From an uncultured Candidatus Saccharibacteria bacterium (GTDB lineage Bacteria > Patescibacteriota > Minisyncoccia > Phycocordibacterales > UBA6899): a stretch of DNA of 64,000 bases. The DNA lies in assembly GCA_964515375.1 (NCBI GenBank), contig CAZERF010000005.1, positions 22,482 through 86,481 of the forward strand, read 5' to 3'. The translations under genes were made by a program, and so were the position numbers. Under the pieces are notes generated by a model. That model saw only the letters and a program-made list of their open reading frames with translations. It had not been told where the DNA came from and did no database searches. Below are positions 1-64,000 of the stretch, in pieces. The number at the start of each line of letters is the position of its first letter. The stretch's first letter is position 1.

Positions 1-1163
1 GTGAGTGCACGCTGACCCGCCTGTATCTTTCTTTCCTCGATAAAGCCGCGAAGCTTTCCTCGCGCGTTCTCAATGCGCCACTTCACGTGCCCCATATCGT
101 CGGAACGCAATCCTTCAGCAAGGTCGGCATCCGCATCGGCGTGCACGATCTCCACTTCGCCGAGACGTACCGGAATATCTTCCTGATGGGCAAGTGATTC
201 TTGCTTCTTTTTGAGCTGCTTTTCCTCGTACTCGATCATTCCTTCGATACGCCCGGCATTGCGAGAAAGTTCGTCATGGCGACGGCGCACGTCGCGCAAC
301 TTTGCTTCCACTTCAAGAAGCTGACGACTCTTTTCGTCCCCTACGCTCTCGCGTGCCAAAAGCTCTCGCGAATACGCGATCTTGATGTTAAGATCGGCAA
401 GTTCTTGCGCCGGACCCTTGCGTCGTTCCGCGATCTCTTCCCTTTTTCGTCCAAGATAGACCTCTTCGCGCTCGAGATACTCGCGATAGAGTCCGATAAG
501 GCGATCACGGAGCGCACGCCCTTCGTTCACCTTCTCCACTTGTTTCTTGAGGAAGCGCAAATGCGGAGCGATCTCACGACGCAGTGCCTCAGCATCTTTC
601 ATGTTCTCTTCGGTACGCTCCAGACGACGCTCGCTTTCAGCGCGCTTGTACTGGTAGACCTTGAGTCCGAGCGCGTCCTCGAGCATCTCGCGGCGCTCCT
701 TGGGGTTGGCGTTTAAGATACGGTCCGCCTCACCCTGAGAGATCATGTGGTGACCCGACGCGCCGATATGCACCGCCGCGAGAAGTTCAAAAACATCACG
801 CAAGCGCACTTGCGAACCATTGATGAAGTATTGATTGGAGCCGTCGCGATAGACCTCGCGCGCGATCGCGACCTCGTCGAAATCAAGCGCGAATTCACGC
901 TTTGAATTATCAAAGACGATCGTGACATTGGCGCGATTGGCGCGAGAAGCGGACTGAGAGCCGTTGAAGATCATATCTTCTCCACGCTTGCCGCGCATGG
1001 ATTTCATGGATTGCTCGCCGAGAACAAAACGGATCGATTCGGCAACGTTGGATTTGCCGGAACCGTTCGGTCCGACGATCGAGGTGATCTGCGAGTTGAA
1101 CTCCAAAGTCGCCTTTCTTCCAAAAGACTTGAATCCATAGATCTCCAATCGCTTGAGGCGCAT
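1..1163 (-). CDS. smc: Chromosome segregation protein SMC, N-terminal part (truncated by window edge)
   Basis: Minus-strand translation from ATG at 1163: MRLKRLEIYGFKSFGRKATLEFNSQITSIVGPNGSGKSNVAESIRFVLGEQSMKSMRG... (Walker A GPNGSGKS, then long coiled coil). Frame stays open to position 1. The rnc-smc linkage is conserved in many bacteria. Confidence 0.85.
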   Translation of the reverse strand, partial: MRLKRLEIYGFKSFGRKATLEFNSQITSIVGPNGSGKSNVAESIRFVLGEQSMKSMRGKRGEDMIFNGSQSASRANRANVTIVFDNSKREFALDFDEVAIAREVYRDGSNQYFINGSQVRLRDVFELLAAVHIGASGHHMISQGEADRILNANPKERREMLEDALGLKVYQYKRAESERRLERTEENMKDAEALRREIAPHLRFLKKQVEKVNEGRALRDRLIGLYREYLEREEVYLGRKREEIAERRKGPAQELADLNIKIAYSRELLARESVGDEKSRQLLEVEAKLRDVRRRHDELSRNAGRIEGMIEYEEKQLKKKQESLAHQEDIPVRLGEVEIVHADADADLAEGLRSDDMGHVKWRIENARGKLRGFIEERKIQAGQRAL

Positions 1164-1173
1164 TATCCTTCTA

Positions 1174-1182
1174 TTCTAGCAC
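1174..1182 (-). promoter_or_regulatory. Extended -10 element TGcTAGAAT 10 nt upstream of the smc ATG (leaderless-type promoter)
   Basis: Minus strand reads TGTGCTAGAATagaaggataaATG. An identical element with identical spacing precedes gatB. Confidence 0.45.
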
Positions 1183-1210
1183 AAGAATGCGCGAAAGAGA
1201 GCGGAGCAAT

Positions 1211-1945
1211 TCACACTCCCCACCCCTTCACACCAAGCGCCGCCTGAGCCGCCACTTGCTCCGCGTCTTGCTTGGAGCGACCGTGTCCTTTTGCGATCAA
1301 GTCACTTCCCACGTACACGCCCACTTCAAAGCTTTTGTCATGATCAGGGCCCGATTCCTTGGTGACCACATAATTTGGAGTGATTCCGATCCGCTCCTGT
1401 GCTTCCTCCTGAAAACGACTTTTTGCATCCTGCCAAAGGCGCTTTCCCACAATATCGTCGAGGCGCTTAAAAAGGCTTTTGCCGATGAAGTCGCGAGCGA
1501 TATCGTAACCCTGATCAAGGAAGATCGCGCCGATCACCGCCTCAAATGTGTTCGCCAAGATATATTGTCGCGCGCGCCCGGTATCCTTTGACTCCCCGCG
1601 CGAAAGCAAGAGGTATTCGTTCATATTCCACTCGGTCGCGGCATCGGAGATGGAGTTGGTATTCACGAGTGCGGAACGATATGCCGTGAGTCTTCCTTCC
1701 GGCTCTTCGGGATATTGCGCAAAGAGATATTCAGTGATGACAAGTTCGAGTACCGCGTCACCAAGAAATTCGAGACGTTCGTTGTGACGCATCCCCGTCC
1801 CACGGTGTTCATTCAAGTACGAACGATGTGTGAAGGCCTCACGCAACAGGGTGATGTCCTTGAACGCGACACCGATACGTGCCGCAAATTGCTCATAATC
1901 GAAAGTGGAGTGTTCCATGATGTGGAGCACCATTCTCAAAAGCAC
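1211..1945 (-). CDS. rnc: Ribonuclease III
   Basis: ERLEFLGDAVLELVITEYLF RNase III signature plus C-terminal dsRBD. The true start may be the internal Met at about 1924. Confidence 0.9.
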   Translation of the reverse strand: MLLRMVLHIMEHSTFDYEQFAARIGVAFKDITLLREAFTHRSYLNEHRGTGMRHNERLEFLGDAVLELVITEYLFAQYPEEPEGRLTAYRSALVNTNSISDAATEWNMNEYLLLSRGESKDTGRARQYILANTFEAVIGAIFLDQGYDIARDFIGKSLFKRLDDIVGKRLWQDAKSRFQEEAQERIGITPNYVVTKESGPDHDKSFEVGVYVGSDLIAKGHGRSKQDAEQVAAQAALGVKGWGV

Positions 1946-2090
1946 TCAAAATAATGATAAGGGAGTGTTTTTGAGAAAGGTCCTTACAAAAAAGACTAAC
2001 AAATCCAACCAACTTTGACAAGCGGCGCGCGCACGTGGTCAAATATCCATAGCGTACAACGAATACTTGATCTCGAAGAAAAAAGGGTGA

Positions 2091-3005
2091 TCACGCAGCC
2101 TTCTGCATGATGATCGTCAAACCCTTCGTAATGATCGGAAGAATGTCGTCGTAGATATTGAGATCAACGATCTCGGACGCCTTGAACCATCGTGCGTCAT
2201 CGAGTCCACCCTTCCCTTCCTCAAGCGCAAGCGCCTCAAGCGGTGCCGCCGCCAAGAAATAGGTCACATGCTTGCGGATCTTGCCGTTCTCGGGATGCGA
2301 GGCGATGTATTCATTCTCACCGAGTTTTTCTTCGATCACGATAGTGGCGTCAATCTCTTGTTTGATCAAACGAACAGTGCCGCTCTCGGGAGTCTCTCCT
2401 TCTTCCATATGCCCCTTCGAGAGTGTCCAGTGTCCAAAGATGTCATGTACGAGAGCAAGATAGATCTCCCCCCCGGTGCGCGAGTACACCACCGCGCCAC
2501 CCAGACGCTCGACAGGAAGTGTCGCGGGGTCAACGACCTGCTGAGCACGACGCTCTCGAGGCTGGGTCGTTTCGTCCTTCCCCGGCTCGCCGATCTCCTT
2601 GTAGACTGCCCCCAGGACACCATTGACGAATTTGCCACTGTTTTCGCCACCAAAGGTCTTGGCAAGCTCGATCGCCTCATTGATCGCAACCTTGGGAGGA
2701 ACCTCACCGCGATCGCCAAAAAGAAGCTCACAGAGGCCGATACGAAGCACATTGCGGTCGACAACGGAGATACGGTCAATAGGCCACGCAGGGGCGGCCT
2801 TTTCGATGATGCGATCGAGTTCGGGTTGCTTGGCGAGAACGTTTTTGAGTAACGTCTCGATGAATGTATTGTCATTGAGTCCGGGCGCAAACTCGGCAAC
2901 ATTGCGCGCAATGACCTCCTCGACACCTGAGGGGTTGCGACCATTGAAGTCCCATTCAAAAAGGGTTTGCAATACGATACTGCGTGAAAGGTGCCGATTT
3001 GCCAT
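2091..3005 (-). CDS. nusB: NusB antitermination domain fused to a C-terminal Nudix hydrolase domain
   Basis: N-terminal about 140 aa is NusB-like (LSRSIVLQTLFEWDF...AINEAIELAKTFGGENSGKFVNGVLG). After a linker comes a Nudix fold with box GHMEEGETPESGTVRLIKQEIDA, degenerate versus GX5EX7REUXEEXGU. Confidence 0.75.
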   Translation of the reverse strand: MANRHLSRSIVLQTLFEWDFNGRNPSGVEEVIARNVAEFAPGLNDNTFIETLLKNVLAKQPELDRIIEKAAPAWPIDRISVVDRNVLRIGLCELLFGDRGEVPPKVAINEAIELAKTFGGENSGKFVNGVLGAVYKEIGEPGKDETTQPRERRAQQVVDPATLPVERLGGAVVYSRTGGEIYLALVHDIFGHWTLSKGHMEEGETPESGTVRLIKQEIDATIVIEEKLGENEYIASHPENGKIRKHVTYFLAAAPLEALALEEGKGGLDDARWFKASEIVDLNIYDDILPIITKGLTIIMQKAA

Positions 3006-3028
3006 ATGATGAAGATCCTACAGAAAGC

Positions 3029-3057
3029 AGTATAGGTAAATTACCCTTTCAGGTCAA
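3029..3057 (-). promoter_or_regulatory. Sigma70-type promoter TTGACC-N17-TATACT for nusB-nudix
   Basis: Minus strand: TTGACC tgaaagggtaatttacc TATACT, about 23 nt upstream of the ATG at 3005. The same hexamers occur upstream of the thrS leader. Confidence 0.5.
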
Positions 3058-3092
3058 GGAAAAAAGAACGACCCGTTTTGTTCGGATCGTTC
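3057..3092. terminator. Hairpin terminator downstream of rpmF (T-run on minus strand)
   Basis: gaacgacccgttttgttcggatcgttc imperfect stem, followed by a T-run on the minus strand. Confidence 0.4.
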
Positions 3093-3099
3093 TTTTCGC

Positions 3100-3399
3100 C
3101 TATTCGGCTGCTTTTTCTTCTTTCTTTTTTGTCTCCTTCTTCTTTTCTTTCGTCTCCTTCACTTCCTCCGCGGGGGCGGCCTCTACGCCCTTCTTCTCCG
3201 CCTTCTTTGCTACACGGAGTGTTTTCTTCATCGTATCGACGACCTCACGGCCGCGATAGGTGCCACAATTTCCGCAAACACGATGCATCAAATGCTCTTT
3301 ATTGCACTTTTCGCAGACGACAAATCGTGCACCCTTGAGTGCATGATGTGAACGACGGTTCGCCGTGTGGCCCTTTGTGTGTCGCATTCTTACAACCAT
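3100..3399 (-). CDS. rpmF: 50S ribosomal protein L32 (zinc-ribbon form) with Lys/Glu-rich C-terminal tail
   Basis: RRSHHAL motif, CEKC...CGNC zinc ribbon. About 45-aa KKAEKKGVEAAPAEEVKETKEKKKETKKKEEKAAE extension. Confidence 0.85.
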   Translation of the reverse strand: MVVRMRHTKGHTANRRSHHALKGARFVVCEKCNKEHLMHRVCGNCGTYRGREVVDTMKKTLRVAKKAEKKGVEAAPAEEVKETKEKKKETKKKEEKAAE

Positions 3400-3448
3400 A
3401 ATTCCAACAGTATACGCAAAAGCCTAAAAATAGCAAGCGGGTGGTGGG

Positions 3449-4060
3449 TCACTTTTTCGCGTTGAGGAAATTGGCACAAAATGTCCTACGGTGCAAGGGG
3501 GAAAGCCCGTGTTTTGCAATCGCATGAATATGCTCGGCCGTCCCATAGCCCACATTACGCTCAAATCCGTACTGAGGATAACTGAGTGCTTCTTTCGACA
3601 TTTTCCGGTCACGAAGCACCTTGGCGACAACAGAAGCCATGGCGATCACGGTCTCTTGCGCGTCGCCGTGAATAATGGTCTTTTGGTGCGCATAGATATT
3701 CGGGGCACGCAATCCACCGTCCAAGAGTACTTCGACCGTACCAGGGTCAAGGGAAAGTTTTGCGAGTGAACGAGCGAGCGCGAGTCGTATCGCCGCACTG
3801 ATCCCCTTTTGATCAATGACCGACGCGGAGACAAATGAGGTTGCGAACAAAAGCTCAGGCCCTCGCGCGTGAAACAAACGCGCATACCATTCCTCACGCG
3901 CGCGCGGAGAAAGTTGTTTTGACTCCCTGATCTGCACGAAACTTTTGACCATCGCCGGAGATGCGGCGAGCGCGCAGACAGCAACGGGGCCCGCAAGTGG
4001 TCCGCGCCCCACTTCGTCAATGCCGACGATCTGCCGAATCTTGTGCATGCCCTTCAGCAT
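3449..4060 (-). CDS. rnhB: Ribonuclease HII
   Basis: GIDEVGRGPLAGPVAVCA signature. The ORF continues upstream to 4105, but a start at MLKGMHKIRQIVGIDE is more plausible. Confidence 0.85.
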   Translation of the reverse strand: MLKGMHKIRQIVGIDEVGRGPLAGPVAVCALAASPAMVKSFVQIRESKQLSPRAREEWYARLFHARGPELLFATSFVSASVIDQKGISAAIRLALARSLAKLSLDPGTVEVLLDGGLRAPNIYAHQKTIIHGDAQETVIAMASVVAKVLRDRKMSKEALSYPQYGFERNVGYGTAEHIHAIAKHGLSPLHRRTFCANFLNAKK

Positions 4061-4170
4061 AGTAATGAAGTGAAGAAATGACAACAAAAAAAAGATCCTT
4101 GACAAAACAACAAAAAACGTGCATTATCCCCAATAGAAGTACTCTATTCACAACCGTAAAGGAGAAAGCC

Positions 4171-4887
4171 GTGGACGTCCCCTCTTTTGGCGCAGGTGTG
4201 TTCGCCGGACTGAGCATCTGGTTCTGGGTGTTGCTCTTCATTGAGGCAGGCCTAGGGATCTTCTTAGTCCGTAGTGGATACGGACTGATAGGTGCGTTGT
4301 CGATCATCGCATTCTTTCTCGTCGCGCACTTTTTGACGGGGTTTGATGTCGTTGCCTTCGTCACGCTCTACTGGCACTGGATCATTCTCTGGTTTTTTCC
4401 TGTTGGGGTTTTCGTATCGTTTCTCAAATGGGATCGTTACGTAAAGCGAACACTCGCAGATGTCCAAAAAGATATTTCTTGCGCCATGAAGGAAGCAAGC
4501 CACGAACTTCGAACAACTCGCTGGGAAGACCAAGAAGAGACAACAAGGGTTGCGGGGAAAATAACCTTGCCAGATGATGTCCGCAAGGACCCGGAGAGAA
4601 TCGAAGCAATGGCGAGTGATCTAGACAAGGGAGTGACACCGGAGTGTCTTGTCACACATATTCGCCGGACCCTTCACTACCATCCCGACCTCATCAACTG
4701 GAAAGAGAACAAGAGCCGCATTGCAAGCTGGGTCATCTTCTGGCCGTTCGCACTGATCGGATATTTCTTCGACGACCTTCTTGATGTGATCATCGGCTTC
4801 TTTGGTAAGGCATACACCAAGATCGAAAAGAGGAACATCAGCAACTCCAACATTGACGTACGATTCATTGAGAGTGAAGTGAAATAA
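4171..4887 (+). CDS. Hypothetical polytopic membrane protein
   Basis: AAGGAGAAAGCC-GTG start context. Several hydrophobic helices. Ends TAA, followed by a hairpin plus T-run (4897-4930). Confidence 0.5.
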   Translation: MDVPSFGAGVFAGLSIWFWVLLFIEAGLGIFLVRSGYGLIGALSIIAFFLVAHFLTGFDVVAFVTLYWHWIILWFFPVGVFVSFLKWDRYVKRTLADVQKDISCAMKEASHELRTTRWEDQEETTRVAGKITLPDDVRKDPERIEAMASDLDKGVTPECLVTHIRRTLHYHPDLINWKENKSRIASWVIFWPFALIGYFFDDLLDVIIGFFGKAYTKIEKRNISNSNIDVRFIESEVK

Positions 4888-4896
4888 AAGAAAGTT

Positions 4897-4932
4897 CAGC
4901 AAAACCAAAGGGTTCGGAATGATTTCCGGACC
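4897..4932 (+). terminator. Rho-independent terminator
   Basis: gggttcggaatgatttccggaccc stem followed by TTTTTGTGT. Confidence 0.55.
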
Positions 4933-5013
4933 CTTTTTGTGTACAAAAAACATAACGGCAATGCAGTGACGCAAAAAAAATAGCGCGTTCTTTATAGAGA
5001 ACGCGCCCGGAGG

Positions 5014-5301
5014 TCAATGCAAATGATAATGGGAGCCGAATCTTTTGCAGAATAGCGCAAAGACATGCTGCTCGATCTTGTGATACCACATACCGACCCA
5101 TGCCCAGTACAGAACAGTCAAGAAAAAGAAAATGGCGATCGGAAAATTCCAAGCAGTAGAAAGGTCGGGATGAATCAGTCGAAGATGCACAAAAAGCACC
5201 ATCACGAGAAAAAGCGTAACCCTCAAGAATCGCACATGGGTCATGAGCGCACACATGGACGGGTCGCCGTAGAGCATTTTTCTCCACTCGAGATTAAGCA
5301 A
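5014..5301 (-). CDS. Hypothetical small membrane protein (2 TM helices)
   Basis: 95-aa ORF. Immediately 3' on the minus strand is a perfect hairpin gcgcgttct-ttata-gagaacgcgc followed by T8 (4975-5010), which supports a real transcription unit. Confidence 0.3.
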   Translation of the reverse strand: MLNLEWRKMLYGDPSMCALMTHVRFLRVTLFLVMVLFVHLRLIHPDLSTAWNFPIAIFFFLTVLYWAWVGMWYHKIEQHVFALFCKRFGSHYHLH

Positions 5302-5572
5302 AGCGAGGCGGGTCGCGTCGGTATCTTGCTCATCAAGAGCCCGAACCCGATCACGATTCCCGACAAAAACCGCAGGACGAAATGCGTTGTGAAACGCCGA
5401 TATGGCAATCCTGGCGACACGGTCAAAAAAAACGCGACTTCATGGATACTTCCCCCTTCAAAGAACTCTACTCATTACTCTAGCACCCGGAAAGACTTGT
5501 GGCGAAAAAATTCTTGCGTCTTTGCCGGAAAATCAGTAAAACACTCAATCCCCATCCGACTTCCGCCGACTC

Positions 5573-5581
5573 TGCTATAAT
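5573..5581 (+). promoter_or_regulatory. Extended -10 TGcTATAAT 7 nt upstream of the dnaE ATG (leaderless-type)
   Basis: gactcTGCTATAATagtgcgcATG. Confidence 0.5.
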
Positions 5582-5588
5582 AGTGCGC

Positions 5589-8500
5589 ATGAGTGAGGAA
5601 GTTCAAAAAACAGAGACAAAATTCGTTCACCTCCATACCCACACCCACTATTCCCTGCTTGACGGACTCTCAAAGCCGCATGAACTCGTCAAGATCGCGA
5701 AGGAAGAAGGCATGTCCGCGATCGCGATCACCGACCACGGCGCGATGTATGGAGTCATTGACTTCTACCAGGCCTGCAAAAAAGCAGAGGTCAAACCGAT
5801 CATCGGTATCGAGGCCTATGTCGCCAACCGCACGCGCTTTGACAAAGAACCAGGGATCGACAACAAGCGCTTCCACCTGACCCTTCTTGCCGAGAACATG
5901 ACGGGGTACAAGAACCTCATCAAACTCACCACCGCGGCGAACCTCGAAGGCTACTACTACAAACCCCGCATGGACAAAGACCTCTTACGCACGCATGCGG
6001 AAGGGATCATCGCGCTCTCGGGCTGCCCCGCGGGTGAGCTCGGCCGCGCGATCCTACGCGAACAAGACATGGATCATGCAAAAGAGATCATCGCCGAATA
6101 TCAGGAGATCTTCGGAAAAGAAAATTACTTCCTTGAGATCATGTGGCACGAGGATGTCGAAGGATTCGAGCAGTGGAAAAAAGCACTCATCGCCCTTTCA
6201 AGAGAAACCGGTGTTCCCCTCGTCGCAACACAAGACTCCCACTACCCCACGCTCGATCACGCCAAGGCACACCAAACACTCCTTGCGGTCTCGACCGGTT
6301 CCGATCTTGGCGAATCGGGTATCTTCCAAGGGGGTGGACGCTATCACTTCATGGGAGGTGAGGAAGCAATGACGCTCTTCCATGAGATCCCCGAAGCAGT
6401 CACCAATACCGTCATGATCGCAGATCGCTGCAATGTCGAACTCACACTGGGTAAATTTGTCTTTCCCGACTTCGATCTCCCCCCCGGAGTGACCGCAGAT
6501 GACGCGCTCGCCGAACTCACCACAAAAGGCATGAAGGAGCGAGGACTTTCAGGGGAAGAAGTTGAGGAGCGCCGTCGATACGAACTCGAGGTCATTAAAA
6601 ACAAAGGATATTCACCGTATTTTCTCGTCGTCGCCGACCTTCTTCGTTTTGCAAAAGAAGTCGGGATCTACACCACCGTCCGAGGGTCCGCCGCAGGATC
6701 GTTCGTTGCGTACCTTGCGGGGATCACCAACGTCAACCCGATCGAATTTCAACTTCCGTTCGAACGCTTCTTGAACCCCTTTCGACCCTCCGCGCCCGAT
6801 ATCGATATGGACTTCGCGGATAACCGTCGTGAAGAGGTGATCGAATATGCAAAACGCAAATATGGCGCCGACAAGGTGGCGCAGATCGGGACCTTCGGCA
6901 CAATGATGGCACGTGGTGCAGTACGCGATGTCGCCCGCGCGCTCGGCAAACCCTACGATGTCGGCGACCGCATCTCCAAGATGATCCCAATGGGCTCGCA
7001 AGGATTCCCAATGACGATCGACCACGCCATGGAACTCGAACCGGACCTGAAGAAAGTATATGACACGGAGCACGAAGCACGAGAGATCCTCGACATCGCG
7101 CGCAAGCTTGAAGGGACCGTACGGCATGTCTCGGTCCACGCGGCAGGAGTCGTGATCGCACCAAAGCCACTCGTCGAGTATGTCCCAACCCAGTTTGACC
7201 CCAAGGGTGGCAAACTCATCACGCAGTACGATATGTATACGGTCGGTGAGGACGGCGTTGGCCTCACCAAACTCGACTTCCTCGGGATCAGAAATCTTGC
7301 GATCTTGGGTGACGCGGTGCGACTCGTCAAAAAACATCGCAACATCGATATTGAGATCGAGAAGATCGACTTTGCCGACAAGAAAACATTTGCCATGCTT
7401 GCACGCGGTGAGACCGAAGGACTCTTTCAGTTGAACGGGAGCGGCATGACGAAACATTTGACAGAACTCCATCCCACGACCGTTCATGATATCAACGCCA
7501 TGGTGGCACTCTATCGCCCCGGACCGATGAACAATATTCCCGAATACATCGCGCGTAAACAGGGCAAGAAACGAATCACCTATTTTCACCCGAAAGCGGA
7601 AAAATTCCTCGCAAAATCCTATGGCGTGCTCGTCTATCAAGATGATCTTCTCTATACCGCACTCGAACTCGCCGGATACAACTGGGAATCCGTCGACAAA
7701 TTTCGCAAGGCGGTCGGAAAGAAGATCCCCGCGGAAATGGCCAAACAGCACGTTATTTTCGTCGAGGGATGCCAGTCGCACAGCAAGATGACCGCGGAGG
7801 AGGCCGAGGCGATCTGGGCACTCTTTGAACCCTTCCAAGGATACGGCTTCAACAAAGCGCACGCCGCGTGCTACGGTCGTGTCGCGTATCAGACCGCATT
7901 CATGAAGGCGAACTTTCCCGCCGAATATATGTGCGCGGTACTCACCGCGGAGTCCGGCGACACCGAGACGATCGCAACCATGATCGGCGAGTGTAAGCGC
8001 ATGAAGATCCCGGTGCTTCCTCCCGACATCAATGCCTCCGTTGCCGACTTTACTGTCGTGAAGGGAGAGACCGAAACAGAAGACCAAATTCGTTTTGGTT
8101 TGTATACGATCAAAAATCTCGGCGAAGCGATCTCCGACGCGATCATTACGGAACGTGAAGCGAACGGACACTATCGTTCCTTCACCGAATTTCTCGAACG
8201 TGTCACACACAAAGACCTCAACAAAAAATCCATGGAAGCACTCATCAAGGCGGGGGCATTCGACTCCTTCGGCGAAGACCGCGGCGCGCTCCTGCATAAT
8301 CTCGATGATGCACTCGAGTACCACAAGGCACACGCGAGAGAGAAAGAATCCTCCCAAGTCTCACTCTTTGCCGCAGTATCCGAAACGGCGCGACTCCCCT
8401 CCTTCCGCATGCGTCCCGCACCTGAAGCATCAAAGGACGATATGCTTCGCTGGGAAAAAGAGCTCCTGGGACTCTACATTTCCGGACACCCGCTCGAGAA

Positions 8501-8810
8501 ACATCGCGAGAAGATGGAAAAGGCCGGCGTGAACATCAAGAACCTTGCGGCAAACGGCTACGAAGGGACAAACACCGTGCTTGCCGGGATCATCGAAGAG
8601 GTGCGTATCGTCATCACAAAAAAGAACGAGCACATGGCATTCGTGAAGGTCGCCGACTTTACCGGTGCGATCGAAGTTGTCTTCTTCCCTCGCACATACA
8701 CCGAATGTAAGGAGCAGATCGTCCTCGACCGCTGTATCGCAGTGAAGGGACGTTTCTCCCGTCGCAACGACTCCCCCTCTGTGGTCGCCGAGAACGTGAA
8801 GGCCCTCTAA
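5589..8810 (+). CDS. dnaE: DNA polymerase III alpha subunit
   Basis: PHP domain HLHTHTHYSLLDG. Length about 1070 aa. The ORF opens at 5499, but the start is probably MSEEVQK at 5589. Confidence 0.9.
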   Translation: MSEEVQKTETKFVHLHTHTHYSLLDGLSKPHELVKIAKEEGMSAIAITDHGAMYGVIDFYQACKKAEVKPIIGIEAYVANRTRFDKEPGIDNKRFHLTLLAENMTGYKNLIKLTTAANLEGYYYKPRMDKDLLRTHAEGIIALSGCPAGELGRAILREQDMDHAKEIIAEYQEIFGKENYFLEIMWHEDVEGFEQWKKALIALSRETGVPLVATQDSHYPTLDHAKAHQTLLAVSTGSDLGESGIFQGGGRYHFMGGEEAMTLFHEIPEAVTNTVMIADRCNVELTLGKFVFPDFDLPPGVTADDALAELTTKGMKERGLSGEEVEERRRYELEVIKNKGYSPYFLVVADLLRFAKEVGIYTTVRGSAAGSFVAYLAGITNVNPIEFQLPFERFLNPFRPSAPDIDMDFADNRREEVIEYAKRKYGADKVAQIGTFGTMMARGAVRDVARALGKPYDVGDRISKMIPMGSQGFPMTIDHAMELEPDLKKVYDTEHEAREILDIARKLEGTVRHVSVHAAGVVIAPKPLVEYVPTQFDPKGGKLITQYDMYTVGEDGVGLTKLDFLGIRNLAILGDAVRLVKKHRNIDIEIEKIDFADKKTFAMLARGETEGLFQLNGSGMTKHLTELHPTTVHDINAMVALYRPGPMNNIPEYIARKQGKKRITYFHPKAEKFLAKSYGVLVYQDDLLYTALELAGYNWESVDKFRKAVGKKIPAEMAKQHVIFVEGCQSHSKMTAEEAEAIWALFEPFQGYGFNKAHAACYGRVAYQTAFMKANFPAEYMCAVLTAESGDTETIATMIGECKRMKIPVLPPDINASVADFTVVKGETETEDQIRFGLYTIKNLGEAISDAIITEREANGHYRSFTEFLERVTHKDLNKKSMEALIKAGAFDSFGEDRGALLHNLDDALEYHKAHAREKESSQVSLFAAVSETARLPSFRMRPAPEASKDDMLRWEKELLGLYISGHPLEKHREKMEKAGVNIKNLAANGYEGTNTVLAGIIEEVRIVITKKNEHMAFVKVADFTGAIEVVFFPRTYTECKEQIVLDRCIAVKGRFSRRNDSPSVVAENVKAL

Positions 8811-8821
8811 AAACCGCGAGT

Positions 8822-8850
8822 TTGACCTCTGAACGCGCGAGCGCTATACT
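8822..8850 (+). promoter_or_regulatory. Sigma70 promoter TTGACC-N17-TATACT driving the thrS leader
   Basis: tTTGACCtctgaacgcgcgagcgcTATACT. Confidence 0.5.
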
Positions 8851-8856
8851 CAAAAA

Positions 8857-9040
8857 GTTCACGAGATCGCTTTGGCAACCAACCGAAGGCGACGGGAGAC
8901 CGTCGCGGATCACATCCCCAATCAAGAACACAACAAAGAGTCCTTGGGAATACTCAAGGAAATCGAGGTGGAACCGCGGCACATCGCTCGCCCTCGCAAG
9001 TACATGACCAACGTCGTGTTCTCGCGAGGGCGTTTTTGTT
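8857..9040 (+). promoter_or_regulatory. T-box riboswitch leader of thrS with terminator/antiterminator
   Basis: Three lines of evidence. First, T-box motif AATCGAGGTGGAACCGCGG (8961-8979) versus consensus AATTAGGGTGGTACCGCGG. Second, CGAGG (8964-8968) can pair with CCTCG (8992-8996), flanking a tggaacc bulge, as an antiterminator. Third, a competing 9-bp terminator cgccctcgc (8989-8997) / gcgagggcg (9024-9032) followed by TTTTT. Confidence 0.6.
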
Positions 9041-9084
9041 CCCCCTTCGACACTGTTCGCATTATTCATTCATTACCACACATC

Positions 9085-10827
9085 ATGGCAACACTCGACG
9101 AAAAGCGTCACACGCTCGCACATCTCCTGGCATCGGCAGCAAAAGTATTCGATCCGAAGGTCAAACTCGGCATCGGTCCGACCACAGACGACGGATTTTA
9201 CTACGATATGCAGTTCTCAAAAATTCCGACACCGGAGGACCTCAAGGAAATAGAGCGCGCGATGCGCAAACTCGTGAACAAGAAACTTCCGATGGAAGGA
9301 CGCGAGATCACCAAGAGCGAAGGCGAGACGATCTTTGCCGACCAACCCTTCAAACTCGAACTCTTGAGCGAATATGCCGACACAAAGAAGACTCTCACGG
9401 CATACACCGTCGGCGAATTCACCGACCTCTGCAAGGGAGGCCATGCGGAGAATACGGGAGATATCGACCCTGACTCTTTTGCCCTCTCTCGTATTGCCGG
9501 GGCGTACTGGCGCGGTGACGAAAAGAACCCCATGCTCACGCGCATCTACGGACTCGCATTTGAGACAGGCGCGGACCTCACCGAACACCTCCGCATGCTC
9601 GAGGAGGCCAAGAAACGCGACCATCGCAAGCTCGGCAAGGAGCTCGGACTCTTTGTCTTCTCCGATCTCGTCGGCCCCGGACTTCCGCTATGGACACCAA
9701 AGGGAACCATTATGCGCGAAGTATTGAATGACTTCGTGTGGGAACTGCGCAAGGCAAAAGGATATCAGAAAGTGACGATCCCGCACATCACCAAACGTGA
9801 TCTCTATGAAACAAGCGGACATTGGACCAAATATGCCGACGATCTTTTCAAGGTCTCAACGCGAGAAAAGAAAGAATACGCAATGAAACCAATGAACTGC
9901 CCTCATCACACACAGATCTTTGCGGCAGAACCGCGCTCCTATCGCGACATGCCACAACGCTACGCCGAAACGACGATGGTCTATCGCGACGAGCAGTCCG
10001 GCGAGCTCTCGGGGCTCTCTCGTGTTCTCTCTATCACTCAAGACGACGCGCATGTCTTTTGTCGTGAAAATCAGATCGAGCAGGAAGTCTTCGCGATCTG
10101 GGATATCATTGATCGTTTCTATGGAACATTCGGCTTCACCAAACTCTCCGTACGCTTCTCGCGCCATGACCCCGAAGAGTTCCAAAAATATCTCGGAACA
10201 AAAGAAACATGGCAAAAGGCTGAGAGTGCCATTCTTGCACTCATGAAAAAACGCGGTATCGATGATTATATCGACGGCAAGGGCGAGGCGGCGATCTATG
10301 GACCAAAGATCGATTTCATTGCCAAAGATTCCATCGGTCGCACGCAACAGATCGCCACGATCCAGCTCGACTTCATTCAGCCCGAAAACTTCGGACTTGT
10401 CTGCGCAAATGAAAAGGGTGAGAAGGAACGCATCGTTATGATCCACTGTGCGATCATGGGCTCGATCGAACGTTTCCTCTCCGTCATGATCGAACACTTG
10501 GCCGGCAACTTCCCGCTCTGGCTCGCGCCGGTCCAGGTCGCGATCCTTCCGATCGGAGAAGCTCATCACGCTTTCGCAAAGGAGGTCGACGAGCGACTCC
10601 GCGCCGTAGATATTCGCACCGCGCTTCACCTCGAAAGCGACTCGCTCGGCAAGAAGATCCGCGACGTAAAGTCCTCCAAGATTCCCTACTCGCTCGTGAT
10701 CGGCGACGCCGAAGTTGCCGCAGGAGAAGCGACACTCGAGAGTCGCGATCAAGGCAAGATCGGAGCGCTTCCGATCGATGTCCTTGTTGAACGTCTTCAC
10801 AAAGAGAACTCAGAACGAACGCTCTGA
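9085..10827 (+). CDS. thrS: Threonyl-tRNA synthetase
   Basis: Class II aaRS motifs, MNCPHHTQIF, C-terminal anticodon-binding domain. The ORF opens at 8872 but overlaps the leader, so the start is likely MATLDEKRHT at 9085. Ends TGA. Confidence 0.9.
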   Translation: MATLDEKRHTLAHLLASAAKVFDPKVKLGIGPTTDDGFYYDMQFSKIPTPEDLKEIERAMRKLVNKKLPMEGREITKSEGETIFADQPFKLELLSEYADTKKTLTAYTVGEFTDLCKGGHAENTGDIDPDSFALSRIAGAYWRGDEKNPMLTRIYGLAFETGADLTEHLRMLEEAKKRDHRKLGKELGLFVFSDLVGPGLPLWTPKGTIMREVLNDFVWELRKAKGYQKVTIPHITKRDLYETSGHWTKYADDLFKVSTREKKEYAMKPMNCPHHTQIFAAEPRSYRDMPQRYAETTMVYRDEQSGELSGLSRVLSITQDDAHVFCRENQIEQEVFAIWDIIDRFYGTFGFTKLSVRFSRHDPEEFQKYLGTKETWQKAESAILALMKKRGIDDYIDGKGEAAIYGPKIDFIAKDSIGRTQQIATIQLDFIQPENFGLVCANEKGEKERIVMIHCAIMGSIERFLSVMIEHLAGNFPLWLAPVQVAILPIGEAHHAFAKEVDERLRAVDIRTALHLESDSLGKKIRDVKSSKIPYSLVIGDAEVAAGEATLESRDQGKIGALPIDVLVERLHKENSERTL

Positions 10828-10841
10828 AACATCTTCTCTCG

Positions 10842-10878
10842 CAAAAAAAACACCCGCGTAATGCGGGTGTTTTTTGCG
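10842..10878. terminator. Bidirectional rho-independent terminator between thrS and gyrB
   Basis: A8-cacccgc-gtaat-gcgggtg-T6. Confidence 0.7.
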
Positions 10879-10894
10879 AACAAGAGGCCACGAA

Positions 10895-12967
10895 TCACAC
10901 GTCCAAGCTTGCGTACTTTGCGTTAGACTGAATGAAACTTTTGCGCGGGGCAACCTCAGTTCCCATCAAAAGATCGAAAACAATATCGGCATCCTGAGCA
11001 TCCTCGACTGCAACTTGTTTCAAGATACGATTACCCGGATCCATTGTCGTTTCCCACAACTCTTCGGGATTCATCTCTCCAAGACCCTTGTAGCGTTGAA
11101 TATGAAGCTTTGCGGCCTTCTTTGCCTTGATCTCTTCTTTTTCCTCCTCTTCCACGGGCTCATCACCACTCTCTCCTTCCGCTCCTTCAACCTCAAGCTC
11201 CGACATGTCGATTCCCTGCTCCTTCAAGAAGGTGTTCTTCTGCTCGTCGGAATAGAAGTAATGCGTCTCCTTGCCTTGTTTGACCTTGTAGAGTGGCGGC
11301 TGGGCGATATAGACATGCCCTGCCTCGATGACCGGTCGGAAGTAACGATAGAACAATGTAAGCAAGAGGGTACGAATATGTTCTCCATCAACATCGGCAT
11401 CGGTTGCAATGATGATCTTGTGGTACCGCAACTTCGCGATATCAAAGACATCACCGATCGCAGTGCCGAGCGCGATCACGAGCGCCTTCACTTCATTCGA
11501 AGCAAGCATCTTGTCGAGACGCGCACGTTCCACATTCAATATCTTTCCCTTGAGCGGGAGGATCGCCTGCGTGCGACGGTCGCGACCCTGTTTTGACGAG
11601 CCACCGGCGGAGTCTCCCTCGACGATGAAGAGTTCGGATTCTTCGGCGCTACGACTTTGACAGTCCGCAAGCTTTCCAGGAAGCGTGAGCCCGTCGAGCA
11701 CCCCCTTACGAAGCACAGAATCCTTTGCCGCTTTCGCCGCCTTGCGCGCCTTGAGCGCGATCACAACCTTTTGAATGATCGCCTTGGCGTCGTCGGGATG
11801 CTCTTCCAGATACATAGCAAAAGCAGAACCGAACACCGCCTCAGTTGCACCGCGTGCCTCCACCGATCCAAGCTTCGCCTTGGTCTGACCCTCGAACTGG
11901 ATCTCCGGCATCTTGATCGAAATGACCACGGTCAGCCCTTCACGAACATCATCCCCCGTAAAGCTCTCATCCGCATCCTTTGCAAGACCGTTTCGCTTTG
12001 CGTAATCATTCAAGGTTCGCGTGAGCGCGGTGCGAAAGCCCGTTACATGCATACCCCCTTCGGAGTTGTAGGTATCATTGGCAAACGCGATCTCACGCGA
12101 CGAAATATCATCGATATACTGCAATGCCACCTCGACACTTACATTCCCCTCCTGCTTGTCGACATAAAAGATCTCCTTGTGGATGGGTTTCTGGAACTTG
12201 TTGTAGAATTTGATGAGCGAATACAACCCCCCCTCAAAGAAGAAGGAAGTGGAGGGGACATTGTACCCCGCGTCCTTGAGGTAAAAATTATTGTCGACAT
12301 CGATCTTGCCCGTGTAGTCTCGGAGGTCCAAGATGTTGATCTCGACACCCTTCACGAGATATGCCTGCTGACGCAAATGCGCGACGATCTGATTCCAGTT
12401 GAACTTGATCTCACTGAAGATCTCGGGATCGGGATCAAAGAGTACGATCGTTCCGCGCATGTCCGAGCTTGCCACACGCTTCACCTTTGCCTTCTGTTTT
12501 CCTCGCACATAATCTTGCATATGCGCACCTCCGTCACGATGAACGATCACTTTTGCGTATTGAGAAAGCGCGTTCACCACAGAAGCACCGACACCATGAA
12601 GGCCTCCGGAGACCTTGTATCCGCTCCCTTCGCCACCAAACTTTCCTCCCGCGTGAAGCGTGGTCATAACCGTCTCGAGCGCGGAAACCTTTGTGGTCTT
12701 GTGCACCTCAACAGGAATACCGCGACCATTGTCGACCACTCGTACCTGATTGCCGGGAAGGAACGCAACCTCAATCCGCGAGCAGTGTCCGCCCATCGCC
12801 TCGTCGCGCGAATTGTCGAAGATCTCCCAGATCAAATGATGAAGCCCCTCCACGCCCGTCGACCCGATATACATTCCGGGACGCTTCCGTACCGGCTCAA
12901 GCCCCTCGAGCACCTGGATCGCCTCCGCCCCGTATCCTTTTGTCTCTTTTTCGTTATTCTTTGCCAT
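10895..12967 (-). CDS. gyrB: DNA gyrase subunit B
   Basis: GHKL ATPase (GLHGVGASVVNALS), TOPRIM, C-terminal ...YASLDV. Confidence 0.95.
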   Translation of the reverse strand: MAKNNEKETKGYGAEAIQVLEGLEPVRKRPGMYIGSTGVEGLHHLIWEIFDNSRDEAMGGHCSRIEVAFLPGNQVRVVDNGRGIPVEVHKTTKVSALETVMTTLHAGGKFGGEGSGYKVSGGLHGVGASVVNALSQYAKVIVHRDGGAHMQDYVRGKQKAKVKRVASSDMRGTIVLFDPDPEIFSEIKFNWNQIVAHLRQQAYLVKGVEINILDLRDYTGKIDVDNNFYLKDAGYNVPSTSFFFEGGLYSLIKFYNKFQKPIHKEIFYVDKQEGNVSVEVALQYIDDISSREIAFANDTYNSEGGMHVTGFRTALTRTLNDYAKRNGLAKDADESFTGDDVREGLTVVISIKMPEIQFEGQTKAKLGSVEARGATEAVFGSAFAMYLEEHPDDAKAIIQKVVIALKARKAAKAAKDSVLRKGVLDGLTLPGKLADCQSRSAEESELFIVEGDSAGGSSKQGRDRRTQAILPLKGKILNVERARLDKMLASNEVKALVIALGTAIGDVFDIAKLRYHKIIIATDADVDGEHIRTLLLTLFYRYFRPVIEAGHVYIAQPPLYKVKQGKETHYFYSDEQKNTFLKEQGIDMSELEVEGAEGESGDEPVEEEEKEEIKAKKAAKLHIQRYKGLGEMNPEELWETTMDPGNRILKQVAVEDAQDADIVFDLLMGTEVAPRKSFIQSNAKYASLDV

Positions 12968-13245
12968 TGTGTTTTATACATGAAGTCCGCCCCGAAGACA
13001 TGTTCTCGCGTGCCCTTCCCTGCGAAGAACACTCAAGAAAAAGTCCCCGATGCGGACGTGCTGATGTCGCTCATTATACCAAGAAAAGCCCCACACTCAA
13101 AGAATATATGAGGATGGGCTTCTTCCTTTTTGGAAATAACCACTAAAAAATATCCTTATTTTTCAACATTATTTGAATCATCTCTTGTTCTCACCAAAAA
13201 AACATGGTACTACTGGTAAAGACCTCAACACACAAGGAAGACACC

Positions 13246-13362
13246 ATGAAAAAACGTAAGAAGAACAGCACCCACCCAGTCCGTGTCGGACTGGGCGCGC
13301 TTTTTGCCTCTGTCGCAATGCTCTCTTTCGGCTTTGCGGCAGGAGCACTGTTCCTTTCCTGA
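13246..13362 (+). CDS. Small hydrophobic peptide (38 aa), hypothetical
   Basis: AAGGAAG RBS 7 nt before the ATG. MKKRKKNSTHPVRVGLGALFASVAMLSFGFAAGALFLS. Followed by a hairpin terminator. Confidence 0.35.
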   Translation: MKKRKKNSTHPVRVGLGALFASVAMLSFGFAAGALFLS

Positions 13363-13371
13363 ATCACAAAA

Positions 13372-13400
13372 AAGGCCTCCGTGGTAAACACGGAGGCCTT
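13372..13400. terminator. Bidirectional terminator (serves pheT on the minus strand)
   Basis: aggcctccgtg-gtaaa-cacggaggcct, with TTTTTTGT on the minus strand. Confidence 0.6.
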
Positions 13401-13422
13401 TCCTGTATCTCTTATCCCATGA

Positions 13423-15378
13423 TCACGCGCGAACCTGCCAAGACGGCTGTGCCATGCGCAATGCGTCAACGACACGATCAGAAACACTGTTGGCCTCGTC
13501 GTCAGAAAGCGTCCGCTCGTCGGACTGCAGGAGCATACGAAACGCGAATGACTTGCGCGACTGCTCGGGTTGCTCAAAGACATCGATAAGGGTGAGGGCG
13601 CGAACCAGTGGACCCATCACATGACGGATCACCGTTTCAACCTCACGTGCGCGGGTCTCGATCGGAACAAAAAGAGACACATCACGAACCACCGACGGAT
13701 ACCGAGACGGCATCTTGAAAATGATCCGGTCGTCTGCACGTGCGACAAGGAGACTCATGTCAAGCTCAAGTCCGTTTAGGGTCATCGTACCGAGCACCTC
13801 ATCACCGACCATGATACTTGCGACAAGTTCTCCTCCCGCTTCTTCGAAATAAACACCAGAAACACCAAGCTCTTGAGTTATCGCCTCAATGACCCCCTTC
13901 AATACAAAAAAGTCCCGCTTCTGTTCTGACTCCTTGCGCTTGTGAAAGCCCATGCATATTGCAAAGGAACTTTCTTCAAGGAGCATCCCCTTTTCCCTTC
14001 CGAAGATGTGTCCAAACTCGAAGATACGGACATCGGAAGTATGCTTGAGGTTCTCGGCTACCGCACTCTTGAGTCCCGTCATAAGCGTGTTGCGAAGATA
14101 CTTCTTGTCCGCGGCAATCGGATTTGCAACCTCTATCTCACCCTTACCCATGAAGGCGTAGGTATAGACCTCGGAGAACCCCGCGCCAACCAGAATCGCG
14201 CGCATCAAGTCACGCACACGCCACTCGCGAGAAACGACAGGAGTTCCCGAGGTTTCGACCGGGAGCGTCGGAGTCAAGCGATGATACCCCATGAGTCGCC
14301 CCACCTCTTCGGCAAGATCCTCCGTGATGCGCAGATCGAGTCGTGGAGCAGGTATTGAAAGTGTGAACCGCGCCCCCCCTTCTTCCTGCTTTTTTATTGC
14401 GGGAATACCGAGACGCTTCCACACGCGCAGAACCTCACTTGCTGAAAAGTCGGTCCCGAGTATCCGATTGATCTCATCCGGAGTCACAGCGAGTGTGACC
14501 GGTCGTTCCTTTTTAGGATAGATGTCCACCACTCCGCCAACACGAGTTGAGGTTCCTCCTGCAAGTGAGAGAATGAGTGTCGCAACCTCAAGCAGCGCAG
14601 GAAGTGTCGCTTCGGACGTTCTCCCGGACTCGAAACGTTTTGATGCGTCGGTCTTGATCCCTAATCGCTGTGCGGTCATACGAATAGTACTTGCGTCAAA
14701 GTTCGCGGATTCGATAATGATCGTCGACGTAGCCATATCCACCTCCGCCCTTGTACCCCCCTTGATCCCGGCAAGCGCAAGCGGTGCTTCCTTGTCAGCA
14801 ATGACCATGATCGAAGGATCGAGCGAGACATACTTTCCGTCGAGTGTCGTCAAGGTCTCGGCCTCCTTTGCGGGGCGAACAATGATCGCACTCCCCGCAA
14901 CTTTTGCCTGATCGAACGCATGGAGGGGTTGCCCAGTCCGAAACATCACATAGTTTGTCGCATCCACGATATTGTTGATCGAACGCTGCCCCAATGTCTC
15001 AAGCGCCTCACGAAGCCATTTGGGAGAAGGACCGACTTTGATGCCTTGAATGATCACGCCCGAGTAGCGATGCGCGCGGGGATCACGGATCGTGACCGAG
15101 AGTTTTGGCACCTGCGCGGACGAACGAGGAAGTTTTGCTGTAGGAATACGCTTAAGCGGGAGTTCAAGTATTGCGGCAACCTCTCGAGCAACGCCCTCAT
15201 GAGAGAGGCAATCGTGCGTCCGATTAGGAAGCACCTTAAGATCGATCACAATATCACCTTTCACCTTGACGATCTCTTCGATCTCAAAGGCGTGAAAGGT
15301 CAGTGCCTCTCCCAACTTCTCGGGTTTTGGAAGCGGTGAGGCAAAATAAGACTGGAGCAGTTTGTATGAGATAAGCAT
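13423..15378 (-). CDS. pheT: Phenylalanyl-tRNA synthetase beta subunit (short form, 651 aa)
   Basis: B3/4 and B5 domain similarity (QPLHAFD..., LREALETLG). Lacks the N-terminal tRNA-binding domain. Confidence 0.9.
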   Translation of the reverse strand: MLISYKLLQSYFASPLPKPEKLGEALTFHAFEIEEIVKVKGDIVIDLKVLPNRTHDCLSHEGVAREVAAILELPLKRIPTAKLPRSSAQVPKLSVTIRDPRAHRYSGVIIQGIKVGPSPKWLREALETLGQRSINNIVDATNYVMFRTGQPLHAFDQAKVAGSAIIVRPAKEAETLTTLDGKYVSLDPSIMVIADKEAPLALAGIKGGTRAEVDMATSTIIIESANFDASTIRMTAQRLGIKTDASKRFESGRTSEATLPALLEVATLILSLAGGTSTRVGGVVDIYPKKERPVTLAVTPDEINRILGTDFSASEVLRVWKRLGIPAIKKQEEGGARFTLSIPAPRLDLRITEDLAEEVGRLMGYHRLTPTLPVETSGTPVVSREWRVRDLMRAILVGAGFSEVYTYAFMGKGEIEVANPIAADKKYLRNTLMTGLKSAVAENLKHTSDVRIFEFGHIFGREKGMLLEESSFAICMGFHKRKESEQKRDFFVLKGVIEAITQELGVSGVYFEEAGGELVASIMVGDEVLGTMTLNGLELDMSLLVARADDRIIFKMPSRYPSVVRDVSLFVPIETRAREVETVIRHVMGPLVRALTLIDVFEQPEQSRKSFAFRMLLQSDERTLSDDEANSVSDRVVDALRMAQPSWQVRA

Positions 15379-15390
15379 ACGCCAAAAAAA

Positions 15391-16236
15391 TTAGACCGAA
15401 GGGAATTGCCGAATAAGACGCAAGTCGCCGGTGTAGAGCATGCGCACATCGGGGATCCCGTATTTGAGCGCAACGAAACGATCGACCCCTCCACCGAATG
15501 CAAATCCCTGCCATTCGTCCGGATCGATCCCACCCGCGCGCAACACCTCGGGATGCACCATTCCCGCACCCATGACCTCGATCCACTTCTCTACTTTTCC
15601 TTTTGCGTCAGTCCAACCAATATCGATCTCAACCGACGGCTCCGTGAATGGGAAATAGCTGGGGCGAAAACGTACCTCCATCTTCCGACCGAACACCTGC
15701 TCAAAGAATGACGAGAGGATACCCTTGAGGTCCGAGAGTGCGACTCTTCGTCCGATCATGAGACCTTCGAATTGATAGAATTGCGTTTCGTGCGTCGCGT
15801 CGGTCGCTTCGTAACGATACACCTTCCCCGGAGCAATGATGCGGATCGGTGGTTCATGCTTCTCCATATGGCGGATCTGTACAGGGGAAGTATGGGTACG
15901 CAAAAGAAGTCGCTCCAGATTGTTCCTCCCCTTCCCGTCCGCCTTCTCCTCTGTAGGGCGGAGCCAAAACGTGTCCCACATATCACGCGCTGGGTGATCC
16001 TTCGGTATATTGAGTGCGTCAAAGTTGTAATGCTCTGTCTCCACCTCCGGTCCATCCGCAACCGAAAACCCCATTCCCCCAAAGATCGTCACGATGTCAC
16101 GCATCATGACCGTGACCGGATGTAGGTTCCCCCGTTCGGGGGGGATCCCGGGGACAGTCACGTCGATACCAAGTTTGGTGCTCATATTCATTCCGCCATT
16201 ATAGGCAAAAAGACCAAAAAGACCAAGCATTGCCAT
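15391..16236 (-). CDS. pheS: Phenylalanyl-tRNA synthetase alpha subunit (short, 281 aa)
   Basis: FDALNIPKDHPARDMWDTFW, FRPSYFPFTEPSVEID, GFAFGGGVDR class II motifs. Confidence 0.9.
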   Translation of the reverse strand: MAMLGLFGLFAYNGGMNMSTKLGIDVTVPGIPPERGNLHPVTVMMRDIVTIFGGMGFSVADGPEVETEHYNFDALNIPKDHPARDMWDTFWLRPTEEKADGKGRNNLERLLLRTHTSPVQIRHMEKHEPPIRIIAPGKVYRYEATDATHETQFYQFEGLMIGRRVALSDLKGILSSFFEQVFGRKMEVRFRPSYFPFTEPSVEIDIGWTDAKGKVEKWIEVMGAGMVHPEVLRAGGIDPDEWQGFAFGGGVDRFVALKYGIPDVRMLYTGDLRLIRQFPSV

Positions 16237-16277
16237 ACTTGGTCTTTTCTTCTACTAAACCGAAGAAAATAATTCTT

Positions 16278-19200
16278 CTAGCGTTCGATGTACTGGACGC
16301 TGGGAGGCACCCCGATGCCAGAAATGTCAAAATTTGCAAAAGAGAGTCCTGAGAGCGAGACTACTCCGCCAAACTTTCCCACCGCAGTTGGGGCAAAACG
16401 AATCACGATCGTTGTGTTCCCTTTTGAATCAAGGTGATAAGGGCATTTCCCATTAACAAGTGGCCCGGCAGAAGAAAAAATACATCTAAACATTCCACTT
16501 GCACTGTCGACGTCAAACAATCCAAATCCAAAATCAGCTGTTCCTGTATTTTGAATGGTCATTGATTGGTCGCGATATCTATTTACAACAGTTGCAGGGA
16601 ATGTTTGCCCAGAACCTAATATTGTGATGATCGACGTGAACAAACCCTCACCGTTCAGATTCATTTCAAGGGGTCCATTTATCGTATTTACTCCGGAAAA
16701 GCGAACTGTTCCGGGAAGCGACCCCGTATCCATCGGTAAGAACCGAAGCAATACATCTTTATAATTATCCTGAGAAACCGTAAACGCACACCCTGTTGCC
16801 GCCGGTTGACATGAATACGTATCACCACCATTGGAAAAGGTAACTCCGATCGACATATTACCAACTCCCACATTCCACAAACGAACATACTTCTCTTTCT
16901 CTGAAGCAAGATTTGAAGAGCCAAAATCAAGAAAATTATAAACTTCAGTATAACTATTCGGATCATCAACGCTCGTTGGCGTCAACTTCATGATCGGTGA
17001 ATTAATACCAACACCACTGATCGAACGTGATACAGAGTTATCCTCCCCATCAAATGTAATTGATGTATTAATAGGACCCGTTGCTGAAGGATAAAACGCG
17101 AAAGTAAATGAAGTGGTTGCGCCAGGCGCAAGAGAAACGACAAAACACGGAGAAGGATCGATGCACCTAAATACGGAAGTGTTCATGTATGCATCAAGAA
17201 ATACGTATGTCGCGCGGAGACCAACATTTTTGACCTCAAAAGATTTTTCAGGTGCATCACCACCCACCCTCGTCTCGGAAAAAATATGAGTAACGGGAGT
17301 GACCTCAATATACGACGAAGCGATTGAATCCCCTTCAACGTCGTAGCGTGTTGTCTTTGTCGCATAATCTCCAAAGTGATATTGGATAGTGATTTCACCA
17401 TCAAAACCACTGGCATAATTTGGTTCAAAAGCAATTTTTGCAATACGTTCTGTGTAAGTATCATTTAGAATGAACGGTCCGCAATTCTCGAAACATCTGA
17501 ATGTACTTGTTGAAGAAGTAACTTGATACCACACAGAAGTCCCCGAACTTCCTGAGCGTGCAACCCTTAATCTCAAAGACTTATTTTGAACAGGAGTATT
17601 GTAGTAAGTTGTTCCGTAATCGATAGTTCCCGAATAGACACCCGGAGTAGGAAGAGAGTACCACCCTTCATCCTCATCCTCCGCCGATATACTTACTCCT
17701 GGATTGATGCCAGTACCTTGAAACGTAACTGATGTTCCCACAATGGTGAATGACCCCGTGTGTAGACCCAGAGAGGTGGGTTTAAACGTGAATTGTGTTG
17801 TTGTTGATTGCCCTCCCCCCAGTTCAAAAGAACAGTTCTGAGCGCAAGAAAAGGCACTCGGCGTCCCAAAACTCGCGGCTGAAAGGGAGACAGTAGTTGT
17901 TCCAACTCCAATATTTCTTATCGCGTAGGATGTTGTTGCGGTTGTATTCAGTAAAACATTACCAAAATTGATCCTCGTACCTCCTGCCGCAACAAGCAAT
18001 GGTAGATCATTACCATTGGCACTTAAACTGATGCTAACTGACGGAAGTCCAGTTGGAAACTCGTTAGTCAGAGAAGCAACCGTTGATGTTGCGCCGGCGA
18101 CAAGTGGTGAAAAATGTATTGTCCCTACGAACCTATATCCCTGCGAGGGGGTCACAGAGGCGTAATGATGACCAATACCCGACACGGAGGCTGGCTCAAA
18201 CGAGAAGCCATTGCTTGGGAGACCGAGCATCCTCCCCGAAAGATCACTCAGGGAGGCTCCGCTATTTTTCACATAAACACTGATCGAAGATGTTGCGCCC
18301 ATATTCACAATACCTGCGTCCCATGAATTCCAACAAGTGTTTGACTGATAAAGACAGACCGTGAGAACAGGGATGTCCGAAACACTCGAACGCAATTCCG
18401 TTGTTGTTCCTCTACCAACCAGTGCTGTCAAAGTTGCACGATCAACGCGCGCAGGATTCGCAGATAATGGGATAAAATAAATATAAATAGCCTTTTCTTG
18501 ACCACCCAAGAGGGAGTAACGACAACCAGATATCCCACCCTGACACGAATATTCCCCTTCACCTGGAAGCACAATAGCCCCTTCAAGGAGTCCACCACCG
18601 GAGTTTTTTACCGTCAGTATCTCTGGTCCAAAATATGGGGGGTTACCCAAATAGCCAAAGCCAAAATCTACAGGACCCGAAGGAGTGATCGTTGCCTCTG
18701 GTAACACATCTTCTCCAACCGCTCTTAGTTGTATTCGCCTTGAAACAGTAGGATTGTCACATGCATAAGGAATGTTTGCAGTACAATTAAATATCACTTC
18801 CTGGTCCCATTCACCCTCTTCCACGGGGGCGATTTTTATTGTTACAGGAACATCAGTTTGCCCGGGAGCAAGCGTATCCGCACAACCAGCAGTACAATAA
18901 AACGGTGCCGAGAGCGTCGAGATATTATAATTAAGAGACCTCAAACCAGTATTGCTTACATAAAAAGTTTTTGTCTGGACATCGCCAGTAAGAATATTAT
19001 CAAAAATAGAATCTCCGGAAGGACTCACAATAAAGCGCGGGTTGTTGGGACGATCAACAGTATACTCACGACTAAGATAGAGTTGAGCCGAATAAAAATT
19101 CTTTTCTGTGGTTGCGCAAGTCTCAGAATCAGCATAAGTAGGAGGGAGGCCCCTTTTTTCTGCGGCAAGATTGATTTGATGCTTCACAGAACAGATCTCT

Positions 19201-19640
19201 CCGCCCCAAAATTCAATTTTCATCACGTGATCCCCGTCGGCCTGCCGTCCGATATTGTACGAAAAGGTACCGACAATAGCATTGTTCGGATCAGTATTTT
19301 CGGGAAGCTCAATATGACAACCCGCAGGGGCAGGACGTTGCATGCAATCAGCATCAGAATGTTCCTTATTAGGAACCTCAAAACCATCCTGCTTCACATA
19401 AATATTTCCCACCCACAACGGAGGTAGCATAAACTCTCCCGTCACAATAACATCATCCTCAAACCTGTAATCTTGCTCTCTCGCAGGAGTGATCCATTTT
19501 GTAATAATATCTCCTTCTGCAGCAACAGCATAAGAGGGAGAAATAAGACAGAGCAGTAAAACAAAAAAGAGGAGTGAAAAGAACCTCTTACGCAATTTCC
19601 TTAGTGGCAACATAATATTCTGAGAATTAAATAAGATCAC
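16278..19640 (-). CDS. Large secreted surface protein (1120 aa) with repeated beta-sandwich-like domains bearing paired cysteines
   Basis: Signal peptide; Ser/Thr/Gly/Asn-rich. Repeats of pattern F/Y-x-C-x(2-6)-C-x-F...L.PG...F.P...G...G (for example FSCAQNCSFELGGGQ, FRCFENCGPFILND, FRCIDPSPCFVVSLAPG, YSCQPAATGCAFTVS, FRCIFSSAGPLVNGKCPYHL). Clearly lower GC than flanking genes. Confidence 0.7.
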   Translation of the reverse strand: MILFNSQNIMLPLRKLRKRFFSLLFFVLLLCLISPSYAVAAEGDIITKWITPAREQDYRFEDDVIVTGEFMLPPLWVGNIYVKQDGFEVPNKEHSDADCMQRPAPAGCHIELPENTDPNNAIVGTFSYNIGRQADGDHVMKIEFWGGEICSVKHQINLAAEKRGLPPTYADSETCATTEKNFYSAQLYLSREYTVDRPNNPRFIVSPSGDSIFDNILTGDVQTKTFYVSNTGLRSLNYNISTLSAPFYCTAGCADTLAPGQTDVPVTIKIAPVEEGEWDQEVIFNCTANIPYACDNPTVSRRIQLRAVGEDVLPEATITPSGPVDFGFGYLGNPPYFGPEILTVKNSGGGLLEGAIVLPGEGEYSCQGGISGCRYSLLGGQEKAIYIYFIPLSANPARVDRATLTALVGRGTTTELRSSVSDIPVLTVCLYQSNTCWNSWDAGIVNMGATSSISVYVKNSGASLSDLSGRMLGLPSNGFSFEPASVSGIGHHYASVTPSQGYRFVGTIHFSPLVAGATSTVASLTNEFPTGLPSVSISLSANGNDLPLLVAAGGTRINFGNVLLNTTATTSYAIRNIGVGTTTVSLSAASFGTPSAFSCAQNCSFELGGGQSTTTQFTFKPTSLGLHTGSFTIVGTSVTFQGTGINPGVSISAEDEDEGWYSLPTPGVYSGTIDYGTTYYNTPVQNKSLRLRVARSGSSGTSVWYQVTSSTSTFRCFENCGPFILNDTYTERIAKIAFEPNYASGFDGEITIQYHFGDYATKTTRYDVEGDSIASSYIEVTPVTHIFSETRVGGDAPEKSFEVKNVGLRATYVFLDAYMNTSVFRCIDPSPCFVVSLAPGATTSFTFAFYPSATGPINTSITFDGEDNSVSRSISGVGINSPIMKLTPTSVDDPNSYTEVYNFLDFGSSNLASEKEKYVRLWNVGVGNMSIGVTFSNGGDTYSCQPAATGCAFTVSQDNYKDVLLRFLPMDTGSLPGTVRFSGVNTINGPLEMNLNGEGLFTSIITILGSGQTFPATVVNRYRDQSMTIQNTGTADFGFGLFDVDSASGMFRCIFSSAGPLVNGKCPYHLDSKGNTTIVIRFAPTAVGKFGGVVSLSGLSFANFDISGIGVPPSVQYIER

Positions 19641-20071
19641 TCCGAAACAACAGGCTTCCCGTCCTTAAAGGGAACCTTTCCGGTAACGACAACAGACTGA
19701 GACGAGGAGGAGAAATAGTCAAATCGTGAAAGATTTGAATCAAGCTCCAACATGCGTTGATCAAACACCTTTGCATTCTCTTCCGCTTGCTCAGGTGAAG
19801 GAGGAAGTGAACCAAAATCCTCTTCTGTTTCAGGTTGAGGCAAAAGGGGAAAAGGAAACTTTCTATTTCCCTGAAAATATACAAGCGTCATAACCGACAA
19901 AAGAACTAAAAAGGAGAACAGAAGGACATACTTGCAAACGCGACATTCCTTCATTTCGCCGATCTCGGAGTGCACATCCTGGGGTTCACTTACTCCCTCA
20001 CTAATGTTGTCTTTCATAGATTTTCTCATTATATCTCTGGGACCACACTTGAAGCAATGTTGTCTATCCAC
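19637..20071 (-). CDS. Small membrane protein with N-terminal Zn-ribbon-like CxxC...CxxC and one TM helix
   Basis: MDRQHCFKCG...ECRVCKYVLLFSFLVLLSVMTLVYF. Stop overlaps the start of the downstream giant gene (ATGA). Confidence 0.45.
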   Translation of the reverse strand: MDRQHCFKCGPRDIMRKSMKDNISEGVSEPQDVHSEIGEMKECRVCKYVLLFSFLVLLSVMTLVYFQGNRKFPFPLLPQPETEEDFGSLPPSPEQAEENAKVFDQRMLELDSNLSRFDYFSSSSQSVVVTGKVPFKDGKPVVSE

Positions 20072-20123
20072 AAAATGGCGAATGCGTCACGAATGAGCAG
20101 GTAGGGGGATCTTGTATCTCAGA

Positions 20124-20133
20124 ATTATAAGCA
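20124..20133 (-). promoter_or_regulatory. Extended -10 promoter TGcTTATAAT for the Zn-ribbon/giant-protein operon
   Basis: Minus strand: ttttttgTGCTTATAATtc. Nearly identical to the element at 38265-38273. Confidence 0.45.
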
Positions 20134-20182
20134 CAAAAAAGTAGTATCAGAAAGGCGGCAAACCCGAGGTTGGCCCGGTATC

Positions 20183-20300
20183 CATTTGAGTGTGCTCGTT
20201 CTGTGGAGCCGGCAGTCAGGCTTGAACTGACGACCTACGGTTTACAAAACCGTTGCTCTACCAACTGAGCTATGCCGGCATTACGCGAGCACACTCAAAT
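20183..20300. repeat. Perfect 16-bp inverted repeat (catttgagtgtgctcg / cgagcacactcaaatg) bracketing tRNA-Thr
   Basis: Arms at 20183-20198 and 20285-20300. The spacer contains the complete tRNA. Confidence 0.8.
20204..20280 (-). tRNA. tRNA-Thr (anticodon UGU), CCA encoded
   Basis: GCCGGCAUAGCUCAGUUGGUAGAGCAACGGUUUUGUAAACCGUAGGUCGUCAGUUCAAGCCUGACUGCCGGCUCCA folds as a cloverleaf: 7-bp acceptor stem, GCUC/GAGC D-stem, ACGGU/ACCGU anticodon stem, loop UUUGUAA, T-arm GUCAG-UUCAAGC-CUGAC. Confidence 0.9.
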
Positions 20301-20310
20301 GAATCCAACC

Positions 20311-20348
20311 TTACAAAACCGTTGCTCTACCAACTGAGCCATGCCGGC
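20311..20348 (-). pseudogene. Truncated copy of the tRNA-Thr 5' half (38 nt, 1 mismatch)
   Basis: GCCGGCAUGGCUCAGUUGGUAGAGCAACGGUUUUGUAA then diverges. No anticodon-stem 3' strand or T-arm. Confidence 0.55.
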
Positions 20349-20506
20349 ATTTATGAACCCATGACAAAATATCCAATCTCTCAAAAAAAACAACTACTCT
20401 GCAAATGCCCCGACTAACTTACAAGAGCATACCAAATAGTTCAAACCTTGCAACAAGACCACTCCGTAATACCGGAAATAAGCACAGTTGCAAAATAACT
20501 TGTTGC

Positions 20507-20896
20507 TCAGACCCCTCCGTCAGTGCGTCCTCGCGAGCGCATGCGGCGACGCAACAATTCCTGATGTTCGGCGATATGCTTCAAAAAGAAAGAGGATGCG
20601 CTGCGGCGATCAATGGTGATCCTTCCGAACACATGAGCAGAGAGACGTTCGCGCATCACACGGAAGACATGAAGAACCCTCTGTACCGGGGGGCGCAGCG
20701 CGAGAAACATCCGCGCGACAATGTAAAGCAAGCGGTGGCCCAGATCATACATCTCTCCCGAAAAAAATTCGGTAAAACTTTGCGGGATCGCAGACGTATT
20801 TCCGCGCAACGTGCGACGACGCAAAAGGACTCCGAGCGCAAGCGAGAGCGCAAGAACACCAAATGATATGATCCAACTGAGCGAAAGTGCTGACAT
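20507..20896 (-). CDS. Hypothetical small membrane protein downstream of tsf
   Basis: 129-aa ORF with an N-terminal TM segment. Only its operon position supports it. Confidence 0.25.
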   Translation of the reverse strand: MSALSLSWIISFGVLALSLALGVLLRRRTLRGNTSAIPQSFTEFFSGEMYDLGHRLLYIVARMFLALRPPVQRVLHVFRVMRERLSAHVFGRITIDRRSASSFFLKHIAEHQELLRRRMRSRGRTDGGV

Positions 20897-20956
20897 GTCG
20901 TCGTTATCTATTATAGCAGCTCAGGCGTCGAAGTTCGAGCGCGTGAGAAGCTTGAA

Positions 20957-21556
20957 CTACTTACCCACCGCGAAGCGCGCAAAACGAATGATCTCGGTAT
21001 TCTCTCCAAACTTCTGCACCGCACGCTTCACTAGATCGCCCACGGTAATATCCGGATCCTTCACGAAAGGTTGTTCAAGCAACACCGATTCCGCAAAATA
21101 CGCGGCGATCTTTCCTTCAAGTGCCTTCTTCTTGATCTCCTCGGGCTTTCCCGCCATGGTCTTCTCTACTTCCTCTTCAAAGAAGGAAGCAGCCTTTGCG
21201 CGATCTTCTTCCGTGATGTCATTCTGCGTACGATACTTGGGATTAAGCGCAACAACATGCATCGCGATCTCATAGGCAAGATGCTTGAATTCCTCGTTCT
21301 TTGCCACAAAATCAGTCTCACACGCAAGCTCCACGATAGCACCGACGGAGTTGTTGCCGTGAATATAGGACGCGACGACTCCCGAGCCAAGAGCACGGTC
21401 ACCCTTCTTTGCGGCGATCTCTCCGCTCTTCTTGCGCAACATCATGCGAGCCTTCTCCATGTCGCCTCCCGCCTCTTCGAGAGCCTTCTTGCATTGCATG
21501 ACCGAAACACCGGTCTCGTCACGAAGCTCCTTGATCGCATCCATGCTGATTTCCAT
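20957..21556 (-). CDS. tsf: Elongation factor Ts
   Basis: MEISMDAIKELRDETGVSVMQCKKALEEAGGDMEKA UBA-like N-terminus. Short (about 200 aa) form. Confidence 0.9.
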   Translation of the reverse strand: MEISMDAIKELRDETGVSVMQCKKALEEAGGDMEKARMMLRKKSGEIAAKKGDRALGSGVVASYIHGNNSVGAIVELACETDFVAKNEEFKHLAYEIAMHVVALNPKYRTQNDITEEDRAKAASFFEEEVEKTMAGKPEEIKKKALEGKIAAYFAESVLLEQPFVKDPDITVGDLVKRAVQKFGENTEIIRFARFAVGK

Positions 21557-21631
21557 ATGATTGAGAAAAGATAAGAACGAGTAAGACAAACGAAAACACC
21601 CTGAGGAAGGTAGGCCTTCCGTAGACGAGCA

Positions 21632-22342
21632 CTACGCGCGCGCGCGAACGCCCTCCTGATAGCTCTCCTTGAGCTCTTCGAGGAAATAGGCCACACTCTT
21701 CAATGCCGAATCATTGGCAAGGATCGGATGAGTGATCTCGTCCTTGTTGCAGTCGGAGTTGAGGATCGCAAAGGTTTCAACACGCATCTTCTTTGCTTCA
21801 GTGACGGCAATGTGTTCCGCGCGAGGATCAACGATCACGATCGCCCCGGGAATCCCCTCGAGGCTCGAGACTCCACCGAACTCGGCATGGAGTTTCGCCA
21901 TCTCACGCTCAAAGAGCAAGCGCTCTTTCTTGGTGTACTTTCCGAGATCTCCCTTTGCGAATTTGTCCGAGAGGTCCTTGAGGCGCGCAATGCGCTTCTT
22001 GATCTCATTCCAATTGGTGAGCATTCCACCGACCCACCGTTCATTGACGTACGGTGCGTTCATTGAATGAGCGACCGACTCCACTGTGCCGCGCACTTCA
22101 TCCTTGGTTCCGACAAAGAGGACAACCTTCCCCAACTTACCAAGCTCGACCATGCGCGCCTTTGCGGCGACAAGCATGCGCTGTGTCTCCTCGAGATTGA
22201 TGATATCGGCGCCATTCTTTGCGCCATAGAGATACCCCTTGACCGACGAGTGTCGGCGGGCGCGCGAGTATCCAAAGTGGGCGCCCACTTTGAACATTTC
22301 CTCGATCTGTGCGGTGTCTACGTGATTTTTTTCTTCAGTCAT
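21632..22342 (-). CDS. rpsB: 30S ribosomal protein S2
   Basis: MLVAAKARMVELGKLGKVVLFVGTK..., VIVDPRAEHIAVTEAKK. Conserved rpsB-tsf pair. Confidence 0.95.
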   Translation of the reverse strand: MTEEKNHVDTAQIEEMFKVGAHFGYSRARRHSSVKGYLYGAKNGADIINLEETQRMLVAAKARMVELGKLGKVVLFVGTKDEVRGTVESVAHSMNAPYVNERWVGGMLTNWNEIKKRIARLKDLSDKFAKGDLGKYTKKERLLFEREMAKLHAEFGGVSSLEGIPGAIVIVDPRAEHIAVTEAKKMRVETFAILNSDCNKDEITHPILANDSALKSVAYFLEELKESYQEGVRARA

Positions 22343-22425
22343 ACTAATTTTTATGATTTCGAGAGTCTAACAAAAAGAGAGGAGATTGGCAAGGCAGACG
22401 CGATGTATGCTCGTAATTTGACACC

Positions 22426-23445
22426 TTATTCGTCCTCAGGATCACCCTCTGCGGAAAACTCCCCTTCGCGCGCGCGATCAGTCAACGTGTCGACGATTTC
22501 GTCAATTCCCCCTTGAAATATTCCTTCAATATTGTGCCATGACTCGCGAATACGGTGATCGGTCACACGATCTTGGAGGGTGTTGTAAGTACGGATCTTT
22601 GCGGAACGATCAGCATTTCCGACACTACTCCGCAGGCTTTCGTTCTTTTTTGCTTCATCTTCTTCTTTCATCTGCTCGAGCTTGGCAACAAGAATACTCA
22701 TCGCCTTCTCTCGATTCTTCAACTGCGAGCGCTCAACAGAGCAATGCACATGAATCCCCGTCGGCTTGTGAACCAAGTGCACCGCGGTCTCCACTTTGTT
22801 CACATTCTGTCCACCCGCACCACCGGAGCGTGTAAAGGTCATTTCAAGATCCGCGGGATTGATGACGACCGAAGCTCGGGTGCGGATCGGCAAAACAAGG
22901 ACTGCGGCGGTTGAGGTATGAATACGCCCGGACTTTTCTGTCGCGGGAATGCGTTGAATACGATGCACTCCCGTTTCGTAACGCAACGCATCGTACACAC
23001 CCTGCCCTTCGATCTCAAATGTCGCTTCCTTGTATCCACCCAACTCACTCTCCGAGTCGTCGACAGAACGAAAACGCCAACCTTTTTTTGTGGCATACCG
23101 CTCGTACATGAGCGCAAGATCCTGCGCAAAGATCGCCGCCTCTTCGCCACCCACGCCGGCACGAACCTCAAGCACGACCTCCTTTGGTTTCTCCTCTTCA
23201 ACCTTCGCTTCCTCCGCGACCTGCTCCATCTTTAACAAAAGATCACTCATGGTCGTTACGAGTGACGCACGCTCCCCTTCGGCGAGTGCGTCAATTTCCG
23301 GATCGACCCCCATCATCGCCTCAAGCTCCGCAAGTTGCACGGAAAGACGCTCGTATTCTTCAGCGAGATACTTGGTACGATAATTCTCTTTGTATGGAAT
23401 AAGATCGACGCTTGTCATGGTGTCCTGCAAACAAAAACCCGCCAA
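22426..23445 (-). CDS. prfA: Peptide chain release factor 1
   Basis: GGQ motif ([16 protein letters not shown]). RF1-type PAT tripeptide ([14 protein letters not shown]) rather than RF2 SPF. Confidence 0.85.
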
Positions 23446-23475
23446 ACAAGAAGCGGGTCGTTGTATCCTAAAGGG

Positions 23476-23694
23476 TTACTTCTTCTTCGCAGCCGCCGTG
23501 CGTGCCTTGAATTTCTCAATGCGTCCCGCCGTGTCGGCGATCTTCTCCGTTCCGGTGAAGAGCGGGTGACACTGCGAACAGATCTCAACCTCGATCTTCT
23601 CCATGGTCGATCCGACCGTAAACTCGGCGCCGCACGCGCAGGTGACCGCCGCGGACGTGAAATAGGTAGGGTGTGTTTCAGTCTTCATAGGCAC
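23476..23694 (-). CDS. rpmE: 50S ribosomal protein L31
   Basis: MKTETHPTYFTSAAVTCACG...CSQCHPLFTG. Confidence 0.9.
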   Translation of the reverse strand: MPMKTETHPTYFTSAAVTCACGAEFTVGSTMEKIEVEICSQCHPLFTGTEKIADTAGRIEKFKARTAAAKKK

Positions 23695-23739
23695 ACACTC
23701 TAGCAGAAAGAGCTTAAATTGACAAGAAGCGCGAGGTAC

Positions 23740-24918
23740 TCATGCCGCCTCGCGCCATCCGTCTCCGAGAAGATTCTCTTCAATATCATGTCGAATACAA
23801 GCGAGCGCGTGACGAACAAAACGAAGATCGTCCCGATCGGAAGAAGTGAACTCCTCTCGATCAAGAACAGAATGAAGCTCATCATCCACCCAAAGATACG
23901 CCGCTTCAGGGTCAATGCGCCCCATTTGTGCCTCCTCCATAATGATCCGCAAGACTCGCGGCATGGAAAATCCCTTTTTGTACGAACGACAAGCGGAGAG
24001 CGCTTGCTCAATATCCGCAATATGGAGCAGCTCCGCAACATCAACGCTCGAATGAAGTGCGCCAAGTGCGATCGGGTAGTGTGTTCCTTCTTTGTGGTAA
24101 TTGTGGTGTGCTCCGGCAAGCTCGCTCTCCACGCGCAGTCCTTCTGACTCGAGGATCTGACGAGAATGGAGTTCGTGCTCCTTGATGATATCCATCAGGG
24201 ATAAGTCTCCGCTGAATCCGCGCGTCTCAAGCTCTATTAGCTCTTCGGAAGAAAGAACGAGTCGCGACGGGACAAAGTGAACCGCCCGCAAATGATGCTC
24301 GCGAAGATACTCACTGATGGCACTAGATTCCTCGGGAAGAGGAGCACCCCCCGCTCGTTCAACTCGCGTGACGACATGAGAGTCCTGTTCTTCGAAAAGA
24401 AGATCACGCAGATAGAGATCCATGGCGGAATCGTTCATTGGGTGATCGATAACAAAGCGAGGGATCTCAACCTTGCCAATATCATGAAGCAAGCACGCGC
24501 GAAAGAACTCCTCAGGAGAGACAAGCTCACGGGCAAAAAGTTCCTCAAGGATGATCCCGGAAGAAAGGCGCTTCGTCACCTTCTCCCGTGCAATACGAAA
24601 TGTTTCGACACAATGTGAAGCGGTCCCGGGATCGTAGAGATCGAGGATCGTAAGCATCTCCATATCGCGCTCGGTCAACTCTCCCATTTCGGAAAGTTCA
24701 TCGTGATACCGCTTCATCACCCGCGCGACCTCATCAGAAAGAAGCCCTTCCATTTGAAGTTCATGATGAATAGATCGGAAATTACCCTTCCTTGCGATAG
24801 CACGAGCGCGCTCATCACCCTCCATTTCAATATGCGAGTATGCACCGTTATGTTCAAGACTTTGCGCTTCGTGCGGGGATATCATGATAGGTTCGACGAG
24901 TGAGGAATTGGCTTGCAA
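23740..24918 (-). CDS. HD-domain phosphohydrolase, HD-GYP-like (possibly degenerate)
   Basis: LLHDIGK...; AGAHHNYHKEGTHYP resembles HHExxDGxGYP. Confidence 0.55.
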   Translation of the reverse strand: MQANSSLVEPIMISPHEAQSLEHNGAYSHIEMEGDERARAIARKGNFRSIHHELQMEGLLSDEVARVMKRYHDELSEMGELTERDMEMLTILDLYDPGTASHCVETFRIAREKVTKRLSSGIILEELFARELVSPEEFFRACLLHDIGKVEIPRFVIDHPMNDSAMDLYLRDLLFEEQDSHVVTRVERAGGAPLPEESSAISEYLREHHLRAVHFVPSRLVLSSEELIELETRGFSGDLSLMDIIKEHELHSRQILESEGLRVESELAGAHHNYHKEGTHYPIALGALHSSVDVAELLHIADIEQALSACRSYKKGFSMPRVLRIIMEEAQMGRIDPEAAYLWVDDELHSVLDREEFTSSDRDDLRFVRHALACIRHDIEENLLGDGWREAA

Positions 24919-24924
24919 AAATAA

Positions 24925-24975
24925 AGAAAAGGGCCAAGGCCCTCCTCACCTATACCCTCATTATACCACAAAATG
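24925..24975 (-). terminator. Terminator after the lytic transglycosylase gene
   Basis: Minus strand gaGGGCCttGGCCCttttctttattttt. Confidence 0.4.
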
Positions 24976-25019
24976 AGTCACTTTGTCTTGAGTTATACAC
25001 AACCAAAAAAAGCATGCTC

Positions 25020-26402
25020 TTAGGTGTTTTGAAGAGGATCGATCATTGTCGTCTGAATAACCTCCGCCTTTTGCATGACCTGTGTACCATACGTTGCGGC
25101 CCAACTCGACTGACTACAACGACTTCCGGAGAAATAACGACACGCCGCGTCGCGTTCGGCGCTATAGGAGTTTGGCTTCGCACCAAGATCGGTCAAATAG
25201 AACGCTGCAGCCATAAAGGCGTCACGAGGATTCCACGGATCGGCATATGAAGTACCAAGCGCTGAAGTGATACGCTTCGTGAAGAGTACCCACGTTGAGG
25301 GAATGAACTGGGCGGGTCCCATCGCCCCTCCCCAACCAATCTCCTGAGGACATGACACGCGCGTCTTGAAGGGGTCGCGCCCGAGTGCTTCCGTGATCTG
25401 GAGGAAAGGCTCCACATCGCGACCCGGTTTCATGACCCGATCAAAAGCACGACCGGTATTCATACCTACTCCGGCACCGGTCTTTGTATTACGCAAATAA
25501 CACGAACCGACATTCTTTCCAAAACTCGACTCCTGCTGGAACACCGCGAGAAGGAAGGCGGGGCGAATTCCGGTACGTGCAGAAACCACATTCGCGTAAT
25601 CAAGCGCTTGTCCGAACGGAATACCGCCCGAGTCGGAGTCACGGAGTGCAAAGAGCGCGGCACGGATCTCGGCGGCACGCTTTTGCCGATCGGCAAGAAC
25701 ACTCTGATATTCCTTGGTCTTGTTGTTGGTGATCGCGAGTAACTTCTTTTTCTCCGCCTGATTAGACTGAACGAGTTGCTTGTTGCGCTCGAGTTCTGCC
25801 TTGGCGTCGATCTGGGCACGCTGACGTTCTTCCAATTCTTCCTGTGCCGCTTCCGTTTCAGCGCGCGCATTCCTCAAGGCATCCGAGGAATCCTTGAGCG
25901 CGAGACGGAGCGCTTCGTAGGAATCAAGATCGGTAAAGAATTCCGAGATGGAAGAACCGGAAAGAATGCTTTCCGTTAAGGATGCTTGAGAAAGTTCGTT
26001 GGTCTTGCGGATCAGCTGCGCAAGAGAACGTCGCTCGTTCTCAAGACGCGTAGAGAGATCCTTTACTGTTTGAGACTTCTCGGAGATCGACGAAGAAAGG
26101 CGTGCGATCTCGAGATTCCTCGCTTTGATATTGAGATTTGCCTTGTCGATGTTGGCGTTGAGGAGCTTGATGTCCCGGTCAAGAGTGTTCTTTTGCCCTT
26201 TGAGACCCGTGATCGTGTTGTTGAGTCCGCTGATCTCAAGATTGATGGCATTAAGCTCTTGCTCAAGTGCGGCCTGACGATCCACCGTGCTTGCCGCAGT
26301 CTGCGCATACGCGTACTCAGGTAGAGAAAAGCATACCCCAAGCAGGAAGAGCGTCGTCATAAAGAAAAGGGCGGCGTTTTGCTGCACACGTTGCATACAC
26401 TT
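25020..26402 (-). CDS. Secreted coiled-coil protein with C-terminal lytic transglycosylase (MltB/SLT_2-like) domain
   Basis: Signal peptide, about 200 aa of heptad-rich coiled coil, then LLAVFQQESSFG...GAMGPAQFIPSTW. Confidence 0.6.
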   Translation of the reverse strand, partial: KCMQRVQQNAALFFMTTLFLLGVCFSLPEYAYAQTAASTVDRQAALEQELNAINLEISGLNNTITGLKGQKNTLDRDIKLLNANIDKANLNIKARNLEIARLSSSISEKSQTVKDLSTRLENERRSLAQLIRKTNELSQASLTESILSGSSISEFFTDLDSYEALRLALKDSSDALRNARAETEAAQEELEERQRAQIDAKAELERNKQLVQSNQAEKKKLLAITNNKTKEYQSVLADRQKRAAEIRAALFALRDSDSGGIPFGQALDYANVVSARTGIRPAFLLAVFQQESSFGKNVGSCYLRNTKTGAGVGMNTGRAFDRVMKPGRDVEPFLQITEALGRDPFKTRVSCPQEIGWGGAMGPAQFIPSTWVLFTKRITSALGTSYADPWNPRDAFMAAAFYLTDLGAKPNSYSAERDAACRYFSGSRCSQSSWAATYGTQVMQKAEVIQTTMIDPLQNT

Positions 26403-26462
26403 CATATAACGATTATACCCCGATTGCATGACACAATTCAACACGTTTTTCCCATTCTGCCA

Positions 26463-26492
26463 AAAAAACCGCGTAAAACGCGGTGTTTTTGG
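26463..26492. terminator. Bidirectional terminator downstream of rplY
   Basis: A7-accgcgt-aaa-acgcggt-T5. Confidence 0.6.
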
Positions 26493-26515
26493 CAGAACTG
26501 ATCGAGAGCGAGATG

Positions 26516-27147
26516 CTATGCCGTCTCTTCGTCCTCCTTCTTTCCCTTCTTTTCTACCTCAATAGAGGCAAGATCGGGTTCAGTCGTGACTGCTTCGGAC
26601 TCCTCGGACGGGCGAGAAACCACCGCCACCAACTCCGTCAAGGCAACATGAGTACTCACACCTTCACCGAGATCGAGGTCGGCAAGCGTGATCTGCGCAT
26701 CAAGCGTTGAGAGAGTTTCAAGATCAACGGTGATCTGAGCCGGGAGCTTCTCCGGGAGCGCGCTGATGCGCACTTCGTGAAGCACACGGACAACAATGCC
26801 GCCTTCCTTCTCGACCGGTGCGGTACCAACGAAGTGAAGCGGGACATCAACCTCAATTTTGTGGTCTTTCGCGGTGATGTAGAAGTCCACGTGGACCGGA
26901 TCACCGAGTACCGGGTCGAGCGCGACATCATGAATGAGCGCGTTGAAGGTCCCCTTCGGAGTCACTAATGAAAAGATCGTAGACTCCCCCGCTTGCTCCA
27001 AGAGCTTGATAAAAGGAAGCCGTTCGACGCTCACTGAGGTCGATTCCTGGCCCTGTCCATAGAACACCGCGGGAATCTTCCCCTGCTTGCGGATGATCTT
27101 TGGATTTACTTTCACGTCTCGCGTTTCCGCGTGTAGCGTTATCATAA
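26516..27147 (-). CDS. rplY: 50S ribosomal protein L25 / general stress protein Ctc
   Basis: MITLHAETRDVKV...IPAVFYGQGQE..., acidic C-terminal tail. Start taken at MITLHAE rather than the ORF start at 27316. Confidence 0.8.
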
Positions 27148-27209
27148 TCGCAAAAATTATCGTGTAATCCGTACACCCTACCACGCCCCGGCGAATATGC
27201 GCAAGTATA

Positions 27210-28415
27210 TTAGCGCGCGGCGGACTGCAACCGGGCGATCTCCCGCTCAAGTTCTGCGATGAGCGCGACGATCTGTTCCATGATCTTTGCAATAAGTGCG
27301 CGACGTTCGGTCTCATTCAAGGAAGAAGAGGTCGAGGGTGTCGGTGTCGCCGGGACGGAGGGCGCGACCACCTCTCCGGAGAAACGTATCTCTGCGGAAG
27401 ATGACACCGAACCCCGAGCGCCTGTGCAAGAAATACCGAACGTCATGTCTTTGGTGATCTGAGGGAAAAAGTGCGTTCCGGAAAGCGCGAGTGTTCCTTC
27501 CCAATCTCCGGTCGCACTGCACTGATCGACATTCGCGCTTGTCCATTCGATCGTAACTCCTTCACCTGTTCCAAGTACATCCTTCGGTGAAGTTATGCTC
27601 ACACGCGGACGCGCCGCGACCGGAATAGTCGGCTCACCAACATTCCCCGCCGCGTAGAGCGCAACGATCTCGTCACCGGAAAGTGTGCGGCCATAGATAC
27701 GGAGGTCGTCGATATATCCGTTCCAAGAACCTGACCGAGGAGAGGCATCGGAGAAGCCAATGCGGTACATCAACTCATGGTTTGTGAGATTCGGAAACCA
27801 TCGTCCGATATTGTCTCCGGCAATATCAAGCGCGATCCCATTCACGTACATACGATAACCGACGCCGTTTGCCGTAAAGACGAGGTGCACCCACTCATTG
27901 CGCGGGATGAGATACACTCCTTGCGCCTTGCGATCGTTCCCGTCCGTGCGGTCGCGAAACTGGAGATACGGACGTCCGTCGTTGTCGACCGCCAAAAGCA
28001 TATACACACTGCGATCTGACGTTGACCGGGCGGAGAACAAGATATTTCGCTCTGAGAGTTCGTTCATCTTGAGCCAGACCGCAAGCGTCCCTTCTCCACC
28101 AAGGAGAAATTCATTAGGAAGCGCGACCCCCTGCTCACCGACTCCGTCCATTGCAAGCGCTGTTCCGATCTTGCCGGACGCCCAGCCAAAATCGGTCGAA
28201 GATCCCATGAACGCTCCGTTCGCACCGCCCATATCTCCGGCCGAACGTCCTCCTCCTTCGTCGAACTTAAAGTGATGGGTCGGACCCTCTGTTTCCGCAA
28301 ATGCGATCGCTCCGAAGGAGAGCATGACCACACTCAAGACGGCAACACCGACCGCTGAAATACGTTTGTTTTGCATGATGTTCATAGTGAACGAATAATG
28401 ATTCATAAATTTCAC
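27210..28415 (-). CDS. Secreted concanavalin-A-like / LamG-type lectin-fold protein
   Basis: Signal peptide; LRIYGRTLSGDEIVALYAAGN jelly-roll signature; C-terminal coiled coil. Confidence 0.5.
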   Translation of the reverse strand: MKFMNHYSFTMNIMQNKRISAVGVAVLSVVMLSFGAIAFAETEGPTHHFKFDEGGGRSAGDMGGANGAFMGSSTDFGWASGKIGTALAMDGVGEQGVALPNEFLLGGEGTLAVWLKMNELSERNILFSARSTSDRSVYMLLAVDNDGRPYLQFRDRTDGNDRKAQGVYLIPRNEWVHLVFTANGVGYRMYVNGIALDIAGDNIGRWFPNLTNHELMYRIGFSDASPRSGSWNGYIDDLRIYGRTLSGDEIVALYAAGNVGEPTIPVAARPRVSITSPKDVLGTGEGVTIEWTSANVDQCSATGDWEGTLALSGTHFFPQITKDMTFGISCTGARGSVSSSAEIRFSGEVVAPSVPATPTPSTSSSLNETERRALIAKIMEQIVALIAELEREIARLQSAAR

Positions 28416-29455
28416 AGGTCCTGACTTTGTGAGACAAACTCATCCCCTAACGCATCTTCCGCAAGCATTCCTCCGCGCGCCGCGACCGCAACGGCGAGTT
28501 GTCGCGCAAAAAGTCGTTCGGCACCGGAACGATCGTCGGGATGAGCGGCAAAATAGCGGAGCACCGGATCTTGAAGCGCGCGAGAGAATGAGAACGTTAC
28601 ACCCCAAGGGAACGATCCCTGAAGCGCGATGGCATTCAGGTTGCGAAATGCCTGTACCGGTGTTTGTCCTCCGGAGAGGAAGACCACACCGCCCAACTCC
28701 GAAGGAACATGCGCGCGAAAGACACGTGCCGTCCGCGTTGCCACATCGGCGGGGTCGATCTCGTATCCGCTTTCCTTTCCCGGAAGGATCATGCCAGTCT
28801 TGAGGACGACGCCGGGCAAGTGAGCACGTGCGTCGCGCAACGCAGTAAAGAGTGCATCGTAAACCCGCGCCGTTACTTCCTCGCAACGCTCCGATGTGTG
28901 CGTGCCGTCAAAGAGGACCTCGGGTTCGACAATGGGGACAATGTCGGTATCCTGGGAGATGCGCGCGTAGCGAGCGAGCACAAATGCGTTCGCGTGAATA
29001 GCGTAATCAGTCGGAGTATGCTCACCGATCACAATGACCGCACGCCACTTTGCGAAACGAGCTCCCGCATCGCGGTATGCTGCCATGCGCTCGGGAAGTG
29101 TATCAAGTCCTTTTGAGATCTTCTCGTCGGGAAATCCGGGAAGATCAACAAGTCCTTCGTCGACCTTGATACCGGGAAGGATGCCTCGTTCAAGAACCGA
29201 CTGCACAAGAGACTTCCCTTCATCATTCGCTTGTTGGAATGTTTCGTCAAAAAAGATGACACCGGAGAGTGCCGACTCGGTTCCCGGGGTCTCGACAAGG
29301 ATGGTGCGATATTTGCGGCGGTTCTCTTCGGTCTCCGCAAGTCCGACCGCCTGAAAGCGCTTGTTCGCACTTGCGGTCGATTCGTCCGCGGCAAGAATAC
29401 CTCGGGATGGAGCGACGAGCTGTCGTGCTGTTGTTTCAAGTAATGTAGTGTTCAT
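28412..29455 (-). CDS. fba: Fructose-bisphosphate aldolase, class I (eukaryote-type)
   Basis: GILAADESTASANKRFQAVGLAETEENRRKYR aligns closely to the class I FBA active-site region. Confidence 0.9.
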   Translation of the reverse strand: MNTTLLETTARQLVAPSRGILAADESTASANKRFQAVGLAETEENRRKYRTILVETPGTESALSGVIFFDETFQQANDEGKSLVQSVLERGILPGIKVDEGLVDLPGFPDEKISKGLDTLPERMAAYRDAGARFAKWRAVIVIGEHTPTDYAIHANAFVLARYARISQDTDIVPIVEPEVLFDGTHTSERCEEVTARVYDALFTALRDARAHLPGVVLKTGMILPGKESGYEIDPADVATRTARVFRAHVPSELGGVVFLSGGQTPVQAFRNLNAIALQGSFPWGVTFSFSRALQDPVLRYFAAHPDDRSGAERLFARQLAVAVAARGGMLAEDALGDEFVSQSQDL

Positions 29456-29608
29456 GCGTCATCGGTTACGTCCGGCTAATATGTCCGTCCATTATAACAC
29501 AGAAGCAACGGTGTCGAAGGGACGGGAAAAAGAGACATTATCAACACAAAAAACGAGCGACACTTCACCTCCATGGTATACTGGACGGAAATTAGATAAT
29601 ACCAGCAC

Positions 29609-30626
29609 CATGCACGAAGAATTCGATTTCATCGCAGTGGGAGACACGGTCACGGACGCGTTCATTCGCATCAAACAGGCCAGTGTATACTCCATCGAAA
29701 ATCCCGACGGAACAACTGAGGAAGAGTTGTGTCTCGTCAACGGAACAAAGATCCCTTACGAGTTTGCCGTTGTCCTTGCGGGAGTTGGAAACGCCGCAAA
29801 CGCGGCGGTATCCTCGTCACGACTCGGACTCAAGACCGGACTCGTGACCGATATCGGCGCGGACGATCATGGCAAAGAGATCCTCGCTTCTTTTGCCGAA
29901 AAAGGAGTCGACTCATCTTTCGTACGTGTCCACGAAAACAAGGTCTCCAACTACCATTACGTACTCTGGCATAATGCGGAACGCACGATCTTGATCAAGC
30001 ATGAAGAGTACCCCTATGCACTCCCCGCGATCGGAAAACCTCGCTGGCTCTACTTCAGTTCGGTCGGAGATAATTCGCTTCCCTACCACGAGGAGATCGC
30101 GCGCTACCTTGTCGCAAATCCTGAAGTGAAGCTTGCCTTCCAGCCGGGAACCTTCCAGATCAAACTCGGGAAAGAAGCACTGAAAGACCTCTACACGCAC
30201 ACCGAGATCTTTTTCTGCAATGTCGAGGAAGCACGTCTCATTCTTGGCGTCTCTGAACCCGAGCCCGCAAAACTCCCCAAGATGATGAGTGCGATCGGAC
30301 CCAAGATCTCCGTCATTACCGATGGACCGAAGGGTGCTTACGCATACGACAGTCGGACCGATACCACATACTTCATGCCCCCCTACCCCGACCCGAAGCC
30401 GCCCTACGAGCGAACCGGCGCGGGAGACGCCTGCGCATCAACGATCACCGTAGCCCTCGCGCTCGGACTTCCTCTTGAAACAGCGCTTGCGTGGGGTCCG
30501 ATCAATTCGATGTCGGTCGTTCAGTCTATCGGCGCACAAGAAGGACTTCTTCATCGCGATGCGCTTGAAAAGTATCTCGCCGAAAGACCCGAAAACTACA
30601 CTGCGACGGTTCTCACGCTTGAATAG
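29609..30626 (+). CDS. PfkB-family carbohydrate kinase (candidate phosphofructokinase/sugar kinase)
   Basis: Ribokinase-like fold, TGAGDA motif. Divergent from fba. Start at MHEEFDF. Confidence 0.75.
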
Positions 30627-30639
30627 AGATCGCGCGCAG

Positions 30640-30675
30640 CGAAAAGCACCTTCATTACGAAGGTGCTTTTTTGTT
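30640..30675 (+). terminator. Terminator after pfkB-family gene
   Basis: aaaagcaccttc-attac-gaaggtgctttt-ttgtt. Confidence 0.6.
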
Positions 30676-30695
30676 CACAAAAAAAAACGAATGAC

Positions 30696-31073
30696 CTAAG
30701 AGAAGAATATTGTGATCCTCGAAAAAGAGAGTGTCACAACGACAATGATCGCAAAGACGAAAGCCAAAAGTACCGCCCCTGCGCCCATATCCTTGCTCAT
30801 CCCGATCAGCTCATGGTCTTCAGGGTGAACGCGTTCCAACATTGTCTCAAATGCTGTATTGACCAGTTCAACAATAAGGATCAGCGCATAAGAGAGCACA
30901 AAGAAGAGTAACTCCCATGGCGCAAAAGGCCACAAAAGAATACCGACGAGAAAGTATGCCGGGAGCCCATACACGACTTCCATATGAAAACTCTTGTCGG
31001 TGCGAAACGCATGACGAAGCCCCTTTGCACCGAACCGCACACTCCGAATGATCTTGGTGATATCTTTTTTCAT
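30696..31073 (-). CDS. dgkA: Diacylglycerol/undecaprenol kinase family (DgkA-like, 125 aa)
   Basis: Three TM helices; ELVNTAFE...MSKDMGAGAV motif. Confidence 0.75.
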   Translation of the reverse strand: MKKDITKIIRSVRFGAKGLRHAFRTDKSFHMEVVYGLPAYFLVGILLWPFAPWELLFFVLSYALILIVELVNTAFETMLERVHPEDHELIGMSKDMGAGAVLLAFVFAIIVVVTLSFSRITIFFS

Positions 31074-31089
31074 GACATGCTCTGAAATA

Positions 31090-31674
31090 TTATCGAAGGA
31101 CCTTCAGTTCTTTCCACCAATCCGACGAATGAGTGGTTTGCAATGCTTCCCACAAACGCTTCGCGGAATCGGTCCGAAGTGCCTGACCGGTGTTCACGAT
31201 CCAGTCGTCCGCACGCTCGTATCCTTCATCACGATACTCCTTCGCGGTAAACGCGCAATCGAGATAGTCGGCGTCCTTTGCGATGATTCCCGCGGTATCG
31301 GAACGCTCTTCAACGCGCATCCATAATCTACGAATACTCTCACCCATATCATGAAGCGGAGAGGTCTGTTCCGCGACCGCTTCCTTTCCGTGTTCTTCGA
31401 TAATATAACGGCGCGCGATCTTGTGAATGTCGCCGATGCGTGTCTCACTCATATCGTGAAAGACAAGCATCGCCGCGACCTCTTCAGGGTTCTGGTACCC
31501 CTCCATGAGCGCGAGGATATAGCCGATCTGTGCCGCGCGCAGCGAATGTTCCGCGACCGTCTCTTTTTCCGCGACGCGAATGAGCTTCCATCCTGAACGT
31601 CTCTCTTCGCGCAATTGCCCCATCTCAAAAACAAAGTTCGTGATCGCGCGTAATTCTTCGGAATGTTGTTCCAT
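31090..31674 (-). CDS. HD-domain hydrolase, YfbR-like 5'-deoxynucleotidase family
   Basis: VAEHSLRAAQIGYILA...FHDMSETRIGDI. Confidence 0.65.
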   Translation of the reverse strand: MEQHSEELRAITNFVFEMGQLREERRSGWKLIRVAEKETVAEHSLRAAQIGYILALMEGYQNPEEVAAMLVFHDMSETRIGDIHKIARRYIIEEHGKEAVAEQTSPLHDMGESIRRLWMRVEERSDTAGIIAKDADYLDCAFTAKEYRDEGYERADDWIVNTGQALRTDSAKRLWEALQTTHSSDWWKELKVLR

Positions 31675-31694
31675 AGCAGTTCGAGATTATTTGA

Positions 31695-33998
31695 TCATAA
31701 ATGCGCATGACGACCGCGTTCGAGATGTGCGATATAACGTTCGTTTTTCTTGCGATGGCGGAGGAAGAGACCGAAGGCAGAGAGTCCGATGCCGACTGAT
31801 GCCAAGAAAAGCGCGAAGGAGAGGACGGGCACGAGCGAGCGAGTAGGTTTGGTCGTCTCAAGCGTGCGCGCAACAACGACCCCTGAAAGGTCCTTTGTAA
31901 AGGAGACCGGGGAGGAGCGAGCAAGGATCCTTCCCTTTCCATCCGCAAGTGACACAATAGCCTCATGCGTACCAAGAGGAAGAGTTTCGTCAAGCACAAG
32001 AGACCATGTTCCCGACGCATTCGCCTGCACAACACGAATGATGGGGTCAGAAAAGACAAACAAAGAAACAAAAGAATACGACGGTGCCGATCCAGCAAAA
32101 CGAAGTGGTGCATTAGATCCGGAATCAGGCGCGCGTTCGATCTCGGTGATCTCAAGAATGTCGGGACGAGTAATTCCCGAAAGACGTGGATCATCGTCGA
32201 CCAACTGCTCGGAAAGCGCGGGGTCGGAAGCCTGATCACCGCGCGGATCGGTGCGTGAAACGATCTCTTCTCCGTCAAGTGCGCCGTCCTCGTCGGAATC
32301 CTTTCGTTCAGGGTCGGTGCCGTATATATGCACCTCGTCAAAATCCATCACCGCATCCCCGTCACTATCAACAAACACACGAACACCAGAACGCGACGAG
32401 AGATACTCACCGATCGCGGCGGTGCGGAGTGCCACGGAATCCGCCCGGTCTTCGATCGTCTCCAAGGAAGCGAGGTCTGCACGTGTGAGCACGCGCGTAC
32501 AGAGCGCGCGCTGTTCTTCTTGTCCGCAGAACGAGACAAGGTCGGTCGCGGAACGCACGATCATGGGAATGTCTTTCGGACGGCGAGTATGATCGGAGAG
32601 CAATCGCTCGATACGGTCGAAGGAGACTCCATCTGCAAGTGATACCGGCGCGAGTGCCTCGAGTGAAACAACCATACGCTGTGCACTCGCACGACACGAT
32701 GAACCCACCGCGTGCTCACACAGCAAAAGACACGCCACCTCATCAGGACACGCAAGCAATTCTCCATCCGAAACGATCGTTGTTGTCACAGAGGTGCCGT
32801 GTACCAAAACCGAGGTCGCGAGATCAGAGGTTAGCTGAGAAACCTGAAGAGAGCTGGATGAGCTTTGAGGAACAAGTGCAACACTAACCATATTGCTCTC
32901 TTTTGTCTTCCCGTCACGCGCAGAGATGCGAGCACGCACGTGATACACCCCCGGAGAAAGCACTCTTGTGTCCCACATGAACATCCACACCTCCTGTCCG
33001 GAAAAAGAAAGTAGATCATCATAAACCCCGAATCCAAGCGTGCTCGTCGCACCCTTCTCCCCCTCCGAAACAATGAACTCAACCTTGCGCGCGGAAGGAG
33101 TGATGACACGTAACTCCAAGTCTGTTCCCGTCGTGCGAGAACCCCCTTCCGCGACAAACACATTATCATCAAAGACCTTGAGCACTGAGGTAGGAAGAGG
33201 CGGGGGGATCACGCCTGAAACGGAAGACGAGGAGATCGTTTCCTTTGTTGAAGGTTGATCAAAAGGTGTTCCAGGGATCACCGTGATAGAGGTTGAGCTC
33301 GATGACGCGCCGTCACAAGTACCTGCTATTGAAAAAGAACCCGCGGAAGCACCCTCGGGAACGAAACCCGTTACCGGAACTCCCTGCCACTCATAATCCC
33401 CGGCCGGCAAGACCGTCCTTCCCCATTCGATCCTTTTTGCGGAGATGTCACGGAGTGACCGAAGAAGAAAATATCCCCCACCCGGTTCCGAGATACCAAA
33501 AAAGACCTCACGATGAAGTACACCCGAAGTGCAATCATTGACCGGAGCAGGCGTCACGCTGAAGGAGATTCTCGAGGAAATATCAATACCCTCCGGAATG
33601 ACCGCGACCGCCGGTTCACTTAAAAATGAAGAATTTCCGGCCGCATCCACCGCGGCAACGACATATTCAACACGCGTTCCCGGGGGAAAGAAAGTAGGGT
33701 CTGTAAAGATGTTGGAGCGTGAACGAGCAAAAAGTGTTCCATTGCGAAAAATTCGATATTCTGCGATCGCAGAAATAGACTCGGGGATACTCCATGAAAG
33801 TGCGATCCCCCCCCCAGAGACACGCTCAACACGCAGTATCGGCTCAAGTATCGAGACTCGCTCCGCGATACGACGCGCGCCTTCTTGAGGAACAGAGAAC
33901 AAGAACGAGAGCGTTGCGATCGCGCAGATCGCAACGATCGCGACCATGTGTTCTGTCATGTATACGAACACTCCTAATTTCTTGCTCCATTTCCGCAT
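31695..33998 (-). CDS. Cell-surface protein with FN3-like domains, thrombospondin-type-3-like Ca-binding Asp repeats and C-terminal TM anchor
   Basis: N-terminal TM/signal; DSDGDAVMDFDE...DSDEDGALDGEE repeats; C-terminal LVPVLSFALFLASVGIGLSAFGLFLRHRKKN anchor. Confidence 0.55.
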   Translation of the reverse strand: MRKWSKKLGVFVYMTEHMVAIVAICAIATLSFLFSVPQEGARRIAERVSILEPILRVERVSGGGIALSWSIPESISAIAEYRIFRNGTLFARSRSNIFTDPTFFPPGTRVEYVVAAVDAAGNSSFLSEPAVAVIPEGIDISSRISFSVTPAPVNDCTSGVLHREVFFGISEPGGGYFLLRSLRDISAKRIEWGRTVLPAGDYEWQGVPVTGFVPEGASAGSFSIAGTCDGASSSSTSITVIPGTPFDQPSTKETISSSSVSGVIPPPLPTSVLKVFDDNVFVAEGGSRTTGTDLELRVITPSARKVEFIVSEGEKGATSTLGFGVYDDLLSFSGQEVWMFMWDTRVLSPGVYHVRARISARDGKTKESNMVSVALVPQSSSSSLQVSQLTSDLATSVLVHGTSVTTTIVSDGELLACPDEVACLLLCEHAVGSSCRASAQRMVVSLEALAPVSLADGVSFDRIERLLSDHTRRPKDIPMIVRSATDLVSFCGQEEQRALCTRVLTRADLASLETIEDRADSVALRTAAIGEYLSSRSGVRVFVDSDGDAVMDFDEVHIYGTDPERKDSDEDGALDGEEIVSRTDPRGDQASDPALSEQLVDDDPRLSGITRPDILEITEIERAPDSGSNAPLRFAGSAPSYSFVSLFVFSDPIIRVVQANASGTWSLVLDETLPLGTHEAIVSLADGKGRILARSSPVSFTKDLSGVVVARTLETTKPTRSLVPVLSFALFLASVGIGLSAFGLFLRHRKKNERYIAHLERGRHAHL

Positions 33999-34002
33999 AA
34001 TA

Positions 34003-34995
34003 TCAGGACTGCGCGATCACGCGTTTGACCGCCGCGACGATCGCCGTGACTCCGAGTCCGTAATGTTCGACCAATTCTTCGGGTGTCCCGGACTGCCCGA
34101 AACGATCATCGATACCAACGAAAGCCTGCCGGGTCGGGTGTGTCTTCGAGAGGAATTCCGCGATCGCACTGCCAAGCCCTCCCGTTTGCTGGTGATCCTC
34201 GACAGAAACAACAGCTCCCGCTTCCTTGGCAACCGCAAGGACAGCCTCTTCGTCAAACGGCTTAATGGTCGCCATGTGGAGCACCGAGACTCCGACTCCG
34301 TCACGTTCAAGCGCGCGGGCAGCAAGGAGTGTGTTGTACGCCATTCCCCCGGTCGTGATCAAGGCCGCCTGAGGAGAAAATCCAACCTTCGGAACAAAAA
34401 GTACTCTCGCTTTCCCGATCTCAAAAGGTGTCGAATCGGTCGTAATGATCGGTGTCGCTTCTCGAACCAAACGCAAATAGACCGGACCGGAGAAGGCCGC
34501 GATGGCAAGCGTCGCCTTCTTTGCTTCAATGGAATCACACGGAGCGATGACCGTCATGCGCGGAATGACCCGCATGAGCGCAATGTCTTCGAGTGCTTGA
34601 TGTGTCCCTCCGTCGGGGCCGACAACGATCCCCGAGTGGCTCCCCACGATCTTGCAGTTCGTGTCATTATAGGCAATGGTCGTGCGGATCTGCTCCCAAT
34701 TGCGGCCTGGAGAGAACGCAGCATAAGAGGAGAGGAACGGGATCTTCCCCATCGCTGCCATTCCGGACGCAACAGAAGCCATTGATTGTTCCGCGATCCC
34801 TGCCTGAACGAATCGCTCAGGGAAACGCTTTGCAAAAAGATGCATCATCGTCGACTCGGTAAGGTCTGCAGAAAGACCAACGATCCGGTGGTCGCGCTCG
34901 GCGGCATCGAGCAATCCTTCGCCGAACCCCTTTCGGATCGGCGCGCGCTCCACATCGTCGTCAAAAAGTTTTGGGTTGAGGGGTACGGTATTCAT
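34003..34995 (-). CDS. tktB: Transketolase, C-terminal (pyrimidine-binding) subunit of split enzyme
   Basis: FVQAGIAEQSMASVASGMA...GPDGGTHQALEDIALMRVIP. Confidence 0.9.
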   Translation of the reverse strand: MNTVPLNPKLFDDDVERAPIRKGFGEGLLDAAERDHRIVGLSADLTESTMMHLFAKRFPERFVQAGIAEQSMASVASGMAAMGKIPFLSSYAAFSPGRNWEQIRTTIAYNDTNCKIVGSHSGIVVGPDGGTHQALEDIALMRVIPRMTVIAPCDSIEAKKATLAIAAFSGPVYLRLVREATPIITTDSTPFEIGKARVLFVPKVGFSPQAALITTGGMAYNTLLAARALERDGVGVSVLHMATIKPFDEEAVLAVAKEAGAVVSVEDHQQTGGLGSAIAEFLSKTHPTRQAFVGIDDRFGQSGTPEELVEHYGLGVTAIVAAVKRVIAQS

Positions 34996-35903
34996 AGGTG
35001 TTCGGGAGTATGTTCGCTTTTGATCGAACCTCGTAATGTGCGTAACTCTGCAAGCGCCTCGTCGCCTTGCTTGTCCTTGGCAATAACATCCGCCGGACCC
35101 TTACCAGGAGGATTGCCGTGCCATGCCGGGCGACGCTCCATAAAGCTCACCCCCTTCCCGGGGACCGTGTGTGCAATAATGACCGATGGCTTACTAAAGA
35201 ACGAACGAGCTTCATTGATCGCATTGTTGACCTCGGAAAGATCGTGCCCGTCCACTTCCTGAACATGCCATCCGAACGCCGTCCACTTTTCGGCGAGCGG
35301 TTCGAGCGGCATGACGTCCTCGGTATACCCGTCGATCTGAATATTGTTGCGGTCGACGATCGCGGTCACATTGTGAAGTCGTTCTTTCCCGGCAAGCATC
35401 ATTGCTTCCCAGTTCTGTCCCTCGTCGAGCTCTCCGTCACCCATGATGCAATAATAAGAGCGATTGGATTCGGGTCCGCGGTCCATGCGGTCCGCGAGCG
35501 CCATGCCGACCGTCTGTGAGAGACCTGAACCGAGCGGCCCCGAAGAGGTCTCGAGTCCCGGCAACCATTCACGATGAGGGTGCCCCTGCAAACGCGAGCC
35601 GAACTTGCGCAAGGTTCTCTTTGCTTCCTCAACGGAAAAATACCCCGAATGCGCCATTGCTGCATAGAGGACGGGGCAAATGTGACCATTCGAAAGCACG
35701 AGACGATCACGGTCCTCCCATTCGGGATTCTTGGGATCGTGATGAAGGACGTGGAAATAAAGGAGCGTAAAGATATCCGCCATGCCAAGCGGTCCGGCCG
35801 TATGCCCCGATCCCGCTTCAAGTAACATTTCGATCACCGTCTGACGCACGTCATTGGCAATAAGCTCAAGCTCCTTCAACTTCTGGTCGTGGAGGTGTTC
35901 CAT
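34992..35903 (-). CDS. tktA: Transketolase, N-terminal (TPP-binding) subunit of split enzyme
   Basis: GSGHTAGPLGMADI...GDGELDEGQNWEA. Start taken at MEHLHDQ; 4-nt overlap with the downstream subunit. Confidence 0.9.
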   Translation of the reverse strand: MEHLHDQKLKELELIANDVRQTVIEMLLEAGSGHTAGPLGMADIFTLLYFHVLHHDPKNPEWEDRDRLVLSNGHICPVLYAAMAHSGYFSVEEAKRTLRKFGSRLQGHPHREWLPGLETSSGPLGSGLSQTVGMALADRMDRGPESNRSYYCIMGDGELDEGQNWEAMMLAGKERLHNVTAIVDRNNIQIDGYTEDVMPLEPLAEKWTAFGWHVQEVDGHDLSEVNNAINEARSFFSKPSVIIAHTVPGKGVSFMERRPAWHGNPPGKGPADVIAKDKQGDEALAELRTLRGSIKSEHTPEHL

Positions 35904-35967
35904 AGTATCTCTATTGTATACCAGAACAGAGAAATCCCCATCCACTAATCCCCAACCAAGGAACGTG

Positions 35968-36678
35968 TCAGCACGCTTCGAGCGCGCGCACCGCGGCTTC
36001 GACGTCTTCCGCACCAAATATCGCCGAACCTGCGACCAGACGAGTCGCTCCCGCCGCGACGAGATCTCCGGCAGTATCCATGCTCACTCCTCCATCGATA
36101 CTGATCGGAAGATTCGAATACGCGTTGCGGATCGTGTTGACCATAACAAGAACTCGCTCATCAAAAGGCTGCCCCTGATACCCGATCCGAGAGATGCCCA
36201 TGCACTGAATGAAGTCGACGTGATCGCAATAAGGCAACACCGACTCGAGCGGAGTCCCCGGGGTGATCGCGAGTCCGATCTCGACGACCTTTTGCCCTCC
36301 GATATCACGCGCGCCCTCCTTCCAAATGTCATGCGCCCAAAAAAGTTCGTGATCCTTGATCGCTTCAATATGAAAGATAAGTCGCGATGCGCCCAAGGGG
36401 AGCCACTCGTCAATGTGACGTTCCGGCTCTGCGATCATGAGATCGATCTCATAGTCGAGCTCATCAAAGAACGGAAGCTCTTCCTCTTGCGCCGCCATGG
36501 AGACAAAGTGCGGATCAGAGGGTGTTCCCGCTTCACGATACGGCCAACTTTTTGATGCGACAAATTTTCCGTCCATAATGTCGATCTGCGCCAAAGGGAC
36601 AAGCTCACGCACACGTGTCGCCTTCAACATCAAATCATCGTAATTTTCAGGCATTATTGCCGGTATTATTTCGAGCAT
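35968..36678 (-). CDS. rpe: Ribulose-phosphate 3-epimerase family protein
   Basis: IDIMDGKFV..., TIM-barrel RPE-like motifs. Contains insertions. Confidence 0.7.
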   Translation of the reverse strand: MLEIIPAIMPENYDDLMLKATRVRELVPLAQIDIMDGKFVASKSWPYREAGTPSDPHFVSMAAQEEELPFFDELDYEIDLMIAEPERHIDEWLPLGASRLIFHIEAIKDHELFWAHDIWKEGARDIGGQKVVEIGLAITPGTPLESVLPYCDHVDFIQCMGISRIGYQGQPFDERVLVMVNTIRNAYSNLPISIDGGVSMDTAGDLVAAGATRLVAGSAIFGAEDVEAAVRALEAC

Positions 36679-36704
36679 AGAAGATAAGTTAGTGCTTTCA
36701 TTTA

Positions 36705-36713
36705 TCGATTATC
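36705..36713 (-). promoter_or_regulatory. Extended -10 TGcGATAAT upstream of rpe
   Basis: Minus strand gtagcttttgTGCGATAATcg, about 27 nt before the ATG. Confidence 0.35.
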
Positions 36714-36896
36714 GCACAAAAGCTACTTTCTCAACAATATCCAAACACAATACTTCCAACGTAAAAAGTAGGGCAGAATTTCCATCCCAAGCGAGATGTT
36801 GCTTTTTGAGTGACTACGGAGCACGACAGTGCGAGTCTGAGCAAAAAGTCAGCAGACTTTTATGCGTGCACTCAAAAAAGCAATGTCGAGTGAGCT

Positions 36897-37358
36897 TTAC
36901 CGGTACGGCCAGATCTGCTCGATCTTCTTGATCCGTCGCACGTGACGCTCTTCGTCGAGAAATTGCGTCTCGAGCCACAGCTTCACCGCCGCCTTCGCTT
37001 CATCAAGCGAAAGGAAGCGTGCACCGAGCGAGAGCACATTCGCATTATTGTGTTCGCGCGAGAGTTTGATGAGATCGAGCGGCCCGCCGTAGTAGAGGGC
37101 GCAACGCACGTTCGGATAGCGATTCGCCACGATCGCCTCTCCCTGCCCCGATCCACCGAGTACCACCGCACGCGAAGAAGAAGGGTCATGCGAAACTTCC
37201 TGCGCGGCGAGCGTAATGAAGTCCGGGTAGTCATCTTCGGGATCATTCTGATGCGCCCCCATGTCGGCGACCGTATACCCGAGATCTTTCTCGATATACG
37301 AGGCCAATGCTTCCTTCATATCATATCCCGCATGATCGGTTGCAATATATATTTTCAT
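36897..37358 (-). CDS. rpiB: Ribose-5-phosphate isomerase B
   Basis: MKIYIATDHAGYDMKEAL..., RpiB/LacAB family. Confidence 0.9.
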   Translation of the reverse strand: MKIYIATDHAGYDMKEALASYIEKDLGYTVADMGAHQNDPEDDYPDFITLAAQEVSHDPSSSRAVVLGGSGQGEAIVANRYPNVRCALYYGGPLDLIKLSREHNNANVLSLGARFLSLDEAKAAVKLWLETQFLDEERHVRRIKKIEQIWPYR

Positions 37359-37449
37359 GCATCAATTGTACCCGCGGATAGTGTTTTGGAAAAGATACTC
37401 ACATAAACACGACATGTTTCGATACCAAAAAACTTGCGATCCATTCTTG

Positions 37450-37480
37450 TACAACAAAAAGCCCTTACCGAAGTAAGGGC
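37450..37480 (-). terminator. Terminator after hypothetical gene 37531-38196
   Basis: agcccttac-cgaa-gtaagggct with T5 on the minus strand. Confidence 0.6.
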
Positions 37481-37530
37481 TCCAAGGGTCAAAGACCCAG
37501 ATTTGAAACAAGGTACCAAGCGACCAAGGG

Positions 37531-38196
37531 CTATAAGTCGCAGAAGCACAACAGGCAGAAGTCGCCGCTCCAGTCAAACTCGAAGTAACCGAGGTAGAAC
37601 TCCCAGCCACCGTCCGAGTGGCGGTACACGAACGGCACCCCGTGGTAGCCGACGGAGTCGGTCCAGAGCGCATCCTTCTCGTCGAAGGACACAGTCCATT
37701 TACCGACAGGGAATTCGTCCGCCTTCTGGTCCTGCAACAGCGTCACGCCCTGCCCGCCCACGAGGATGGCTCCCTGCTTCTTCAGGAAGGTCATGCAGTC
37801 TTCACTGGTGACCGTCGAGAGGATTGGGAAGATTCGCACGCGGTACTTCTTGCCCGGCTCCAGCTTGTTCGTCGCCTTGGCGAAGTTCTTGCTGTTCAGG
37901 TCATCGTTGAAGTAGTAGGTGGTCGGGAGCTTCTTGGTCTTCTTGGCGAAGGTGTCGAGCTGGGTGTCGTGCTTGTAGTCTGCCGGCACCGTGAACTCGA
38001 AGTCCTTGACCGCCGGACCGAAGCGCTGGTCCACCATGGCGAGTTTCTGAAGGATGGGCTTCACTTGCTCTTGCAACGCGCACCCCTCCGCAATGACCCT
38101 TTCCGCTTCATCTTCCGAGAGTTCGAGCGTGTCGACCGCAACCTCAAAGATCCTCGCGATGCGAGCCCCTTGTATCGACTTCATCTTTTTCATCAT
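37531..38196 (-). CDS. Hypothetical protein with strikingly GC3-rich codon usage
   Basis: 221 aa, no recognisable motif. Codons dominated by GAG/CTC/GTC/CGC, unlike neighbours. Antisense ORF artefact 37618-38271 is typical of high-GC3 genes. Confidence 0.5.
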   Translation of the reverse strand: MMKKMKSIQGARIARIFEVAVDTLELSEDEAERVIAEGCALQEQVKPILQKLAMVDQRFGPAVKDFEFTVPADYKHDTQLDTFAKKTKKLPTTYYFNDDLNSKNFAKATNKLEPGKKYRVRIFPILSTVTSEDCMTFLKKQGAILVGGQGVTLLQDQKADEFPVGKWTVSFDEKDALWTDSVGYHGVPFVYRHSDGGWEFYLGYFEFDWSGDFCLLCFCDL

Positions 38197-38264
38197 GATC
38201 TTTCTTCCTCAATGTACGATCCGGAGTCTGCCGGAGCAGTTACAAGGTTATGTTGCTATCTTTT

Positions 38265-38273
38265 ATTATAGCA
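38265..38273 (-). promoter_or_regulatory. Extended -10 promoter TGcTATAAT with T-rich upstream tract
   Basis: Minus strand ttcttttttgTGCTATAATaaaag, about 70 nt upstream of the 38196 ATG. Confidence 0.45.
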
Positions 38274-38543
38274 CAAAAAAGAAAAACTTGCAACTATTTG
38301 TATAACCTCACCTCTTTCTGCACTTCCTGCTCTTGTGCCACTCTGTAGTGAGACGACAATAATATCAAATGGTCTTTTCAAAAAATTTTCTTTTTTGCCT
38401 CTACCTTTTGGAAGACACGCATAATTTTCTGCTGAAAATTTGCTCCTCTCGCGCCGCCGCGCTCCGAAAGTCTTCCAAAAGCTAAGGCAGTGTTCGCGTG
38501 ACACAAAAAGTATGGGCGTTTCGGGGGCACACAAAGTTTCTTT

Positions 38544-39626
38544 CTATTTTCCAGATTTTGTGCGATTGTCTTGCTTGCAGAGCATCTGACAATTCCCCGC
38601 GATCGTTTTTCCTCCCTCGTGCCACGGCATGACATGGTCGGCCTCCATTTCGTCTATCGAAAAATGCTTCTGACACTTCACACAAATACCTTTTTGTTTT
38701 TCATATGCTTCACGTTTCTGGTTTTCCGTGAAAGCGCGAATGCTTAAGTATCGTTCATTACGCGTGAGCACATACTCATAAATACCGGACTTCTTCGTCA
38801 CGTCCTCATCCTGCATGAGCCTTGCGATCTCGATCTCAATACTCTTTGAAGCGATCTTTGCATCCTTGAATGCATTATAGAGTGGGCCAAATGAGACCCC
38901 CTTCATTTCTTTGCGATAATTCGGGAAGGTCGTCTGTATCCAATTGATGACACCCTGAAAATATAGCCATAATTCATTTGCATTCGGTTCATGCTGATGT
39001 GTTGCCATGTACTGCTCGATGTTTCCGCCACTTACCCAATCAATAGCGGTCTCCAAATAATCCTGCCGTATCGGCGAGCCGGCCAAATAATTACTCCCAA
39101 TCGCATAAGCGGGACACCCTGATTTGCTAAAATACTTCTTTGCTTCAGTGAGCCATGTGCCGGTATAGATTGCATTGCGGAGTTCTTGGTCAGTCAGTTT
39201 TTCTCCTGCAATATTTATAGTCTTGAACCAATCCAGTTTTTCCTTGTCGTTCCCCTCACAAAAATAGACCATCAATTTATACGCAAGAATCTGTTCCCTC
39301 TCAACGTCTTCGAGGTTGTGAAAGTATTGATAGTTGATCGAGAAGTTTCCGGTCACATATTCACAAATACTAATCGTTCGCTGCTGTCCGTCGAGCACCT
39401 CGAACGAATCATTGCTATTTTTCACCCAATACATGACGTTGAGGGGGAAATTTTTACGCACCGTTTCGATCACCGCATCACGTTGTTTATCCTTGTAGAC
39501 AAACTCGCGCTGATATTTGGGGCGAATATTTAGTCTTCCGCAATAACCCACCACGCCTTCTTCGTTGCTGTTAACGTATTTATCAACAACTTCTCGAATC
39601 GTTATTTCTTTCAGTTCGATTTTCAT
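38544..39626 (-). CDS. DUF262 (ParB-like, DGQQR) + C-terminal HNH nuclease; GmrSD-like / type IV restriction-type enzyme
   Basis: VLDGQQRTISI motif. C-terminal HNH: EADHVMPWHEGGKTIAGNCQMLCKQDNRTK. Low-GC region. Confidence 0.8.
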   Translation of the reverse strand: MKIELKEITIREVVDKYVNSNEEGVVGYCGRLNIRPKYQREFVYKDKQRDAVIETVRKNFPLNVMYWVKNSNDSFEVLDGQQRTISICEYVTGNFSINYQYFHNLEDVEREQILAYKLMVYFCEGNDKEKLDWFKTINIAGEKLTDQELRNAIYTGTWLTEAKKYFSKSGCPAYAIGSNYLAGSPIRQDYLETAIDWVSGGNIEQYMATHQHEPNANELWLYFQGVINWIQTTFPNYRKEMKGVSFGPLYNAFKDAKIASKSIEIEIARLMQDEDVTKKSGIYEYVLTRNERYLSIRAFTENQKREAYEKQKGICVKCQKHFSIDEMEADHVMPWHEGGKTIAGNCQMLCKQDNRTKSGK

Positions 39627-39629
39627 TTT

Positions 39630-40650
39630 TTATATTTGCTTTCTTGCCTTAATAATTATTCTTGAAAATGGGCACTTTGTCTGACCATTCACAGTCACAG
39701 AAATATCTGTTCGTCCACGATAATTCTTCTCCACACCCAAAGTTTTACCTAAATCTCCAAAAGGTATACCAACAAGTTCAAATTGTTTCGGGTTGTATTT
39801 ATCAAGAAAGGTATCTGGAACACCCATAGCACCCTTGTAGTCAATCGGAATATCTGACACTCTTCCAACTTCAATAGCATCGTAGTTGTCATACTTAGGA
39901 TAGTCATCAGGAGAGTATCTTTTGTAAAGAATTAATTCCTCGTGCCTCTTTGGAGTATCAAGATTGGTGAACCAACTTGTATTCCCCATCGGCATATATT
40001 TTTGTCCTTCAATAACAACAATACTTTTGCTCTCATAATTATCTGGTACAAGGTATTTTTTTGGACCATTATTTATACCCAAGCCACAACTTATTATCTT
40101 GAATCAACGGAAAAATTTCCTTGTAGTGTATGGCGTTATTTGTGCCAATAATCAGAAATTTCTTTTTATGCTCAAATAGCTGTGCAAGATACTCACGAAA
40201 GAGAGAGAACGGAGGATTCGTCACAACAATATCAGCCTCCTTCAGGATCGCAACACACTCATCGCTACGAAAATCACCATTTTGCTTGAGAGGTGTTTTA
40301 ATAACATCGTCGTCATTGATCTTGCCGTTCTCATCCATATCACCGGTCAATTCGAGTTTATACGTGGGCTTTTCGTAATCAAAATGCGTTGTAACTAATT
40401 TCTTGATACCGAGATAAGAAAAATTAAGCGCAAAATAACGCCAAAAGTTGCTTTCGAGAGGATCGTCACAATTACAGAAGATCACCTTCCCTTTCAAGTG
40501 GTGCTTGTAGTGACTCACTTCTTTTTCAATATCGGCGAGTTGTGTGTAAAACTCGTCCTTTTTTGCCTGACTTGCCTTGTGGAGATTCTTGTTTGACGCT
40601 TTCGTTTCCATATCTTCGCAGTGCTCACAAGTGATGATTATGAGTATCAC
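39630..40650 (-). pseudogene. EcoRI-methylase-family N6-adenine DNA methyltransferase, interrupted by a +1 frameshift near 40070-40082
   Basis: N-terminal ORF (40069-40650) has DEFYTQ, CNCDDP, DIVVTNPPFSLFREY, HYKEIFPLIQDNKLWLGYK*. The C-terminal continuation is in another frame (39630-40082). Deleting one nt in 'tataaataatgg' restores about 340 aa. Confidence 0.65.
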
Positions 40651-40687
40651 TTATTGGCAATCTACCACAAAAAATATGATACTCATA
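40638..40687. promoter_or_regulatory. 11-bp perfect inverted repeat (tatgagtatca ... tgatactcata) in the divergent MTase/XRE intergenic region; candidate operator
   Basis: Arms at 40638-40648 and 40677-40687. Confidence 0.4.
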
Positions 40688-40727
40688 GTCCGTCGACTTA
40701 TAAGCATCATCGCCCTACGCTGAAGGG

Positions 40728-40943
40728 GTGAAGAAAAAGAGCAACATCTTAATGCAATTTGGAGAAAGAGTACGCGCATTACGCAAGCAAAAAGGTATCA
40801 GCTCTCAATTGGAGCTTGCACTCAAGACCGGTCTCGACCGCACCTACATCGGCGGGATTGAACGTGGCGAAAGAAATGTTGCTCTCATCAACATCGAAAA
40901 AATAGCAAAAGCCCTCGGAGTGAAGATCGAGGAGCTTTTCTGA
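40728..40943 (+). CDS. XRE-family helix-turn-helix transcriptional regulator (C-protein-like)
   Basis: FGERVRALRKQKGISSQLELALKTGLDRTYIGGIERGERNVALINIEKIAKAL. Confidence 0.85.
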   Translation: MKKKSNILMQFGERVRALRKQKGISSQLELALKTGLDRTYIGGIERGERNVALINIEKIAKALGVKIEELF

Positions 40944-41004
40944 TTCTCAAAAAATGGCGATATTTTGCACCTGTGGGCTCCCCTGTGGCGCAAGGAAGGG
41001 CGGT

Positions 41005-41526
41005 TCACTTGCCGGTGATTCTCCCAACCAGAAGCAAGTCCGAGTACGAACCCGAGATCGAAGGAAATTGTTCGAGTAAAAGCAGATCTTTCACTTTATT
41101 GTGCTCCGCCATATATTGCGTATCATCCCCCTCTTCCCGCATTACGGTTTCAAGCTCAATAAATGTCCCGAGTTTTGCTACGGTGTCAAGATGTATTCTT
41201 GTATTTTTAAAAAGATAGAGATCGCGTCGTTTTTCCACAACAATTTTAACGCCATAGCTTATATCAAGGAGGAATTTAAGGATAGGAACGAAAAATTGGT
41301 AGACTTTTAACATTCGATACGAGGATTCTCTTGTTCCGTTTTTGTTCACCCTGGAATAAAAAATGATTTCCGATCGCCCTCCTTCTTCCCGAATTTTCAG
41401 TCGTTTTGCACCAAGAAGATAGTAGGTATCCTTTTGTTCAAGGACGCCTTGGAATACCGCAAAACCAAGACGGCCCCGCAAAGAAGAGAGTGCGTCGACG
41501 CGTACCTTGATTTCAAGATTTCTCAT
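41005..41526 (-). CDS. CYTH-domain protein (class IV adenylyl cyclase / triphosphate tunnel metalloenzyme family)
   Basis: MRNLEIKVRV N-terminal strand; RLKIREEGG; C-terminal DTVAKLGTFIELE. Overlaps the upstream radical SAM gene by 14 nt. Confidence 0.7.
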   Translation of the reverse strand: MRNLEIKVRVDALSSLRGRLGFAVFQGVLEQKDTYYLLGAKRLKIREEGGRSEIIFYSRVNKNGTRESSYRMLKVYQFFVPILKFLLDISYGVKIVVEKRRDLYLFKNTRIHLDTVAKLGTFIELETVMREEGDDTQYMAEHNKVKDLLLLEQFPSISGSYSDLLLVGRITGK

Positions 41527-42355
41527 GCTTGCTCTTATTTCTTAAAAATTCAATCGCATCTGCTGCTCCCTCAAAAAACTCCCTCCCGCTATTTTGTACG
41601 AGAGAAGAAAGAAATTCCATTTGACCATCTCTCTTGACCATTTGAAAAGAATTTCCAGGAAGCATCCATTGAGGCTGCAGCTCAGATTCTATTTTTGAAA
41701 CATAGTCTGGGAGAAGAATCCTCACCTTGTCTTCCTTCAGGTAAAGAGGTCCTGAGTAGTAGCCAAAACAATAATCCTTTGTTTTATTAATAATATCTTC
41801 TAATTCATGATCAGAAACATCAGGAAGTAACGGGCGTATCGCGGTAGTAGTCGGAATTCCCCTCTGAAAAACAGAGGAGAGGGTTTCGATTCTTTTTTCA
41901 GGGTGAGGCACCCTTGGTTCATATTTTTCTAATAGAGACTCATCTAGACAAGGTAGAGATATGGAAAATGAAAAAATATTTCCATTTTCCTGCATTCTCA
42001 CATTAATCTCTCCTAATGCATCCACAAAACCCTCGGGCAGTGACAACTTTGTAATAACCGAGATATCTCTTCCGTATGTGCTTAATATTTCAAGAATCCT
42101 TAAGGACTCTTGCTTGTTCTGAAAGAACTCAGTATCACAACCAAGCATGATGAGGCGGATATGCTCCGGAAGATTTTGAAGCAACTCAAATTGTTGCTCA
42201 TTGAGATAGGCAACTTTTCGAGATTGCTCCTGAGACATCTCCTCAGCAAAACAATAAGTGCACTCGAGAGGACAACTGAGTTTTGAATACGTTAAAACCC
42301 TTTCTTTGTCCAATTTAAGACCTTGACTCTCAAATGACTCAATCGGATTCTCCAT
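41513..42355 (-). CDS. Radical SAM enzyme, spore-photoproduct-lyase-like (COG1533-type) family
   Basis: CPLECTYCF = CX3CX2C cluster motif 27 aa from the N-terminus. Own TATAAT and AAGGTGA start context at 42360-42395. Confidence 0.7.
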   Translation of the reverse strand: MENPIESFESQGLKLDKERVLTYSKLSCPLECTYCFAEEMSQEQSRKVAYLNEQQFELLQNLPEHIRLIMLGCDTEFFQNKQESLRILEILSTYGRDISVITKLSLPEGFVDALGEINVRMQENGNIFSFSISLPCLDESLLEKYEPRVPHPEKRIETLSSVFQRGIPTTTAIRPLLPDVSDHELEDIINKTKDYCFGYYSGPLYLKEDKVRILLPDYVSKIESELQPQWMLPGNSFQMVKRDGQMEFLSSLVQNSGREFFEGAADAIEFLRNKSKHEKS

Positions 42356-42411
42356 GTGTTCACCTTAATTCGTCTGGATTATACAAGTAGGGCACCTCTA
42401 ACAAATTCATA

Positions 42412-43461
42412 TTAAAGATGTCGCGCCACTTCTTCGACGTGCTTGACGAGCGTATTGGTATACCCCATCTCGTTGTCATACCATGCGAGGACCTTCACCA
42501 GGTCACCTCCAACAACGCGAGTGAGCGCGAGGTCGGCGATCGACCCTTCGAGGCGGCCGACAATATCGGAGGAGACAAGGTCTTCTTCGGTCACCGCAAA
42601 AAGTCCGCTCCAGCGTGCTTCCTTGGCGGCGTCGCGAAGGATCTGATTGACCTCTTCGACCGATGTCGGGCGCTTGGCGATAAAGGTCACATCCGCGATC
42701 GAGCCGGTGATGACCGGAACACGAATTGAAATTCCATCAAAGTTCCCCTTCATGTCGGTAATAACTTCCCCCACGGAGATCGCGGCTCCGGTCGAAGCGG
42801 GGATCATGTTTGCCGATGCCGCGCGACCACCGCGCGCATCCTTGCCGCCGGGTCCGTCGACAACGGCTTGCGTTCCCGTCATTGCATGCGTGGTGTTCAA
42901 AAGTGCCTTGGCGATACCGATCTTCTCGTGCAAGATCTGAATGACCGGAGAGACCGCATTGGTCGTACACGATGCGTTCGACGAGATCTGACATCCGGAG
43001 AGTACATCGTGATTGATTCCCATCAGCACCATCGCGCTTGTCACTCCGTCCGTCGGGGTACCCTTGGCGGGAGCGGTGATCACGACACGTTTTGCGCCGG
43101 AAGCAAGGTGCACCTGCGCTTTGTCGTATGCGGTGAAGTGTCCTGTCGATTCGATCACAATGTCGATATTCAAGCGCGCCCACGGAAGTTTCGTCGCGTC
43201 TTTCTCTTGCACCAAGATCACTTTCTTTCCATCGACGACAAACCCCGCTTCTTCCGTCTCGGTCGCGGGAACAAAAGAAACAGCAAATCCTGTTCTTCCA
43301 TATGCGGTGTCATATTTCAAAAGATACGCCATGTTCTCGGGATCACCGAGATCGTTGACCGCAATGACCTCAATATCCTCACGGTCCTTCACGAGCTTGT
43401 AGAACGCGCGTCCAATGCGTCCGAATCCGTTAATGGCGATACGTACTTTTCTCTCTGACAT
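42412..43461 (-). CDS. gap: Glyceraldehyde-3-phosphate dehydrogenase
   Basis: INGFGRIGR; SNASCTTNAVSP active-site Cys. Confidence 0.95.
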   Translation of the reverse strand: MSERKVRIAINGFGRIGRAFYKLVKDREDIEVIAVNDLGDPENMAYLLKYDTAYGRTGFAVSFVPATETEEAGFVVDGKKVILVQEKDATKLPWARLNIDIVIESTGHFTAYDKAQVHLASGAKRVVITAPAKGTPTDGVTSAMVLMGINHDVLSGCQISSNASCTTNAVSPVIQILHEKIGIAKALLNTTHAMTGTQAVVDGPGGKDARGGRAASANMIPASTGAAISVGEVITDMKGNFDGISIRVPVITGSIADVTFIAKRPTSVEEVNQILRDAAKEARWSGLFAVTEEDLVSSDIVGRLEGSIADLALTRVVGGDLVKVLAWYDNEMGYTNTLVKHVEEVARHL

Positions 43462-43571
43462 AGGAAAATAAGGTTAATGAATATTGAGAAACGCATAGCG
43501 GTGACAACACACTACACGTCGAGTACATTATACCTCAAGACGGGAAGAAACGTCATGTCACGCGAACAGCA

Positions 43572-46505
43572 TCACACCAAAAGATCACTCTTTTGCACAC
43601 CGCCGGAAAGAGTTCGCGGCTCGGTGCGCAATACCTCTTTATAAGTTCCGTCCAACTGTTTCGCCTCAACGGTAATGAAATACTCGCCGGGAGGAACAAG
43701 GAAGTAAAAGCGTCCGAACTCGTCAGCGACCGTCTTTTTCATGATCGTATTCAACCCGGGAAGCCACACCTTCACAAGAGCAAACGGAACGGGCTTGCCA
43801 GTCGCCTTGTCCTTCACGAAGGTGATCTTGTGTGTCACCTTCCACGCAAGTTGGAAGATGAGAATCGCAAGATAGATGCCAACAACAACCATATTCAAGA
43901 CTGAAGGCGTGACCAACAAAGATCCGAGCGAGAAGAGCAATCCGACATAAAAGAGAATATTGAAGATCCACAGACGAACATTCTTGCGACGCGAATAAAC
44001 CTTGAAGACTTGATCTTGATTCTTGGCAAACTCGTTCCAGTCAAACTCTACCGGATCAAGCGGAATATTGTATTGCACCACACCCCCCTCTCGGACATGG
44101 AACGGGTCACCGAAATACAAATTCTCGTAAAACTCATCACGCGCCTTCCCTTTTAATTTGTCGGAGGGGAATTTGTAGTGTGTCTTGTTGGCCTCAATGA
44201 TATATTCGCCGGGATTCAAGAAAAATCCATATCGCCCGTCGAGGTCGGTGATCGCTTCTCCCTTTGACTGTGCTCCATCGCGGATCCGAGCAAGCACGTA
44301 TGCGGGGTCAAGTGGTCGTTTCGTTACCGAGTCATACACGACACCCCACGGCTCATTCTTCTTGCGTCGAAAGATACCGGTCAAAAGTCCGAGGAATTTG
44401 AGGAGGAGGAGATAAAGGTCATAGGCCGACGCGACGTTGGTCGAAAGAAGAATGACCTGAGAGGCACCGACCGCAACGCCGACCGGCGTCGCGACAGGGG
44501 CGACAGTATTGACGGGGTTTTCGATGGTCTCGGTAACCTGCGTCACCACTTGGGCGACGGAAGGAGGGAGGATCTCGGTAAATCTGATCTCGCGGAAGAC
44601 GTCAAAGAAACCCTGGAGTTGTGTAACATTGCCACGCTCCGTATCCAAGACGCGGATCACAAAGGCGCGACTTCCCGCATCTCCGAGCCCGGGAAGGATC
44701 GCATCATAGGCGGTGCGTTCGACGTTGAGTGAAAGTAAAAATGACTGAGTCCCCTTCGCGCCGGAATTTACTGAAAGTGCGATGGTCACAATGCGCGCGG
44801 GGAGCTTTTCGACCGGAATCGAGACGAGGAGCGCGCGTTCTCCGTTCACGCGCACGACACCGTTGCGAGAAAAAAGACGTTTACGCACTTCTCCGATCTC
44901 GAAGAAATTCACATCAGAAAGCGTCAAAGAGGACACTTTCACATCAGGGGTTCCGGTCCCAACAAAGCCAATGAAGGGGTCAGTCGATGTGGGGAGTACG
45001 GGTGGCGGTATCGTAGGTGATGATGTTGACGTAGATCCGGGGATCGTTGTTGTCCCTATTCCACCTCCTCCCGGCGGAGGAGTCTCTCCACCGGGAGGAG
45101 GTGGGGGTGGTGGAGGAGGTGGTGGCGGAGGGGGTGGGGGTGGTGGCGGAGGGGGTGGTGGGTCGATCACCCCCGTCTCGGTCACACCGGAATAGATCGC
45201 GCCCGAAGAGTAATTACCCGAGGTGTCACGCGCGAACGCAGTGTAATAATACCGCGTTCCCGTCGCAAGTCCCACATCGACGACCGATGTCGCGCCTCCG
45301 TCATAAACAAGAACACCATCAAAAGGATCCACAGGATAACCGGTCGTGCCACGCACGACACGCACCGTCGCAAAATCGGAATCAAGCGGATTCACCCACG
45401 AGAGCGCGATTGAATTTAAACTTGGTGTTCCTGAAAAACTTGCAGGGTTTGCAGGCGGGGTCGTATCAGGCGGAGGCGGAGGCGTGAGTGTTCCAAACGA
45501 ACCGGTCACGGGAGCGCTCACATTCCCGGAAAAATCACTTGCGGTAAGACGGTAATAGTACAGAGTTCCCGTCGCAAGCCCACCGATACCCATCGCATGT
45601 GTTGCCCCGTAAGCGATCTCGTTCGCGATCCCGAGTCCATACACCGTTGATGTCCCCCACTCGATCGTTGCGAGTGCCGGCTCATTCGTCAAAAAACTCA
45701 CCGTTGCTGATGTGTACGTCGTACTCGCCAAAACTCCGGAGATAACAGGGGGCGTCGCGTCGATCGTTGCAAAGACCCACGAAGAGTTTCCCGCGATGCC
45801 ACCAAAGTTGTTGCCCGCCTGATCGGCAAATGTCCCTCCGTCTACAGTGACATAATACGTCGTCGCGCTTACCAAAGGAGATGGCAGTGTGATCGTCACA
45901 ATGTTGCCCGACACGCTCACTCCCGACTCCGCGACCGGGATCGTCGCGACAAGTGTATCATCGGAAAGACGGCGAACAACAACATTCCCCGACACCTTAT
46001 TCACAAGTTCGGACATAGCGATAGAGAGCGTCGTATTGAGCACCACTCCAGTTGCACCGTTGGCGGGAGAAAGGGACGAAACAGTCGGAGGATTGGTGTC
46101 GCCTCCGCCACCCCCCGAAGGCGGATCGGTCGTTGCAGAATCACCCGCCGAAGGAACGGAATAATTAAAAGAAGTATCGAAGGCGCGGATCACATATGCA
46201 TAGGTGGTATCACCCGTGAGTCCGGAATCTTGATACGAGATCGCTGTTGTCGTCGCGATCGAAATGCCGTCACGATAAACAACGTAGCCGGAAACCGAAA
46301 CATTATCGGTCGACGACGCCCACACAAGGTTGATCTGCGAAGACGACACAGCGGTCGCGGAGAGGCCGGAAGGAGCGGACGGGGGGACAACATCAGAAAG
46401 CACTGAAAGGCCGATATTGAACTGCTGAGCGGCGACAACAGACCCCGATCCAAAAAAGAACGAGAGCAAGAGGAGTATCGAAAATATACGCGTCAATATC
46501 TTCAT
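43572..46505 (-). CDS. Large surface protein: signal peptide, FN3-like repeats, 25-residue poly-proline tract, C-terminal TM segments and carboxypeptidase-regulatory-like domains
   Basis: Several FN3-type motifs (INLVWASSTDNVSVSGYVVYRDG, TTYAYVIRAFD); P25; GVVYDSVTKRPL...DGRYGF and FALVKVWLPG...GRFYFLVPPGEYFITVEA. Confidence 0.65.
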   Translation of the reverse strand: MKILTRIFSILLLLSFFFGSGSVVAAQQFNIGLSVLSDVVPPSAPSGLSATAVSSSQINLVWASSTDNVSVSGYVVYRDGISIATTTAISYQDSGLTGDTTYAYVIRAFDTSFNYSVPSAGDSATTDPPSGGGGGDTNPPTVSSLSPANGATGVVLNTTLSIAMSELVNKVSGNVVVRRLSDDTLVATIPVAESGVSVSGNIVTITLPSPLVSATTYYVTVDGGTFADQAGNNFGGIAGNSSWVFATIDATPPVISGVLASTTYTSATVSFLTNEPALATIEWGTSTVYGLGIANEIAYGATHAMGIGGLATGTLYYYRLTASDFSGNVSAPVTGSFGTLTPPPPPDTTPPANPASFSGTPSLNSIALSWVNPLDSDFATVRVVRGTTGYPVDPFDGVLVYDGGATSVVDVGLATGTRYYYTAFARDTSGNYSSGAIYSGVTETGVIDPPPPPPPPPPPPPPPPPPPPPPPGGETPPPGGGGIGTTTIPGSTSTSSPTIPPPVLPTSTDPFIGFVGTGTPDVKVSSLTLSDVNFFEIGEVRKRLFSRNGVVRVNGERALLVSIPVEKLPARIVTIALSVNSGAKGTQSFLLSLNVERTAYDAILPGLGDAGSRAFVIRVLDTERGNVTQLQGFFDVFREIRFTEILPPSVAQVVTQVTETIENPVNTVAPVATPVGVAVGASQVILLSTNVASAYDLYLLLLKFLGLLTGIFRRKKNEPWGVVYDSVTKRPLDPAYVLARIRDGAQSKGEAITDLDGRYGFFLNPGEYIIEANKTHYKFPSDKLKGKARDEFYENLYFGDPFHVREGGVVQYNIPLDPVEFDWNEFAKNQDQVFKVYSRRKNVRLWIFNILFYVGLLFSLGSLLVTPSVLNMVVVGIYLAILIFQLAWKVTHKITFVKDKATGKPVPFALVKVWLPGLNTIMKKTVADEFGRFYFLVPPGEYFITVEAKQLDGTYKEVLRTEPRTLSGGVQKSDLLV
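45080..45160. repeat. CCN/GGN microsatellite encoding P25
   Basis: Plus strand (ggn) about 27 repeats. Potential slippage-prone tract inside a surface-protein gene. Confidence 0.7.
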
Positions 46506-46523
46506 GTGAACAAATTACTCCGT

Positions 46524-47276
46524 CTAAAGCGCCATGACCGTCAAGGAAACGACGGCTTGATACGAACCGGCGGGCTGCACATACGCGGCGTCCGCTTGCG
46601 CACGAAAACGGAGTGTCGTCAGTGACCCTGTCGGGTGATTCGGAGTAGCGCGAGAGACAACAGAGAGCGGTGCCGTCGAAAGCCCCTGCCAACATGCTGA
46701 GGGGGTATCTCCTCCTCCAACACCACACAAAACTCCATTGTCACGAAAGGAAGAAATGATATCGGACCCTTCGGGGGTGAACCCGAAACGAGAAGATGCG
46801 GGAGGTGTGACGAAAGAGAGATCGGGAAATGCCCCCAAGGGGACATAATCCGCAAAACTATCGCCACCTGAAGCGAGCGCGGGAGAGGTTGAGGCGCGGA
46901 TGGTCATCGCATAACCCGAAAGGTTGTCCGTTGTTACCGTGACGCCGGTCGTTCCGTCCGCGATTCCACCACCGACCGAAGGAATATTCGGCAATAATGT
47001 CACATTGCCCGGAAGCGTAACAGAGAGATACACGTCACGCATTTGCTGATAACCCGCCTTCACCGCATAAGACGCACTTGCCGATGCTCCCACACCCGAC
47101 TCGCCCACAGTATCTTCGATCGAATACGAAGGCGACACGGAAAGTCCGCCGCCCGAGTTCACACTATCGGCTTCAATGACATAATTCGTGCTTGAAGCTA
47201 CATAGGCAGAAACAATCGGAACGCAAACAACCGAGCAAAAAAGGAACGACAAAAGAATGAAGAAGGAATTTCTCAT
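46524..47276 (-). CDS. Secreted hypothetical protein
   Basis: Signal peptide MRNSFFILLSFLFCSVVCVPIVSA; Gly/Ser/Thr-rich. Confidence 0.45.
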   Translation of the reverse strand: MRNSFFILLSFLFCSVVCVPIVSAYVASSTNYVIEADSVNSGGGLSVSPSYSIEDTVGESGVGASASASYAVKAGYQQMRDVYLSVTLPGNVTLLPNIPSVGGGIADGTTGVTVTTDNLSGYAMTIRASTSPALASGGDSFADYVPLGAFPDLSFVTPPASSRFGFTPEGSDIISSFRDNGVLCGVGGGDTPSACWQGLSTAPLSVVSRATPNHPTGSLTTLRFRAQADAAYVQPAGSYQAVVSLTVMAL

Positions 47277-48226
47277 GATGCGGAAATAGAGTTTCGAGAA
47301 AGACGCAATGAGCGCCAAATGAGGTATCCCAAAAAAAGCACGAAAAGAAGAATGAGGGCAAGTGTTATGACTCCGGGAAGTACGAAGAATTGCACCGCGA
47401 GCGTATCAATATCTTCTCCATACCCACGCGCGAGCGAAAGCGTTGCGGTGTAGGGACCGGGAGGCAACGTGTCCGTAAGGAAGACCTCGCGGAGGCGTGT
47501 TGAGCCGGGCAAGACCGCGTAGGGATCGACGAGTACGTGGGATGGTTCTCCCCAAAATCCGGAGATACTGATCGTTCCGTGAGGATTCAAATACACATCA
47601 CCCGAATTAAGAAATGAGAGGTGGAAACGGATCGGGCGGTCTTCGTCGGGAGAAGAAAGAAAACGTTCCGCATTGAGAATCCCAAAGGCGACAAGCTTCC
47701 CTTCTTCCTTGACCGCCCCTTCGATCCGCACAAAGAGAGGTACAGCGATACGACTTTCAACCGCAACTTCTCCACCAAGCGACGAGTCAGTGGGAGACAC
47801 ACGAAAGACCACCGAACCATAACGACCGCCGGGGAGTATCTCGCTCGGTACCGCAACACGCACGGAGACACTCTCCTCTCTCCCCGGTCGCAACATGAGA
47901 TCCGTGCGCACAGTCGAAAGAAAGGGGCGCAATGAGTTTGTCCCACTATCGGAACCAAGCAGACGCACTGGGGAATCTTGCGGACCCTGCTGAGCTTCCG
48001 CTGCAATATCTTCAAAAGCAACATCGACGCGCAACAAGGAAAGTGTGCCGTTCTTGATCGTCAAGACGACCTCGCGTTCTTCGCCCGGAGCAAGCGTAAC
48101 CTCGGCGCGTGCGGGAGAGACCGTGATCGTCCCGGAGAGGTTGTTCTCCGCAGACGCCTCATGAAAAGAAAAGAACATCAAGGGCAACAAAAACAAGGAC
48201 ACCGCTCTTCGGAAGTGATTCTTCAT
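47273..48226 (-). CDS. Secreted protein with C-terminal TM anchor (DUF916-like topology)
   Basis: Signal peptide MKNHFRRAVSLFLLPLMFFSFHEASA. C-terminal VITLALILLFVLFLGYLIWRSLR anchor. Confidence 0.45.
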   Translation of the reverse strand: MKNHFRRAVSLFLLPLMFFSFHEASAENNLSGTITVSPARAEVTLAPGEEREVVLTIKNGTLSLLRVDVAFEDIAAEAQQGPQDSPVRLLGSDSGTNSLRPFLSTVRTDLMLRPGREESVSVRVAVPSEILPGGRYGSVVFRVSPTDSSLGGEVAVESRIAVPLFVRIEGAVKEEGKLVAFGILNAERFLSSPDEDRPIRFHLSFLNSGDVYLNPHGTISISGFWGEPSHVLVDPYAVLPGSTRLREVFLTDTLPPGPYTATLSLARGYGEDIDTLAVQFFVLPGVITLALILLFVLFLGYLIWRSLRLSRNSISAS

Positions 48227-48276
48227 GTTCTTTATTATAGGCCAAAAATGGGCAAGCGTCACACCCGGAAAGAGTA

Positions 48277-50073
48277 TCACTCTTCCGCGACCGGAGGAGT
48301 GGAAGTCGACTGCACAACTTCCAAGGGAAGTTCTGAAGGAGCCGTTTCGTGTCGAGAATTGAGTAATTCAAGGAAACCCTTCAGATGCGATCCTTCTTCC
48401 TTTTCGGGGAATTCAAGTTCTCCATTCCCCATCTCGGAACCGACCGATGCGACATAGAGTGTACTGTTGAGATCGAGACTGAGGTTTCCCAAGAGGACGC
48501 CTCCAAACACGACCATTCCCACGAGGCCCAGAGCACCGCTCACGATCATTCCGAATGATTCGCGTGATACAAGCGAATGATCAACATATGGGAGTAATTC
48601 GTGCGCCTCTCTTGACGCGAGTTCATGCGAAAGCGTATTCCCGATTGATGAAGAAGCGGAGAAGGGAGAAGGGAGACGCCCGTCGACATGAAGCGGGGAC
48701 GGTATGCGTGTCGAGAGTGACGCGCTCAAAGAAGTGGAGCCGGAAGATGCGACCGAAGGTGCGAGAGATCCATGATCGCCGGGAAGAGACTGATCACCTT
48801 GTGTGCTTATCGTCCGCTCGGGAGCTTTCGGGATCGCCTCCGACCCGGGCTTCGGCAAGGGTGAGATGAGCGGATCAATGCGACGTTTCTCAAACTGAGG
48901 AGGGAGCTTCACTCCGACTTTCGGTTCAAACACGACCACCTTTTGTCCGGGAGGGGGAACAAAGGCGGAGACCCGCGTCGGAGCACGAGGAGGAAGATTA
49001 TCTTTAGAGAGCGGAGGGAGGAGCGGAGCATCGTCGTGGTGCACGCTCGCATCAACCGACGTCTTGATCGGTCGATATACCGATGGTCGATTCGCGAGCG
49101 GAAGGAAGGGTGCCTCTTCGCGTACAGGCAATGATGCCTCACTCGGAGTCGAGGACGGAGGAACCGCCTGCGATATGGTCTCCGAAAGAGTGAGCACAGG
49201 AAGTTCCGATGTGTTTGAAGCAGGAGGCGCATCGTGTGCGACCTTTTCTCCTCCGAAGAGCAAACGATCCCATTCATCAAGCGGAGCGGTGGTCTCGGGT
49301 AAGGAGAGAGTTGCCGTTGCAACATCAACACGATGAGACTCTTTGGTGTCCTCGAGAGCATTCTTTTCTTCATGGGCATGAACACGAATCTCTTCCTCTT
49401 GATCGAGGTCGGAAATCGGGAGATGAAGTGACGAATGTGATACCGATGAACGCGCACTATCAGTTGCAACGAACGCGGTCGAAGCGGGTGGCGGCGGAGG
49501 GGGTGAAGGAGGTATCTCCTTCAACGATAAAGATGCTATAGGAGAGATCTCTTCTTTCGGAGAAGAGGATTCGCCCGTGACGCCAACGGGGATGCGAATT
49601 TCTTTTTTCGATACGGGGTCGGGAGAAGTTCCGTCAGAGATGACCGAACGCCCCACGTAGGCGAATGGGTTTTCGGCGGAAAGACGCGCGTTGAGGTCGT
49701 GTGATTCTCCAAAACGAGGGACCTGCTTGACGAATTCAGGACGCGAGGGGGCCTCACTCTCATCTGTTGTGTCAACTTGTTCTGAGGACAAGAATGCATC
49801 GCTCGCGCTTTCTTCGCGGAGAGTAGAGCGATCGACAAAATCGACCCCTTCATACGAAAGCAGGATCGTGTGTGTCTCACGCAAGAGTGACTCGAGTTCG
49901 ATCGCGTGTTCATTGTTCTCGCGTAACAAATATTCGACCTTCTGAAGTCGACAAAGACGCTCGAGGTAATCACGTGTATACCCCGACACCTTGCTCCCGA
50001 CATCAAGGGTCACGTACTTCTTCTCCTTCCCTTCTTCGGCAAGCTGCGCAAGAGACTTTGAACCAGTATCCAT
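48277..50073 (-). CDS. Membrane protein: N-terminal HTH-like segment, long Pro/Ser-rich disordered region, C-terminal TM helix
   Basis: KYVTLDVGSKVSGYTRDYLERLCRLQ (MerR/XRE-like). PPSPPPPPPAS; MIVSGALGLVGMVVFGGVLLG. Confidence 0.45.
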   Translation of the reverse strand: MDTGSKSLAQLAEEGKEKKYVTLDVGSKVSGYTRDYLERLCRLQKVEYLLRENNEHAIELESLLRETHTILLSYEGVDFVDRSTLREESASDAFLSSEQVDTTDESEAPSRPEFVKQVPRFGESHDLNARLSAENPFAYVGRSVISDGTSPDPVSKKEIRIPVGVTGESSSPKEEISPIASLSLKEIPPSPPPPPPASTAFVATDSARSSVSHSSLHLPISDLDQEEEIRVHAHEEKNALEDTKESHRVDVATATLSLPETTAPLDEWDRLLFGGEKVAHDAPPASNTSELPVLTLSETISQAVPPSSTPSEASLPVREEAPFLPLANRPSVYRPIKTSVDASVHHDDAPLLPPLSKDNLPPRAPTRVSAFVPPPGQKVVVFEPKVGVKLPPQFEKRRIDPLISPLPKPGSEAIPKAPERTISTQGDQSLPGDHGSLAPSVASSGSTSLSASLSTRIPSPLHVDGRLPSPFSASSSIGNTLSHELASREAHELLPYVDHSLVSRESFGMIVSGALGLVGMVVFGGVLLGNLSLDLNSTLYVASVGSEMGNGELEFPEKEEGSHLKGFLELLNSRHETAPSELPLEVVQSTSTPPVAEE

Positions 50074-50106
50074 CCACTTCAGGATACTACAAAAAGACAG
50101 TATCCA

Positions 50107-50120
50107 GAAGTGTATAAATA
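50107..50120. promoter_or_regulatory. Perfect 14-bp palindrome GTGTATAAATACAC upstream of the HTH-membrane gene
   Basis: Seen directly. Overlaps a TATAAAT -10-like sequence. Confidence 0.35.
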
Positions 50121-50143
50121 CACAGAGAAGATAGCGGGCTCTT

Positions 50144-51553
50144 CTACGAGAGAAGTTCGGAAAAGAGTTCAGCCAACACTTTCGGATTCGCAGAACCCTT
50201 GCTCGCCTTCATTCCCTGCCCGATCAAATACTGAAGAGACGCTTGTTTGCCCGCCTTGTACTCGGAGACGACTTTCTCATTCTCGGCAATGATCGTTCGT
50301 GCGATCGCGCGCAATGCTTCCATATCGCTTTTCTGAATGAGACCCGCGGCCTTAGCGATCGCTTCGGGATCTCCACCTTGCTCATACATAAGCGCAAGCG
50401 TGTCTTTCGCGCCACGGGAAGAGACATCACCTCGTATGGTCATACGCATCAACGCAAGGAAATTTTCGGGCTTAAGTTTCTTCATGTCGCCCCCGTTCTG
50501 CTTCAAAAGCGCAGCAACGTCAGAAGAGATGTAGTTGGACGCCAACGTAATGAGCGCCTTGTCTTTGTCTGATGCGGCAACAACACGATCAAAAAAGGCA
50601 CCGAGCGTTGCGTCGCCGATATAGATCTCGGTCACATGCTCAACAAAGCCATACTCTCCCTGCAGACGGGCACGTTTCTCCCACGGAAGCTCGGGAAGTG
50701 CGGGAAGTTTCTCATACGACCCGCCGAACACCTCGGTCACCACCATCTTCGGAAGGTCGGGGTCGGGGAAATAGCGATAATCATTGGCGCTCTCTTTCTT
50801 GCGCTGGCTGAAAGTCTTGCCTTTGTTCTCGTCCCATCCGCGCGTCTCCTGAACGACCTTCTCTCCACGAGAAAGGACTTCTTCTTGACGCTTGAGTTCG
50901 TAGGCGATCGCGTCACCAACCGACTTAAAGGAATTCAAATTCTTGACCTCAACCTTTGTGCCGAACGTCTCCGTCTCGGAAATAGAAATGTTCGCTTCGA
51001 CGCGCATCTCCCCTTTCTCCATGTTCGCATCGGACGCGCCAAGGTAACGCAAAAGCAATTGCAATTCCTTCGCGAAATTCATCGCCGTCACCGCATCATG
51101 AATGACTGGTTCAGTCACAAGTTCCATAAGCGGAACACCCGCGCGATTGTAATCCACAAGTGAATAATCCCCTGCGTCATGACGCGAACTTCCGGTATCC
51201 TCTTCGAGATGGATACGTGTGAGTGCAACACCCGCGATCACGCCCCCTTCGACGAGCGGGTATTTGTACTGCGTGATCTGATAGCCCTTGGGAATATCGG
51301 GGTAAAAATAATTCTTGCGATCCCATTCGGTAAAATCAGCAAGACGTGAGCCCGCCGCCTTTCCGACGCGAAGCACATGTTCGACCGCTTTTTCATTGAT
51401 GACCGGAAGAGTACCGGGCTGAGCGGTGCAAACGGGGCAAATGTTCCAATTTGGGCGCGTTTCGTCGGGGTCGTTCTTGCACCGACAGAACATCTTGGTC
51501 GCCGTCTTCAATTCCGCGTGGATCTCAAGTCCGATAGTTGCAGTGTATGCCAT
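50144..51553 (-). CDS. gatB: Asp/Glu-tRNA amidotransferase subunit B
   Basis: MAYTATIGLEIHAEL...CRCKNDP...CPVC. Confidence 0.95.
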   Translation of the reverse strand: MAYTATIGLEIHAELKTATKMFCRCKNDPDETRPNWNICPVCTAQPGTLPVINEKAVEHVLRVGKAAGSRLADFTEWDRKNYFYPDIPKGYQITQYKYPLVEGGVIAGVALTRIHLEEDTGSSRHDAGDYSLVDYNRAGVPLMELVTEPVIHDAVTAMNFAKELQLLLRYLGASDANMEKGEMRVEANISISETETFGTKVEVKNLNSFKSVGDAIAYELKRQEEVLSRGEKVVQETRGWDENKGKTFSQRKKESANDYRYFPDPDLPKMVVTEVFGGSYEKLPALPELPWEKRARLQGEYGFVEHVTEIYIGDATLGAFFDRVVAASDKDKALITLASNYISSDVAALLKQNGGDMKKLKPENFLALMRMTIRGDVSSRGAKDTLALMYEQGGDPEAIAKAAGLIQKSDMEALRAIARTIIAENEKVVSEYKAGKQASLQYLIGQGMKASKGSANPKVLAELFSELLS

Positions 51554-51563
51554 AATAAAGCGA

Positions 51564-51572
51564 TTCTAGCAC
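51564..51572 (-). promoter_or_regulatory. Extended -10 TGcTAGAAT 10 nt upstream of the gatB ATG
   Basis: Minus strand cgctttgTGCTAGAATcgctttattATG. Confidence 0.45.
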
Positions 51573-51608
51573 AAAGCGAGTAAAGGAGAAAATCCACTCT
51601 AAAAAAGG

Positions 51609-52118
51609 TCAGATGGAAAGATCCGACAGCACGCACTCCGCGTGTCCTTCGGGCTTGACCTTGCGATATACTGACGACAATTTCCCTTGAGGATCGATCA
51701 CGAAGGTGCTCCGTTCGATGCCCATATATTTCTTGCCGTACATACTCTTTTCGACCCAGACGCCGTATTTCTCGGCAACCGCATGATCCGGATCGGAAAG
51801 AAGCGCAAAAGTGATCCCCTCTTTTGCAATGAATTTCTCGTGACTTTCGATCGAATCGGGGCTTATTCCGAATATCAGCGTGTCGTGTGCGGCAAAATCC
51901 TCCGCGATCGCGGAGAATTCATGCGCCTCAACCGTGCACCCGCTCGTCATGTCCTTGGGGTAGAAATAGAGCACAACGCGTTTTCCCTTTAATTCCGAGA
52001 GTGTCACCTTTGCGCCGTCCGAAGACATAAGCGTAAAAAGAGGTGCGCGATCACCCGGTGCAAGCACCGACAAGGACGCATGCTCCTCAGATGTTGTAGT
52101 TTTTTGGTCTTTTTTCAT
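51609..52118 (-). CDS. bcp: Peroxiredoxin, Bcp/PrxQ type
   Basis: YFYPKDMTSGCTVEAHEF. Confidence 0.85.
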   Translation of the reverse strand: MKKDQKTTTSEEHASLSVLAPGDRAPLFTLMSSDGAKVTLSELKGKRVVLYFYPKDMTSGCTVEAHEFSAIAEDFAAHDTLIFGISPDSIESHEKFIAKEGITFALLSDPDHAVAEKYGVWVEKSMYGKKYMGIERSTFVIDPQGKLSSVYRKVKPEGHAECVLSDLSI

Positions 52119-52161
52119 AGACCATCAGTATAACAATTTGCGGAAACAAGGAGAAACAGGT

Positions 52162-53136
52162 TCACTTCCCCGCGCGCAAATGCTTCACCAGTTCATCGCC
52201 AAAATGTTTGAGTGAGGCATCGTCGATGACCGAGATGGCAAAGGTTGGCTTCTTGAACTTCGCAAGCACCTTGGTTGCCTTCGCGACATGTTCCTCGTCG
52301 GTGACGTCGGTCTTGGTAAGGACAATGATCTCGTCCTTCGTACCGAGCTCTTCGTCGTATGCTTCGAGTTCGCGACGGATCGCCTGATAGTCGGCAACAA
52401 CATCCTCACTCTCGAGTGAGATCAAATGCGCGATCATCTTGGTCCGCTTGATGTGACGGAGGAATTTGTAGCCAAGACCCTTGCCTTCGGACGCACCCTC
52501 GATGAGTCCGGGGATGTCCGCAATGATGTAGCCGTAAAATGCGCCAAGGTTCGGCTCAAGCGTGGTGAATTGGTACGCCCCGATCTTCGCGCTTGCGTTT
52601 GTAAGCGCGTTCAAAAGCGACGACTTCCCCGCATTCGGAAATCCGACAAGTCCGATATCAACGACGAGCTGCAATTCGATAAAGAAATCTCCCTCTTCCG
52701 CCGGATACCCCGGGGTTGTCTTGGTCGGCGCTTGGTTCGTGGAACTCTTGAAATGTTCGTTCCCAAAACCTCCGTCTCCACCTGAAAGCAAGAGGATCGG
52801 TTCGTCTTCGGAGAGAACCTGGATCTCTTTTCCGGTTACGAGGTTGCGAAGAACGCTTCCGATCGGAAACTTGATTGTCAAATCTTCTCCGTTCTTCCCG
52901 TGCAAACTATCTTTCTTGCCGGGACCACCGTCTTCGGCATGGAATTCCTTCTCGTGGCGATATTTATATAAAAGCCCCAGGTCGCGAGAGCCGACCACGT
53001 ACACACTTCCACCGCGACCACCGTTTCCTCCGGATGGCCCCGCGAATTCCTTTCCCTTTTCGTGGCGCCAGCGCTCAACGCCATCGCCGCCCTTTCCCGC
53101 ACTGATATGAATCGTAAGTTCGTCTACAAAAGCCAT
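52162..53136 (-). CDS. obg: GTPase Obg
   Basis: Obg fold Gly-rich N-terminus; GLVGFPNAGKSSLL G1; DIPGLIEGA. Confidence 0.9.
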   Translation of the reverse strand: MAFVDELTIHISAGKGGDGVERWRHEKGKEFAGPSGGNGGRGGSVYVVGSRDLGLLYKYRHEKEFHAEDGGPGKKDSLHGKNGEDLTIKFPIGSVLRNLVTGKEIQVLSEDEPILLLSGGDGGFGNEHFKSSTNQAPTKTTPGYPAEEGDFFIELQLVVDIGLVGFPNAGKSSLLNALTNASAKIGAYQFTTLEPNLGAFYGYIIADIPGLIEGASEGKGLGYKFLRHIKRTKMIAHLISLESEDVVADYQAIRRELEAYDEELGTKDEIIVLTKTDVTDEEHVAKATKVLAKFKKPTFAISVIDDASLKHFGDELVKHLRAGK

Positions 53137-53146
53137 GATGAAAAAA

Positions 53147-54046
53147 TTATGCCTCTACCGCGAGCTCTGCGAGTCGTAGTGCGCCTTCCTTTGAGCGCGT
53201 GACCGCGACATAGCGACGATTGTGGCAAAAGACCACATCGGAAACACCGGTGAGCTCGGGCAATACACCGTCACCCTCAAGATGACCGGCCCATGCCTCG
53301 GGTAATGGTTTGCGGTTCTCGAATCCGTAGGGGTTGTCACGCACACATTCAACCTCCCAATGTGTCCCAACACTTTTGGGCTTCACAACATAAAGCGGTT
53401 CAGGGTGCGCGGCAAGCACATCGTGCCACGGATACGGCCGATCAAGGACAATGATCCGTTTATCCTCGGTCTTTTCATAGATCTCCTCAACGAAGTGACT
53501 GCCTTCAAGATTGTCCTGCTCCACCTCGATCGCGAGCTGAAGAAAGCGTCGCATAAAGATCAGTAATTCCGAGAAACGTTCGTCGTGATGCGTGGTCGTC
53601 GAATTCCATGTCGGACGAAATTTTGCCGTCACGAATTGGAGAATGAGCGGCTCGGTGTCCTGACGGATAAGACCGTAATAATCAAAGCCGTTGTCTCCCA
53701 TGTCGACGGGATAACCGACCTGTTCGTCGATCGCTTTTGCGACCGCGGAGGAACCACTGATCGCTTCGCCGTAATGTTTCCACACAAGACCGAACGACGA
53801 ATACGGAATACCATTCTCACGCGCGCCCGCGCCGCCCCCCTGATGGTGGTCATATCGACGCGTCGCATGATCATACGTGCCTCCCACATCCACAACATAG
53901 TCCGCCGAATCAATGATCGCGCGGTCTCGCGTACGGATCACTTCGTAAGGTTTTCCGTCCAAAAAGATCTGGAGCGTGGCGACAGCGAGGAGTTCATCAG
54001 TATGAAAGACCCCATCATGGGTCACAATGCGTATCTTCTTATCCAT
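53147..54046 (-). CDS. MYG1/UPF0160 family metal-dependent hydrolase
   Basis: HDGVFHTDE...DVGGTYDHATRRYDHHQ. Confidence 0.7.
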   Translation of the reverse strand: MDKKIRIVTHDGVFHTDELLAVATLQIFLDGKPYEVIRTRDRAIIDSADYVVDVGGTYDHATRRYDHHQGGGAGARENGIPYSSFGLVWKHYGEAISGSSAVAKAIDEQVGYPVDMGDNGFDYYGLIRQDTEPLILQFVTAKFRPTWNSTTTHHDERFSELLIFMRRFLQLAIEVEQDNLEGSHFVEEIYEKTEDKRIIVLDRPYPWHDVLAAHPEPLYVVKPKSVGTHWEVECVRDNPYGFENRKPLPEAWAGHLEGDGVLPELTGVSDVVFCHNRRYVAVTRSKEGALRLAELAVEA

Positions 54047-54077
54047 TATATTATTTTGATTCTCTTCATCGTAAGTG

Positions 54078-54449
54078 TTATCGATTCACAAATGTCACAT
54101 CGCGCGGAGTCTTCAAAAAGAAGCGCTCTCCGACCGTTGTGATCGCCGAAACAATAAGCGCGCCGAGTACCGCCCACCAGAACCCGTCGACACGAAAGGA
54201 GTCGACAAGCGCACTCGTCAACCAAAAAAGGAGTCCGTTCACAACGAATGTGAACAATCCGAGCGTCAAAATATTGACCGGGAGAGTTATCAAAAGAAGG
54301 ATCGGGCGAATAAACACATTGACGACACCAAGCAAAAGCGCGACCCACAGTGCGGTCATATAATCCGGTACGTGAATACCCGGCAAAAAATTCCCCACAA
54401 AAAATATCGCGAGCGCAACGATGAGCCATTTGACGACGATGTCAGCCAT
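54078..54449 (-). CDS. DUF360 / YvlD-like (phage-holin-4 superfamily) membrane protein
   Basis: VNVFIRPILLLITLPVNILTLGLFTFVVNGLLFWLTSAL. Confidence 0.55.
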   Translation of the reverse strand: MADIVVKWLIVALAIFFVGNFLPGIHVPDYMTALWVALLLGVVNVFIRPILLLITLPVNILTLGLFTFVVNGLLFWLTSALVDSFRVDGFWWAVLGALIVSAITTVGERFFLKTPRDVTFVNR

Positions 54450-54479
54450 ATGGCGTGTTGTATCACGTTTTCACCTTTT

Positions 54480-55361
54480 TCACAATGCACTCACGCCAAA
54501 AAGAGCGATGCGGGCGCCGTGTCGAGAAACAAGATGCTCGGACAATAGGTCCTCGACGATGTCTTCAGTCTCTTCACGAGATAGACCGATGCGAAGGGCG
54601 ATCGCGCGCATGGTCATGGAACCCTCGTCGATCAGCAGTCGAATGATCTTGCCGCGATACGCGCGACGAGAACCCGCGAAACGTGATTGGGGTTTCTTGT
54701 ACACGAAATCATCTACCGGACCATGGAGCTCTTGAAGAGGGCACGTCGGGTCATGGCGTCGAGCGGTGCACCGAGTCGCACCAACATCGAGCATCGCATA
54801 GTTCCACTCGCGCCCCTTCCCTTTCGGGATGATCGAAACAGCAAATCGATACAGCTCCGCGTCACTCGGGCGCGGTGAGGCATCCGCAAAGAAGACTCGC
54901 GTCAAGATGCGCCTGATGTTCGTGTCGATCATCGGAGTATCCGCGCCGAACGCGAACGAAAGAAGTGCTCCCGCGGTTGAACGACCGATCCCCGGGAGTG
55001 CCACCAGATCTTCATACGTACAAGGGAACACTCCGCCATGCTTTTGCACAACAACACGCGCGCATTCATGAAGGTATCCCGCGCGGCGATTGTAACCGAG
55101 TCCGGACCATGCGCGAAGCACGTCCGCCCGCGGTGCGCGTGCGAGTGTCGTTACATCGGGAAAAAGCGAGAGGAAAAGATCATATTTCTCACGCACGCGA
55201 TTGACCTGTGTCTGTTGCAACATGATCTCGGAAACGAGAATACGATACGGATCAAAAGTCTCCCTCCATGCCATGTCTCGACGAGAGTGACGAAACCACG
55301 AAAACAGCGCGCGGTTGAACTTGTGAACACGTTCATCATTCATATATGGCGACGTGGTCAC
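54480..55361 (-). CDS. HhH-GPD DNA glycosylase, MutY-like, with atypical C-terminal domain
   Basis: ILVSEIMLQQTQVNRV, LPGIGRSTAGA HhH. Only two Cys where a 4-Cys cluster is expected. Confidence 0.7.
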   Translation of the reverse strand: MTTSPYMNDERVHKFNRALFSWFRHSRRDMAWRETFDPYRILVSEIMLQQTQVNRVREKYDLFLSLFPDVTTLARAPRADVLRAWSGLGYNRRAGYLHECARVVVQKHGGVFPCTYEDLVALPGIGRSTAGALLSFAFGADTPMIDTNIRRILTRVFFADASPRPSDAELYRFAVSIIPKGKGREWNYAMLDVGATRCTARRHDPTCPLQELHGPVDDFVYKKPQSRFAGSRRAYRGKIIRLLIDEGSMTMRAIALRIGLSREETEDIVEDLLSEHLVSRHGARIALFGVSAL

Positions 55362-57415
55362 AAAAGTCCCGTCTCGCGCAAAAGCGCGTCCTCCGATGGT
55401 GCTCGACCGCGAAACCGCTTGAAACTTTCCAAGAACGCGCGTGACGCGCCCAGTTCAAGCACTTCATGCAAAAGTCGTGTTCCGGTACGAGGATCACAAG
55501 AACCCCCCTCTTCAAGGAACGCCTCATAAAGATCAGCCGCGAGTACTTCCGCCCATTTGTAACTGTAATAGCCCGCAGCATACCCGCCTGAAAAAATATG
55601 CTGAAAACTATTTAAGAAACGATCGTTCGCATAGACCGGCGCCACACGCACCCGTGAGCGCACCGCAGAAAGCACATCACGTGGGGTACGCGGATCGGTC
55701 GTTTCTTTTGCGTGAAGTTCTATATCGGTAATGGCAAATTCAAGTTGACGCACACTCGCCATACCGCTTCCAAAATTTTTGGCACGCTTCAAACGCTCAC
55801 AAATCTCCGCGGGGAGAGGTGCTCCAGTCTCAGGATGAGCGGACAATCCTTGAAGGACATCTTTCTCCCAACACCAATATTCGAGAAGCTGACTCGGGCA
55901 CTCGATCGCATCCCATTCCACGTGAGACATCGAACTTCCAAGATATCGAGAAAGACCGAGTACATGGTGGAACATATGCCCCGCCTCGTGAAAGAGTGTC
56001 TCGATCTCACTATGCACGAGGTATCCCTCCTCACCGTCCTTTGGTGCGGCAAAATTGCAGTTGAGATACGCGATCGGAAGCTGTGTCCCCATCTCGGGAA
56101 TCACGCGTCGCGCGACACAATCATCCATCCATGCTCCTCCGCGCTTTTTTTCTCTTGAGTAGAGATCGGCATAGAACCCTCCTCGCAACGCTCCGCTCCG
56201 GTCGTACACCAAAAAGAACTTCACTCCGTCGTGCCAAACAGAGGCCGTGCGATCCTCCTCGATGCGAAGCCCGTAAAGTCGTCCCATAAGGATAAAAAGT
56301 CCTGAAAAGACACGCGATGCGGGGAAATAAGGACGTAGGGCTTCTTCGGAAATATCAAAACGCTCCATACGCAATCGCTCAGAAACGAAAGCAATATCCC
56401 ACGGCAAAAGCTCGTCGATAGACAGTCGCTCTCGCGCGAACGCGGAAAGATCGGCAAACTCTCGCCTTGCAGCGGGAAGACTCTTCGCGACAAGACGGTC
56501 AAGAAATTCCGTTACCGCGAGAAGCGACGGGGCAGACTTGTCGTCCACGGAAAACTCGGCAAAATTCTTAAACCCAAGCATTCGCGCTTTCTTTTCACGC
56601 AACATCAGGATCTGTTCGATAAGCGGGGTGTTGTCAAGCTCCACACGTCGGCCCAATTCCGACGCGCGGGTGTTGTTCGCAACAAAGACGCGCTCACGCA
56701 GACCGCGATCGGTCGCATGGGTCAATATCGCCACAACGACCGGCTGCTTGAGTGTCACAAGATACCCTTCACACCCTCTCTCGAGAGCATCCCGTCGCAT
56801 ACCTTCTACAACATCCTCGGGAACTCCAGAAAGCGAAGAGCGATCGGGGAGCACATGTGTCCACTCCCCCTCCGCGTCAAGCACATGATCAGAGAACTCC
56901 TCTTCAAGAGCGGACAACTCGGCGTTCAGCTTCTTGAGCTCTTCTTTTTTTTCAATGGAAAGCGCAACGCCCTCGCGACGGAAATCGCGGAGGGTATGAG
57001 TAATGATCGTACGCTCCTCCTCTGAGAATGCACGGAACGCATCGCTTGTCGCGACATATTCATATGCACGGAAAAGCCCTTCGTGATGAGTCATATCGGA
57101 CGCATAGTCGGAGAGGATAAGAGTCCCCTCTTTGACAACGGCACGCAATTCCTCCGTTTGCGCGACTGCATTCAAATGCGCGATCGGACCCCACAGTTTG
57201 TGGATACGATCGTCGAGTTCTTCCTGTGCGAGTACGAATGACACAAGATCGGGTTCCGTCATTTCCGCGATCCGATCGGCGAGTTGTCTTCCCTCCGCGA
57301 CAAGCGCGCGAAGCATAGGAAGGACATCTTCCGTGGCAATAGAATTCCAATCAAGGCGCGTGAGCAACGCACGCGTTCCGTCGGGTAACAAAATGGTCGT
57401 TGTGCTCCAATTCAT
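55358..57415 (-). CDS. M3-family oligoendopeptidase
   Basis: HEAGHMFHH zinc site; 685 aa. Confidence 0.85.
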   Translation of the reverse strand: MNWSTTTILLPDGTRALLTRLDWNSIATEDVLPMLRALVAEGRQLADRIAEMTEPDLVSFVLAQEELDDRIHKLWGPIAHLNAVAQTEELRAVVKEGTLILSDYASDMTHHEGLFRAYEYVATSDAFRAFSEEERTIITHTLRDFRREGVALSIEKKEELKKLNAELSALEEEFSDHVLDAEGEWTHVLPDRSSLSGVPEDVVEGMRRDALERGCEGYLVTLKQPVVVAILTHATDRGLRERVFVANNTRASELGRRVELDNTPLIEQILMLREKKARMLGFKNFAEFSVDDKSAPSLLAVTEFLDRLVAKSLPAARREFADLSAFARERLSIDELLPWDIAFVSERLRMERFDISEEALRPYFPASRVFSGLFILMGRLYGLRIEEDRTASVWHDGVKFFLVYDRSGALRGGFYADLYSREKKRGGAWMDDCVARRVIPEMGTQLPIAYLNCNFAAPKDGEEGYLVHSEIETLFHEAGHMFHHVLGLSRYLGSSMSHVEWDAIECPSQLLEYWCWEKDVLQGLSAHPETGAPLPAEICERLKRAKNFGSGMASVRQLEFAITDIELHAKETTDPRTPRDVLSAVRSRVRVAPVYANDRFLNSFQHIFSGGYAAGYYSYKWAEVLAADLYEAFLEEGGSCDPRTGTRLLHEVLELGASRAFLESFKRFRGRAPSEDALLRETGLL

Positions 57416-57471
57416 ATGTGACCATTAGACACGAAAAACATTTCCGGCGCAATCATGGCCGCGCGCGAAAA

Positions 57472-58518
57472 TCACTGGATCTCCTTTCCGGTCACGATAT
57501 CAGGATAGATATTGAGTAAGACAAAGAAAAAAGCGAGCACGATCGGACCGGCGAGGAAACCAATAGGTCCAAAATAGACAAGTCCGCCAAAGACCGAAAG
57601 AAGGATGAGGAAAGAGTGGATGTGCATACCGCGGTTCATGAGAATGGGTCGCAGAACATTGTCGAGCAATCCGACGATGAGAACTCCCCACAAGAGGAGG
57701 CCAATACCGGGGAGAAGACTTCCCGTCGCAATAAGATAAAAGGCGGCGGGAAACGTCACGATTCCCGTCCCTATCATAGGAATAAGCGCCGCGATCGTCG
57801 CGACAAGGCTCCAGAGTACAGGACTTGGCACACCAAAGATCAAGAACCCAATACCGACGAACGCGCCTTGTGCGATGGCGGTCACCAATGTTCCGCGCAC
57901 GACGGAAGTTACCGCGACCTCAAGCTTGCTAATGATACTCTCGTCATAGCGATCAGACATCGGACTCCACTTGATCGCAAAGTCACGGAGTTTTTGTCCG
58001 TCACGAAAGAAAAAGAAGAGTGCGATAACAACAAGGAACACATCAAGAAAGAAGGACATGATCCCCGAAAAGAAACTATCGAGATTTCCTGACATCCACG
58101 AGAGAAAAGTGAGGAGTGACGAATAGATATCGAATTCGAGACGAAAATCTGGGACAAAGCGTTGGATGTGAGACTCAACGACCGCAGTCCACGCATCAAT
58201 CGAAAGAAGGATCGACGAATCCCCCGAAGAAAGACTCTTCAAGATCATTGCGACCTCTTCGAACAACACCGCACCAATAAAGAGGAGCGGAACAAGAAGC
58301 GTAAAGAGGACGAGGATCACCGTCGCAAGTGCCGCACGAGACTCATTCAATTTGAAGGCGCGTCGCAGATACCGAAAAACAGGCGCAAACAACACACCAA
58401 AGATGAGCGAAAGAAAAAGCGCGGTGAAGTAAGGGCTCATGATCGAGAACGTCAAATAACCCACGATAGCGAAGAGGACCCAAAAGAAAACAAGTTCACC
58501 GATATGTGTCTTTGCCAT
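57472..58518 (-). CDS. AI-2E (PerM/UPF0118) family transporter
   Basis: Eight predicted TM helices; typical length about 350 aa. Confidence 0.6.
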   Translation of the reverse strand: MAKTHIGELVFFWVLFAIVGYLTFSIMSPYFTALFLSLIFGVLFAPVFRYLRRAFKLNESRAALATVILVLFTLLVPLLFIGAVLFEEVAMILKSLSSGDSSILLSIDAWTAVVESHIQRFVPDFRLEFDIYSSLLTFLSWMSGNLDSFFSGIMSFFLDVFLVVIALFFFFRDGQKLRDFAIKWSPMSDRYDESIISKLEVAVTSVVRGTLVTAIAQGAFVGIGFLIFGVPSPVLWSLVATIAALIPMIGTGIVTFPAAFYLIATGSLLPGIGLLLWGVLIVGLLDNVLRPILMNRGMHIHSFLILLSVFGGLVYFGPIGFLAGPIVLAFFFVLLNIYPDIVTGKEIQ

Positions 58519-58528
58519 ATATCAGGGA

Positions 58529-59836
58529 TTATACACCATCTTTCTCTCCGCGTTGAGCAAGCTTGAGCCGCTTCAGATACATAAGCGTGAGGAAGGAAAG
58601 TAGTCCGACAAGCAAGACAAGTGCGATATTGAGATAAAAAGAAGAGGTGTCATCAGGAATTTCTTTTGGTAGAGGTGTAACGAAAAGCGGGTTCTCTTCG
58701 GCTTCCCCCGCTTGAGCGTTGGGGAGTTCCGCACTTTCGATATACTGCGCGTAGCGCGCAATATCGTACACAGGAGCACGCAAAGAAGAATCACCCAAAT
58801 AGAGCATGTAGGAGTCTCCGGGGCGGACAGGAAAGATCGCGGCACGGACAGGACCCGCGAGAACGACGCGAGATGTCCACTCCACCGGCGCATCATCCTC
58901 ATTAAAGACGATCACACGCACATACCGCGCCTGAGTCTCAGGGAAAGATACCCCAAGAGAAGATCCGGAAAAGAGCGGGGTCACCAAAGAAGAAACATAC
59001 CCTTCACCGAGGGGTCGCCATGTTGTTCCATCTGCCGATGATTGCACCGAAACCCGCCGATCAAAATTCCGCTCATCCTCTTCTTCGAGCAAAAGTCGAT
59101 TAATGGGAATACCCGAACCACCCATATCAACAACGATCTCGGTTGTACGAAACTGAACATTTTGAGTGATCATTGCGGAAAGAGTACGCACATCTTCCAA
59201 ACGAGAGCGAGTGCGAACCTGAGAAATACTCGCACTTGCCACGTCGATCGCATCATGATCGGCCCCTGAGATCACAACCTTTAGGTAGCGAGCTGTGCTC
59301 TGCGGATAGAAGACATCTCCGCGCGCGACACGTGTTCCGGTCCGAAGATCCGAGAGATCGAAGACATATCCGGAATCGGTCAGCATTCGCCAAGAGGGAT
59401 CAGAGAGCGTGAGGGGAACGTCGGAAGCATAAACGGATACTTGCTTCTTGAAGTTTTGAGAGGAACTTTGGATCCGGATTCTGTCATGGATCCTCCCCTC
59501 TTCTCCAACATCAAGAAGAAAGAGAGTCTGATCAAGAACACGAGAAAGATCGGAGAGTTCGACCGTTTGTTCATATCGCACATTTTCTTCACTACTGCGA
59601 ATGATCCGATATGGAACTTCCCCGCCGGAGGGATCAACAATGCGCACATCAGAAAGATCGGGGCGTGCCAAATAGGAAACCTCGTCATCAAAGATGACTC
59701 GAGCGTATCCAGGTGCGGTCACCTCAGAGGGAAGCGCGAGCTCCTTCCGATGTTCAAAACGAGAAAGATCGAGTGTGGCTGAGGCAATAAAGGGAGCGAC
59801 GGCAAACACCGCGACAATGTAGGGTAGCTTATTCAT
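58529..59836 (-). CDS. Secreted protein with C-terminal TM anchor, DUF3999-like partner of DUF2339
   Basis: Signal peptide MNKLPYIVAVFAVAPFIASA; C-terminal FYLNIALVLLVGLLSFLTLMYL. Overlaps the upstream gene end by 8 nt. Confidence 0.4.
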   Translation of the reverse strand: MNKLPYIVAVFAVAPFIASATLDLSRFEHRKELALPSEVTAPGYARVIFDDEVSYLARPDLSDVRIVDPSGGEVPYRIIRSSEENVRYEQTVELSDLSRVLDQTLFLLDVGEEGRIHDRIRIQSSSQNFKKQVSVYASDVPLTLSDPSWRMLTDSGYVFDLSDLRTGTRVARGDVFYPQSTARYLKVVISGADHDAIDVASASISQVRTRSRLEDVRTLSAMITQNVQFRTTEIVVDMGGSGIPINRLLLEEEDERNFDRRVSVQSSADGTTWRPLGEGYVSSLVTPLFSGSSLGVSFPETQARYVRVIVFNEDDAPVEWTSRVVLAGPVRAAIFPVRPGDSYMLYLGDSSLRAPVYDIARYAQYIESAELPNAQAGEAEENPLFVTPLPKEIPDDTSSFYLNIALVLLVGLLSFLTLMYLKRLKLAQRGEKDGV

Positions 59837-62141
59837 TGATGATACGATCCTTAAAGCGTAGATAAAGAAATGATGCACCGAGCGCGAACAATCCGAAAAC
59901 GATCGAGACAATGATACGTCCGAGCTCGTCCATACTCGAGAATACCTGACCGAAGATCCGAATCGCGGTGACAAAGAAGAACGCGAGCCCAAAAAGACGA
60001 AATTCGCGGCTTCTCCGAACAAAGCCCATGACTGTCACAAGGATCGAGTAGAAGATCCAGAAGAGTGAGACAGCGATCTCGCGTTGCTGCTTCAATTTCT
60101 CGACCTTTAATGATGTTTCCCTCCGTACCTCTTCAATAGTATTCACGGCAGAACTATTCCCTCTGATTTCGCCATAATATGAATACAATTCCTTTTGCGC
60201 GTTTTCTCTTTCAGAGTACGCATGGGTGATCTGTCTGTCGAAGACATACGCGAGCTCAGAAGAGAAGCTCATCACGAAAATGATGTTCGCGAGAATAAGG
60301 AGGGCGCCGGTCGCCTTCTTGACATCGATGACTCCCTCCCGCTGCATTCCACGATAAAGAAGCACGAAGGCGAGCGGGGTGAATGTCGCAATGACCAAGA
60401 AGAATGTCCCCAGATTCAAGAACGGAATCCCTCCCGCCTCAACACTCGCGCGCATTTGATCCAGATCAGAACCGAGCGCAAAAAGCGTGATGAATGAGAC
60501 AAACCACGCGAGCACCTCAAGAAACCGGGAACGATGATACAGCCCAGCCCACAACAGAGCGGGTGCAAGGAACATCCAAGGAAGGAGCTCGAGATGATCC
60601 ACGAGACGGCCAAACTCCGGAGCAAGCGCCCATGCTCCGAAAAAGAACGCGAGCATGAGCGGAAAGACAAAGAAGAGATGGGGCGATCCGGGAGTATCAT
60701 TCTCATCATAGAGACGCCGAGCGGTCCACGCGACCACCGCGAGTGCCGCCGATGAGGCAAGCATGAGGAATACGCCCATGTTAAAGAACGGCGTAACGTC
60801 ATACACGTTCCTGATTTTTTCCGCGTCGCTGATCGCACCAACAACGCCGAACGCGACAAACACACTGCCGAAGATCTGTATCACGCGGTCACGAAGACTT
60901 GCTCCGATCAGGGCGATTACCACACCTTCCGCGATCCACGCAAGAGAGATCCAATAACCGGAAAGCTGAAGTGGTATCGCGATCGCGAGAAATATACTCG
61001 CAATGCCCGGAAGAGCGAGATTGAGGTAGCGATTTCTCGAGTCAAAGGAAAACGCGAGATACGCAAGAGCAAGATGAAGGACGGAGAGCGCGAAGGAGAA
61101 GAACCCAAGAAGATGGTCCGCGCGAATATCGATCATATATGCCCCGAGCCCAAAATAAGCCGCCGCATTCAAGAGAAGAAGCAGCAGGTCGCCCGATGAG
61201 CTCTGCTCCCTCCGAACAAAATGCTGCGCGAGAGACATGGCCAAAAAGACCACGAAGAAGAGCGTCGCAAAAACAAACGCAATCCCGAACATCATGTCCG
61301 AATACTGTGTCGCGATGAAACTCCCAAAGAGCACGTACGTTCCAAAAAAGGAAAGGAAGTGCAGCGTGATCCATCTCCGGAAAAGTGCGATCAGGAAAGC
61401 ACCGATATCGAGAACAAGAAGGTAGGTGGAGAGGACGACAATATCGCCACTACCATTGGAGAGGAGCAGCGGCGTCAGAAAACCTCCTGCAAAAGAGAAG
61501 AGTGCCAATCGAACACGTGACCCCGCGAGCGCAAGCACGATCCCAAAGAGTGTCACAAGTATCATGAGCGGGAACGCGACCGTGCTCGTAAATAATTCAT
61601 AAAAATAATATCCCGCAAAGATGGAGAGGTACAGCACGCCGACACCGGATGAAACGACAAGATCCGAAAAATTGAGATACTTGCCCTGAAGGCGTTCTCC
61701 CACACCAACAAGCGCCAATCCAAACAAAAGCCCAAAAATGACACGCCATGTCTCGGTGATCCACCCCGAATCAACGGCATACTTGAAGAAAAAGACAAAA
61801 CCGATAAATATTGCCACGGCACCGATAATACCGAGCCAGCGAGCACCGCTCTCTTCGCTTGTTCGCACCTCTTTCTTTGCGGTCACAGGCTCAACCTCTT
61901 CAAAAGAAGACATCGGCATCGGAGCGGGGGCGGGCGGAACAAAGGAGTGTCGGTCTTGCTCAAGACGCTCGCTCTCGGACAAAGAGAAAGAAAGAGGAGG
62001 AGTCGTCTCTTCCCGAACAGACACATGGGCACGATCTTGCTGCTCAAATGTGTTCACTCTCTTTTCAAGCGCAAGCAAACGACCGTGCAGGTGCCACACA
62101 TAAAGCCCCACCGCAATAAGAATGAGTAATTCCATGATCAA
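59829..62141 (-). CDS. Large polytopic membrane protein, DUF2339-like (about 20 TM)
   Basis: N-terminal TM + coiled coil (LALEKRVNTFEQQ), then many hydrophobic helices. Confidence 0.5.
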   Translation of the reverse strand: MIMELLILIAVGLYVWHLHGRLLALEKRVNTFEQQDRAHVSVREETTPPLSFSLSESERLEQDRHSFVPPAPAPMPMSSFEEVEPVTAKKEVRTSEESGARWLGIIGAVAIFIGFVFFFKYAVDSGWITETWRVIFGLLFGLALVGVGERLQGKYLNFSDLVVSSGVGVLYLSIFAGYYFYELFTSTVAFPLMILVTLFGIVLALAGSRVRLALFSFAGGFLTPLLLSNGSGDIVVLSTYLLVLDIGAFLIALFRRWITLHFLSFFGTYVLFGSFIATQYSDMMFGIAFVFATLFFVVFLAMSLAQHFVRREQSSSGDLLLLLLNAAAYFGLGAYMIDIRADHLLGFFSFALSVLHLALAYLAFSFDSRNRYLNLALPGIASIFLAIAIPLQLSGYWISLAWIAEGVVIALIGASLRDRVIQIFGSVFVAFGVVGAISDAEKIRNVYDVTPFFNMGVFLMLASSAALAVVAWTARRLYDENDTPGSPHLFFVFPLMLAFFFGAWALAPEFGRLVDHLELLPWMFLAPALLWAGLYHRSRFLEVLAWFVSFITLFALGSDLDQMRASVEAGGIPFLNLGTFFLVIATFTPLAFVLLYRGMQREGVIDVKKATGALLILANIIFVMSFSSELAYVFDRQITHAYSERENAQKELYSYYGEIRGNSSAVNTIEEVRRETSLKVEKLKQQREIAVSLFWIFYSILVTVMGFVRRSREFRLFGLAFFFVTAIRIFGQVFSSMDELGRIIVSIVFGLFALGASFLYLRFKDRIINE

Positions 62142-62258
62142 CGGTTATTGATAGTTCCTCCATTATAGGGCATATTTCCGAACAAAAATACTTCTTCTGC
62201 ACAGGTGTGCTTTAAAAAAATGTTCCACAAAAAAGACGAGCGGGGTACAATAGGATAT

Positions 62259-62726
62259 ATGCCCACATGGACCATCTACGCGTTTCTTGCCGCCATCTCC
62301 GCAGCCCTCGTTGGGATCTTTAGCAAGATCGGGATCAAAGGAATCGACGCGACCGTCGCAACCGCGATCCGCGGAGTGACCATCGCCATCGCGATGGGCG
62401 GTGCGGCATTCTTCTTCGGAAAATGGGACACACTTGCAACCACGAGCGGAAAAGCGCTCTTCTTCATCATCCTCGCTGGACTCTTCGGCGGACTTTCTTG
62501 GTTGTGGGGATTCCTCGCGCTCCAAGGCGGCGGCGAAGCAACCGCAGTCAACGCGATCGATCGCTTGAGCATCGTCTTTATTCTCATCTTTGCCGCGCTC
62601 TTTCTCGGAGAATCATTTACCTGGCAAAAGTTCTTTGGCGTCTCACTGATCTCTCTCGGAGTTGTTCTTGTCACCATGTCGCGCGCGCAGATCGTCACGC
62701 TCATCCGATCACTCATACCGTCTTGA
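62259..62726 (+). CDS. Small 4-TM EamA/DMT-like membrane protein
   Basis: TACAAT 7 nt upstream of the ATG. About 155 aa with four hydrophobic helices. Ends TGA. Confidence 0.4.
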   Translation: MPTWTIYAFLAAISAALVGIFSKIGIKGIDATVATAIRGVTIAIAMGGAAFFFGKWDTLATTSGKALFFIILAGLFGGLSWLWGFLALQGGGEATAVNAIDRLSIVFILIFAALFLGESFTWQKFFGVSLISLGVVLVTMSRAQIVTLIRSLIPS

Positions 62727-62750
62727 TCTCACAGAGAGGACAGATGCTCC

Positions 62751-63998
62751 CTACCGTTGTCGCACTCTTCTTTCTGCAACAGAGAAATATATCCCGGCGC
62801 CGATGATCAAAAGCGCCGCGCAAAGTATCGGTGCCGATGGCGAGAATGTCGCAACCAGCACTCCGGAGACGAGAGGTGGGATGGACTGTGCCATTGCATT
62901 GACGCTTCCGTTGATACCCAAGATCTCACCCTGCACCTCGTCCGAAGCAGACCGAGAGATCGCGCCGACCATATTCGCTTGGGTCAATCCGATCGCGATC
63001 GAAAAGAAGGGCGCAACAAAGTAAAGAAACGAGACATTCGGAACAACAAGAAAAAGGAGGAGAACAACGCCGGCCATCACGAGCGAATAACGAAGCACGC
63101 GCAATTCGGAATATCGGGCCGCTACCACCCGCGTCACAAAGCCTTGAGTAAAGACGATCCAAAGACCGACAAAAGCAAAATAATTGCCGATCTGACCCTC
63201 CGAGAGACCAAACCGCGAAAGCAAGAAAAGTGCCGAAAATGTCGTATAAAAAGCAAAACCGACCTGAAAAAAGAGATTCGTAAGAAGAAGCGAGCGCAGT
63301 GAGGTGAGTCGTGTCGCGCGCGCGATATTCTGAAGCGAGCGATGCCATTCGATGACCTGTTCGCGTCGAGGACTTGGATGAGTCTCCCGAAGGAAGAAGA
63401 TCACAAAAAGTCCGTTCACAAGAGAAAGTGTCGCCGCAAACCAGAACGGGGTTGAGGCGGAGAACCACCCCACACGCGATGGGTCAGCAAAAAGTCCTCC
63501 GAGAAATGGTCCGAAGATGAATCCGAGACCGAACGCAGCCCCGATCATGCCAAAATTCTTGGCACGGTCTGCGGGTGGCGTAATATCCGCGATGGCCGCC
63601 TGCGCGACAACGATATTTCCGCCAGCGACCCCGGCCAAAAAGCGCGCGACGAACAAAAGAGGGATGTTCCCGACAAAAAGCGCAAACGCAAACAATGCAT
63701 GTCCGAGCGCGGTGCCGAAAACCCCATACGCGAGCAGATATTTCCTCCCAAACTTATCCGAAAATTGACCGATGATCGGCGCTGCGATGAACTGTCCGAT
63801 CGAATACAACGCGAGAAGTATACCGAGCAGAAGGTAACCAACGCGCTCTGACGTTTCCGGAGCAAGGAGGTAATGCGTCGATGTCGGCTCCGCGAACAGC
63901 ATCGGAATGACCGGTATCAAGATTCCCACCCCGAGCATATCGAGGAAGATCGTAAAGAAGAGTGTCGAGAGATCCCTCTTTCTGTTTTTCATCAACAC
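62751..63998 (-). CDS. MFS transporter (drug:H+ antiporter-like)
   Basis: 12 TM; FFTIFLDMLGVGILIPVIP; GQFSDKFGRK motif. Confidence 0.8.
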   Translation of the reverse strand: MLMKNRKRDLSTLFFTIFLDMLGVGILIPVIPMLFAEPTSTHYLLAPETSERVGYLLLGILLALYSIGQFIAAPIIGQFSDKFGRKYLLAYGVFGTALGHALFAFALFVGNIPLLFVARFLAGVAGGNIVVAQAAIADITPPADRAKNFGMIGAAFGLGFIFGPFLGGLFADPSRVGWFSASTPFWFAATLSLVNGLFVIFFLRETHPSPRREQVIEWHRSLQNIARATRLTSLRSLLLTNLFFQVGFAFYTTFSALFLLSRFGLSEGQIGNYFAFVGLWIVFTQGFVTRVVAARYSELRVLRYSLVMAGVVLLLFLVVPNVSFLYFVAPFFSIAIGLTQANMVGAISRSASDEVQGEILGINGSVNAMAQSIPPLVSGVLVATFSPSAPILCAALLIIGAGIYFSVAERRVRQR

Positions 63999-64000
63999 AG

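Follow-up and report, generated by a model that had tools for sequence, protein, structure and literature searches.

Fusion of the antitermination factor NusB to a Nudix domain in Parcubacteria and repeated loss of the catalytic Nudix residues

Introduction

What does a Nudix domain do when it is joined to a transcription antitermination factor, and is it still an enzyme there? The question is raised by one ORF in a 64 kb stretch of DNA (hereafter the window), in which NusB continues into a Nudix domain with an atypical signature box. NusB is the BoxA-binding factor of rRNA antitermination. To our knowledge, it is among the most conserved bacterial transcription factors and is a standalone protein elsewhere. 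Dinucleoside polyphosphate (ApnA) signalling and RNA 5′-end chemistry, to which a Nudix partner would point, are both active fields, and we know of no connection of either with the Nus factors. A literature search on NusB together with Nudix, including Patescibacteria and the CPR, produced no paper on such a protein. Each domain is well known by itself; the NusB–Nudix architecture, its fixation across a clade and the repeated loss of catalytic residues with putative binding residues kept appear not to have been described before.

Results

Organisation of the locus

A sequence-only reading of the window had described a single 304-aa ORF with NusB followed by Nudix and neither a stop codon nor a frameshift between them. 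This was confirmed, as the frame was continuous with 0 internal stops and 0 frameshifts, and the ORF can now be placed on the minus strand (Table 1). The gene order around it by Pfam, rpmF–nusB::nudix–rnc, is that of the family. Among the 80 species loci retrieved, rpmF was directly upstream of nusB::nudix in 78 and rnc directly downstream in 75, and rnhB was found farther upstream in 52. Mutations in rnc suppress Nus-factor defects (PMC4807359), which fits the conserved adjacency of nusB and rnc. The 64 kb window contained no second NusB or second Nudix gene and no canonical Nudix box anywhere, and no rRNA or BoxA was found in it with Rfam and tRNA scans.

Table 1. Features of the nusB::nudix locus in the window
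Feature	Position	Strand	Basis
nusB::nudix ORF, 304 aa plus stop codon	2091..3005	minus	ATG start; Pfam and NCBIfam matches
NusB domain, all-helical, aa 1-138	2592..3005	minus	PF01029, TIGR01951, AF2, Foldseek
Linker, aa 139-164, predicted disordered	2514..2591	minus	pLDDT and invariant alignment columns
Nudix domain, aa 165-304, ApnA-hydrolase-like alpha/beta/alpha fold	2094..2513	minus	PF00293, PDB sequence matches, Foldseek
Degenerate Nudix box GHMEEGETPESGTVRLIKQEIDA, aa 198-220	2346..2414	minus	Family alignment
L213 codon TTG	2367-2369	minus	Sequence
Q216 codon CAA	2358-2360	minus	Sequence
Promoter-like TTGACC-17-TATACT, about 24 nt 5′ of the nusB::nudix ATG	3029..3057	minus	Consensus match only
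Terminator-like hairpin and T-run, overlapping the nusB::nudix stop codon	2080..2111 (hairpin 2090..2111)	minus	Consensus match only
rpmF (ribosomal protein L32), conserved upstream neighbour	3100..3399	minus	Pfam
rnc (RNase III), conserved downstream neighbour	1211..1945	minus	Pfam

NusB domain and linker

The N-terminal half proved to be the complete NusB fold that had been proposed from the sequence. Pfam placed PF01029 at residues 7-136 with an E-value of 2.2e-34 and 119 bits (cut-off 23.1), a match that spans profile positions 3-133 of 133, and the nusB equivalog model of NCBIfam, TIGR01951, scored 127.9 bits against a cut-off of 88.35. The AF2 model, built on an alignment of 63 sequences, had a mean pLDDT of 84 with two confident domains and a pTM of 0.49. 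Its NusB domain consisted of seven helices across residues 4-138 (pLDDT about 85-95), which Foldseek matched at TM 0.86-0.88 to Aquifex NusB in the NusB–NusE–BoxA complexes 3r2c and 3r2d; 4eya was also among the NusB-fold matches in this range. The linker had a pLDDT below 50 at residues 140-157, and the mutual orientation of the NusB and Nudix domains was not fixed in the model. Family alignments showed that the linker carries an invariant G-E-P-G-K-D-E and D-P-x-T-L-P motif.

Distribution of the fusion

The best 120 clusters in the protein search (90%-identity clusters, 66-100% identical to the query), which were drawn from NCBI, JGI, ENA and Logan assemblies, all carried PF01029 and PF00293 within about 300 aa. 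The named clusters were annotated as 'transcription antitermination factor NusB' of Candidatus Lloydbacteria, Paceibacterota or Patescibacteria, Lloydbacteria being part of the Parcubacteria group of the Patescibacteria. A search with the Nudix domain only against 1.84 billion 50%-identity representatives produced 143 matches at E ≤1e-10. About 40 full-length representatives with an N-terminal NusB, with Nudix identity down to about 28%, were recognised with local family HMMs, and most of the short matches among the 143 were contig fragments. In a one-genome-per-species collection, the NusB–Nudix fusion was present in at least 597 species-representative genomes. Named records among the matches listed belonged to Lloyd-, Kaiser-, Nomura-, Adler-, Zambryski- and Yonathbacteria, Paceibacterota and Minisyncoccia. 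Overall, the phylogenetic distribution, which the sequence-only reading had named as a check, is that of a fusion found clade-wide in Parcubacteria/Paceibacteria, a very large and uncultivated group whose members are ultra-small bacteria.

Fold and branch of the Nudix domain

The C-terminal domain was identified as Nudix by domain HMM (PF00293 at residues 175-283, E-value 1.9e-8, 34.9 bits against a gathering score of 21.1), and the predicted fold agreed with this assignment. A fold search against the PDB produced 495 matches at E ≤0.001, which were chiefly Nudix proteins together with NusB chains. The top Foldseek match of the Nudix domain was the Aquifex Ap4A hydrolase aq_158 (3i7u, TM 0.87-0.90), followed by M. 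smegmatis MutT1 and the T. thermophilus Ap6A hydrolase Ndx1 (1vc8, TM 0.87), and then by C. elegans Ap4A hydrolase (1ktg), the M. tuberculosis diadenosine polyphosphatase Rv2985, C. trachomatis CT771 (4mpo) and human NUDT2 (3u53). Ranks 1-13 were all ApnA hydrolases and MutT1, and a structure of CT771 bound to Ap4A hydrolysis products was among the matches. A sequence search of the domain against the PDB retrieved CT771 (4e-6), Ndx1 (9e-5) and C. elegans Ap4A hydrolase (5e-4). In addition, alignments showed that the motif H-W-T-x-x-K-G-H-x-E-x-G-E is common to the window protein and the ApnA hydrolases.

The domain had been suggested to be of the RppH type, and this part of the sequence-only reading did not hold. 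The RppH model NF001936 scored 18.1 bits against a cut-off of 118, and BdRppH appeared only at fold rank 46 with a TM of 0.65, behind the Ap4A and Ap6A hydrolases. Based on the fold, the sequence matches and the low RppH score, the Nudix domain was grouped with the ApnA hydrolases and not with RppH proper.

Catalytic residues in the window protein and its relatives

The substitutions reported from the sequence, RL for RE and QE for EE, were seen as R212-L213 and Q216-E217. L213 stands in place of the RE glutamate, Q216 in place of the first EE glutamate and D219 in place of the final glycine. G198, E204, R212 and E217 are retained, and the box does not conform to the consensus GX5EX7REUXEEXGU with its catalytic glutamates. 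RExxEE is a metal-binding motif, and in a structurally studied Nudix enzyme its RE glutamate and second EE glutamate ligate metals and its first EE glutamate is the proposed base (PMC5526541). Mapped by motif position, E213L would remove one metal ligand and E216Q the proposed base.

The consensus box of the closest 120 relatives, GHIEEGESPEEGTIRELKEEINA, is canonical, and five key residues (E204, R212, E213, E216 and E217) were all present in 102 of the 120, so the family ancestor probably had a canonical box. The double change (E213L/Q with E216Q) was limited, among these 120, to the window protein (RL..QE) and the 95%-identical cluster P0002 (RQ..QE). Judged from these alignments, the non-canonical box is a recent peculiarity of the window lineage and not a trait of the fusion as such. 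A canonical box in 85% of the closest relatives indicates that catalysis is selected in the subclade of the window protein and that its loss in the window protein itself, shared with a single 95%-identical cluster, is recent.

Loss of the box was widespread in the family as a whole. The 272 full-length fused proteins comprised 148 with a canonical box, 59 lacking one of the five key residues and 65 lacking two or more (124 with losses in total), and the 80 species-representative genomes, whose boxes were read from the HMM alignment, comprised 36, 24 and 20, respectively. Among 50%-identity representatives, a canonical box was present in 5 of 37 fused proteins versus 17 of 20 standalone relatives, which are about 140 aa long (Fisher p=1.5e-7); one of the standalone relatives, P0243, lies in an ordinary, non-CPR-like gene neighbourhood. 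Fitch parsimony on a rough NJ tree required at least 30-33 switches between canonical and non-canonical states, and position 213, which is variously S, A, K, G, V, I, L, Q or R, likewise points to many independent losses. The P0262-like subclade has diverged, with NUDIX no longer called in precomputed Pfam annotation, and its proteins are still about 300 aa long. Position 262 was Glu in 141 of 148 canonical versus 53 of 124 non-canonical fused proteins, and from this co-variation the parts of the catalytic apparatus appear to persist or disappear together. Position 240 is Lys in the family and Asn in the window protein. K240N was rejected as part of the active-site decay, since P0003 and P0004 combine N240 with canonical boxes; the change is therefore older than the decay of the box.

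The prevalence of canonical boxes among close relatives and the co-variation of E262 indicate that the ancestral Nudix domain was probably catalytic, and in relatives with a canonical box it is probably an active hydrolase. It is unlikely that the same holds for the window protein, namely that its Nudix domain is still an ApnA hydrolase or an RNA 5′-end pyrophosphohydrolase (including Np4 decapping) which works through E204, E217 and E262 with an altered metal site and sits on NusB to process 5′ ends on nascent rRNA leaders or to remove ApnA in its vicinity. In its favour, the domain has the fold and motifs of active ApnA hydrolases, and most close relatives have the full box with E262 co-varying. 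The three named acidic residues are kept in the window protein, so residual hydrolysis may be possible. Among Nudix enzymes, E. coli RppH strips Np4 caps and 5′ phosphates from RNA (PMC8833179, PMC7044304), and the conserved rnc neighbour ties the locus to rRNA processing. However, two of the three RExxEE glutamates, with their roles as metal ligand and base (PMC5526541), are replaced, one of them by a hydrophobic leucine. The equivalent changes E50Q in Ndx1 and E58A in NUDT2 are among the mutant structures in the fold list, presumably made to inactivate these enzymes. Finally, position 213 is Leu in the window gene and Gln in its sister gene L081, which encodes P0002, so this position is no longer constrained.

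Conserved putative ligand contacts and selection

Residues outside the box showed a different pattern. W193, K197, Y233, K245, Y249, W273 and Y285 were 95-100% conserved even in proteins which had lost two or more catalytic residues, and without W273 the conservation in the same proteins was 98-100%. Among the 80 species genomes, W193, K197, Y233, K245 and W273 were present in all 80 and Y285 in 79. Ap4A hydrolases bind the P1 phosphate through the His and Lys of H-W-x-x-x-K, a loop-5 Tyr and a Lys seven residues further on, and the adenine is stacked between the loop-5 Tyr and a C-terminal Tyr or Phe (PMC4734340). By motif spacing, not structural superposition, the putative counterparts in the window protein are H192, K197, Y233, position 240 and Y285. 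The conserved aromatic and lysine residues could also be structural and not ligand-contacting.

Selection was estimated by the Nei-Gojobori method between the window gene and L081, both of which encode degenerate boxes. The dN/dS was 0.018 for the NusB part and 0.043 for the Nudix part; with a dS of 0.7-1.3, near saturation, these values are approximate yet far below 1. At matched NusB divergence and with the catalytic positions excluded, pairs of degenerate-box Nudix domains were 5-14 percentage points less identical than canonical pairs. These comparisons suggest that the constraint on the Nudix domain is modestly relaxed in the degenerate lineages and that the domain is not decaying.

The conservation pattern also bears on another reading, which we regard as quite improbable, namely that the Nudix domain binds no nucleotide and, in the manner of SuhB, only provides structure or protein contacts in the rRNA antitermination complex. 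In its favour, catalytic residues have disappeared repeatedly from a domain that is always present at its usual length, and the linker, although disordered, has an invariant motif that suggests docking with proteins. In addition, the growth defect seen in a SuhB mutant is unconnected with inositol monophosphatase activity (PMC4807359). However, motif alignment equates the residues conserved at 98-100% with the phosphate and adenine contacts of Ap4A hydrolases, of which a scaffold needs none, and half of the family keeps a complete box with E262. An artefact, whether two genes joined in assembly or annotation or a pseudogene domain in decay, would have only the atypical box to speak for it and was ruled out, as the frame is continuous, the 300-aa architecture recurs in hundreds of independent assemblies (both domains in each of the best 120 clusters) and at least 597 species genomes, the dN/dS of the Nudix part is about 0.04 and AF2 is confident for both domains; the assembly error that was to refute the sequence-only reading is thereby set aside.

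Discussion

The explanation which we favour, with somewhat better than even confidence, is that the window protein is the NusB of its clade carrying a hydrolysis-impaired, ligand-binding Nudix module from the ApnA-hydrolase branch. The Parcubacteria/Paceibacteria NusB is permanently joined to the Nudix domain through a predicted disordered linker of about 25 residues. In the genome of the window, E213L and E216Q would leave the Nudix active site disabled or severely weakened, yet strong purifying selection retains the domain with its predicted phosphate-binding and adenine-stacking residues intact. Loss of catalysis with retention of the putative nucleotide- and polyphosphate-binding residues is what one expects of an enzyme converted to binding or sensing. 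The sequence-only reading had raised a binding-only module as a possibility, and such a module fits the repeated catalytic loss, the kept predicted ligand residues and the low dN/dS. The canonical boxes of most close relatives and the acidic residues left in the window protein count against the favoured explanation.

As expected from its family membership, the NusB part would load with NusE on the BoxA of nascent rRNA leaders. The Nudix part, from the conservation of its putative contacts, may bind an adenine-nucleotide polyphosphate without efficient hydrolysis. Candidate ligands are a free alarmone of the ApnA type or the triphosphate- or Np4-capped 5′ end of the BoxA-bearing nascent leader, and the Nudix domain would then serve the antitermination complex as a reader or sensor. 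In its wider form the proposal is tentative, and we consider it possible but rather doubtful that Parcubacteria possess a NusB with a built-in reader of dinucleoside polyphosphates or of polyphosphate- or Np4-capped RNA 5′ ends, in many lineages a non-hydrolysing sensor, which gates the antitermination and rRNA-folding complex according to the alarmone level or the 5′ status of the leader.

If true, a NusB with a reader domain would give the Nus factors a regulatory input not known before, and the fusion suggests that the rRNA antitermination complex is linked directly to ApnA signalling or RNA 5′-end chemistry. The coupling of nascent-RNA 5′-end chemistry to NusB/NusE loading that the sequence-only reading proposed is speculative. 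The fusion family may also serve as a natural experiment in the passage from enzyme to pseudoenzyme, with about half of its members keeping the full box, about half having lost it, and the putative ligand residues kept throughout.

Comparison with known systems

Compared with the NusB of E. coli, Aquifex aeolicus and Thermotoga maritima, the N-terminal 138 residues of the window protein match the full-length profile and are about 34% identical to Aquifex NusB. However, canonical NusB has about 140 aa and stands alone, and the window protein adds the conserved linker and a Nudix domain of 140 aa at its C-terminus. RsmB/Sun consists of a NusB-like N-terminal domain and a C-terminal rRNA m5C methyltransferase, and is a precedent for the joining of a NusB fold to an enzyme acting on rRNA. 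The window protein gave weak NCBIfam matches to the RsmB N-terminus; identity with RsmB/Sun was rejected, as these models scored 29-45 bits against cut-offs of 269-540, the methyltransferase domain is absent and the NusB part is a nusB equivalog.

The closest likeness of the Nudix part is to the ApnA hydrolases (3i7u, 1vc8, 4ilq/4mpo, 1ktg, 3u53 and MutT1/Rv2985), with which it has in common H-W-T-x-x-K-G-H and, by motif spacing, the loop-5 Tyr, the downstream Lys cluster and the C-terminal aromatic residue. These enzymes are standalone (MutT1 is fused to other domains) and all have a canonical RExxEE, whereas the window protein has RLxxQE and NusB. With E. coli RppH and BdRppH the window protein has the Nudix fold in common. 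Since RppH takes RNA 5′ ends, Np4 caps and ApnA (PMC8833179), its possible substrates overlap those proposed here for the Nudix domain of the window protein.

A Nudix domain joined to a nucleic-acid-binding module is found in NrtR, in which a Nudix-related domain is the effector domain of a transcription regulator (PMC2330246), and the NrtR Nudix domain was at fold rank 16. NrtR differs in having a C-terminal DNA-binding domain and in belonging to the ADP-ribose pyrophosphatase branch, whereas the partner in the window protein is the RNA-binding NusB and the branch is that of the ApnA hydrolases. A DNA-binding domain of the NrtR type was absent from the window protein, in which Pfam and NCBIfam recognised NusB as the only partner domain, and the likeness is one of analogy only. 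SuhB has an unrelated inositol monophosphatase fold without homology to the Nudix domain and is a separate polypeptide which binds NusA. However, in SuhB too an enzyme fold has been taken into the Nus-factor complex, where its role appears to be independent of catalysis (PMC4807359, PMC6614797, PMC6614801).

Probable metal-binding residue and linker of the NusB-Nudix protein

In the family alignment, the integrity of the Nudix box was found to co-vary with the acidic residue at position 262, which was a glutamate in 141 of the 148 fused proteins with a canonical box compared to 53 of the 124 with a non-canonical box. E262 is probably the third metal-binding glutamate. The linker between the NusB and Nudix domains had pLDDT values below 50 in the AF2 model, which predicts disorder, and it contained two motifs that were invariant across the family, Y-K-E-[IL]-G-E-P-G-K-D-E and D-P-x-T-L-P-x-E-x-L-G-G. 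These motifs could serve as a short linear docking motif.

Features located in the window and in locus L083, which was retrieved from another genome
Feature	Location	Strand	Description
Interdomain linker	window 2508..2597	minus	residues ~137-166 of the NusB-Nudix ORF
E262 of the NusB-Nudix ORF	window 2220..2222		acidic residue C-terminal to the Nudix box (family alignment)
Ribosomal protein L32 gene	window 3100..3399	minus	encodes 99 aa
269-aa ORF	window 4078..4887	plus	between rnhB and dnaE
tRNA-Thr(TGT)	window 20204..20279	minus	RNA gene scan
P0243 gene	L083 5001..5423		standalone 140-aa Nudix-domain relative with canonical box

Relatives with divergent or different architecture

In one subclade of the fused NusB proteins (P0262, P0259, P0273-P0278 and P0280), the C-terminal domain was too divergent to be detected as NUDIX by Pfam, and it was still kept in proteins with a total length of ~260-304 aa. 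Two other relatives of the Nudix domain, P0212 (577 aa) and P0215 (379 aa), had longer and dissimilar N-terminal regions, and residues 332-417 of P0212 form a partial NusB-like segment. Both may be additional fusions or gene-calling artefacts.

Neighbouring genes and RNA genes

The L32 domain was restricted to residues 6-55 of the ribosomal protein and was followed by a Lys/Glu-rich tail of ~45 aa. The 269-aa ORF had no Pfam match and its product may be a membrane protein because part of the sequence is hydrophobic. In locus L082 (1..1655), from another genome, gene calling gave two ORFs for dnaE and placed the PHP domain apart from the polymerase core; the cause may be a frameshift, an assembly error or a gene that is split. 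Rfam and tRNA scans detected tRNA-Thr(TGT) as the sole RNA gene in the 64 kb, with no rRNA operon or BoxA found within the window.

Standalone Nudix relative

The P0243 gene was surrounded by genes encoding GGDEF, HAD, M20 peptidase and Na/Pi-cotransporter proteins, a gene context that is free-living and non-CPR-like. Such surroundings would fit an origin of the Nudix domain from an ordinary housekeeping ApnA hydrolase.

Follow-up and report, generated by a model that had tools for sequence, protein, structure and literature searches.

The gene thrS in the 64,000 nt of DNA analysed here (the window) is preceded by a leader that very probably acts as a tRNA-Thr-sensing transcription attenuator, employing the T-box mechanism in a minimal architecture. 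The sequence elements expected of a T-box are present in it: an antiterminator bulged at UGGN, a terminator that shares a strand with this antiterminator, a threonine specifier codon followed by a purine, and complementarity between the UGGA of the bulge and discriminator base U73 of tRNA-Thr. A first-pass annotation of the same DNA had placed a T-box leader ahead of thrS and described its antiterminator and terminator as mutually exclusive; its central reading is supported by our analysis, but the architecture turned out not to be canonical. Judged from its sequence and from those of its relatives, the element is an architectural variant of the T-box in which an ultrashort Stem I is combined with transcription termination, and which belongs to an apparently undescribed group.

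Promoter, antiterminator and terminator of the thrS leader

All features described below lie on the forward strand of the window, with the exception of a tRNA gene. The sigma-70-type promoter noticed in the first-pass annotation is present at positions 8822-8850, with a -35 hexamer TTGACC (8822-8827), a 17-nt spacer and a -10 hexamer TATACT (8845-8850), and constitutes the sole sigma-70-like site within positions 8500-9400, where shuffled sequences give 0.5. Identical hexamers at identical spacing precede the element in one relative (L004). From this promoter we infer a transcript start near 8856-8857, about 7 nt past the -10 hexamer; counted from 8857, the leader is about 228 nt long, in line with the roughly 230 nt estimated earlier. 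Its minimum free energy (MFE) folding has a z-score of -5.2, with none of 200 shuffled sequences folding equally well.

The regulated gene itself (9085-10827) encodes a 580-aa threonine--tRNA ligase, which scores 633.5 bits against the ThrRS profile TIGR00418 (cutoff 383.65). We place its start at the ATG at 9085, since the profile alignment begins at residue 8 of the corresponding protein, while an upstream start proposed at 8872 is a TTG located inside Stem I, from which the additional 71 residues would run across the terminator. The dismissal of this upstream start as an artefact in the first-pass annotation therefore stands.

The 3’ half of the leader closely follows the T-box plan. A single-stranded, A-rich linker (8930-8940) ends in AAGAG, which matches RRRNG, the purine string located 5’ of Stem III in T-boxes (motif as in PMC7778990). 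Stem III itself (8941-8960; RF00230 alignment and MFE folds) comprises 8 bp with an AAUA loop and is followed by AA, after which comes the T-box sequence AATCGAGGTGGAACCGCGG at 8961-8979, exactly as previously reported. The antiterminator (8964-8996) is formed by helix A1 (8964-8968 with 8992-8996), the 7-nt bulge UGGAACC (8969-8975) and helix A2 (G8976-G8978 with C8989-C8991). This arrangement, described earlier as CGAGG/CCTCG around UGGAACC, was recovered in the predicted fold, in the alignment to the Rfam T-box model RF00230 and in the alignment to R1, a covariance model that we built from an alignment of 49 full-length metagenome members of the family described below, with the window excluded. 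The 12-mer GGTGGAACCGCG has one exact copy in the window, and taken alone is not significant; the statistical case is made by the RF00230 and R1 models.

Downstream, an 18-bp interrupted hairpin (8989-9032; -29.6 kcal/mol) and a U5 tract (9033-9037) form a predicted intrinsic terminator (8989-9037), whose G+C-rich lower stem of 9 bp pairs 8989-8997 with 9024-9032. As the 5’ strand of this terminator is the 3’ strand of the antiterminator, the two structures are mutually exclusive. This agrees with the earlier description of a 9-bp terminator stem with U5, apart from the distance between the U-tract and the thrS ATG, which is 47 rather than 48 nt. No purine-rich Shine-Dalgarno sequence was found in the window in or beside the terminator or in the spacer before the ATG at 9085.

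Scanning with RF00230, the check named in the first-pass annotation, yielded a match that scores far below the gathering score of the model. At the gathering threshold, the only match in the window was a tRNA; with permissive filters, the model matched 8852-8998 at 31.7 bits, compared with a gathering score of 93, corresponding to an E-value of 2.3e-5 in a 501-nt search and of 0.003 window-wide. The alignment fits well throughout its 3’ half, but only about 20 nt stand where the model has 88 positions for Stem I, and the score is low because Stem I is only a 6-bp hairpin. Sixteen other family members likewise scored 22-39 bits. As these values lie far below the threshold, pipelines based on Rfam, including those seeding TBDB, would miss the group.

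It might be argued that the leader is simply a canonical class I T-box, similar to that of Bacillus subtilis thrS, with a long Stem I that is hard to fold by eye, and the good alignment of Stem III, the T-box sequence, the antiterminator and the terminator to RF00230 agrees with such a reading. We nonetheless consider it extremely improbable. The long Stem I is missing from the alignment, family members score well below the 84 bits obtained by the long-Stem-I thrS leader of a Chloroflexi-labelled bin, and the covariation described below supports a 6-bp hairpin carrying the codon in its apical loop. Moreover, the gap from the -10 hexamer to P0, the helix closing the 5’ domain, is only 7 nt, and in 73 of 108 family members -10-like hexamers are concentrated 6-8 nt 5’ of P0, implying that transcripts begin essentially at P0 and that a long Stem I would not fit.

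An ultrashort Stem I and its specifier loop

According to the predicted fold, the first ~73 nt of the transcript form a P0-closed junction, within which lie Stem I and a pair of small, plain hairpins. P0, supported by MFE folds and family covariation, starts with a 5’ strand at 8857-8864, in which G8857-C8860 pair with G8926-C8929, followed, in the family register, by the pairs G8863-C8923 and A8864-U8922; the P0 of the window is interrupted by a 2x2 internal loop (A8861 and C8862 opposite A8924 and A8925). Next come the 5’ junction strand GAUCG (8865-8869; family consensus GAUUG) and Stem I (8870-8888), a hairpin of 6 bp (8870-8875 with 8883-8888) with the 7-nt apical loop CAACCAA (8876-8882), which is supported by MFE folds, RNAalifold and covariation. 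The two remaining hairpins, both from MFE folds, occupy the Stem II position (8889-8906; 7 bp with a GAGA loop and no S-turn) and the Stem IIA position (8907-8917; GGAU-CAC-AUCC); for the latter no pseudoknot partner was found by inspection. The domain closes at 8918-8929 with the 3’ junction strand CCAA (8918-8921; family consensus CUAA) and the 3’ strand of P0 (8922-8929). The same P0, Stem I and two hairpins, together with Stem III and the bulged antiterminator, were obtained by MFE folding whether the leader was taken whole or cut before the 3’ strand of the terminator.

Both junction strands of the window, GAUCG and CCAA, thus depart from the family consensus, and the GA dinucleotides of a K-turn are replaced in the junction by UG (CG in the window) and AA. 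In the window element we saw no long Stem I, tRNA-elbow platform, standard K-turn, S-turn or visible pseudoknot. The difficulty in folding Stem I that was noted in the first-pass annotation arises because a canonical Stem I does not exist here; a short hairpin with a threonine specifier does fold. That annotation would have abandoned the T-box reading if neither an RF00230 match nor a foldable Stem I with a threonine specifier existed, and our analysis found both, the match at 31.7 bits.

Family comparison identifies as the specifier the ACC at 8878-8880, which comes first in 'caACCaaccgaagg' and lies in the 7-nt apical loop; it is followed by the conserved 3’ purine A8881. The candidate named previously, the ACC at 8882-8884 of the same string, does not hold up, because both of its C's are paired in the stem and because relatives that lack the equivalent of this second ACC (such as L051, L078, L033 and L024) keep the first. 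ACC is also the commonest threonine codon in dnaE and thrS taken together (43/101). At position 2 of the loop most members have U and the window has A, and position 6 is always a purine; in these sequence features the specifier loop is similar to an anticodon loop.

This similarity calls to mind a different mode of thrS control. In Escherichia coli, a hairpin in the thrS mRNA mimics the anticodon arm of tRNA-Thr, and ThrRS represses its own mRNA. A ThrRS-binding operator of this type would explain why a 7-nt loop on a short stem ahead of thrS, with a usual U at position 2 and an invariable purine at position 6, resembles an anticodon arm. However, the loop displays the codon ACC and none of the threonine anticodons (GGU, UGU or CGU), making it a complement of the tRNA rather than a mimic, and an operator would leave the UGGA bulge, the antiterminator/terminator pair and the match to U73 unexplained. 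We put the probability of this alternative close to zero.

The acceptor end of the presumed ligand offers an additional match. In T-boxes, the discriminator base of the tRNA pairs with the N of the UGGN bulge (PMC7778990). The window carries a tRNA-Thr(UGU) gene on the reverse strand (20204-20279) with discriminator U73 and an encoded CCA, and so does one related locus (L117), whose tRNA-Thr likewise has anticodon UGU, discriminator U73 and an encoded CCA; the UGGA bulge is complementary to U73 in both. UGGA is found in all family members, although in the metagenome set it was fixed by the scan pattern. Based on the ACC specifier, the predicted ligand is tRNA-Thr(GGU), with a discriminator that we infer from the UGU isoacceptor: a tRNA-Thr(GGU) gene was not found in the window or in 60 related loci, where the only further tRNA-Thr was the one with anticodon UGU.

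A family of thrS leaders in Patescibacteria

The ThrRS sequences closest to that of the window in our genome collection are at most 65% identical and come from metagenome-assembled Patescibacteria (CPR), among them Nomurabacteria, Parcubacteria/Paceibacterota, Minisyncoccia and others. In many of these relatives, GGTGGAACCGCG is located 100-130 nt ahead of thrS; on its 5’ side stand GAGAUUG, a short stem, the loop CUACCAA and the closing stem, and a strong terminator comes after it. We scanned metagenomes with the pattern GAGATTG-N30-60-CTAAKC-N20-50-GGTGGAACCGCG, which leaves the hairpin loop, the stems and the flanks free; because it fixes GAGAUUG, CUAAKC and GGUGGAACCGCG, the conservation of these strings in the metagenome set is uninformative. 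The element is widespread in CPR: it occurs on at least 120 metagenome contigs and in 9-16 genome bins, and nearly all of these contigs and bins bear a CPR label.

In the 120 metagenome matches listed, thrS lies directly downstream on the same strand in 108 cases, and the other 12 run off their contigs. A threonine codon occupies the same loop position in all 120 (ACC in 119 and ACG in one, L175), invariably with a purine 3’ of it, and the commonest loop, CUACCAA, accounts for 88 of the 120. Even with the loop left free in the scan, only threonine codons appeared among the matches listed. The specifier position and its purine are likewise kept in the relatives found through ThrRS homology. These relatives, an unbiased sample with respect to the scan pattern, also conserve the junction strands, the 5’ strand being GAUUG, GAUCG or AGUUG and the 3’ strand CUAA or CCAA. 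We detected no T-box core ahead of any other gene in the 1.4 Mb of sequence fetched, which covers thrS neighbourhoods only, and none ahead of pheT and gatB in the window.

The covariance model R1 matches the window at 8858-8997 with 58 bits (E ~2.5e-13), which is its sole match in 64 kb. Among 80 genome thrS loci it matched 16, nine of them at 44 bits or more, and all but one of the 16 bins carry a CPR label or a generic or doubtful one; the exception is L056, with the label Anaerolinea. R1 did not match the two closest ThrRS relatives, indicating that the distribution of the leader is patchy even within CPR.

The predicted helices of the 5’ domain are supported by compensatory changes across the family. 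When unique sequences are placed on the fixed sequence anchors, the three variable positions of P0 are paired in 111/111, 110/111 and 96/111 of them, each through 4-5 types of base pair. A contiguous register for P0 (AGAUU with AAUCU) was considered and discarded, as its G1-m2 pair is formed in only 3/111 sequences and the register with a bulged GA fits far better. For the remaining tests we used MAFFT alignments, which were not fitted to any structure. On such an alignment of 55 5’ domains, RNAalifold by itself predicted Stem I, each of whose 6 pairs shows compensatory double changes; it did not recover P0, which lies at the ragged ends of this alignment, but explicit counting on the same 55 sequences does.

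Taken together, P0 and Stem I are paired in 96.5% of alignment cells, compared with 70.4% in shuffled controls and at most 37.6% when the strands are slid, and their covariation score is 0.744 versus 0.226 (shuffled) and at most 0.113 (slid). A joint analysis of P0, Stem I, A1 and A2 in 49 members, excluding the window, gave 96.9% paired and a score of 0.615 versus 0.220, and A1 covaries at 4 positions across the family. The slide control corrects for phylogeny, which the shuffle control does not, and its outcome is equally clear.

Other parts of the leader vary considerably. The stretch separating Stem I from the 3’ junction strand spans 14-37 nt and contains one or two plain mini-hairpins without a conserved motif: AGUA occurs in 7/109 members, and the commonest 4-mer of the stretch is found in only 35%. 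Inspection of the alignments revealed no conserved loop sequence or complementarity suggestive of a Stem IIA/B pseudoknot. Stem III is missing in about half of the family.

One Wolfebacteria relative (L041), which scores 49 bits with RF00230, keeps a textbook K-turn (GAGC-GAU-GA ... G-GA-GCUC) below a 4-bp Stem I. Members of the main group share its GAU, followed by UG rather than GA, and their opposite strand (CUAA and the 3’ strand of P0) comes only after the two mini-hairpins. Comparison of these sequences suggests that a K-turn may have been converted into a multi-helix junction in the main group.

The terminator, in contrast to the variable segments, is nearly universal, with an equivalent found in 110 of 111 members, in which the strand CGYCC that closes the antiterminator also opens the terminator hairpin. 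These family terminators have a median of 18 bp and -29 kcal/mol, and at least 4 U in the following 8 nt (110/111). An ultrashort Stem I with an apical specifier would suit a translational T-box of the class III type, switching ribosome access to the start site, given that the class III ileS leaders built in this way are mostly translational (PMC10482949). Yet the helix competing with the antiterminator is a strong hairpin with a U-tract in practically every member, and in the window, where 47 nt lie between it and the ATG, no Shine-Dalgarno sequence is found in or beside it, leaving this alternative highly unlikely. The conserved terminators, together with a window spacer free of a Shine-Dalgarno sequence, point to transcription attenuation rather than to sequestration of a ribosome-binding site.

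A further possibility is that the leader is a degenerate relic, its terminator being constitutive or otherwise controlled and its tRNA sensing having been lost along with Stem I and Stem II. CPR genomes are reduced, and all known high-affinity tRNA-binding modules, namely the elbow platform and the S-turn, are absent, in keeping with such a relic. A relic, however, would not keep a threonine codon and a purine in the loop across at least 120 divergent sequences, nor compensatory changes in P0, Stem I and A1, nor an invariant UGGA matching U73 or an exact overlap of antiterminator and terminator; we allow it a slim chance.

A proposed minimal tRNA sensor and its relation to known T-boxes

By the established T-box mechanism, the attenuator that we propose would operate as follows. 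The anticodon GGU of tRNA-Thr would pair with the specifier ACC, and the 3’ end (U73-C-C-A) of an uncharged tRNA would pair with UGGA and stabilise the antiterminator, allowing read-through into thrS. With the tRNA charged or absent, the more stable terminator would form, and transcription would stop at the U-tract ahead of the ATG. Because no platform, standard K-turn, S-turn or visible pseudoknot is present, tRNA capture would have to rely on the loop-loop contact of codon and anticodon and on contacts to the acceptor end, possibly helped by GAUYG and CYAA, the junction strands conserved in the family. Two tRNAs whose anticodons are complementary associate through their loops into unusually stable complexes, as reportedly described by Eisinger in 1971 and by Grosjean, Soll and Crothers in 1976, and by analogy such stability may partly compensate for the missing modules.

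Previous work provides a counterweight to this proposal. Transcriptional T-boxes generally require the elbow platform of a long Stem I for fast tRNA capture, and truncated Stem I's without an S-turn Stem II show barely detectable tRNA binding (PMC7583486). Neither the platform nor the S-turn is visible in the thrS element, which counts against the T-box reading, and capture of the tRNA may call for a hidden tertiary module or for a protein cofactor. Further points against it are the RF00230 score far below the gathering value, the failure to find a tRNA-Thr(GGU) gene in the window or the related loci and, in the window, the internal loop of P0 and the junction strands that depart from the consensus.

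We are evenly divided on a bolder claim, that these leaders represent a fifth T-box class and the smallest natural tRNA-sensing switch, spanning about 100-160 nt from P0 through the antiterminator. In such a switch, a codon in a 7-nt loop on a P0-closed junction and an acceptor-end contact would suffice for a termination decision with no platform, K-turn, pseudoknot or S-turn Stem II, and in about half of the members with no Stem III either. If this is true, neither the platform rule for transcriptional T-boxes nor the S-turn Stem II rule for short Stem I's would be general, and either the GAUYG/CYAA junction strands or a CPR-specific factor would be a new module stabilising the anticodon contact.

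T-boxes are a model system for how a structured RNA recognises another RNA, and the thrS element may define the minimal needs of co-transcriptional tRNA sensing, or else point to a compensating RNA module or protein. It would also be among very few cis-regulatory RNAs documented for Patescibacteria, in which gene regulation is almost unknown, and a switch that is compact, modular and programmable by tRNA could be useful in engineering. Our literature search found no T-box or riboswitch paper tied to CPR, Patescibacteria, Parcubacteria or Saccharibacteria, though its coverage was incomplete and an earlier publication is possible.

Four classes of T-boxes have been described: class I, with a long Stem I, an elbow platform and an S-turn Stem II, and class II, which is glycine-specific and has a long Stem I and no Stem II, both acting on transcription; class III, with a short Stem I, a specifier in an apical loop of 5-6 nt and a required Stem II, mostly translational and found in actinobacterial ileS; and class IV, with a Stem I of intermediate length (PMC10482949). 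Closest in Stem I is class III, exemplified by ileS of Nocardia farcinica and Mycobacterium tuberculosis (PDB 6UFM and 6UFG; PMC7583486). It shares with the thrS element a short Stem I hairpin without an elbow platform, an apical specifier followed by a purine, and a bulge that senses the tRNA 3’ end. Its loop, however, is shorter than the 7-nt, anticodon-loop-like loop found here (class III features from PMC7583486 and PMC10482949), and tRNA binding by class III depends on a standard K-turn and on a Stem II domain of ~70 nt with an S-turn (a string of 5 purines) and a IIA/B pseudoknot (PMC7583486). The thrS element has only plain mini-hairpins in the Stem II position, enclosed by P0 together with Stem I in one junction. 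The output differs as well, being mostly a Shine-Dalgarno sequestrator in class III and an intrinsic terminator here, as do gene and host, actinobacterial ileS in the one case and thrS of Patescibacteria in the other. Lacking both a recognisable S-turn Stem II and a translational output in its sequence, the thrS element is outside class III.

With class II, the glyQS leader of which is the smallest characterised transcriptional T-box, the thrS element has in common termination as the output and the absence of a Stem II domain; glyQS, though, keeps the long Stem I and the elbow platform (PMC7583486), and the thrS element has neither. Class I leaders (RF00230; for example Bacillus subtilis tyrS and thrS) share the entire 3’ half: the purine string, Stem III, the AA that follows it, the antiterminator with its 7-nt UGGNACC bulge, the overlapping terminator and an aminoacyl-tRNA synthetase gene downstream. 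Class I leaders also have a long Stem I with a K-turn, an internal specifier loop and a double T-loop platform of AG bulge and distal loop, as well as an S-turn Stem II and a pseudoknot, none of which is visible in the thrS element. Scoring below the gathering threshold and having no long Stem I, the thrS element is outside RF00230. The Escherichia coli thrS operator, finally, resembles it in providing feedback on thrS through a leader hairpin with a 7-nt loop, but there the loop is an anticodon mimic bound by a protein, whereas here it presents a codon and is coupled to a T-box antiterminator and terminator.

The synthetase and its translation start

The thrS start codon lies 47 nt beyond the terminator U-tract, and in this spacer (window 9038-9084), which is rich in pyrimidines and A, no recognisable Shine-Dalgarno sequence was found. 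The encoded ThrRS (9085-10827) is 580 residues long and begins with the editing domain, its residue 8 aligns with position 1 of the TIGR00418 profile, and the alignments of ThrRS homologues from Patescibacteria (CPR) begin at its residues 1-9. Because the first profile position falls on residue 8 and the protein opens in the editing domain, the enzyme seems to be without the TGS domain present at the N-terminus of many bacterial ThrRS proteins.

Genomic surroundings of the leader

The window also carries dnaE on the plus strand (5499-8810) and, on the minus strand, gyrB (10895-12967), pheT (13423-15378) and gatB (50144-51553). No T-box-like match was detected upstream of pheT or gatB, either with the Rfam T-box model RF00230 at E-values up to 10 or with R1, the covariance model built from 49 family members excluding the window. 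Weak, sub-threshold matches to Thr_leader and Leu_leader at 13366-13425 and 10798-10901 were set aside as chance matches or intergenic hairpins. Two large minus-strand ORFs, one encoding a choice-of-anchor D domain protein (16278-19640) and the other a product weakly similar to an exoglucanase domain (43572-46505), probably specify surface or secreted proteins with no relation to the thrS leader. A tRNA-Thr(UGU) gene is found at 20204-20279 on the minus strand; its discriminator is U73 and its CCA end is encoded in the DNA, and both features recur in the tRNA-Thr(UGU) gene of locus L117 (3728-3803).

Distribution and variation of the leader family

The distribution of the thrS leader is patchy, since R1 matches only 16 of 80 genome thrS loci, about half of which are CPR. 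No upstream T-box and no R1 match was detected at L001 and L002, whose ThrRS proteins, at 62-64% identity, are the two closest relatives, and further CPR thrS loci likewise lack an R1 match. Among the matches listed, L175 is the only member with an ACG specifier (loop CUACGAA) in place of ACC, a change that retains threonine identity and implies another isoacceptor, with anticodon CGU. Stem III is wholly absent from L083, L088, L090, L095, L102 and, in all, roughly half of the listed matches among the metagenome members L081-L200; here a short A-rich linker joins the antiterminator straight to the 5' junction, giving elements of only ~100-110 nt.

Leaders of other architecture

The thrS T-box of L056 (2580-2908), from a bin labelled Anaerolinea, has a long Stem I and starts 16 nt downstream of a tRNA-Val(GAC) gene; its RF00230 score of 84 bits nonetheless falls below the 93-bit gathering threshold. 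The Wolfebacteria thrS leader of L041 (2207-2354) scores 49 bits with RF00230 and 21 bits with R1, and places a textbook K-turn (GAGC-GAU-GA / G-GA-GCUC) beneath a 4-bp Stem I with a 9-nt loop, AUUCACCAA. The L041 leader may stand midway between canonical T-boxes and those of the junction type.

Follow-up and report, generated by a model that had tools for sequence, protein, structure and literature searches.

The 64,000-nucleotide stretch of DNA analysed here (the window) comes from an uncultured member of the Patescibacteria (CPR), within the Paceibacterota/Parcubacteria. Between tRNA-Thr(tgt) and pheS, it carries two ORFs that run in the same direction on the minus strand, as do all features described below. 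The local order is tsf, a TM-ORF, tRNA-Thr, the slot occupied by the two ORFs, and pheS-pheT. The tRNA (anticodon TGT; 20204..20279), which was identified by ARAGORN and scores 72 bits with Rfam RF00005, marks the upstream side of the slot and is conserved in this role: in a scan of complete genome loci (GTDB MAG contigs, L006-L072), tRNA-Thr(tgt) is found ∼0.9–9 kb upstream of pheS in 11 of 11 loci. As the initial annotation of this region had proposed, the segment is AT-richer than its surroundings, with a sliding-window GC content of 41–49% as compared with 51–56% in the flanks; the gene for the larger product has 44.5% GC and a GC3 of 0.367, below the mean of 0.574 (sd 0.090) for the 47 long ORFs in the window, and the neighboring rpsB and tsf genes have GC3 values of 0.62–0.68. 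The low-GC segment is real and its composition is atypical, and this composition is not shared by all relatives, the GC content of the large gene varying with relative and allele (44.5, 46.2, 48.2, and 52.1%).

The ORF next to the tRNA encodes a small membrane protein of 126 aa (19637..20017) that starts at a conserved ATG at 20017 and is 100% identical to the equally long NCBI-derived protein P0009. The protein had previously been read as 144 aa long, with a cytoplasmic CxxC...CxxC arrangement of the Zn-ribbon kind, and neither the length nor the arrangement holds up: the longer reading, from a GTG at 20071, is too long, and the first motif, CFKC, exists only within it (in the corresponding upstream frame, the relative L002 reads CSKH and L003 has a TGA stop). 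The only conserved Cys motif is a juxtamembrane CRVC (residues 25–28; 19934..19945), whose two Cys, C25 and C28, are shared by all of six diverse homologues. It is followed by the sole strong transmembrane segment, YVLLFSFLVLLSVMTLVYF (residues 30–48; 19874..19930), which is the most hydrophobic 19-mer (Kyte-Doolittle mean 2.37) and leaves a cytoplasmic part of only ∼29 residues. The remainder, residues 49–126 (19640..19873), is a putative ectodomain that is allele specific and co-swaps with the large gene; between allele types it is 20–28% identical, as compared with 80–100% for residues 1–51, which comprise the N terminus and TM helix. In the same slot, L092 has a single 249-aa ORF in which the CxxC, the TM segment, the ectodomain, and the N-terminal domain of the large protein are joined without a second signal peptide. 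This natural fusion supports a single-pass topology with the C-terminal part outside the cell, in line with the TM helix and external domain suggested originally. The small-protein family is limited to 19 clusters, and no match to the protein was found in Pfam, NCBIfam, or PHROG.

The second ORF (16278..19613) encodes a large protein of 1111 aa, to which the database protein P0001 (1111 aa) is 100% identical. It had first been given 1120 aa and a start codon overlapping the stop codon of the small gene; the overlap requires a GTG at 19640, whereas gene callers and homologues start at the ATG at 19613, which yields the shorter product and a 23-nt gap between the genes. Residues 1–31 (19521..19613) read as a Sec-type signal peptide, with a basic n-region, a hydrophobic core, and an AVA/AE junction, and an equivalent N terminus is present in all homologues; the homologue alignment contains no conserved lipobox Cys. 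Next comes a family-specific, beta-rich domain with 4 Cys, delimited by alignments to residues ∼32–186 (19056..19520). An exhaustive profile search of 1.84 billion proteins for this N-terminal domain yielded no more than 39 representatives, nearly always at residues ∼25–190; its weak multi-stretch matches are Big_13/Big_6 arrays, to which the domain appears to be distantly related. An AF2 model of the domain is all-beta and of low confidence (pLDDT 58.6), and another structure model is likewise low (pLDDT 48.4), at which level the geometry of neither this domain nor the C-terminal tail can be read.

The rest of the large protein is made up almost entirely of eight tandem Ig-like repeats of the choice-of-anchor D/ASH type, each of ∼115 aa (16308..19055), as defined by HMMs and a self-HMM. 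The choice-of-anchor D model NF012200 matches the window protein at 144.1 bits (E = 2e-42, in 5 stretches; cutoff 45 bits) and the tested alleles and paralogues at 137–192 bits, and the Pfam models PF15780, PF22544, and PF22073 (ASH, HYDIN_VesB, and Cep192_D4) match at 51.4, 57.8, and 67.6 bits, with cutoffs of 27, 25.5, and 35.5 bits. The repeat is of an already known domain type, choice-of-anchor D, which is one of the outcomes that the initial annotation had listed as refuting its reading, and a family that it had been unable to name while correctly anticipating a secreted protein with an Ig-like or choice-of-anchor-type fold; its estimate of at least 5 repeats was right as to tandem repetition and low as to number, iterated self-HMM searches giving 8 in every allele. 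The F/Y-x-C...C pairs that it took for disulfide staples are also borne out at the level of conservation: in the repeat alignment, 7 of the 8 repeats share a C-x3-12-C pair located in one and the same loop, and the repeat Cys positions do not vary among three alleles. We infer that in most repeats a short loop is closed by a disulfide. The best Foldseek matches, obtained with a query model of low confidence, are HYDIN/CFAP-type Ig arrays of the ciliary central apparatus. The proteins behind the ASH/HYDIN/VesB/Cep192 models are eukaryotic, cytoplasmic scaffolds of cilia or centrosomes, whereas the present protein is bacterial and predicted to be secreted, and most of its repeats contain a Cys pair.

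Choice-of-anchor D domains are likewise secreted, multi-copy, beta-sandwich domains of surface proteins, and the proteins that contain them usually end in a C-terminal sorting signal (PEP-CTERM, LPXTG, or type IX). Such a signal is a contextual trait of choice-of-anchor D rather than one that defines the domain. In contrast, Pfam and NCBIfam scans of the present protein show no C-terminal sorting or anchor domain; instead, it ends in an invariant polar tail, PPSVQYIER (16281..16307), that lacks a hydrophobic anchor, and a single-pass membrane partner is encoded separately. The tail is similar to a linker between repeats that runs on into the opening strand of a further repeat. The sequence GVPPSVQYIER is the same in four allele types that are otherwise 41–47% identical, and the pattern P-S/Q-V-K/Q-F/Y-x-E is retained in 30%-identical paralogues.

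The segment had been credited with a promoter of its own, TGCTTATAAT. The motif is indeed present, as a putative −10-like element at 20124..20133, but the promoter scan scored no −35/−10 pair there, and it is missing at the aligned positions of L002 and L003. Another candidate is a block at 20028..20057, TTGCTT-18 nt-TATAAT in the window, which aligns as TTGCTY-18-TAYAAT in the window, L002, and L003, the remaining intergenic region being unalignable. The block ends 10 nt 5′ of the conserved ATG of the small gene and may be a promoter; it went unscored in the promoter scan because its −35 element matches at only 3/6 positions. Between the large gene and pheS, a terminator scan found a terminator-like hairpin with a T-run (16216..16249). 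Just downstream, a TATAAT (16198–16203) lies directly 5′ of an in-frame ATG at 16191, and alignments to distant pheS homologues begin only at residue ∼12–24 of the annotated pheS ORF.

The two genes travel together. Each small-protein homologue examined lies immediately 5′ of a large homologue (L002, L003, L086-L091, L006, and L007), and in tandem duplicates every large gene retains its own small gene. As to whether pheS directly adjoins tRNA-Thr elsewhere, the slot is filled by the pair in all close relatives found whose PheS is 97–100% identical to that of the window, and also in relatives with 75–79% identical PheS; the module is absent from L008 (71% identical PheS). Some relatives have two tandem modules or lectin-domain versions, and in longer paralogues Laminin_G_3 (concanavalin-like lectin) domains are inserted into repeat 6. 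Within the group with 97–100% identical PheS, we find four allele types in which the large proteins are only 41–47% identical to each other. Between L002 and L086, 74 of 2800 nt in pheS-pheT are mismatched, most of this flank being 97–100% identical, and the small gene begins with 164 nt that contain 2 mismatches, whereas the sequence in between is only 30–55% identical. One breakpoint follows codon 55 of the small gene (after VYFQGK), and the other lies 41 nt before the stop codon of the large gene. Carried over from this nucleotide-level mapping to window coordinates, the exchangeable unit comprises approximately 16321..19864, that is, the ectodomain plus the large protein up to its last 13 codons.

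With near-identical flanks, deeply divergent alleles, and sharp breakpoints, the locus has the properties of a hypervariable allelic cassette, a unit that near-identical strains would swap wholesale by homologous recombination between conserved flanks. The exchange pattern resembles that of variable surface proteins. Horizontal movement, as suggested in the initial annotation, would then be a property of the allele, exchanged by homologous recombination, and not of an island acquired at the tRNA, the pair being present in the slot of every close relative found. Between the window and L002 alleles, dS is like that of the flanks, from which it follows that the AT-rich allele has stayed in place from the split of the two lineages onward; this counts against the explanation favored below. 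The dN/dS ratio in the same comparison is 0.15 for the large gene and 0.17 for the ectodomain (pheS, 0.03; pheT, 0.07); the value for the large gene therefore indicates purifying selection on a functional gene.

Taken as a whole, we consider it probable that the locus encodes a membrane-tethered surface rod of Ig-like domains that is exchanged as an allelic cassette. The large product would be exported via the Sec pathway, as its signal peptide suggests, and would fold into a rod in which a single Big-like domain at the N terminus precedes the eight Ig-like domains of the choice-of-anchor D (ASH/HYDIN) type; its exposure at the surface is suggested by the signal peptide and the domain type. 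The co-encoded 126-aa protein, which spans the membrane once by its TM helix, with the N terminus and the juxtamembrane CxxC on the inside and the ectodomain outside, would hold the rod at the cell surface, presumably through docking of the ectodomain on the N-terminal domain of the rod, an interaction suggested by the linkage and co-swapping of the genes and by one example of fusion. The ectodomain and almost the entire large protein would be replaced together by homologous recombination, with crossovers in two conserved anchors, one formed by 165 nt at the 5′ end of the small gene and the other by the final 13 codons of the large gene together with pheS, and the low GC content of the window allele would be the signature of an imported allele. 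The product is most likely a variable cell-surface fiber or adhesin, which may serve in attachment to a host cell or substrate, its variation perhaps being driven by phage or host pressure. In line with such a role, Paceibacteria are attached to host cells and express extracellular proteins at high levels, and in AlphaFold2 models these highly expressed proteins bear Ig-like domain labels (PMC10936435); the lectin domains of the longer paralogues point the same way. The invariance of the tail PPSVQYIER is an observation that falls outside this tethered-fiber model.

The product could also serve as a coat or S-layer-like cover rather than in adhesion. In its full form, in which the large protein is the main S-layer-like coat, the small protein is its membrane anchor, and variation is driven by the use of the coat as a phage receptor rather than by host adhesion, we regard this explanation as unlikely, albeit one with a precedent. 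The original description of recombinational switching of the Clostridioides difficile S-layer cassette is reportedly that of Dingle et al. from 2013. There, as here, a surface locus at a fixed position has deeply divergent alleles that are exchanged between near-identical genomes, and the S-layer protein, SlpA, is a general phage receptor (PMC10100898, PMC8809339). The present locus differs in that it bears no sequence or domain relationship to slpA, belongs to a CPR bacterium, includes part of a gene for a small membrane partner in the exchanged unit, and encodes a product that is not known to form a lattice. A single copy at a fixed locus, a strong signal peptide, deep allelic divergence between near-identical strains, and the terminator that the large gene apparently has to itself would all suit a coat protein. 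However, a GC3 of 0.37 is unexpected for a very abundant protein when the highly expressed rpsB and tsf have 0.62–0.68, the tandem and lectin-bearing versions in some relatives look more like an adhesin repertoire, and the family, with 39 representatives among the 1.84 billion proteins searched, occurs only within a small sub-lineage, the module being missing altogether from L008.

We give still less credence to a classical genomic island, that is, a recent site-specific integration at tRNA-Thr with both genes as foreign cargo that has no history in the lineage. Like tRNA-linked islands, the segment is low in GC and GC3 and adjoins a tRNA, and fragments of tRNA have left scars around the tRNA-Thr gene of the window and of relatives, including a 3′-half copy downstream of the tRNA in L093; in addition, across the Paceibacterota the tRNA-Thr/pheS slot contains unrelated genes that often have lower GC than the surrounding locus. 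Against this, Pfam, NCBIfam, and PHROG searches reveal no integrase or other mobility gene among the two genes of the segment, and there are no flanking att repeats: the only match in the window to the 3′ 26-mer of the tRNA, allowing up to 3 mismatches, is the tRNA itself, no copy being found at the distal border, and the sole tRNA-derived repeat, a 5′-half copy, lies beyond the tRNA as seen from the segment. The flank-like dS and the conserved presence of the pair, which is not sporadic among close relatives, argue in the same direction, as do the breakpoints, which fall within coding sequence (one inside the small gene, one among the final codons of the large gene) and not at the tRNA.

Finally, it is very improbable that the small protein acts as a sensor of the Zn-ribbon, anti-sigma-like kind, signaling across the membrane in response to the large protein or to an external cue: although it shares with zinc-binding anti-sigma factors and Zn-ribbon membrane proteins a single pass and a cytoplasmic-side CxxC, which could bind metal if the protein dimerizes, the set of four conserved ligands (two CxxC, or HxxxCxxC) comes down to C25 and C28, the other CxxC being unconserved and upstream of the start of the gene, there is no HxxxCxxC motif, the cytoplasmic part is very short, no family match was found in Pfam or NCBIfam, and, as the initial annotation had itself remarked, no sigma factor, nor any regulator gene, adjoins the pair in the window or in any relative, the neighbors being tRNA-Thr, tsf, and pheS-pheT.

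A more specific version of the favored tethered-fiber reading is conceivable, although we hold it only tentatively and would not expect it to be correct in full. The cassette could be a host- or partner-recognition locus of episymbiotic Paceibacterota that encodes a two-piece fiber, in which the ectodomain of the anchor and the fiber must match and are therefore exchanged as one unit between near-clonal strains, and in which the tail would act as a docking or strand-complementation element. Seen in this way, PPSVQYIER resembles the opening strand of a ninth repeat that the protein lacks. If the recognition-locus reading is true, these bacteria would have an anchoring solution that lies outside the known “choices of anchor.”

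The segment lies in a run of minus-strand genes, in the order rpsB (21632–22342), tsf (20957–21589), a 129-aa membrane ORF (20507–20896), tRNA-Thr(tgt) (20204–20279), a small ORF followed by a very large one, pheS (15391–16236), pheT (13423–15378), and gyrB. As the initial annotation had noticed, it is AT-richer than its flanks: in sliding windows, GC is 41%–49% inside ∼16.3–20.2 kb versus 51%–56% outside, and the big gene (GC 44.5%) has a GC3 of 0.367, compared with a mean of 0.574 (SD 0.090) for 47 long ORFs of the window and 0.62–0.68 for rpsB, tsf, and pheS. The difference is thus real and exceeds the scatter from gene to gene. The 129-aa ORF has a hydrophobic N terminus and same-position homologs in the loci L006 (34% identity) and L008 (25%) of further relatives, and its position is taken by a 122-aa gene in another such locus, L092; Pfam, NCBIfam, and PHROG gave no match for it. 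A second low-GC stretch (38544–42355; 36%–44% GC) encodes a GmrSD/HNH-type endonuclease, an EcoRI-like adenine methylase in two pieces (40069–40650 and 39630–40082, i.e., profile positions 1–192 and 193–344), a CYTH protein, and a radical-SAM protein, and looks like a defense island whose methylase is frameshifted or split. Adjoining it is a minus-strand 221-aa ORF (37531–38196; extreme GC3 of 0.85; no Pfam match), which may represent an unusual gene or may not be a true coding frame.

The two genes had been read as encoding 144 and 1120 aa, but both readings begin at GTG codons that find no support in homologs. Upstream of the small gene, the frame reads HCFKCGP in the window and HCSKHAP in L002 and contains an in-frame TGA in L003 (both loci of close relatives); the ATG at 20017 is the only start common to all and gives a 126-aa single-pass membrane protein, as in the NCBI-derived database entry P0009. 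With this start, the proposed Zn ribbon (CxxC...CxxC) disappears, because its first CxxC lies upstream of the conserved start, and the relatives are without it. The CxxC of CRVC (residues 25–28) immediately precedes the transmembrane (TM) helix and does not vary among six diverse homologs. For the big protein, the database entry P0001 starts at the ATG at 19613 and has 1111 aa; an exact-protein look-up of the 1120-aa, GTG-started form gave nothing, the 1111-aa form being the one on record. A gap of 23 nt thus separates the two genes, whose stop and start codons do not overlap.

The promoter proposed earlier, TGCTTATAAT, is present at 20124–20133, but it is without a scored −35 partner and is not conserved. 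A block nearer the small gene, TTGCTY-18 nt-TAYAAT, is shared by the window, L002, and L003; its end lies 10 nt upstream of the conserved ATG, and it is a possible promoter that would produce a nearly leaderless mRNA. The big gene is followed, on the side of pheS, by a hairpin that resembles a terminator and carries a T-run (16216–16249). Just downstream, a TATAAT (16198–16203) is placed 6 nt ahead of the in-frame ATG at 16191, and it follows that the small and big genes probably form their own transcription unit. The annotated start of pheS (16236) is probably too far upstream; its first codons overlap the hairpin (region 16183–16249), and more distant PheS homologs align only from residue about 12–24, which, together with the TATAAT by the ATG at 16191, suggests that the pheS mRNA may be leaderless or near-leaderless. 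An Rfam scan returned only the tRNA, so that a riboswitch or leader RNA is not evident.

The repeats of the large protein, for which a choice-of-anchor or Ig-like fold had been guessed, belong to a well-known domain, choice-of-anchor D: the NCBIfam model scores 144 bits (cutoff 45), and the Pfam models Cep192_D4, HYDIN_VesB_CFA65-like_Ig, and ASH each score above gathering. The repeats are in tandem, as had been seen, and where at least five had been proposed, a profile started from a single repeat and then iterated counts eight, each ∼115 aa long, in every allele (residues about 187–1100). A C-x3-12-C pair sits in the same loop in seven of the eight, and these cysteines are invariant across three alleles. 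No internal repeat was found in the big gene at the DNA level, which argues that the repeats are old and not a recent expansion. No PDB sequence matched the family profile. The AlphaFold models show only beta structure and have low confidence (pLDDT 58.6 with a 5-sequence and 48.4 with a 3-sequence alignment), so the fold of the N-domain and the position of the C-terminal tail cannot be interpreted from them; Foldseek with the full model ranks HYDIN/CFAP-type Ig arrays first, consistent with the sequence matches.

At the N terminus, a Sec-type signal peptide (AVA/AE) is followed by a family-specific domain of ∼155 aa with four cysteines (the N-domain) and then by the repeats; a lipoprotein was considered and rejected because the lipobox cysteine is not conserved. 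A word-indexed search with the N-domain profile returned two fragments and missed the query's own protein, and an exhaustive search of 1.84 billion representative proteins was therefore substituted, in which the domain was found in only 39 proteins (E ≤ 1e-3). The strong matches lie at residues about 25–190, mostly in proteins of about 1000–1550 aa, and the weak, multi-stretch matches are Big_13/Big_6 Ig arrays, for which reason the N-domain is probably another Ig-like domain. The C terminus has neither a hydrophobic anchor nor a known sorting domain. It carries GVPPSVQYIER, identical in four alleles that otherwise share 41%–47% identity (IIPSVKFIEK or IPPQVKFEER in 30%-identical paralogs), which is similar to the linker and first strand that open each repeat (compare INPGVSIS and INSPIMKLT at repeat junctions) and looks like the beginning of an absent ninth repeat. 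A PHROGs scan gave no match, and a sign of phage origin is thus lacking.

The nearest species representatives by PheS are Patescibacteria/Paceibacterota MAGs (79%, 75%, and 71% identity). Where tsf is in range in Paceibacterota, pheS comes after tsf and tRNA-Thr(tgt), in most cases with rpsB ahead of tsf, and the 0.9–3.5 kb from tRNA-Thr to pheS hold unrelated genes in different lineages (among them membrane proteins and a candidate glycosyltransferase, recognized by eye from sequence motifs), often of lower GC than the surrounding locus. The slot is occupied in all close relatives. In the window's clade it contains the pair of small and big gene: one pair in L002, L003, and L086/L087 and two tandem pairs in L006 (1060–9532), L088 (171–8620), and L089 (97–7492); L007 (125–5104) has one pair upstream of tRNA-Thr instead of downstream, and L008 has none. 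The longer large proteins in such relatives (about 1515–1555 aa) have a ∼400-aa insert within repeat 6 that comprises one or two Laminin_G_3 (concanavalin-like lectin) domains.

PheS is 97%–100% identical among the window, L002, L003, and L086, and the allele types of the large protein, i.e., the divergent versions of the cassette, are only 41%–47% identical (the window and L002 have the same type, at 76%). The decisive pair is L002 and L086, with 97%–100% nucleotide identity along the greater part of pheS-pheT (74 mismatches over 2800 nt) and only 2 differing positions in the initial 164 nt of the small gene; between these flanks, identity is 30%–55%, and the sequences are essentially unalignable. 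Divergence begins at codon 56 of the small gene, past the TM helix (...VYFQGK), and identity returns 41 nt before the stop of the big gene, at GTGVPPSVQYIER, so that the exchangeable unit corresponds to about 16321–19864 in the window. Because the breakpoint falls after codon 55, residues 1–51 of the small protein are 80%–100% identical between allele types, and the ectodomain is 20%–28% identical. The alleles range from 44.5% to 52.1% GC; composition thus differs among relatives, and the low GC belongs to this allele, not to the locus. Several Logan contigs of ∼4.0 kb begin inside tRNA-Thr and end about 60 nt beyond the big gene, with the window-type allele in some of the consecutively numbered runs and the L003-type allele in others; such contigs would be expected where alleles with common flanks co-occur in one assembly. 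The big gene is under purifying selection (dN/dS 0.15, window versus L002), at a ratio two to five times that of pheT (0.07) and pheS (0.03) with comparable dS. This ratio and the conserved length led us to reject a pseudogene or spurious ORF, and targeting by a diversity-generating retroelement was set aside because divergence runs through the entire gene instead of a single variable region. In pheT, blocks of ∼100% identity between L003 and L086 alternate with blocks of 74%–85%, so recombination among these populations reaches beyond the cassette.

The small-protein family comprises 19 clusters in 5.8 billion proteins, with no family annotation, and a metagenome scan with its profile added only two loci; in every context examined, the small-protein homolog is directly followed by the large one. 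In L092 (PheS 55% identical), the tsf/TM-ORF/tRNA-Thr/pheS slot holds a single 249-aa ORF (1482–2231) in which the small protein (CxxC, TM helix, and ectodomain with the conserved motif R-L-x-x-L) runs in frame into the N-domain, without a second signal peptide and without repeats; tRNA-Thr is inverted in this locus. The fusion places the C-terminal part of the small protein outside the cell and, by the gene-fusion argument, suggests that the ectodomain contacts the N-domain. The small protein would then hold the repeat rod at the membrane through the N-terminal end of the rod, and the co-swapped partner and fused homolog suggest a two-part anchoring of choice-of-anchor D proteins that have no sorting signal.

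The anatomy of the module and its recombination behavior are well supported, and we infer from the analysis its tethering mechanism and biological role: taken as a whole, it is fairly likely to be a variable, membrane-tethered surface fiber or adhesin. Paceibacteria in culture are attached to host cells and highly express extracellular proteins whose AlphaFold2 models carry Ig-like domain labels (PMC10936435). The main rival, a coat or S-layer-like role, appears rather unlikely; the S-layer cassette of C. difficile, whose protein is a phage receptor, does resemble this locus in its deep allelic switching between near-identical genomes (PMC10100898; PMC8809339). A classical tRNA island fails as an explanation of this segment, which the initial annotation had considered likely to be horizontally acquired: neither an integrase nor another mobility gene was found, the tRNA 3′ end is not duplicated at the distal border, the module is in all close relatives, and the exchange borders lie within coding sequence.

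The surroundings of tRNA-Thr contain tRNA fragments of their own. In the window, a 41-nt copy of the tRNA-Thr 5′ half (98% identical) lies at 20311–20351, and a 19-nt inverted repeat (20180–20198 and 20286–20304) brackets the whole tRNA; the repeat is kept where the remaining spacer does not align and could be a scar left by recombination or a stem involved in processing. L093 (5441–5850), a further relative's locus, has the same 5′-half copy, a perfect inverted repeat, a 3′-half copy, and a further remnant downstream, and other tRNA fragments are found in L002 (1–330), L092 (1105–1481), L006, and L008. Such scars in several lineages indicate that the neighborhood has been repeatedly rearranged.

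The interest that remains lies in a surface module of two genes, limited in distribution to one lineage and carried here by a CPR bacterium, which is exchanged as an allelic cassette along with the corresponding portion of the membrane partner; a literature search found no paper describing it, and a search for choice-of-anchor D gave unrelated papers. To our knowledge, host recognition and attachment in CPR/Patescibacteria are largely uncharacterized outside a few cultured Saccharibacteria. Binned genomes may lack this stretch, as the isolated ∼4-kb contigs in several short assemblies imply, and the cassette provides a concrete marker for strain dynamics in metagenomes. Because it is replaced as a whole between strains whose flanking genes are otherwise near-identical, this surface-protein locus is an obvious candidate for setting host range or sensitivity to phages at the level of strains.

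Follow-up and report, generated by a model that had tools for sequence, protein, structure and literature searches.

Disruption of tRNA genes, which until now has been examined chiefly in archaea and algae, is one of several described systems that bear on the locus presented here. Leader-trailer helices form around bacterial rRNAs, where they are cut by RNase III. At classical integrase attachment (att) sites, the 3' part of the target gene is duplicated, the island lies between the gene and the fragment, and the 3' part carried by the element is fused to the resident 5' part; the anticodon loop is reportedly a known integrase sublocation in tRNA genes, as Williams is said to have described in 2002. 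Nucleases of the SegB type, tied to tRNA genes, are likewise said to drive the duplication or amplification of tRNA-containing segments. SegB is presented as a free-standing GIY-YIG homing endonuclease of the T-even phage tRNA cluster (PMC13096335). The disrupted tRNA genes of archaea and red algae comprise genes with multiple introns, split genes and permuted genes, all of which depend on a bulge-helix-bulge motif and a splicing endonuclease (PMC4390854, PMC3978253). In Caldiarchaeum subterraneum, a 5' fragment of tRNA-Thr(GGU) lies upstream of an intact gene with archaeal-spliced introns, with a 1.8-kb recombinase-encoding element between fragment and gene, and the authors attributed this arrangement to foreign DNA inserted into the tRNA gene and to heterogeneity in the population (PMC3293823). 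In a literature search whose coverage left out most subscription-journal papers, no account of bacterial tRNA genes nested one in another came to light.

Here we describe a tRNA-Thr(UGU) locus in a 64-kb stretch of DNA (64,000 nucleotides; hereafter the window) whose EF-Ts has its nearest named sequences in Candidatus Lloydbacteria and in Paceibacterota (CPR, Patescibacteria). The organism is present in the samples JGI 3300049811 and SRR28045312. The genes follow one another on the same strand in the order prf, rpsB, tsf, orf129, relic and tRNA, orf144, a gene for a 1120-aa Ig-like protein, pheS and pheT, and about 70 of 80 related species retain 'tsf, small ORF, tRNA-Thr(UGU)' in this order. 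The segment from the tRNA to pheS is variable: pheS directly follows the tRNA in L002, L005 and L006, and does not in the window, L003 or L206. By examining the sequence and predicted fold of the locus, its counterparts in related genomes and similar arrangements in metagenome contigs, we arrive at an interpretation that we regard as probable, with appreciable room for doubt: the locus would be a stack of tRNA-Thr(UGU) copies in a Lloydbacteria-like CPR genome, composed of the 5' relic of an older copy and a live, cassette-type gene held in a maintained leader-trailer helix. That the feature exists and is conserved is established; as a whole it is best taken for a replacement scar combined with that helix.

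Like the stems around rRNAs, the locus has a 5' leader paired with a 3' trailer around a stable RNA, compensatory changes in this pairing and an rnc gene nearby in the window, and its helix of about 25 bp carries an asymmetric bulge, as rRNA processing helices do. Unlike those stems, it encloses a lone tRNA between mRNA genes, is found only in copies with an upstream relic, and is without an arm in one relative. With integrase att sites it shares a breakpoint in the anticodon loop, a direct partial tRNA copy and a variable island nearby; here, however, it is a 5' half that has been left beside a complete replacement gene. The Caldiarchaeum locus also places a tRNA-Thr 5' fragment upstream of an intact tRNA-Thr, and differs from ours in that the present host is bacterial, the gap measures 31 nt, no recombinase was found among the neighbouring ORFs scanned and a leader-trailer helix is present (PMC3293823). 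Disrupted archaeal and red-algal tRNAs are likewise broken at the anticodon or D loop, with complementary flanks that unite the pieces (PMC4390854, PMC3978253). In contrast to them, the hosts here are bacteria, no such splicing motif was seen, and the insert holds a complete tRNA with the same anticodon. The resemblance to SegB lies in the GIY-YIG ORFs that stand beside partial tRNA repeats in 15 of the loci covered, and would be one of analogy; the window and its relatives of the same type carry no gene of this kind.

The anatomy of the locus is directly apparent (Table 1). The live gene, the only tRNA that ARAGORN calls in the 64 kb (as tRNA-Thr(tgt)), has the acceptor stem GCCGGCA/TGCCGGC, which we refer to as the 'cassette-type' allele. 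A direct repeat (20242-20282 versus 20311-20351; 41 nt, one mismatch) consists of 3 nt of leader followed by tRNA positions 1-38, and an inverted repeat (20180-20198 versus 20286-20304; 19 nt, one T/G mismatch) has a perfect core of 16 nt. An initial annotation of this DNA had singled out both, as a tRNA-Thr(UGU) inside a perfect 16-bp inverted repeat and as a 38-nt pseudo-copy of its 5' half with one mismatch, and it was correct on each, as it was in placing rnc within the window and a low-GC surface-protein region immediately after the tRNA. Chance is not expected to account for either repeat; a 25-mer from the 5' part of the tRNA has an expected number of chance matches of 0. MITE- and REPIN-type elements have the same terminal repeats in many copies per genome; the arm 16-mer has no second exact site within the 64-kb window.

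Table 1. Features of the tRNA-Thr(UGU) locus, listed in the direction of transcription, with the rnc gene of the window added last
Feature	Position	Strand	Basis or remark
Possible third, decayed tRNA 5'-half relic, TTTGCAGAGTAGTTGTTTT versus TTGGTAGAGCAACGGTTTT (13/19, weak)	20379..20400	-	local alignment
Leader of the relic copy, GATTGGATATTTTGTCATGGGTTCATAAAT	20349..20378 (30 nt)	-	homologue of the upstream helix arm in L215 and L206
5'-half relic (positions 1-38) of an older tRNA-Thr(UGU) copy	20311..20348	-	direct repeat
Outer 6-bp helix, upstream strand GGTTGG	20305..20310	-	read from sequence; abuts relic position 38
Inner helix, upstream (5') arm ATTCATTTGAGTGTGCTCG	20286..20304	-	inverted repeat; MFE-paired; compensatory changes in relatives
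Spacer CGTAAT between upstream arm and tRNA	20280-20285	-	
Live tRNA-Thr(UGU), CCA encoded	20204..20279	-	ARAGORN; Rfam RF00005, 72.4 bits
Spacer CAGAA between tRNA and downstream arm	20199-20203	-	
Inner helix, downstream (3') arm CGAGCACACTCAAATGGAT	20180..20198	-	inverted repeat; RNA fold; compensatory changes
Helix bulge, 3' side, ACCGGG (6 nt)	20174..20179	-	read from sequence
Outer 6-bp helix, downstream strand CCAACC	20168..20173	-	sequence, RNA fold, compensatory changes
T-rich trailer past the helix	20131..20167	-	site of the terminator hairpin in L215, L210 and L206
rnc, dsRBD-containing RNase III, a candidate for the nuclease acting on the helix (outside the locus)	1211..1945	-	Pfam PF14622, PF00636, PF00035; signature NERLEFLGDA

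The relic half is identical to the live gene at 37 of 38 positions (A9 to G), ends at the 38/39 border in the anticodon loop and is separated from the live gene by 31 nt. The putative third relic matches in position the outermost relic of L215. Past the T-rich trailer, the alignment with L215, L210 and L206 ends and the variable island begins with orf144 and the Ig-like protein. A consensus scan detected no promoter, and no terminator at the trailer, and inspection by eye revealed no convincing -35/-10 pair inside the arms. No recombinase, transposase or homing nuclease was found near the locus; the 13 neighbouring ORFs scanned (13423-27316) contain no recombinase or integrase domain, and no GIY-YIG ORF is present in the window, L004, L206, L208, L210 or L215. 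Rfam searches at gathering and E-value thresholds returned tRNA only, with no group I intron and no known cis-element.

The helix around the live tRNA is conserved through compensatory changes. RNA folding gives a long helix (25 bp) around the cloverleaf at -84 kcal/mol (z = -3.7), and 0 of 200 shuffles did as well. In the four genomes with both arms, inner helices of 18-20 bp and outer helices of 6-9 bp are accompanied by an asymmetric bulge of 6-7 nt on the 3' side, which reads ACCTAG, CACCAGG, AACGGG and GCCCGG at the same site in relatives, and the upstream strand of the outer helix becomes GATTGG in L206 and L215, GGTTGA in L210 and GATCGA, within a 9-bp helix, in L004. A hand-curated, structure-informed alignment of the window, L004, L210 and L206 has 13 of 24 helix positions altered on both strands yet paired, and 94 of its 96 cells are paired, with four G.T cells and one A.C cell, the latter at the bulge edge; when arms are swapped between genomes, only 15-22 of 24 positions pair. 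Two further compensatory positions were read by eye in L215. The same covariation would be expected from an inverted repeat that acts at the DNA level. Duplex energies are better for the sense than for the antisense strand in four of four differing window-type genomes, by a margin of just 0.3-3.1 kcal/mol, and in the wider nested set described below sense and antisense are split 8 to 8. We infer, tentatively, that the helix may act in RNA, as a clamp or a processing site, rather than in DNA.

Two roles in RNA may be considered. In the predicted ensemble, which like all thermodynamic folding disregards co-transcriptional order, the live acceptor stem has a mean pair probability of 0.97 when both arms are present; with the downstream arm removed, the relic half is predicted to capture the tRNA's 3' half (0.80 versus 0.10), and shuffling of this arm leaves the predicted fold without either acceptor stem. 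In silico, then, the helix behaves as a clamp that would insulate the live tRNA from the relic half, and such shielding would explain why helices and relic halves occur together. It is also plausible that the helix serves as an RNase III substrate, as the initial annotation had proposed by likening it to the stems that flank rRNAs. A structural role is favoured by the compensatory changes, the length of the helix and the presence of rnc; on the other side, the strand test only weakly favours an RNA helix, and L208 has kept its relic but lost the downstream arm and retains only a remnant of the upstream one, from which it follows that the helix can be done without for some time at least.

Leader-trailer helices of this kind are not a generic property of tRNA genes, and the earlier impression that the inverted repeat is unusual held up. 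Among about 70 tRNA-Thr loci, such a helix occurs in L004 and the window only. In 380 distinct tRNAs, a sample made up of all loci fetched and biased towards those with 5' duplicates, leader-trailer repeats scoring at least 12 are found in six, and all six have a partial 5' tRNA piece just upstream. The helix is tied to the presence of a relic half.

Versions of the layout, in different sequence, are found in five related genomes: L004, L206, L208, L210 (L210/L211) and L215. Except in L208, they share the order of 5' relic or remnant, upstream arm, tRNA, downstream arm with its 6-7 nt bulge, and outer helix of 6-9 bp; in L215, a decayed relic half lies between the arms together with the tRNA. 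A relic or remnant accompanies the tRNA of the GCCGG[A/C]A type in 6/6 genomes, and arms accompany that of the GCCRCCT type in none of about 10 relatives. The relic halves of L208 and L210 end at the same junction as in the window, that of L004 at position 35, and that of L215 is decayed. In L215 and L206, the insert reaches about 70 nt past the downstream arm, and the arms are therefore not simply the ends of the insert. Both genomes retain an outer 3' half downstream, which in L215 pairs with the outermost 5' relic and in L206 has the trailer arm repeated after it; no outer 3' half was found within the 64-kb window. Decayed relics, read by eye only, were noticed in L002, L003, L221 and L223, nhmmer being too insensitive for decayed fragments shorter than 25 nt. 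Viral contigs lack the cassette tRNA, and a search of them with the architecture pattern produced just two matches, both at full tandem-tRNA spacing (91-92 nt).

Judging from these comparisons, the pseudo-half is evidently a relic that survives from a gene copy older than the present one. The outer half of L210 (GCCGCCT...ATACACTTGTAA; GCCGCCTTAGCTCAGTTGGTAGAGCAATACACTTGTAA) matches the live tRNA-Thr of L002, L006 and L217 at 36/38 positions and its own inner gene at only 30/38, and it is joined to the arm of the cassette after position 38, as in the window; the pseudo-half is not simply a local duplicate, because the L210 relic is a different allele from the live gene. The leader of the window's relic is identical at 28/30 positions to the arm of L215 and at 27/31 to that of L206, and at just 21/35 to the arm of its own live gene; no partner arm for this leader was found. 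Position 6 is identical in relic and live gene, being C in the window and A in L004; this tracking is a difficulty for the interpretation given above and has to be accounted for by gene conversion, by selection or by the event being recent.

When metagenome contigs were scanned for pairs of D-arm copies at a distance of 28-58 nt, at least 120 loci emerged. Among the loci listed, the first copy lies outside any ARAGORN-called tRNA in more than half; most are 5' pieces, partial or degenerate, that stand upstream of a whole tRNA (Thr, Lys, Phe, Val or Asn), and about a dozen are clearly nested, with an outer 5' piece, an arm, a complete inner tRNA, the complementary arm and an outer 3' piece. Inserts that consist of a hairpin only also occur among these loci. 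Nesting is found in L070, a Taylorbacteria genome in which it occupies the same tsf-linked locus, and in at least 10 metagenome loci. In L121, L124, L128 and L185, the inner and outer genes share their anticodon and differ in their acceptor stems. ARAGORN with introns allowed did not call the outer genes, and we therefore removed the inserts in silico, which restored a valid tRNA of the same anticodon for six outer genes (L070, L185, L124, L149 and two levels of L107), all with clean inserts and no nucleotides lost or gained; other outer genes are degenerate after the same treatment. The points of insertion lie at varying places in the anticodon arm or in the D loop, up to three levels of nesting are found in L107, and tandem arrays of '5' piece + arm' reach seven copies in L194 and occur in L107 as well. 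The nested hosts are bacterial, with a class II tRNA-Tyr downstream in L107, L171 and L194. Partial copies of tRNA-Thr keep close to the gene, with seven matches inside the surrounding 500 nt and none in 669 kb farther off. Small GIY-YIG nuclease ORFs (Pfam PF01541) stand beside the partial tRNA repeats in the 15 loci mentioned above; those of L018, L063 and L074 adjoin tRNA-Thr, and in L074 the ORF lies exactly between a 5' relic and an intact tRNA-Thr; they offer a lead for a break-and-capture route and are absent from the window and its five relatives.

Bacterial tRNA genes can be overwritten one inside another. We tentatively raise the possibility, which we hold to be more doubtful than not, that the hairpin-flanked tRNA genes of CPR and other small-genome bacteria are self-replacing cassettes, which would insert cleanly into the anticodon or D loop of a cognate essential tRNA gene and take over its function, leaving 'Russian dolls' and arrays of 5' relics. 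Such cassettes may be a new kind of non-autonomous mobile element, moved possibly via breaks made by small GIY-YIG nucleases, and if they are mobile, the cargo of this new element type would be the replacement for the very gene it destroys. Intact outer genes may also be rescued at the RNA level, which would amount to a protein-dependent, intron-like system in bacteria.

For the window, we envisage the following course. The arrival of a newer copy, either as a whole cassette or as a 69-nt unit of arm, leader and 5' half, would have severed an earlier copy of tRNA-Thr in its anticodon loop, at the 38/39 border. The relic would have kept its own leader, its 3' half and trailer having been lost and the variable surface-protein island having come to lie in their place. 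The helix would close the live tRNA into its own folding domain and keep the near-identical relic half, on the same transcript, from pairing with the tRNA's 3' half; being double-stranded, it would also give RNase III a site at which to release the tRNA from the RNA on either side. Several processes could have placed the newer copy. One candidate is a break in the anticodon loop, made by a nuclease and followed by capture of a fragment with a complete tRNA. Another is site-specific recombination; a junction of 'position 38 then GRTTGR' is common to three different outer alleles (window, L210 and L215), and a possible 3-nt TAA overlap is seen at both junctions of L215 and L206. A third is slippage between the two 38-nt direct repeats, which would add or remove 69-nt units; from the arrays of L194 it follows that gain or loss of units by slippage does happen, and the window's anatomy could have arisen by duplication of such a unit without any insertion. 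Finally, homologous replacement anchored on the half-tRNAs may have occurred, and this would explain the well-kept relic and leader of the window.

Several other explanations deserve weighing against the preferred one, a replacement scar with a helix acting in RNA. The arms might instead be DNA-level ends of a small non-autonomous mobile cassette, either recombinase or transposase sites or an insertion hairpin, which would target the cognate tRNA gene at its anticodon or D loop and replace its function, the RNA helix being incidental. This is suggested by the clean nested inserts whose arms abut both outer halves (L070, L121, L124, L128, L185 and L087), the three nesting levels of L107, the position-38 junction shared by three outer alleles, the patchy presence across equally distant relatives, the absence of strand asymmetry in the wider nested set and the restriction of leader-trailer repeats, in the 380-tRNA sample, to places with a relic. 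We nevertheless think it unlikely: the arm sequences vary freely while pairing is kept, unlike protein-binding end sites within one family; about 70 nt of the insert of L215 and L206 lie past the downstream arm; a consistent target-site duplication is missing, as is an enzyme gene in any window-type locus; and the arm 16-mer is not repeated elsewhere in the 64 kb, nor is the cassette tRNA present in viral contigs. A purely local tandem duplication of 69 nt (arm, leader and tRNA positions 1-38) by replication slippage, with neutral leftovers and no foreign or second allele, would account for the same order of parts in the relic and live units, for their homologous leaders (21/35) and for halves that differ by only 1 nt in the window, and it has a parallel in the tandem arrays of L194 and L107. 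It is decidedly improbable all the same, as the leaders (60% identity) have drifted apart much further than the tRNA halves (97%), the relic leader is nearer to the L215 and L206 arms than to the window's live arm, the L210 relic is a different allele, and outer 3' halves are present in L215 and L206. A unit may well have been gained by slippage, which nevertheless cannot account for everything. The initial annotation had offered an integration scar or a collapsed duplication as its alternative, of which the scar, with a relic cut at 38/39, stands, and both the classical att version and the simple local duplicate fall away.

That att version, in which the surface-protein island integrated in the anticodon loop of tRNA-Thr and the half-tRNA is a displaced att fragment, we consider very improbable. 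The breakpoint does lie in the anticodon loop, the copy ends at position 38 in direct orientation, the tRNA-pheS interval adjoining the tRNA is variable as described above, many contigs end at the locus, and L215 and L206 show the possible TAA overlap; but it is the 5' half that is duplicated, 31 nt from a complete gene, with no 3' fragment in 64 kb, the island is outside the repeat pair, the same type of island stands beside non-cassette tRNAs in L003 and L217, and the 13 neighbouring ORFs hold no integrase domain. It is scarcely credible that the outer tRNA is functional as an intron-like or split gene, with the arm-tRNA-arm insert removed from the transcript and the arms uniting the outer halves. 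The six outer genes elsewhere that are perfectly intact after in silico removal speak for it, yet the window has no outer 3' half, and the reading consequently cannot apply to it; moreover, the junctions have no bulge-helix-bulge geometry by eye, the hosts are bacteria (EF-Ts, RF, class II tRNA-Tyr), no group I intron matched and several outer genes are degenerate. The nested junctions are, by eye, internal loops such as 3x8 and 8x3 and not two 3-nt bulges 4 bp apart; on this geometry and the missing outer 3' half, a bulge-helix-bulge intron or split tRNA was rejected for the window. A group I intron was rejected with only tRNA in Rfam and an insert of 31 nt plus a tRNA, versus a ribozyme core of about 200 nt or more. 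Reading GGTTGG...CCAACC as an integron attC-like site was also rejected, the order of the R boxes being reversed, as was duplication by a homing endonuclease at the window, where a nuclease gene beside the duplicated tRNA segment is absent. There is a negligible chance that the structure is owed to assembly, through a chimeric join or a loop in the graph at the repeat: same-strain contigs do break at the repeat borders, but a real repeat also breaks graph assemblies at its borders, and the architecture recurs in five other species, from different assemblers, in different sequence and with compensatory changes.

On the preferred reading, the replacement scar with its maintained helix, an essential single-copy tRNA gene of reduced-genome bacteria would be subject to repeated overwriting that leaves layered half-genes, and this would provide a bacterial system in which the steps of tRNA-gene disruption can be compared among close relatives. 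It would also suggest a role for leader-trailer helices, that of shielding a tRNA from a half-copy that competes with it within one transcript. For annotators, half-tRNAs and such helices belong together, and assemblies of these organisms break at the locus because of the repeat structure there. Two independent assemblies of the same sequence illustrate this point: the JGI contig L001 stops at the start of the direct repeat, and the Logan contig L205 begins 1 nt past the upstream arm.

Immediately beyond the live tRNA-Thr(UGU) gene, the window carries a minus-strand segment of lower GC content which encodes orf144 and a 1120-aa Ig-like protein of the ASH/Cep192 type. Relative to L002, L005 and L006, relatives in which the tRNA directly precedes pheS, this segment is an insertion; two other relatives, L003 and L206, have homologues at the equivalent place, at about 30% identity, and L217 encodes there an Ig-like protein whose Pfam domains are the same. 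The segment looks like a fast-evolving surface-protein island. A second low-GC stretch lies further along the window. In many independent assemblies the tRNA-Thr gene is found a few hundred bases or less from contig ends, which fits a locus where repeats and differences among strains break assemblies.

Partial tRNA copies take several forms among the compared contigs. Units consisting of a 5' tRNA piece and an arm (one of the inverted repeats that flank an inner tRNA) occur in tandem, up to seven together, with a period of 49-71 nt; the array of L194 lies upstream of a called intact tRNA, and an inner tRNA was called at none of the other five arrays. In relatives that lack the cassette (arm, tRNA, arm), strongly decayed 5' relics apparently lie upstream of tRNA-Thr, as judged by eye only. 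In relic copies elsewhere, the D loop and the anticodon or variable region are interrupted by GC-rich inserts that consist of a hairpin only, and in L054 a direct copy of the D arm is abutted by an inverted one. These inserts may be arms that remained once the inner tRNA was lost, or may represent a separate small palindromic element.

At 15 loci, tRNA genes with partial copies are directly adjoined by short ORFs of about 80-100 aa that encode GIY-YIG nucleases (Pfam PF01541). A frameshifted ORF of this kind occupies the space from the 5' relic to the intact tRNA-Thr in L074, and L155 contains tandem repeats of a unit made up of the nuclease gene and a 5'-truncated tRNA-Lys. The motif TCTAACGGG is located directly 5' of ATG start codons at several Paceibacteria loci (L002, L075, L079 and L108), and in L087 and L128 the same sequence makes up the arms that flank the nested tRNAs, inner tRNAs lying between the pieces of an outer one; the motif could serve as a signal for translation or for processing.

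Features of the window and of compared contigs or genomes (L numbers; L001 and L205 have the window's sequence)
Feature	Source	Position	Remark
Low-GC segment	window	16278-20071 (-)	GC 0.44-0.47
Low-GC stretch	window	38001-42000	GC 0.41-0.46 (about 0.52 elsewhere)
Contig end near tRNA-Thr	L001, L004, L008, L010, L014, L032, L068, L072, L082, L205, L209
Tandem array	L194	5060-5400
Tandem array	L178, L127, L135, L188, L169
TCTAACGGG	L002	around 4079, 5465, 6354
GIY-YIG ORF	L018	6984-7313
GIY-YIG ORF	L063	6913-7224
GIY-YIG ORF	L074	5854-6148
GIY-YIG ORF	L075	4791-5072
GIY-YIG ORF	L102, L107, L109, L139, L151, L152, L155, L166, L177, L198, L200
Decayed 5' relic	L002	about 5040-5066	GCCGCCTCAGCTGTCTTGGTAGATATC; by eye
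Decayed 5' relic	L003	about 1606-1630	by eye
Decayed 5' relic	L221, L223	about 65 nt upstream of tRNA	by eye
Relic with hairpin-only inserts	L063	7300-7420
Relic with hairpin-only inserts	L074	5844-5920
Relic with hairpin-only inserts	L079	about 7130-7200
Relic with hairpin-only inserts	L171	about 8956-9080 (-)
Relic with hairpin-only inserts	L054	7228-7407
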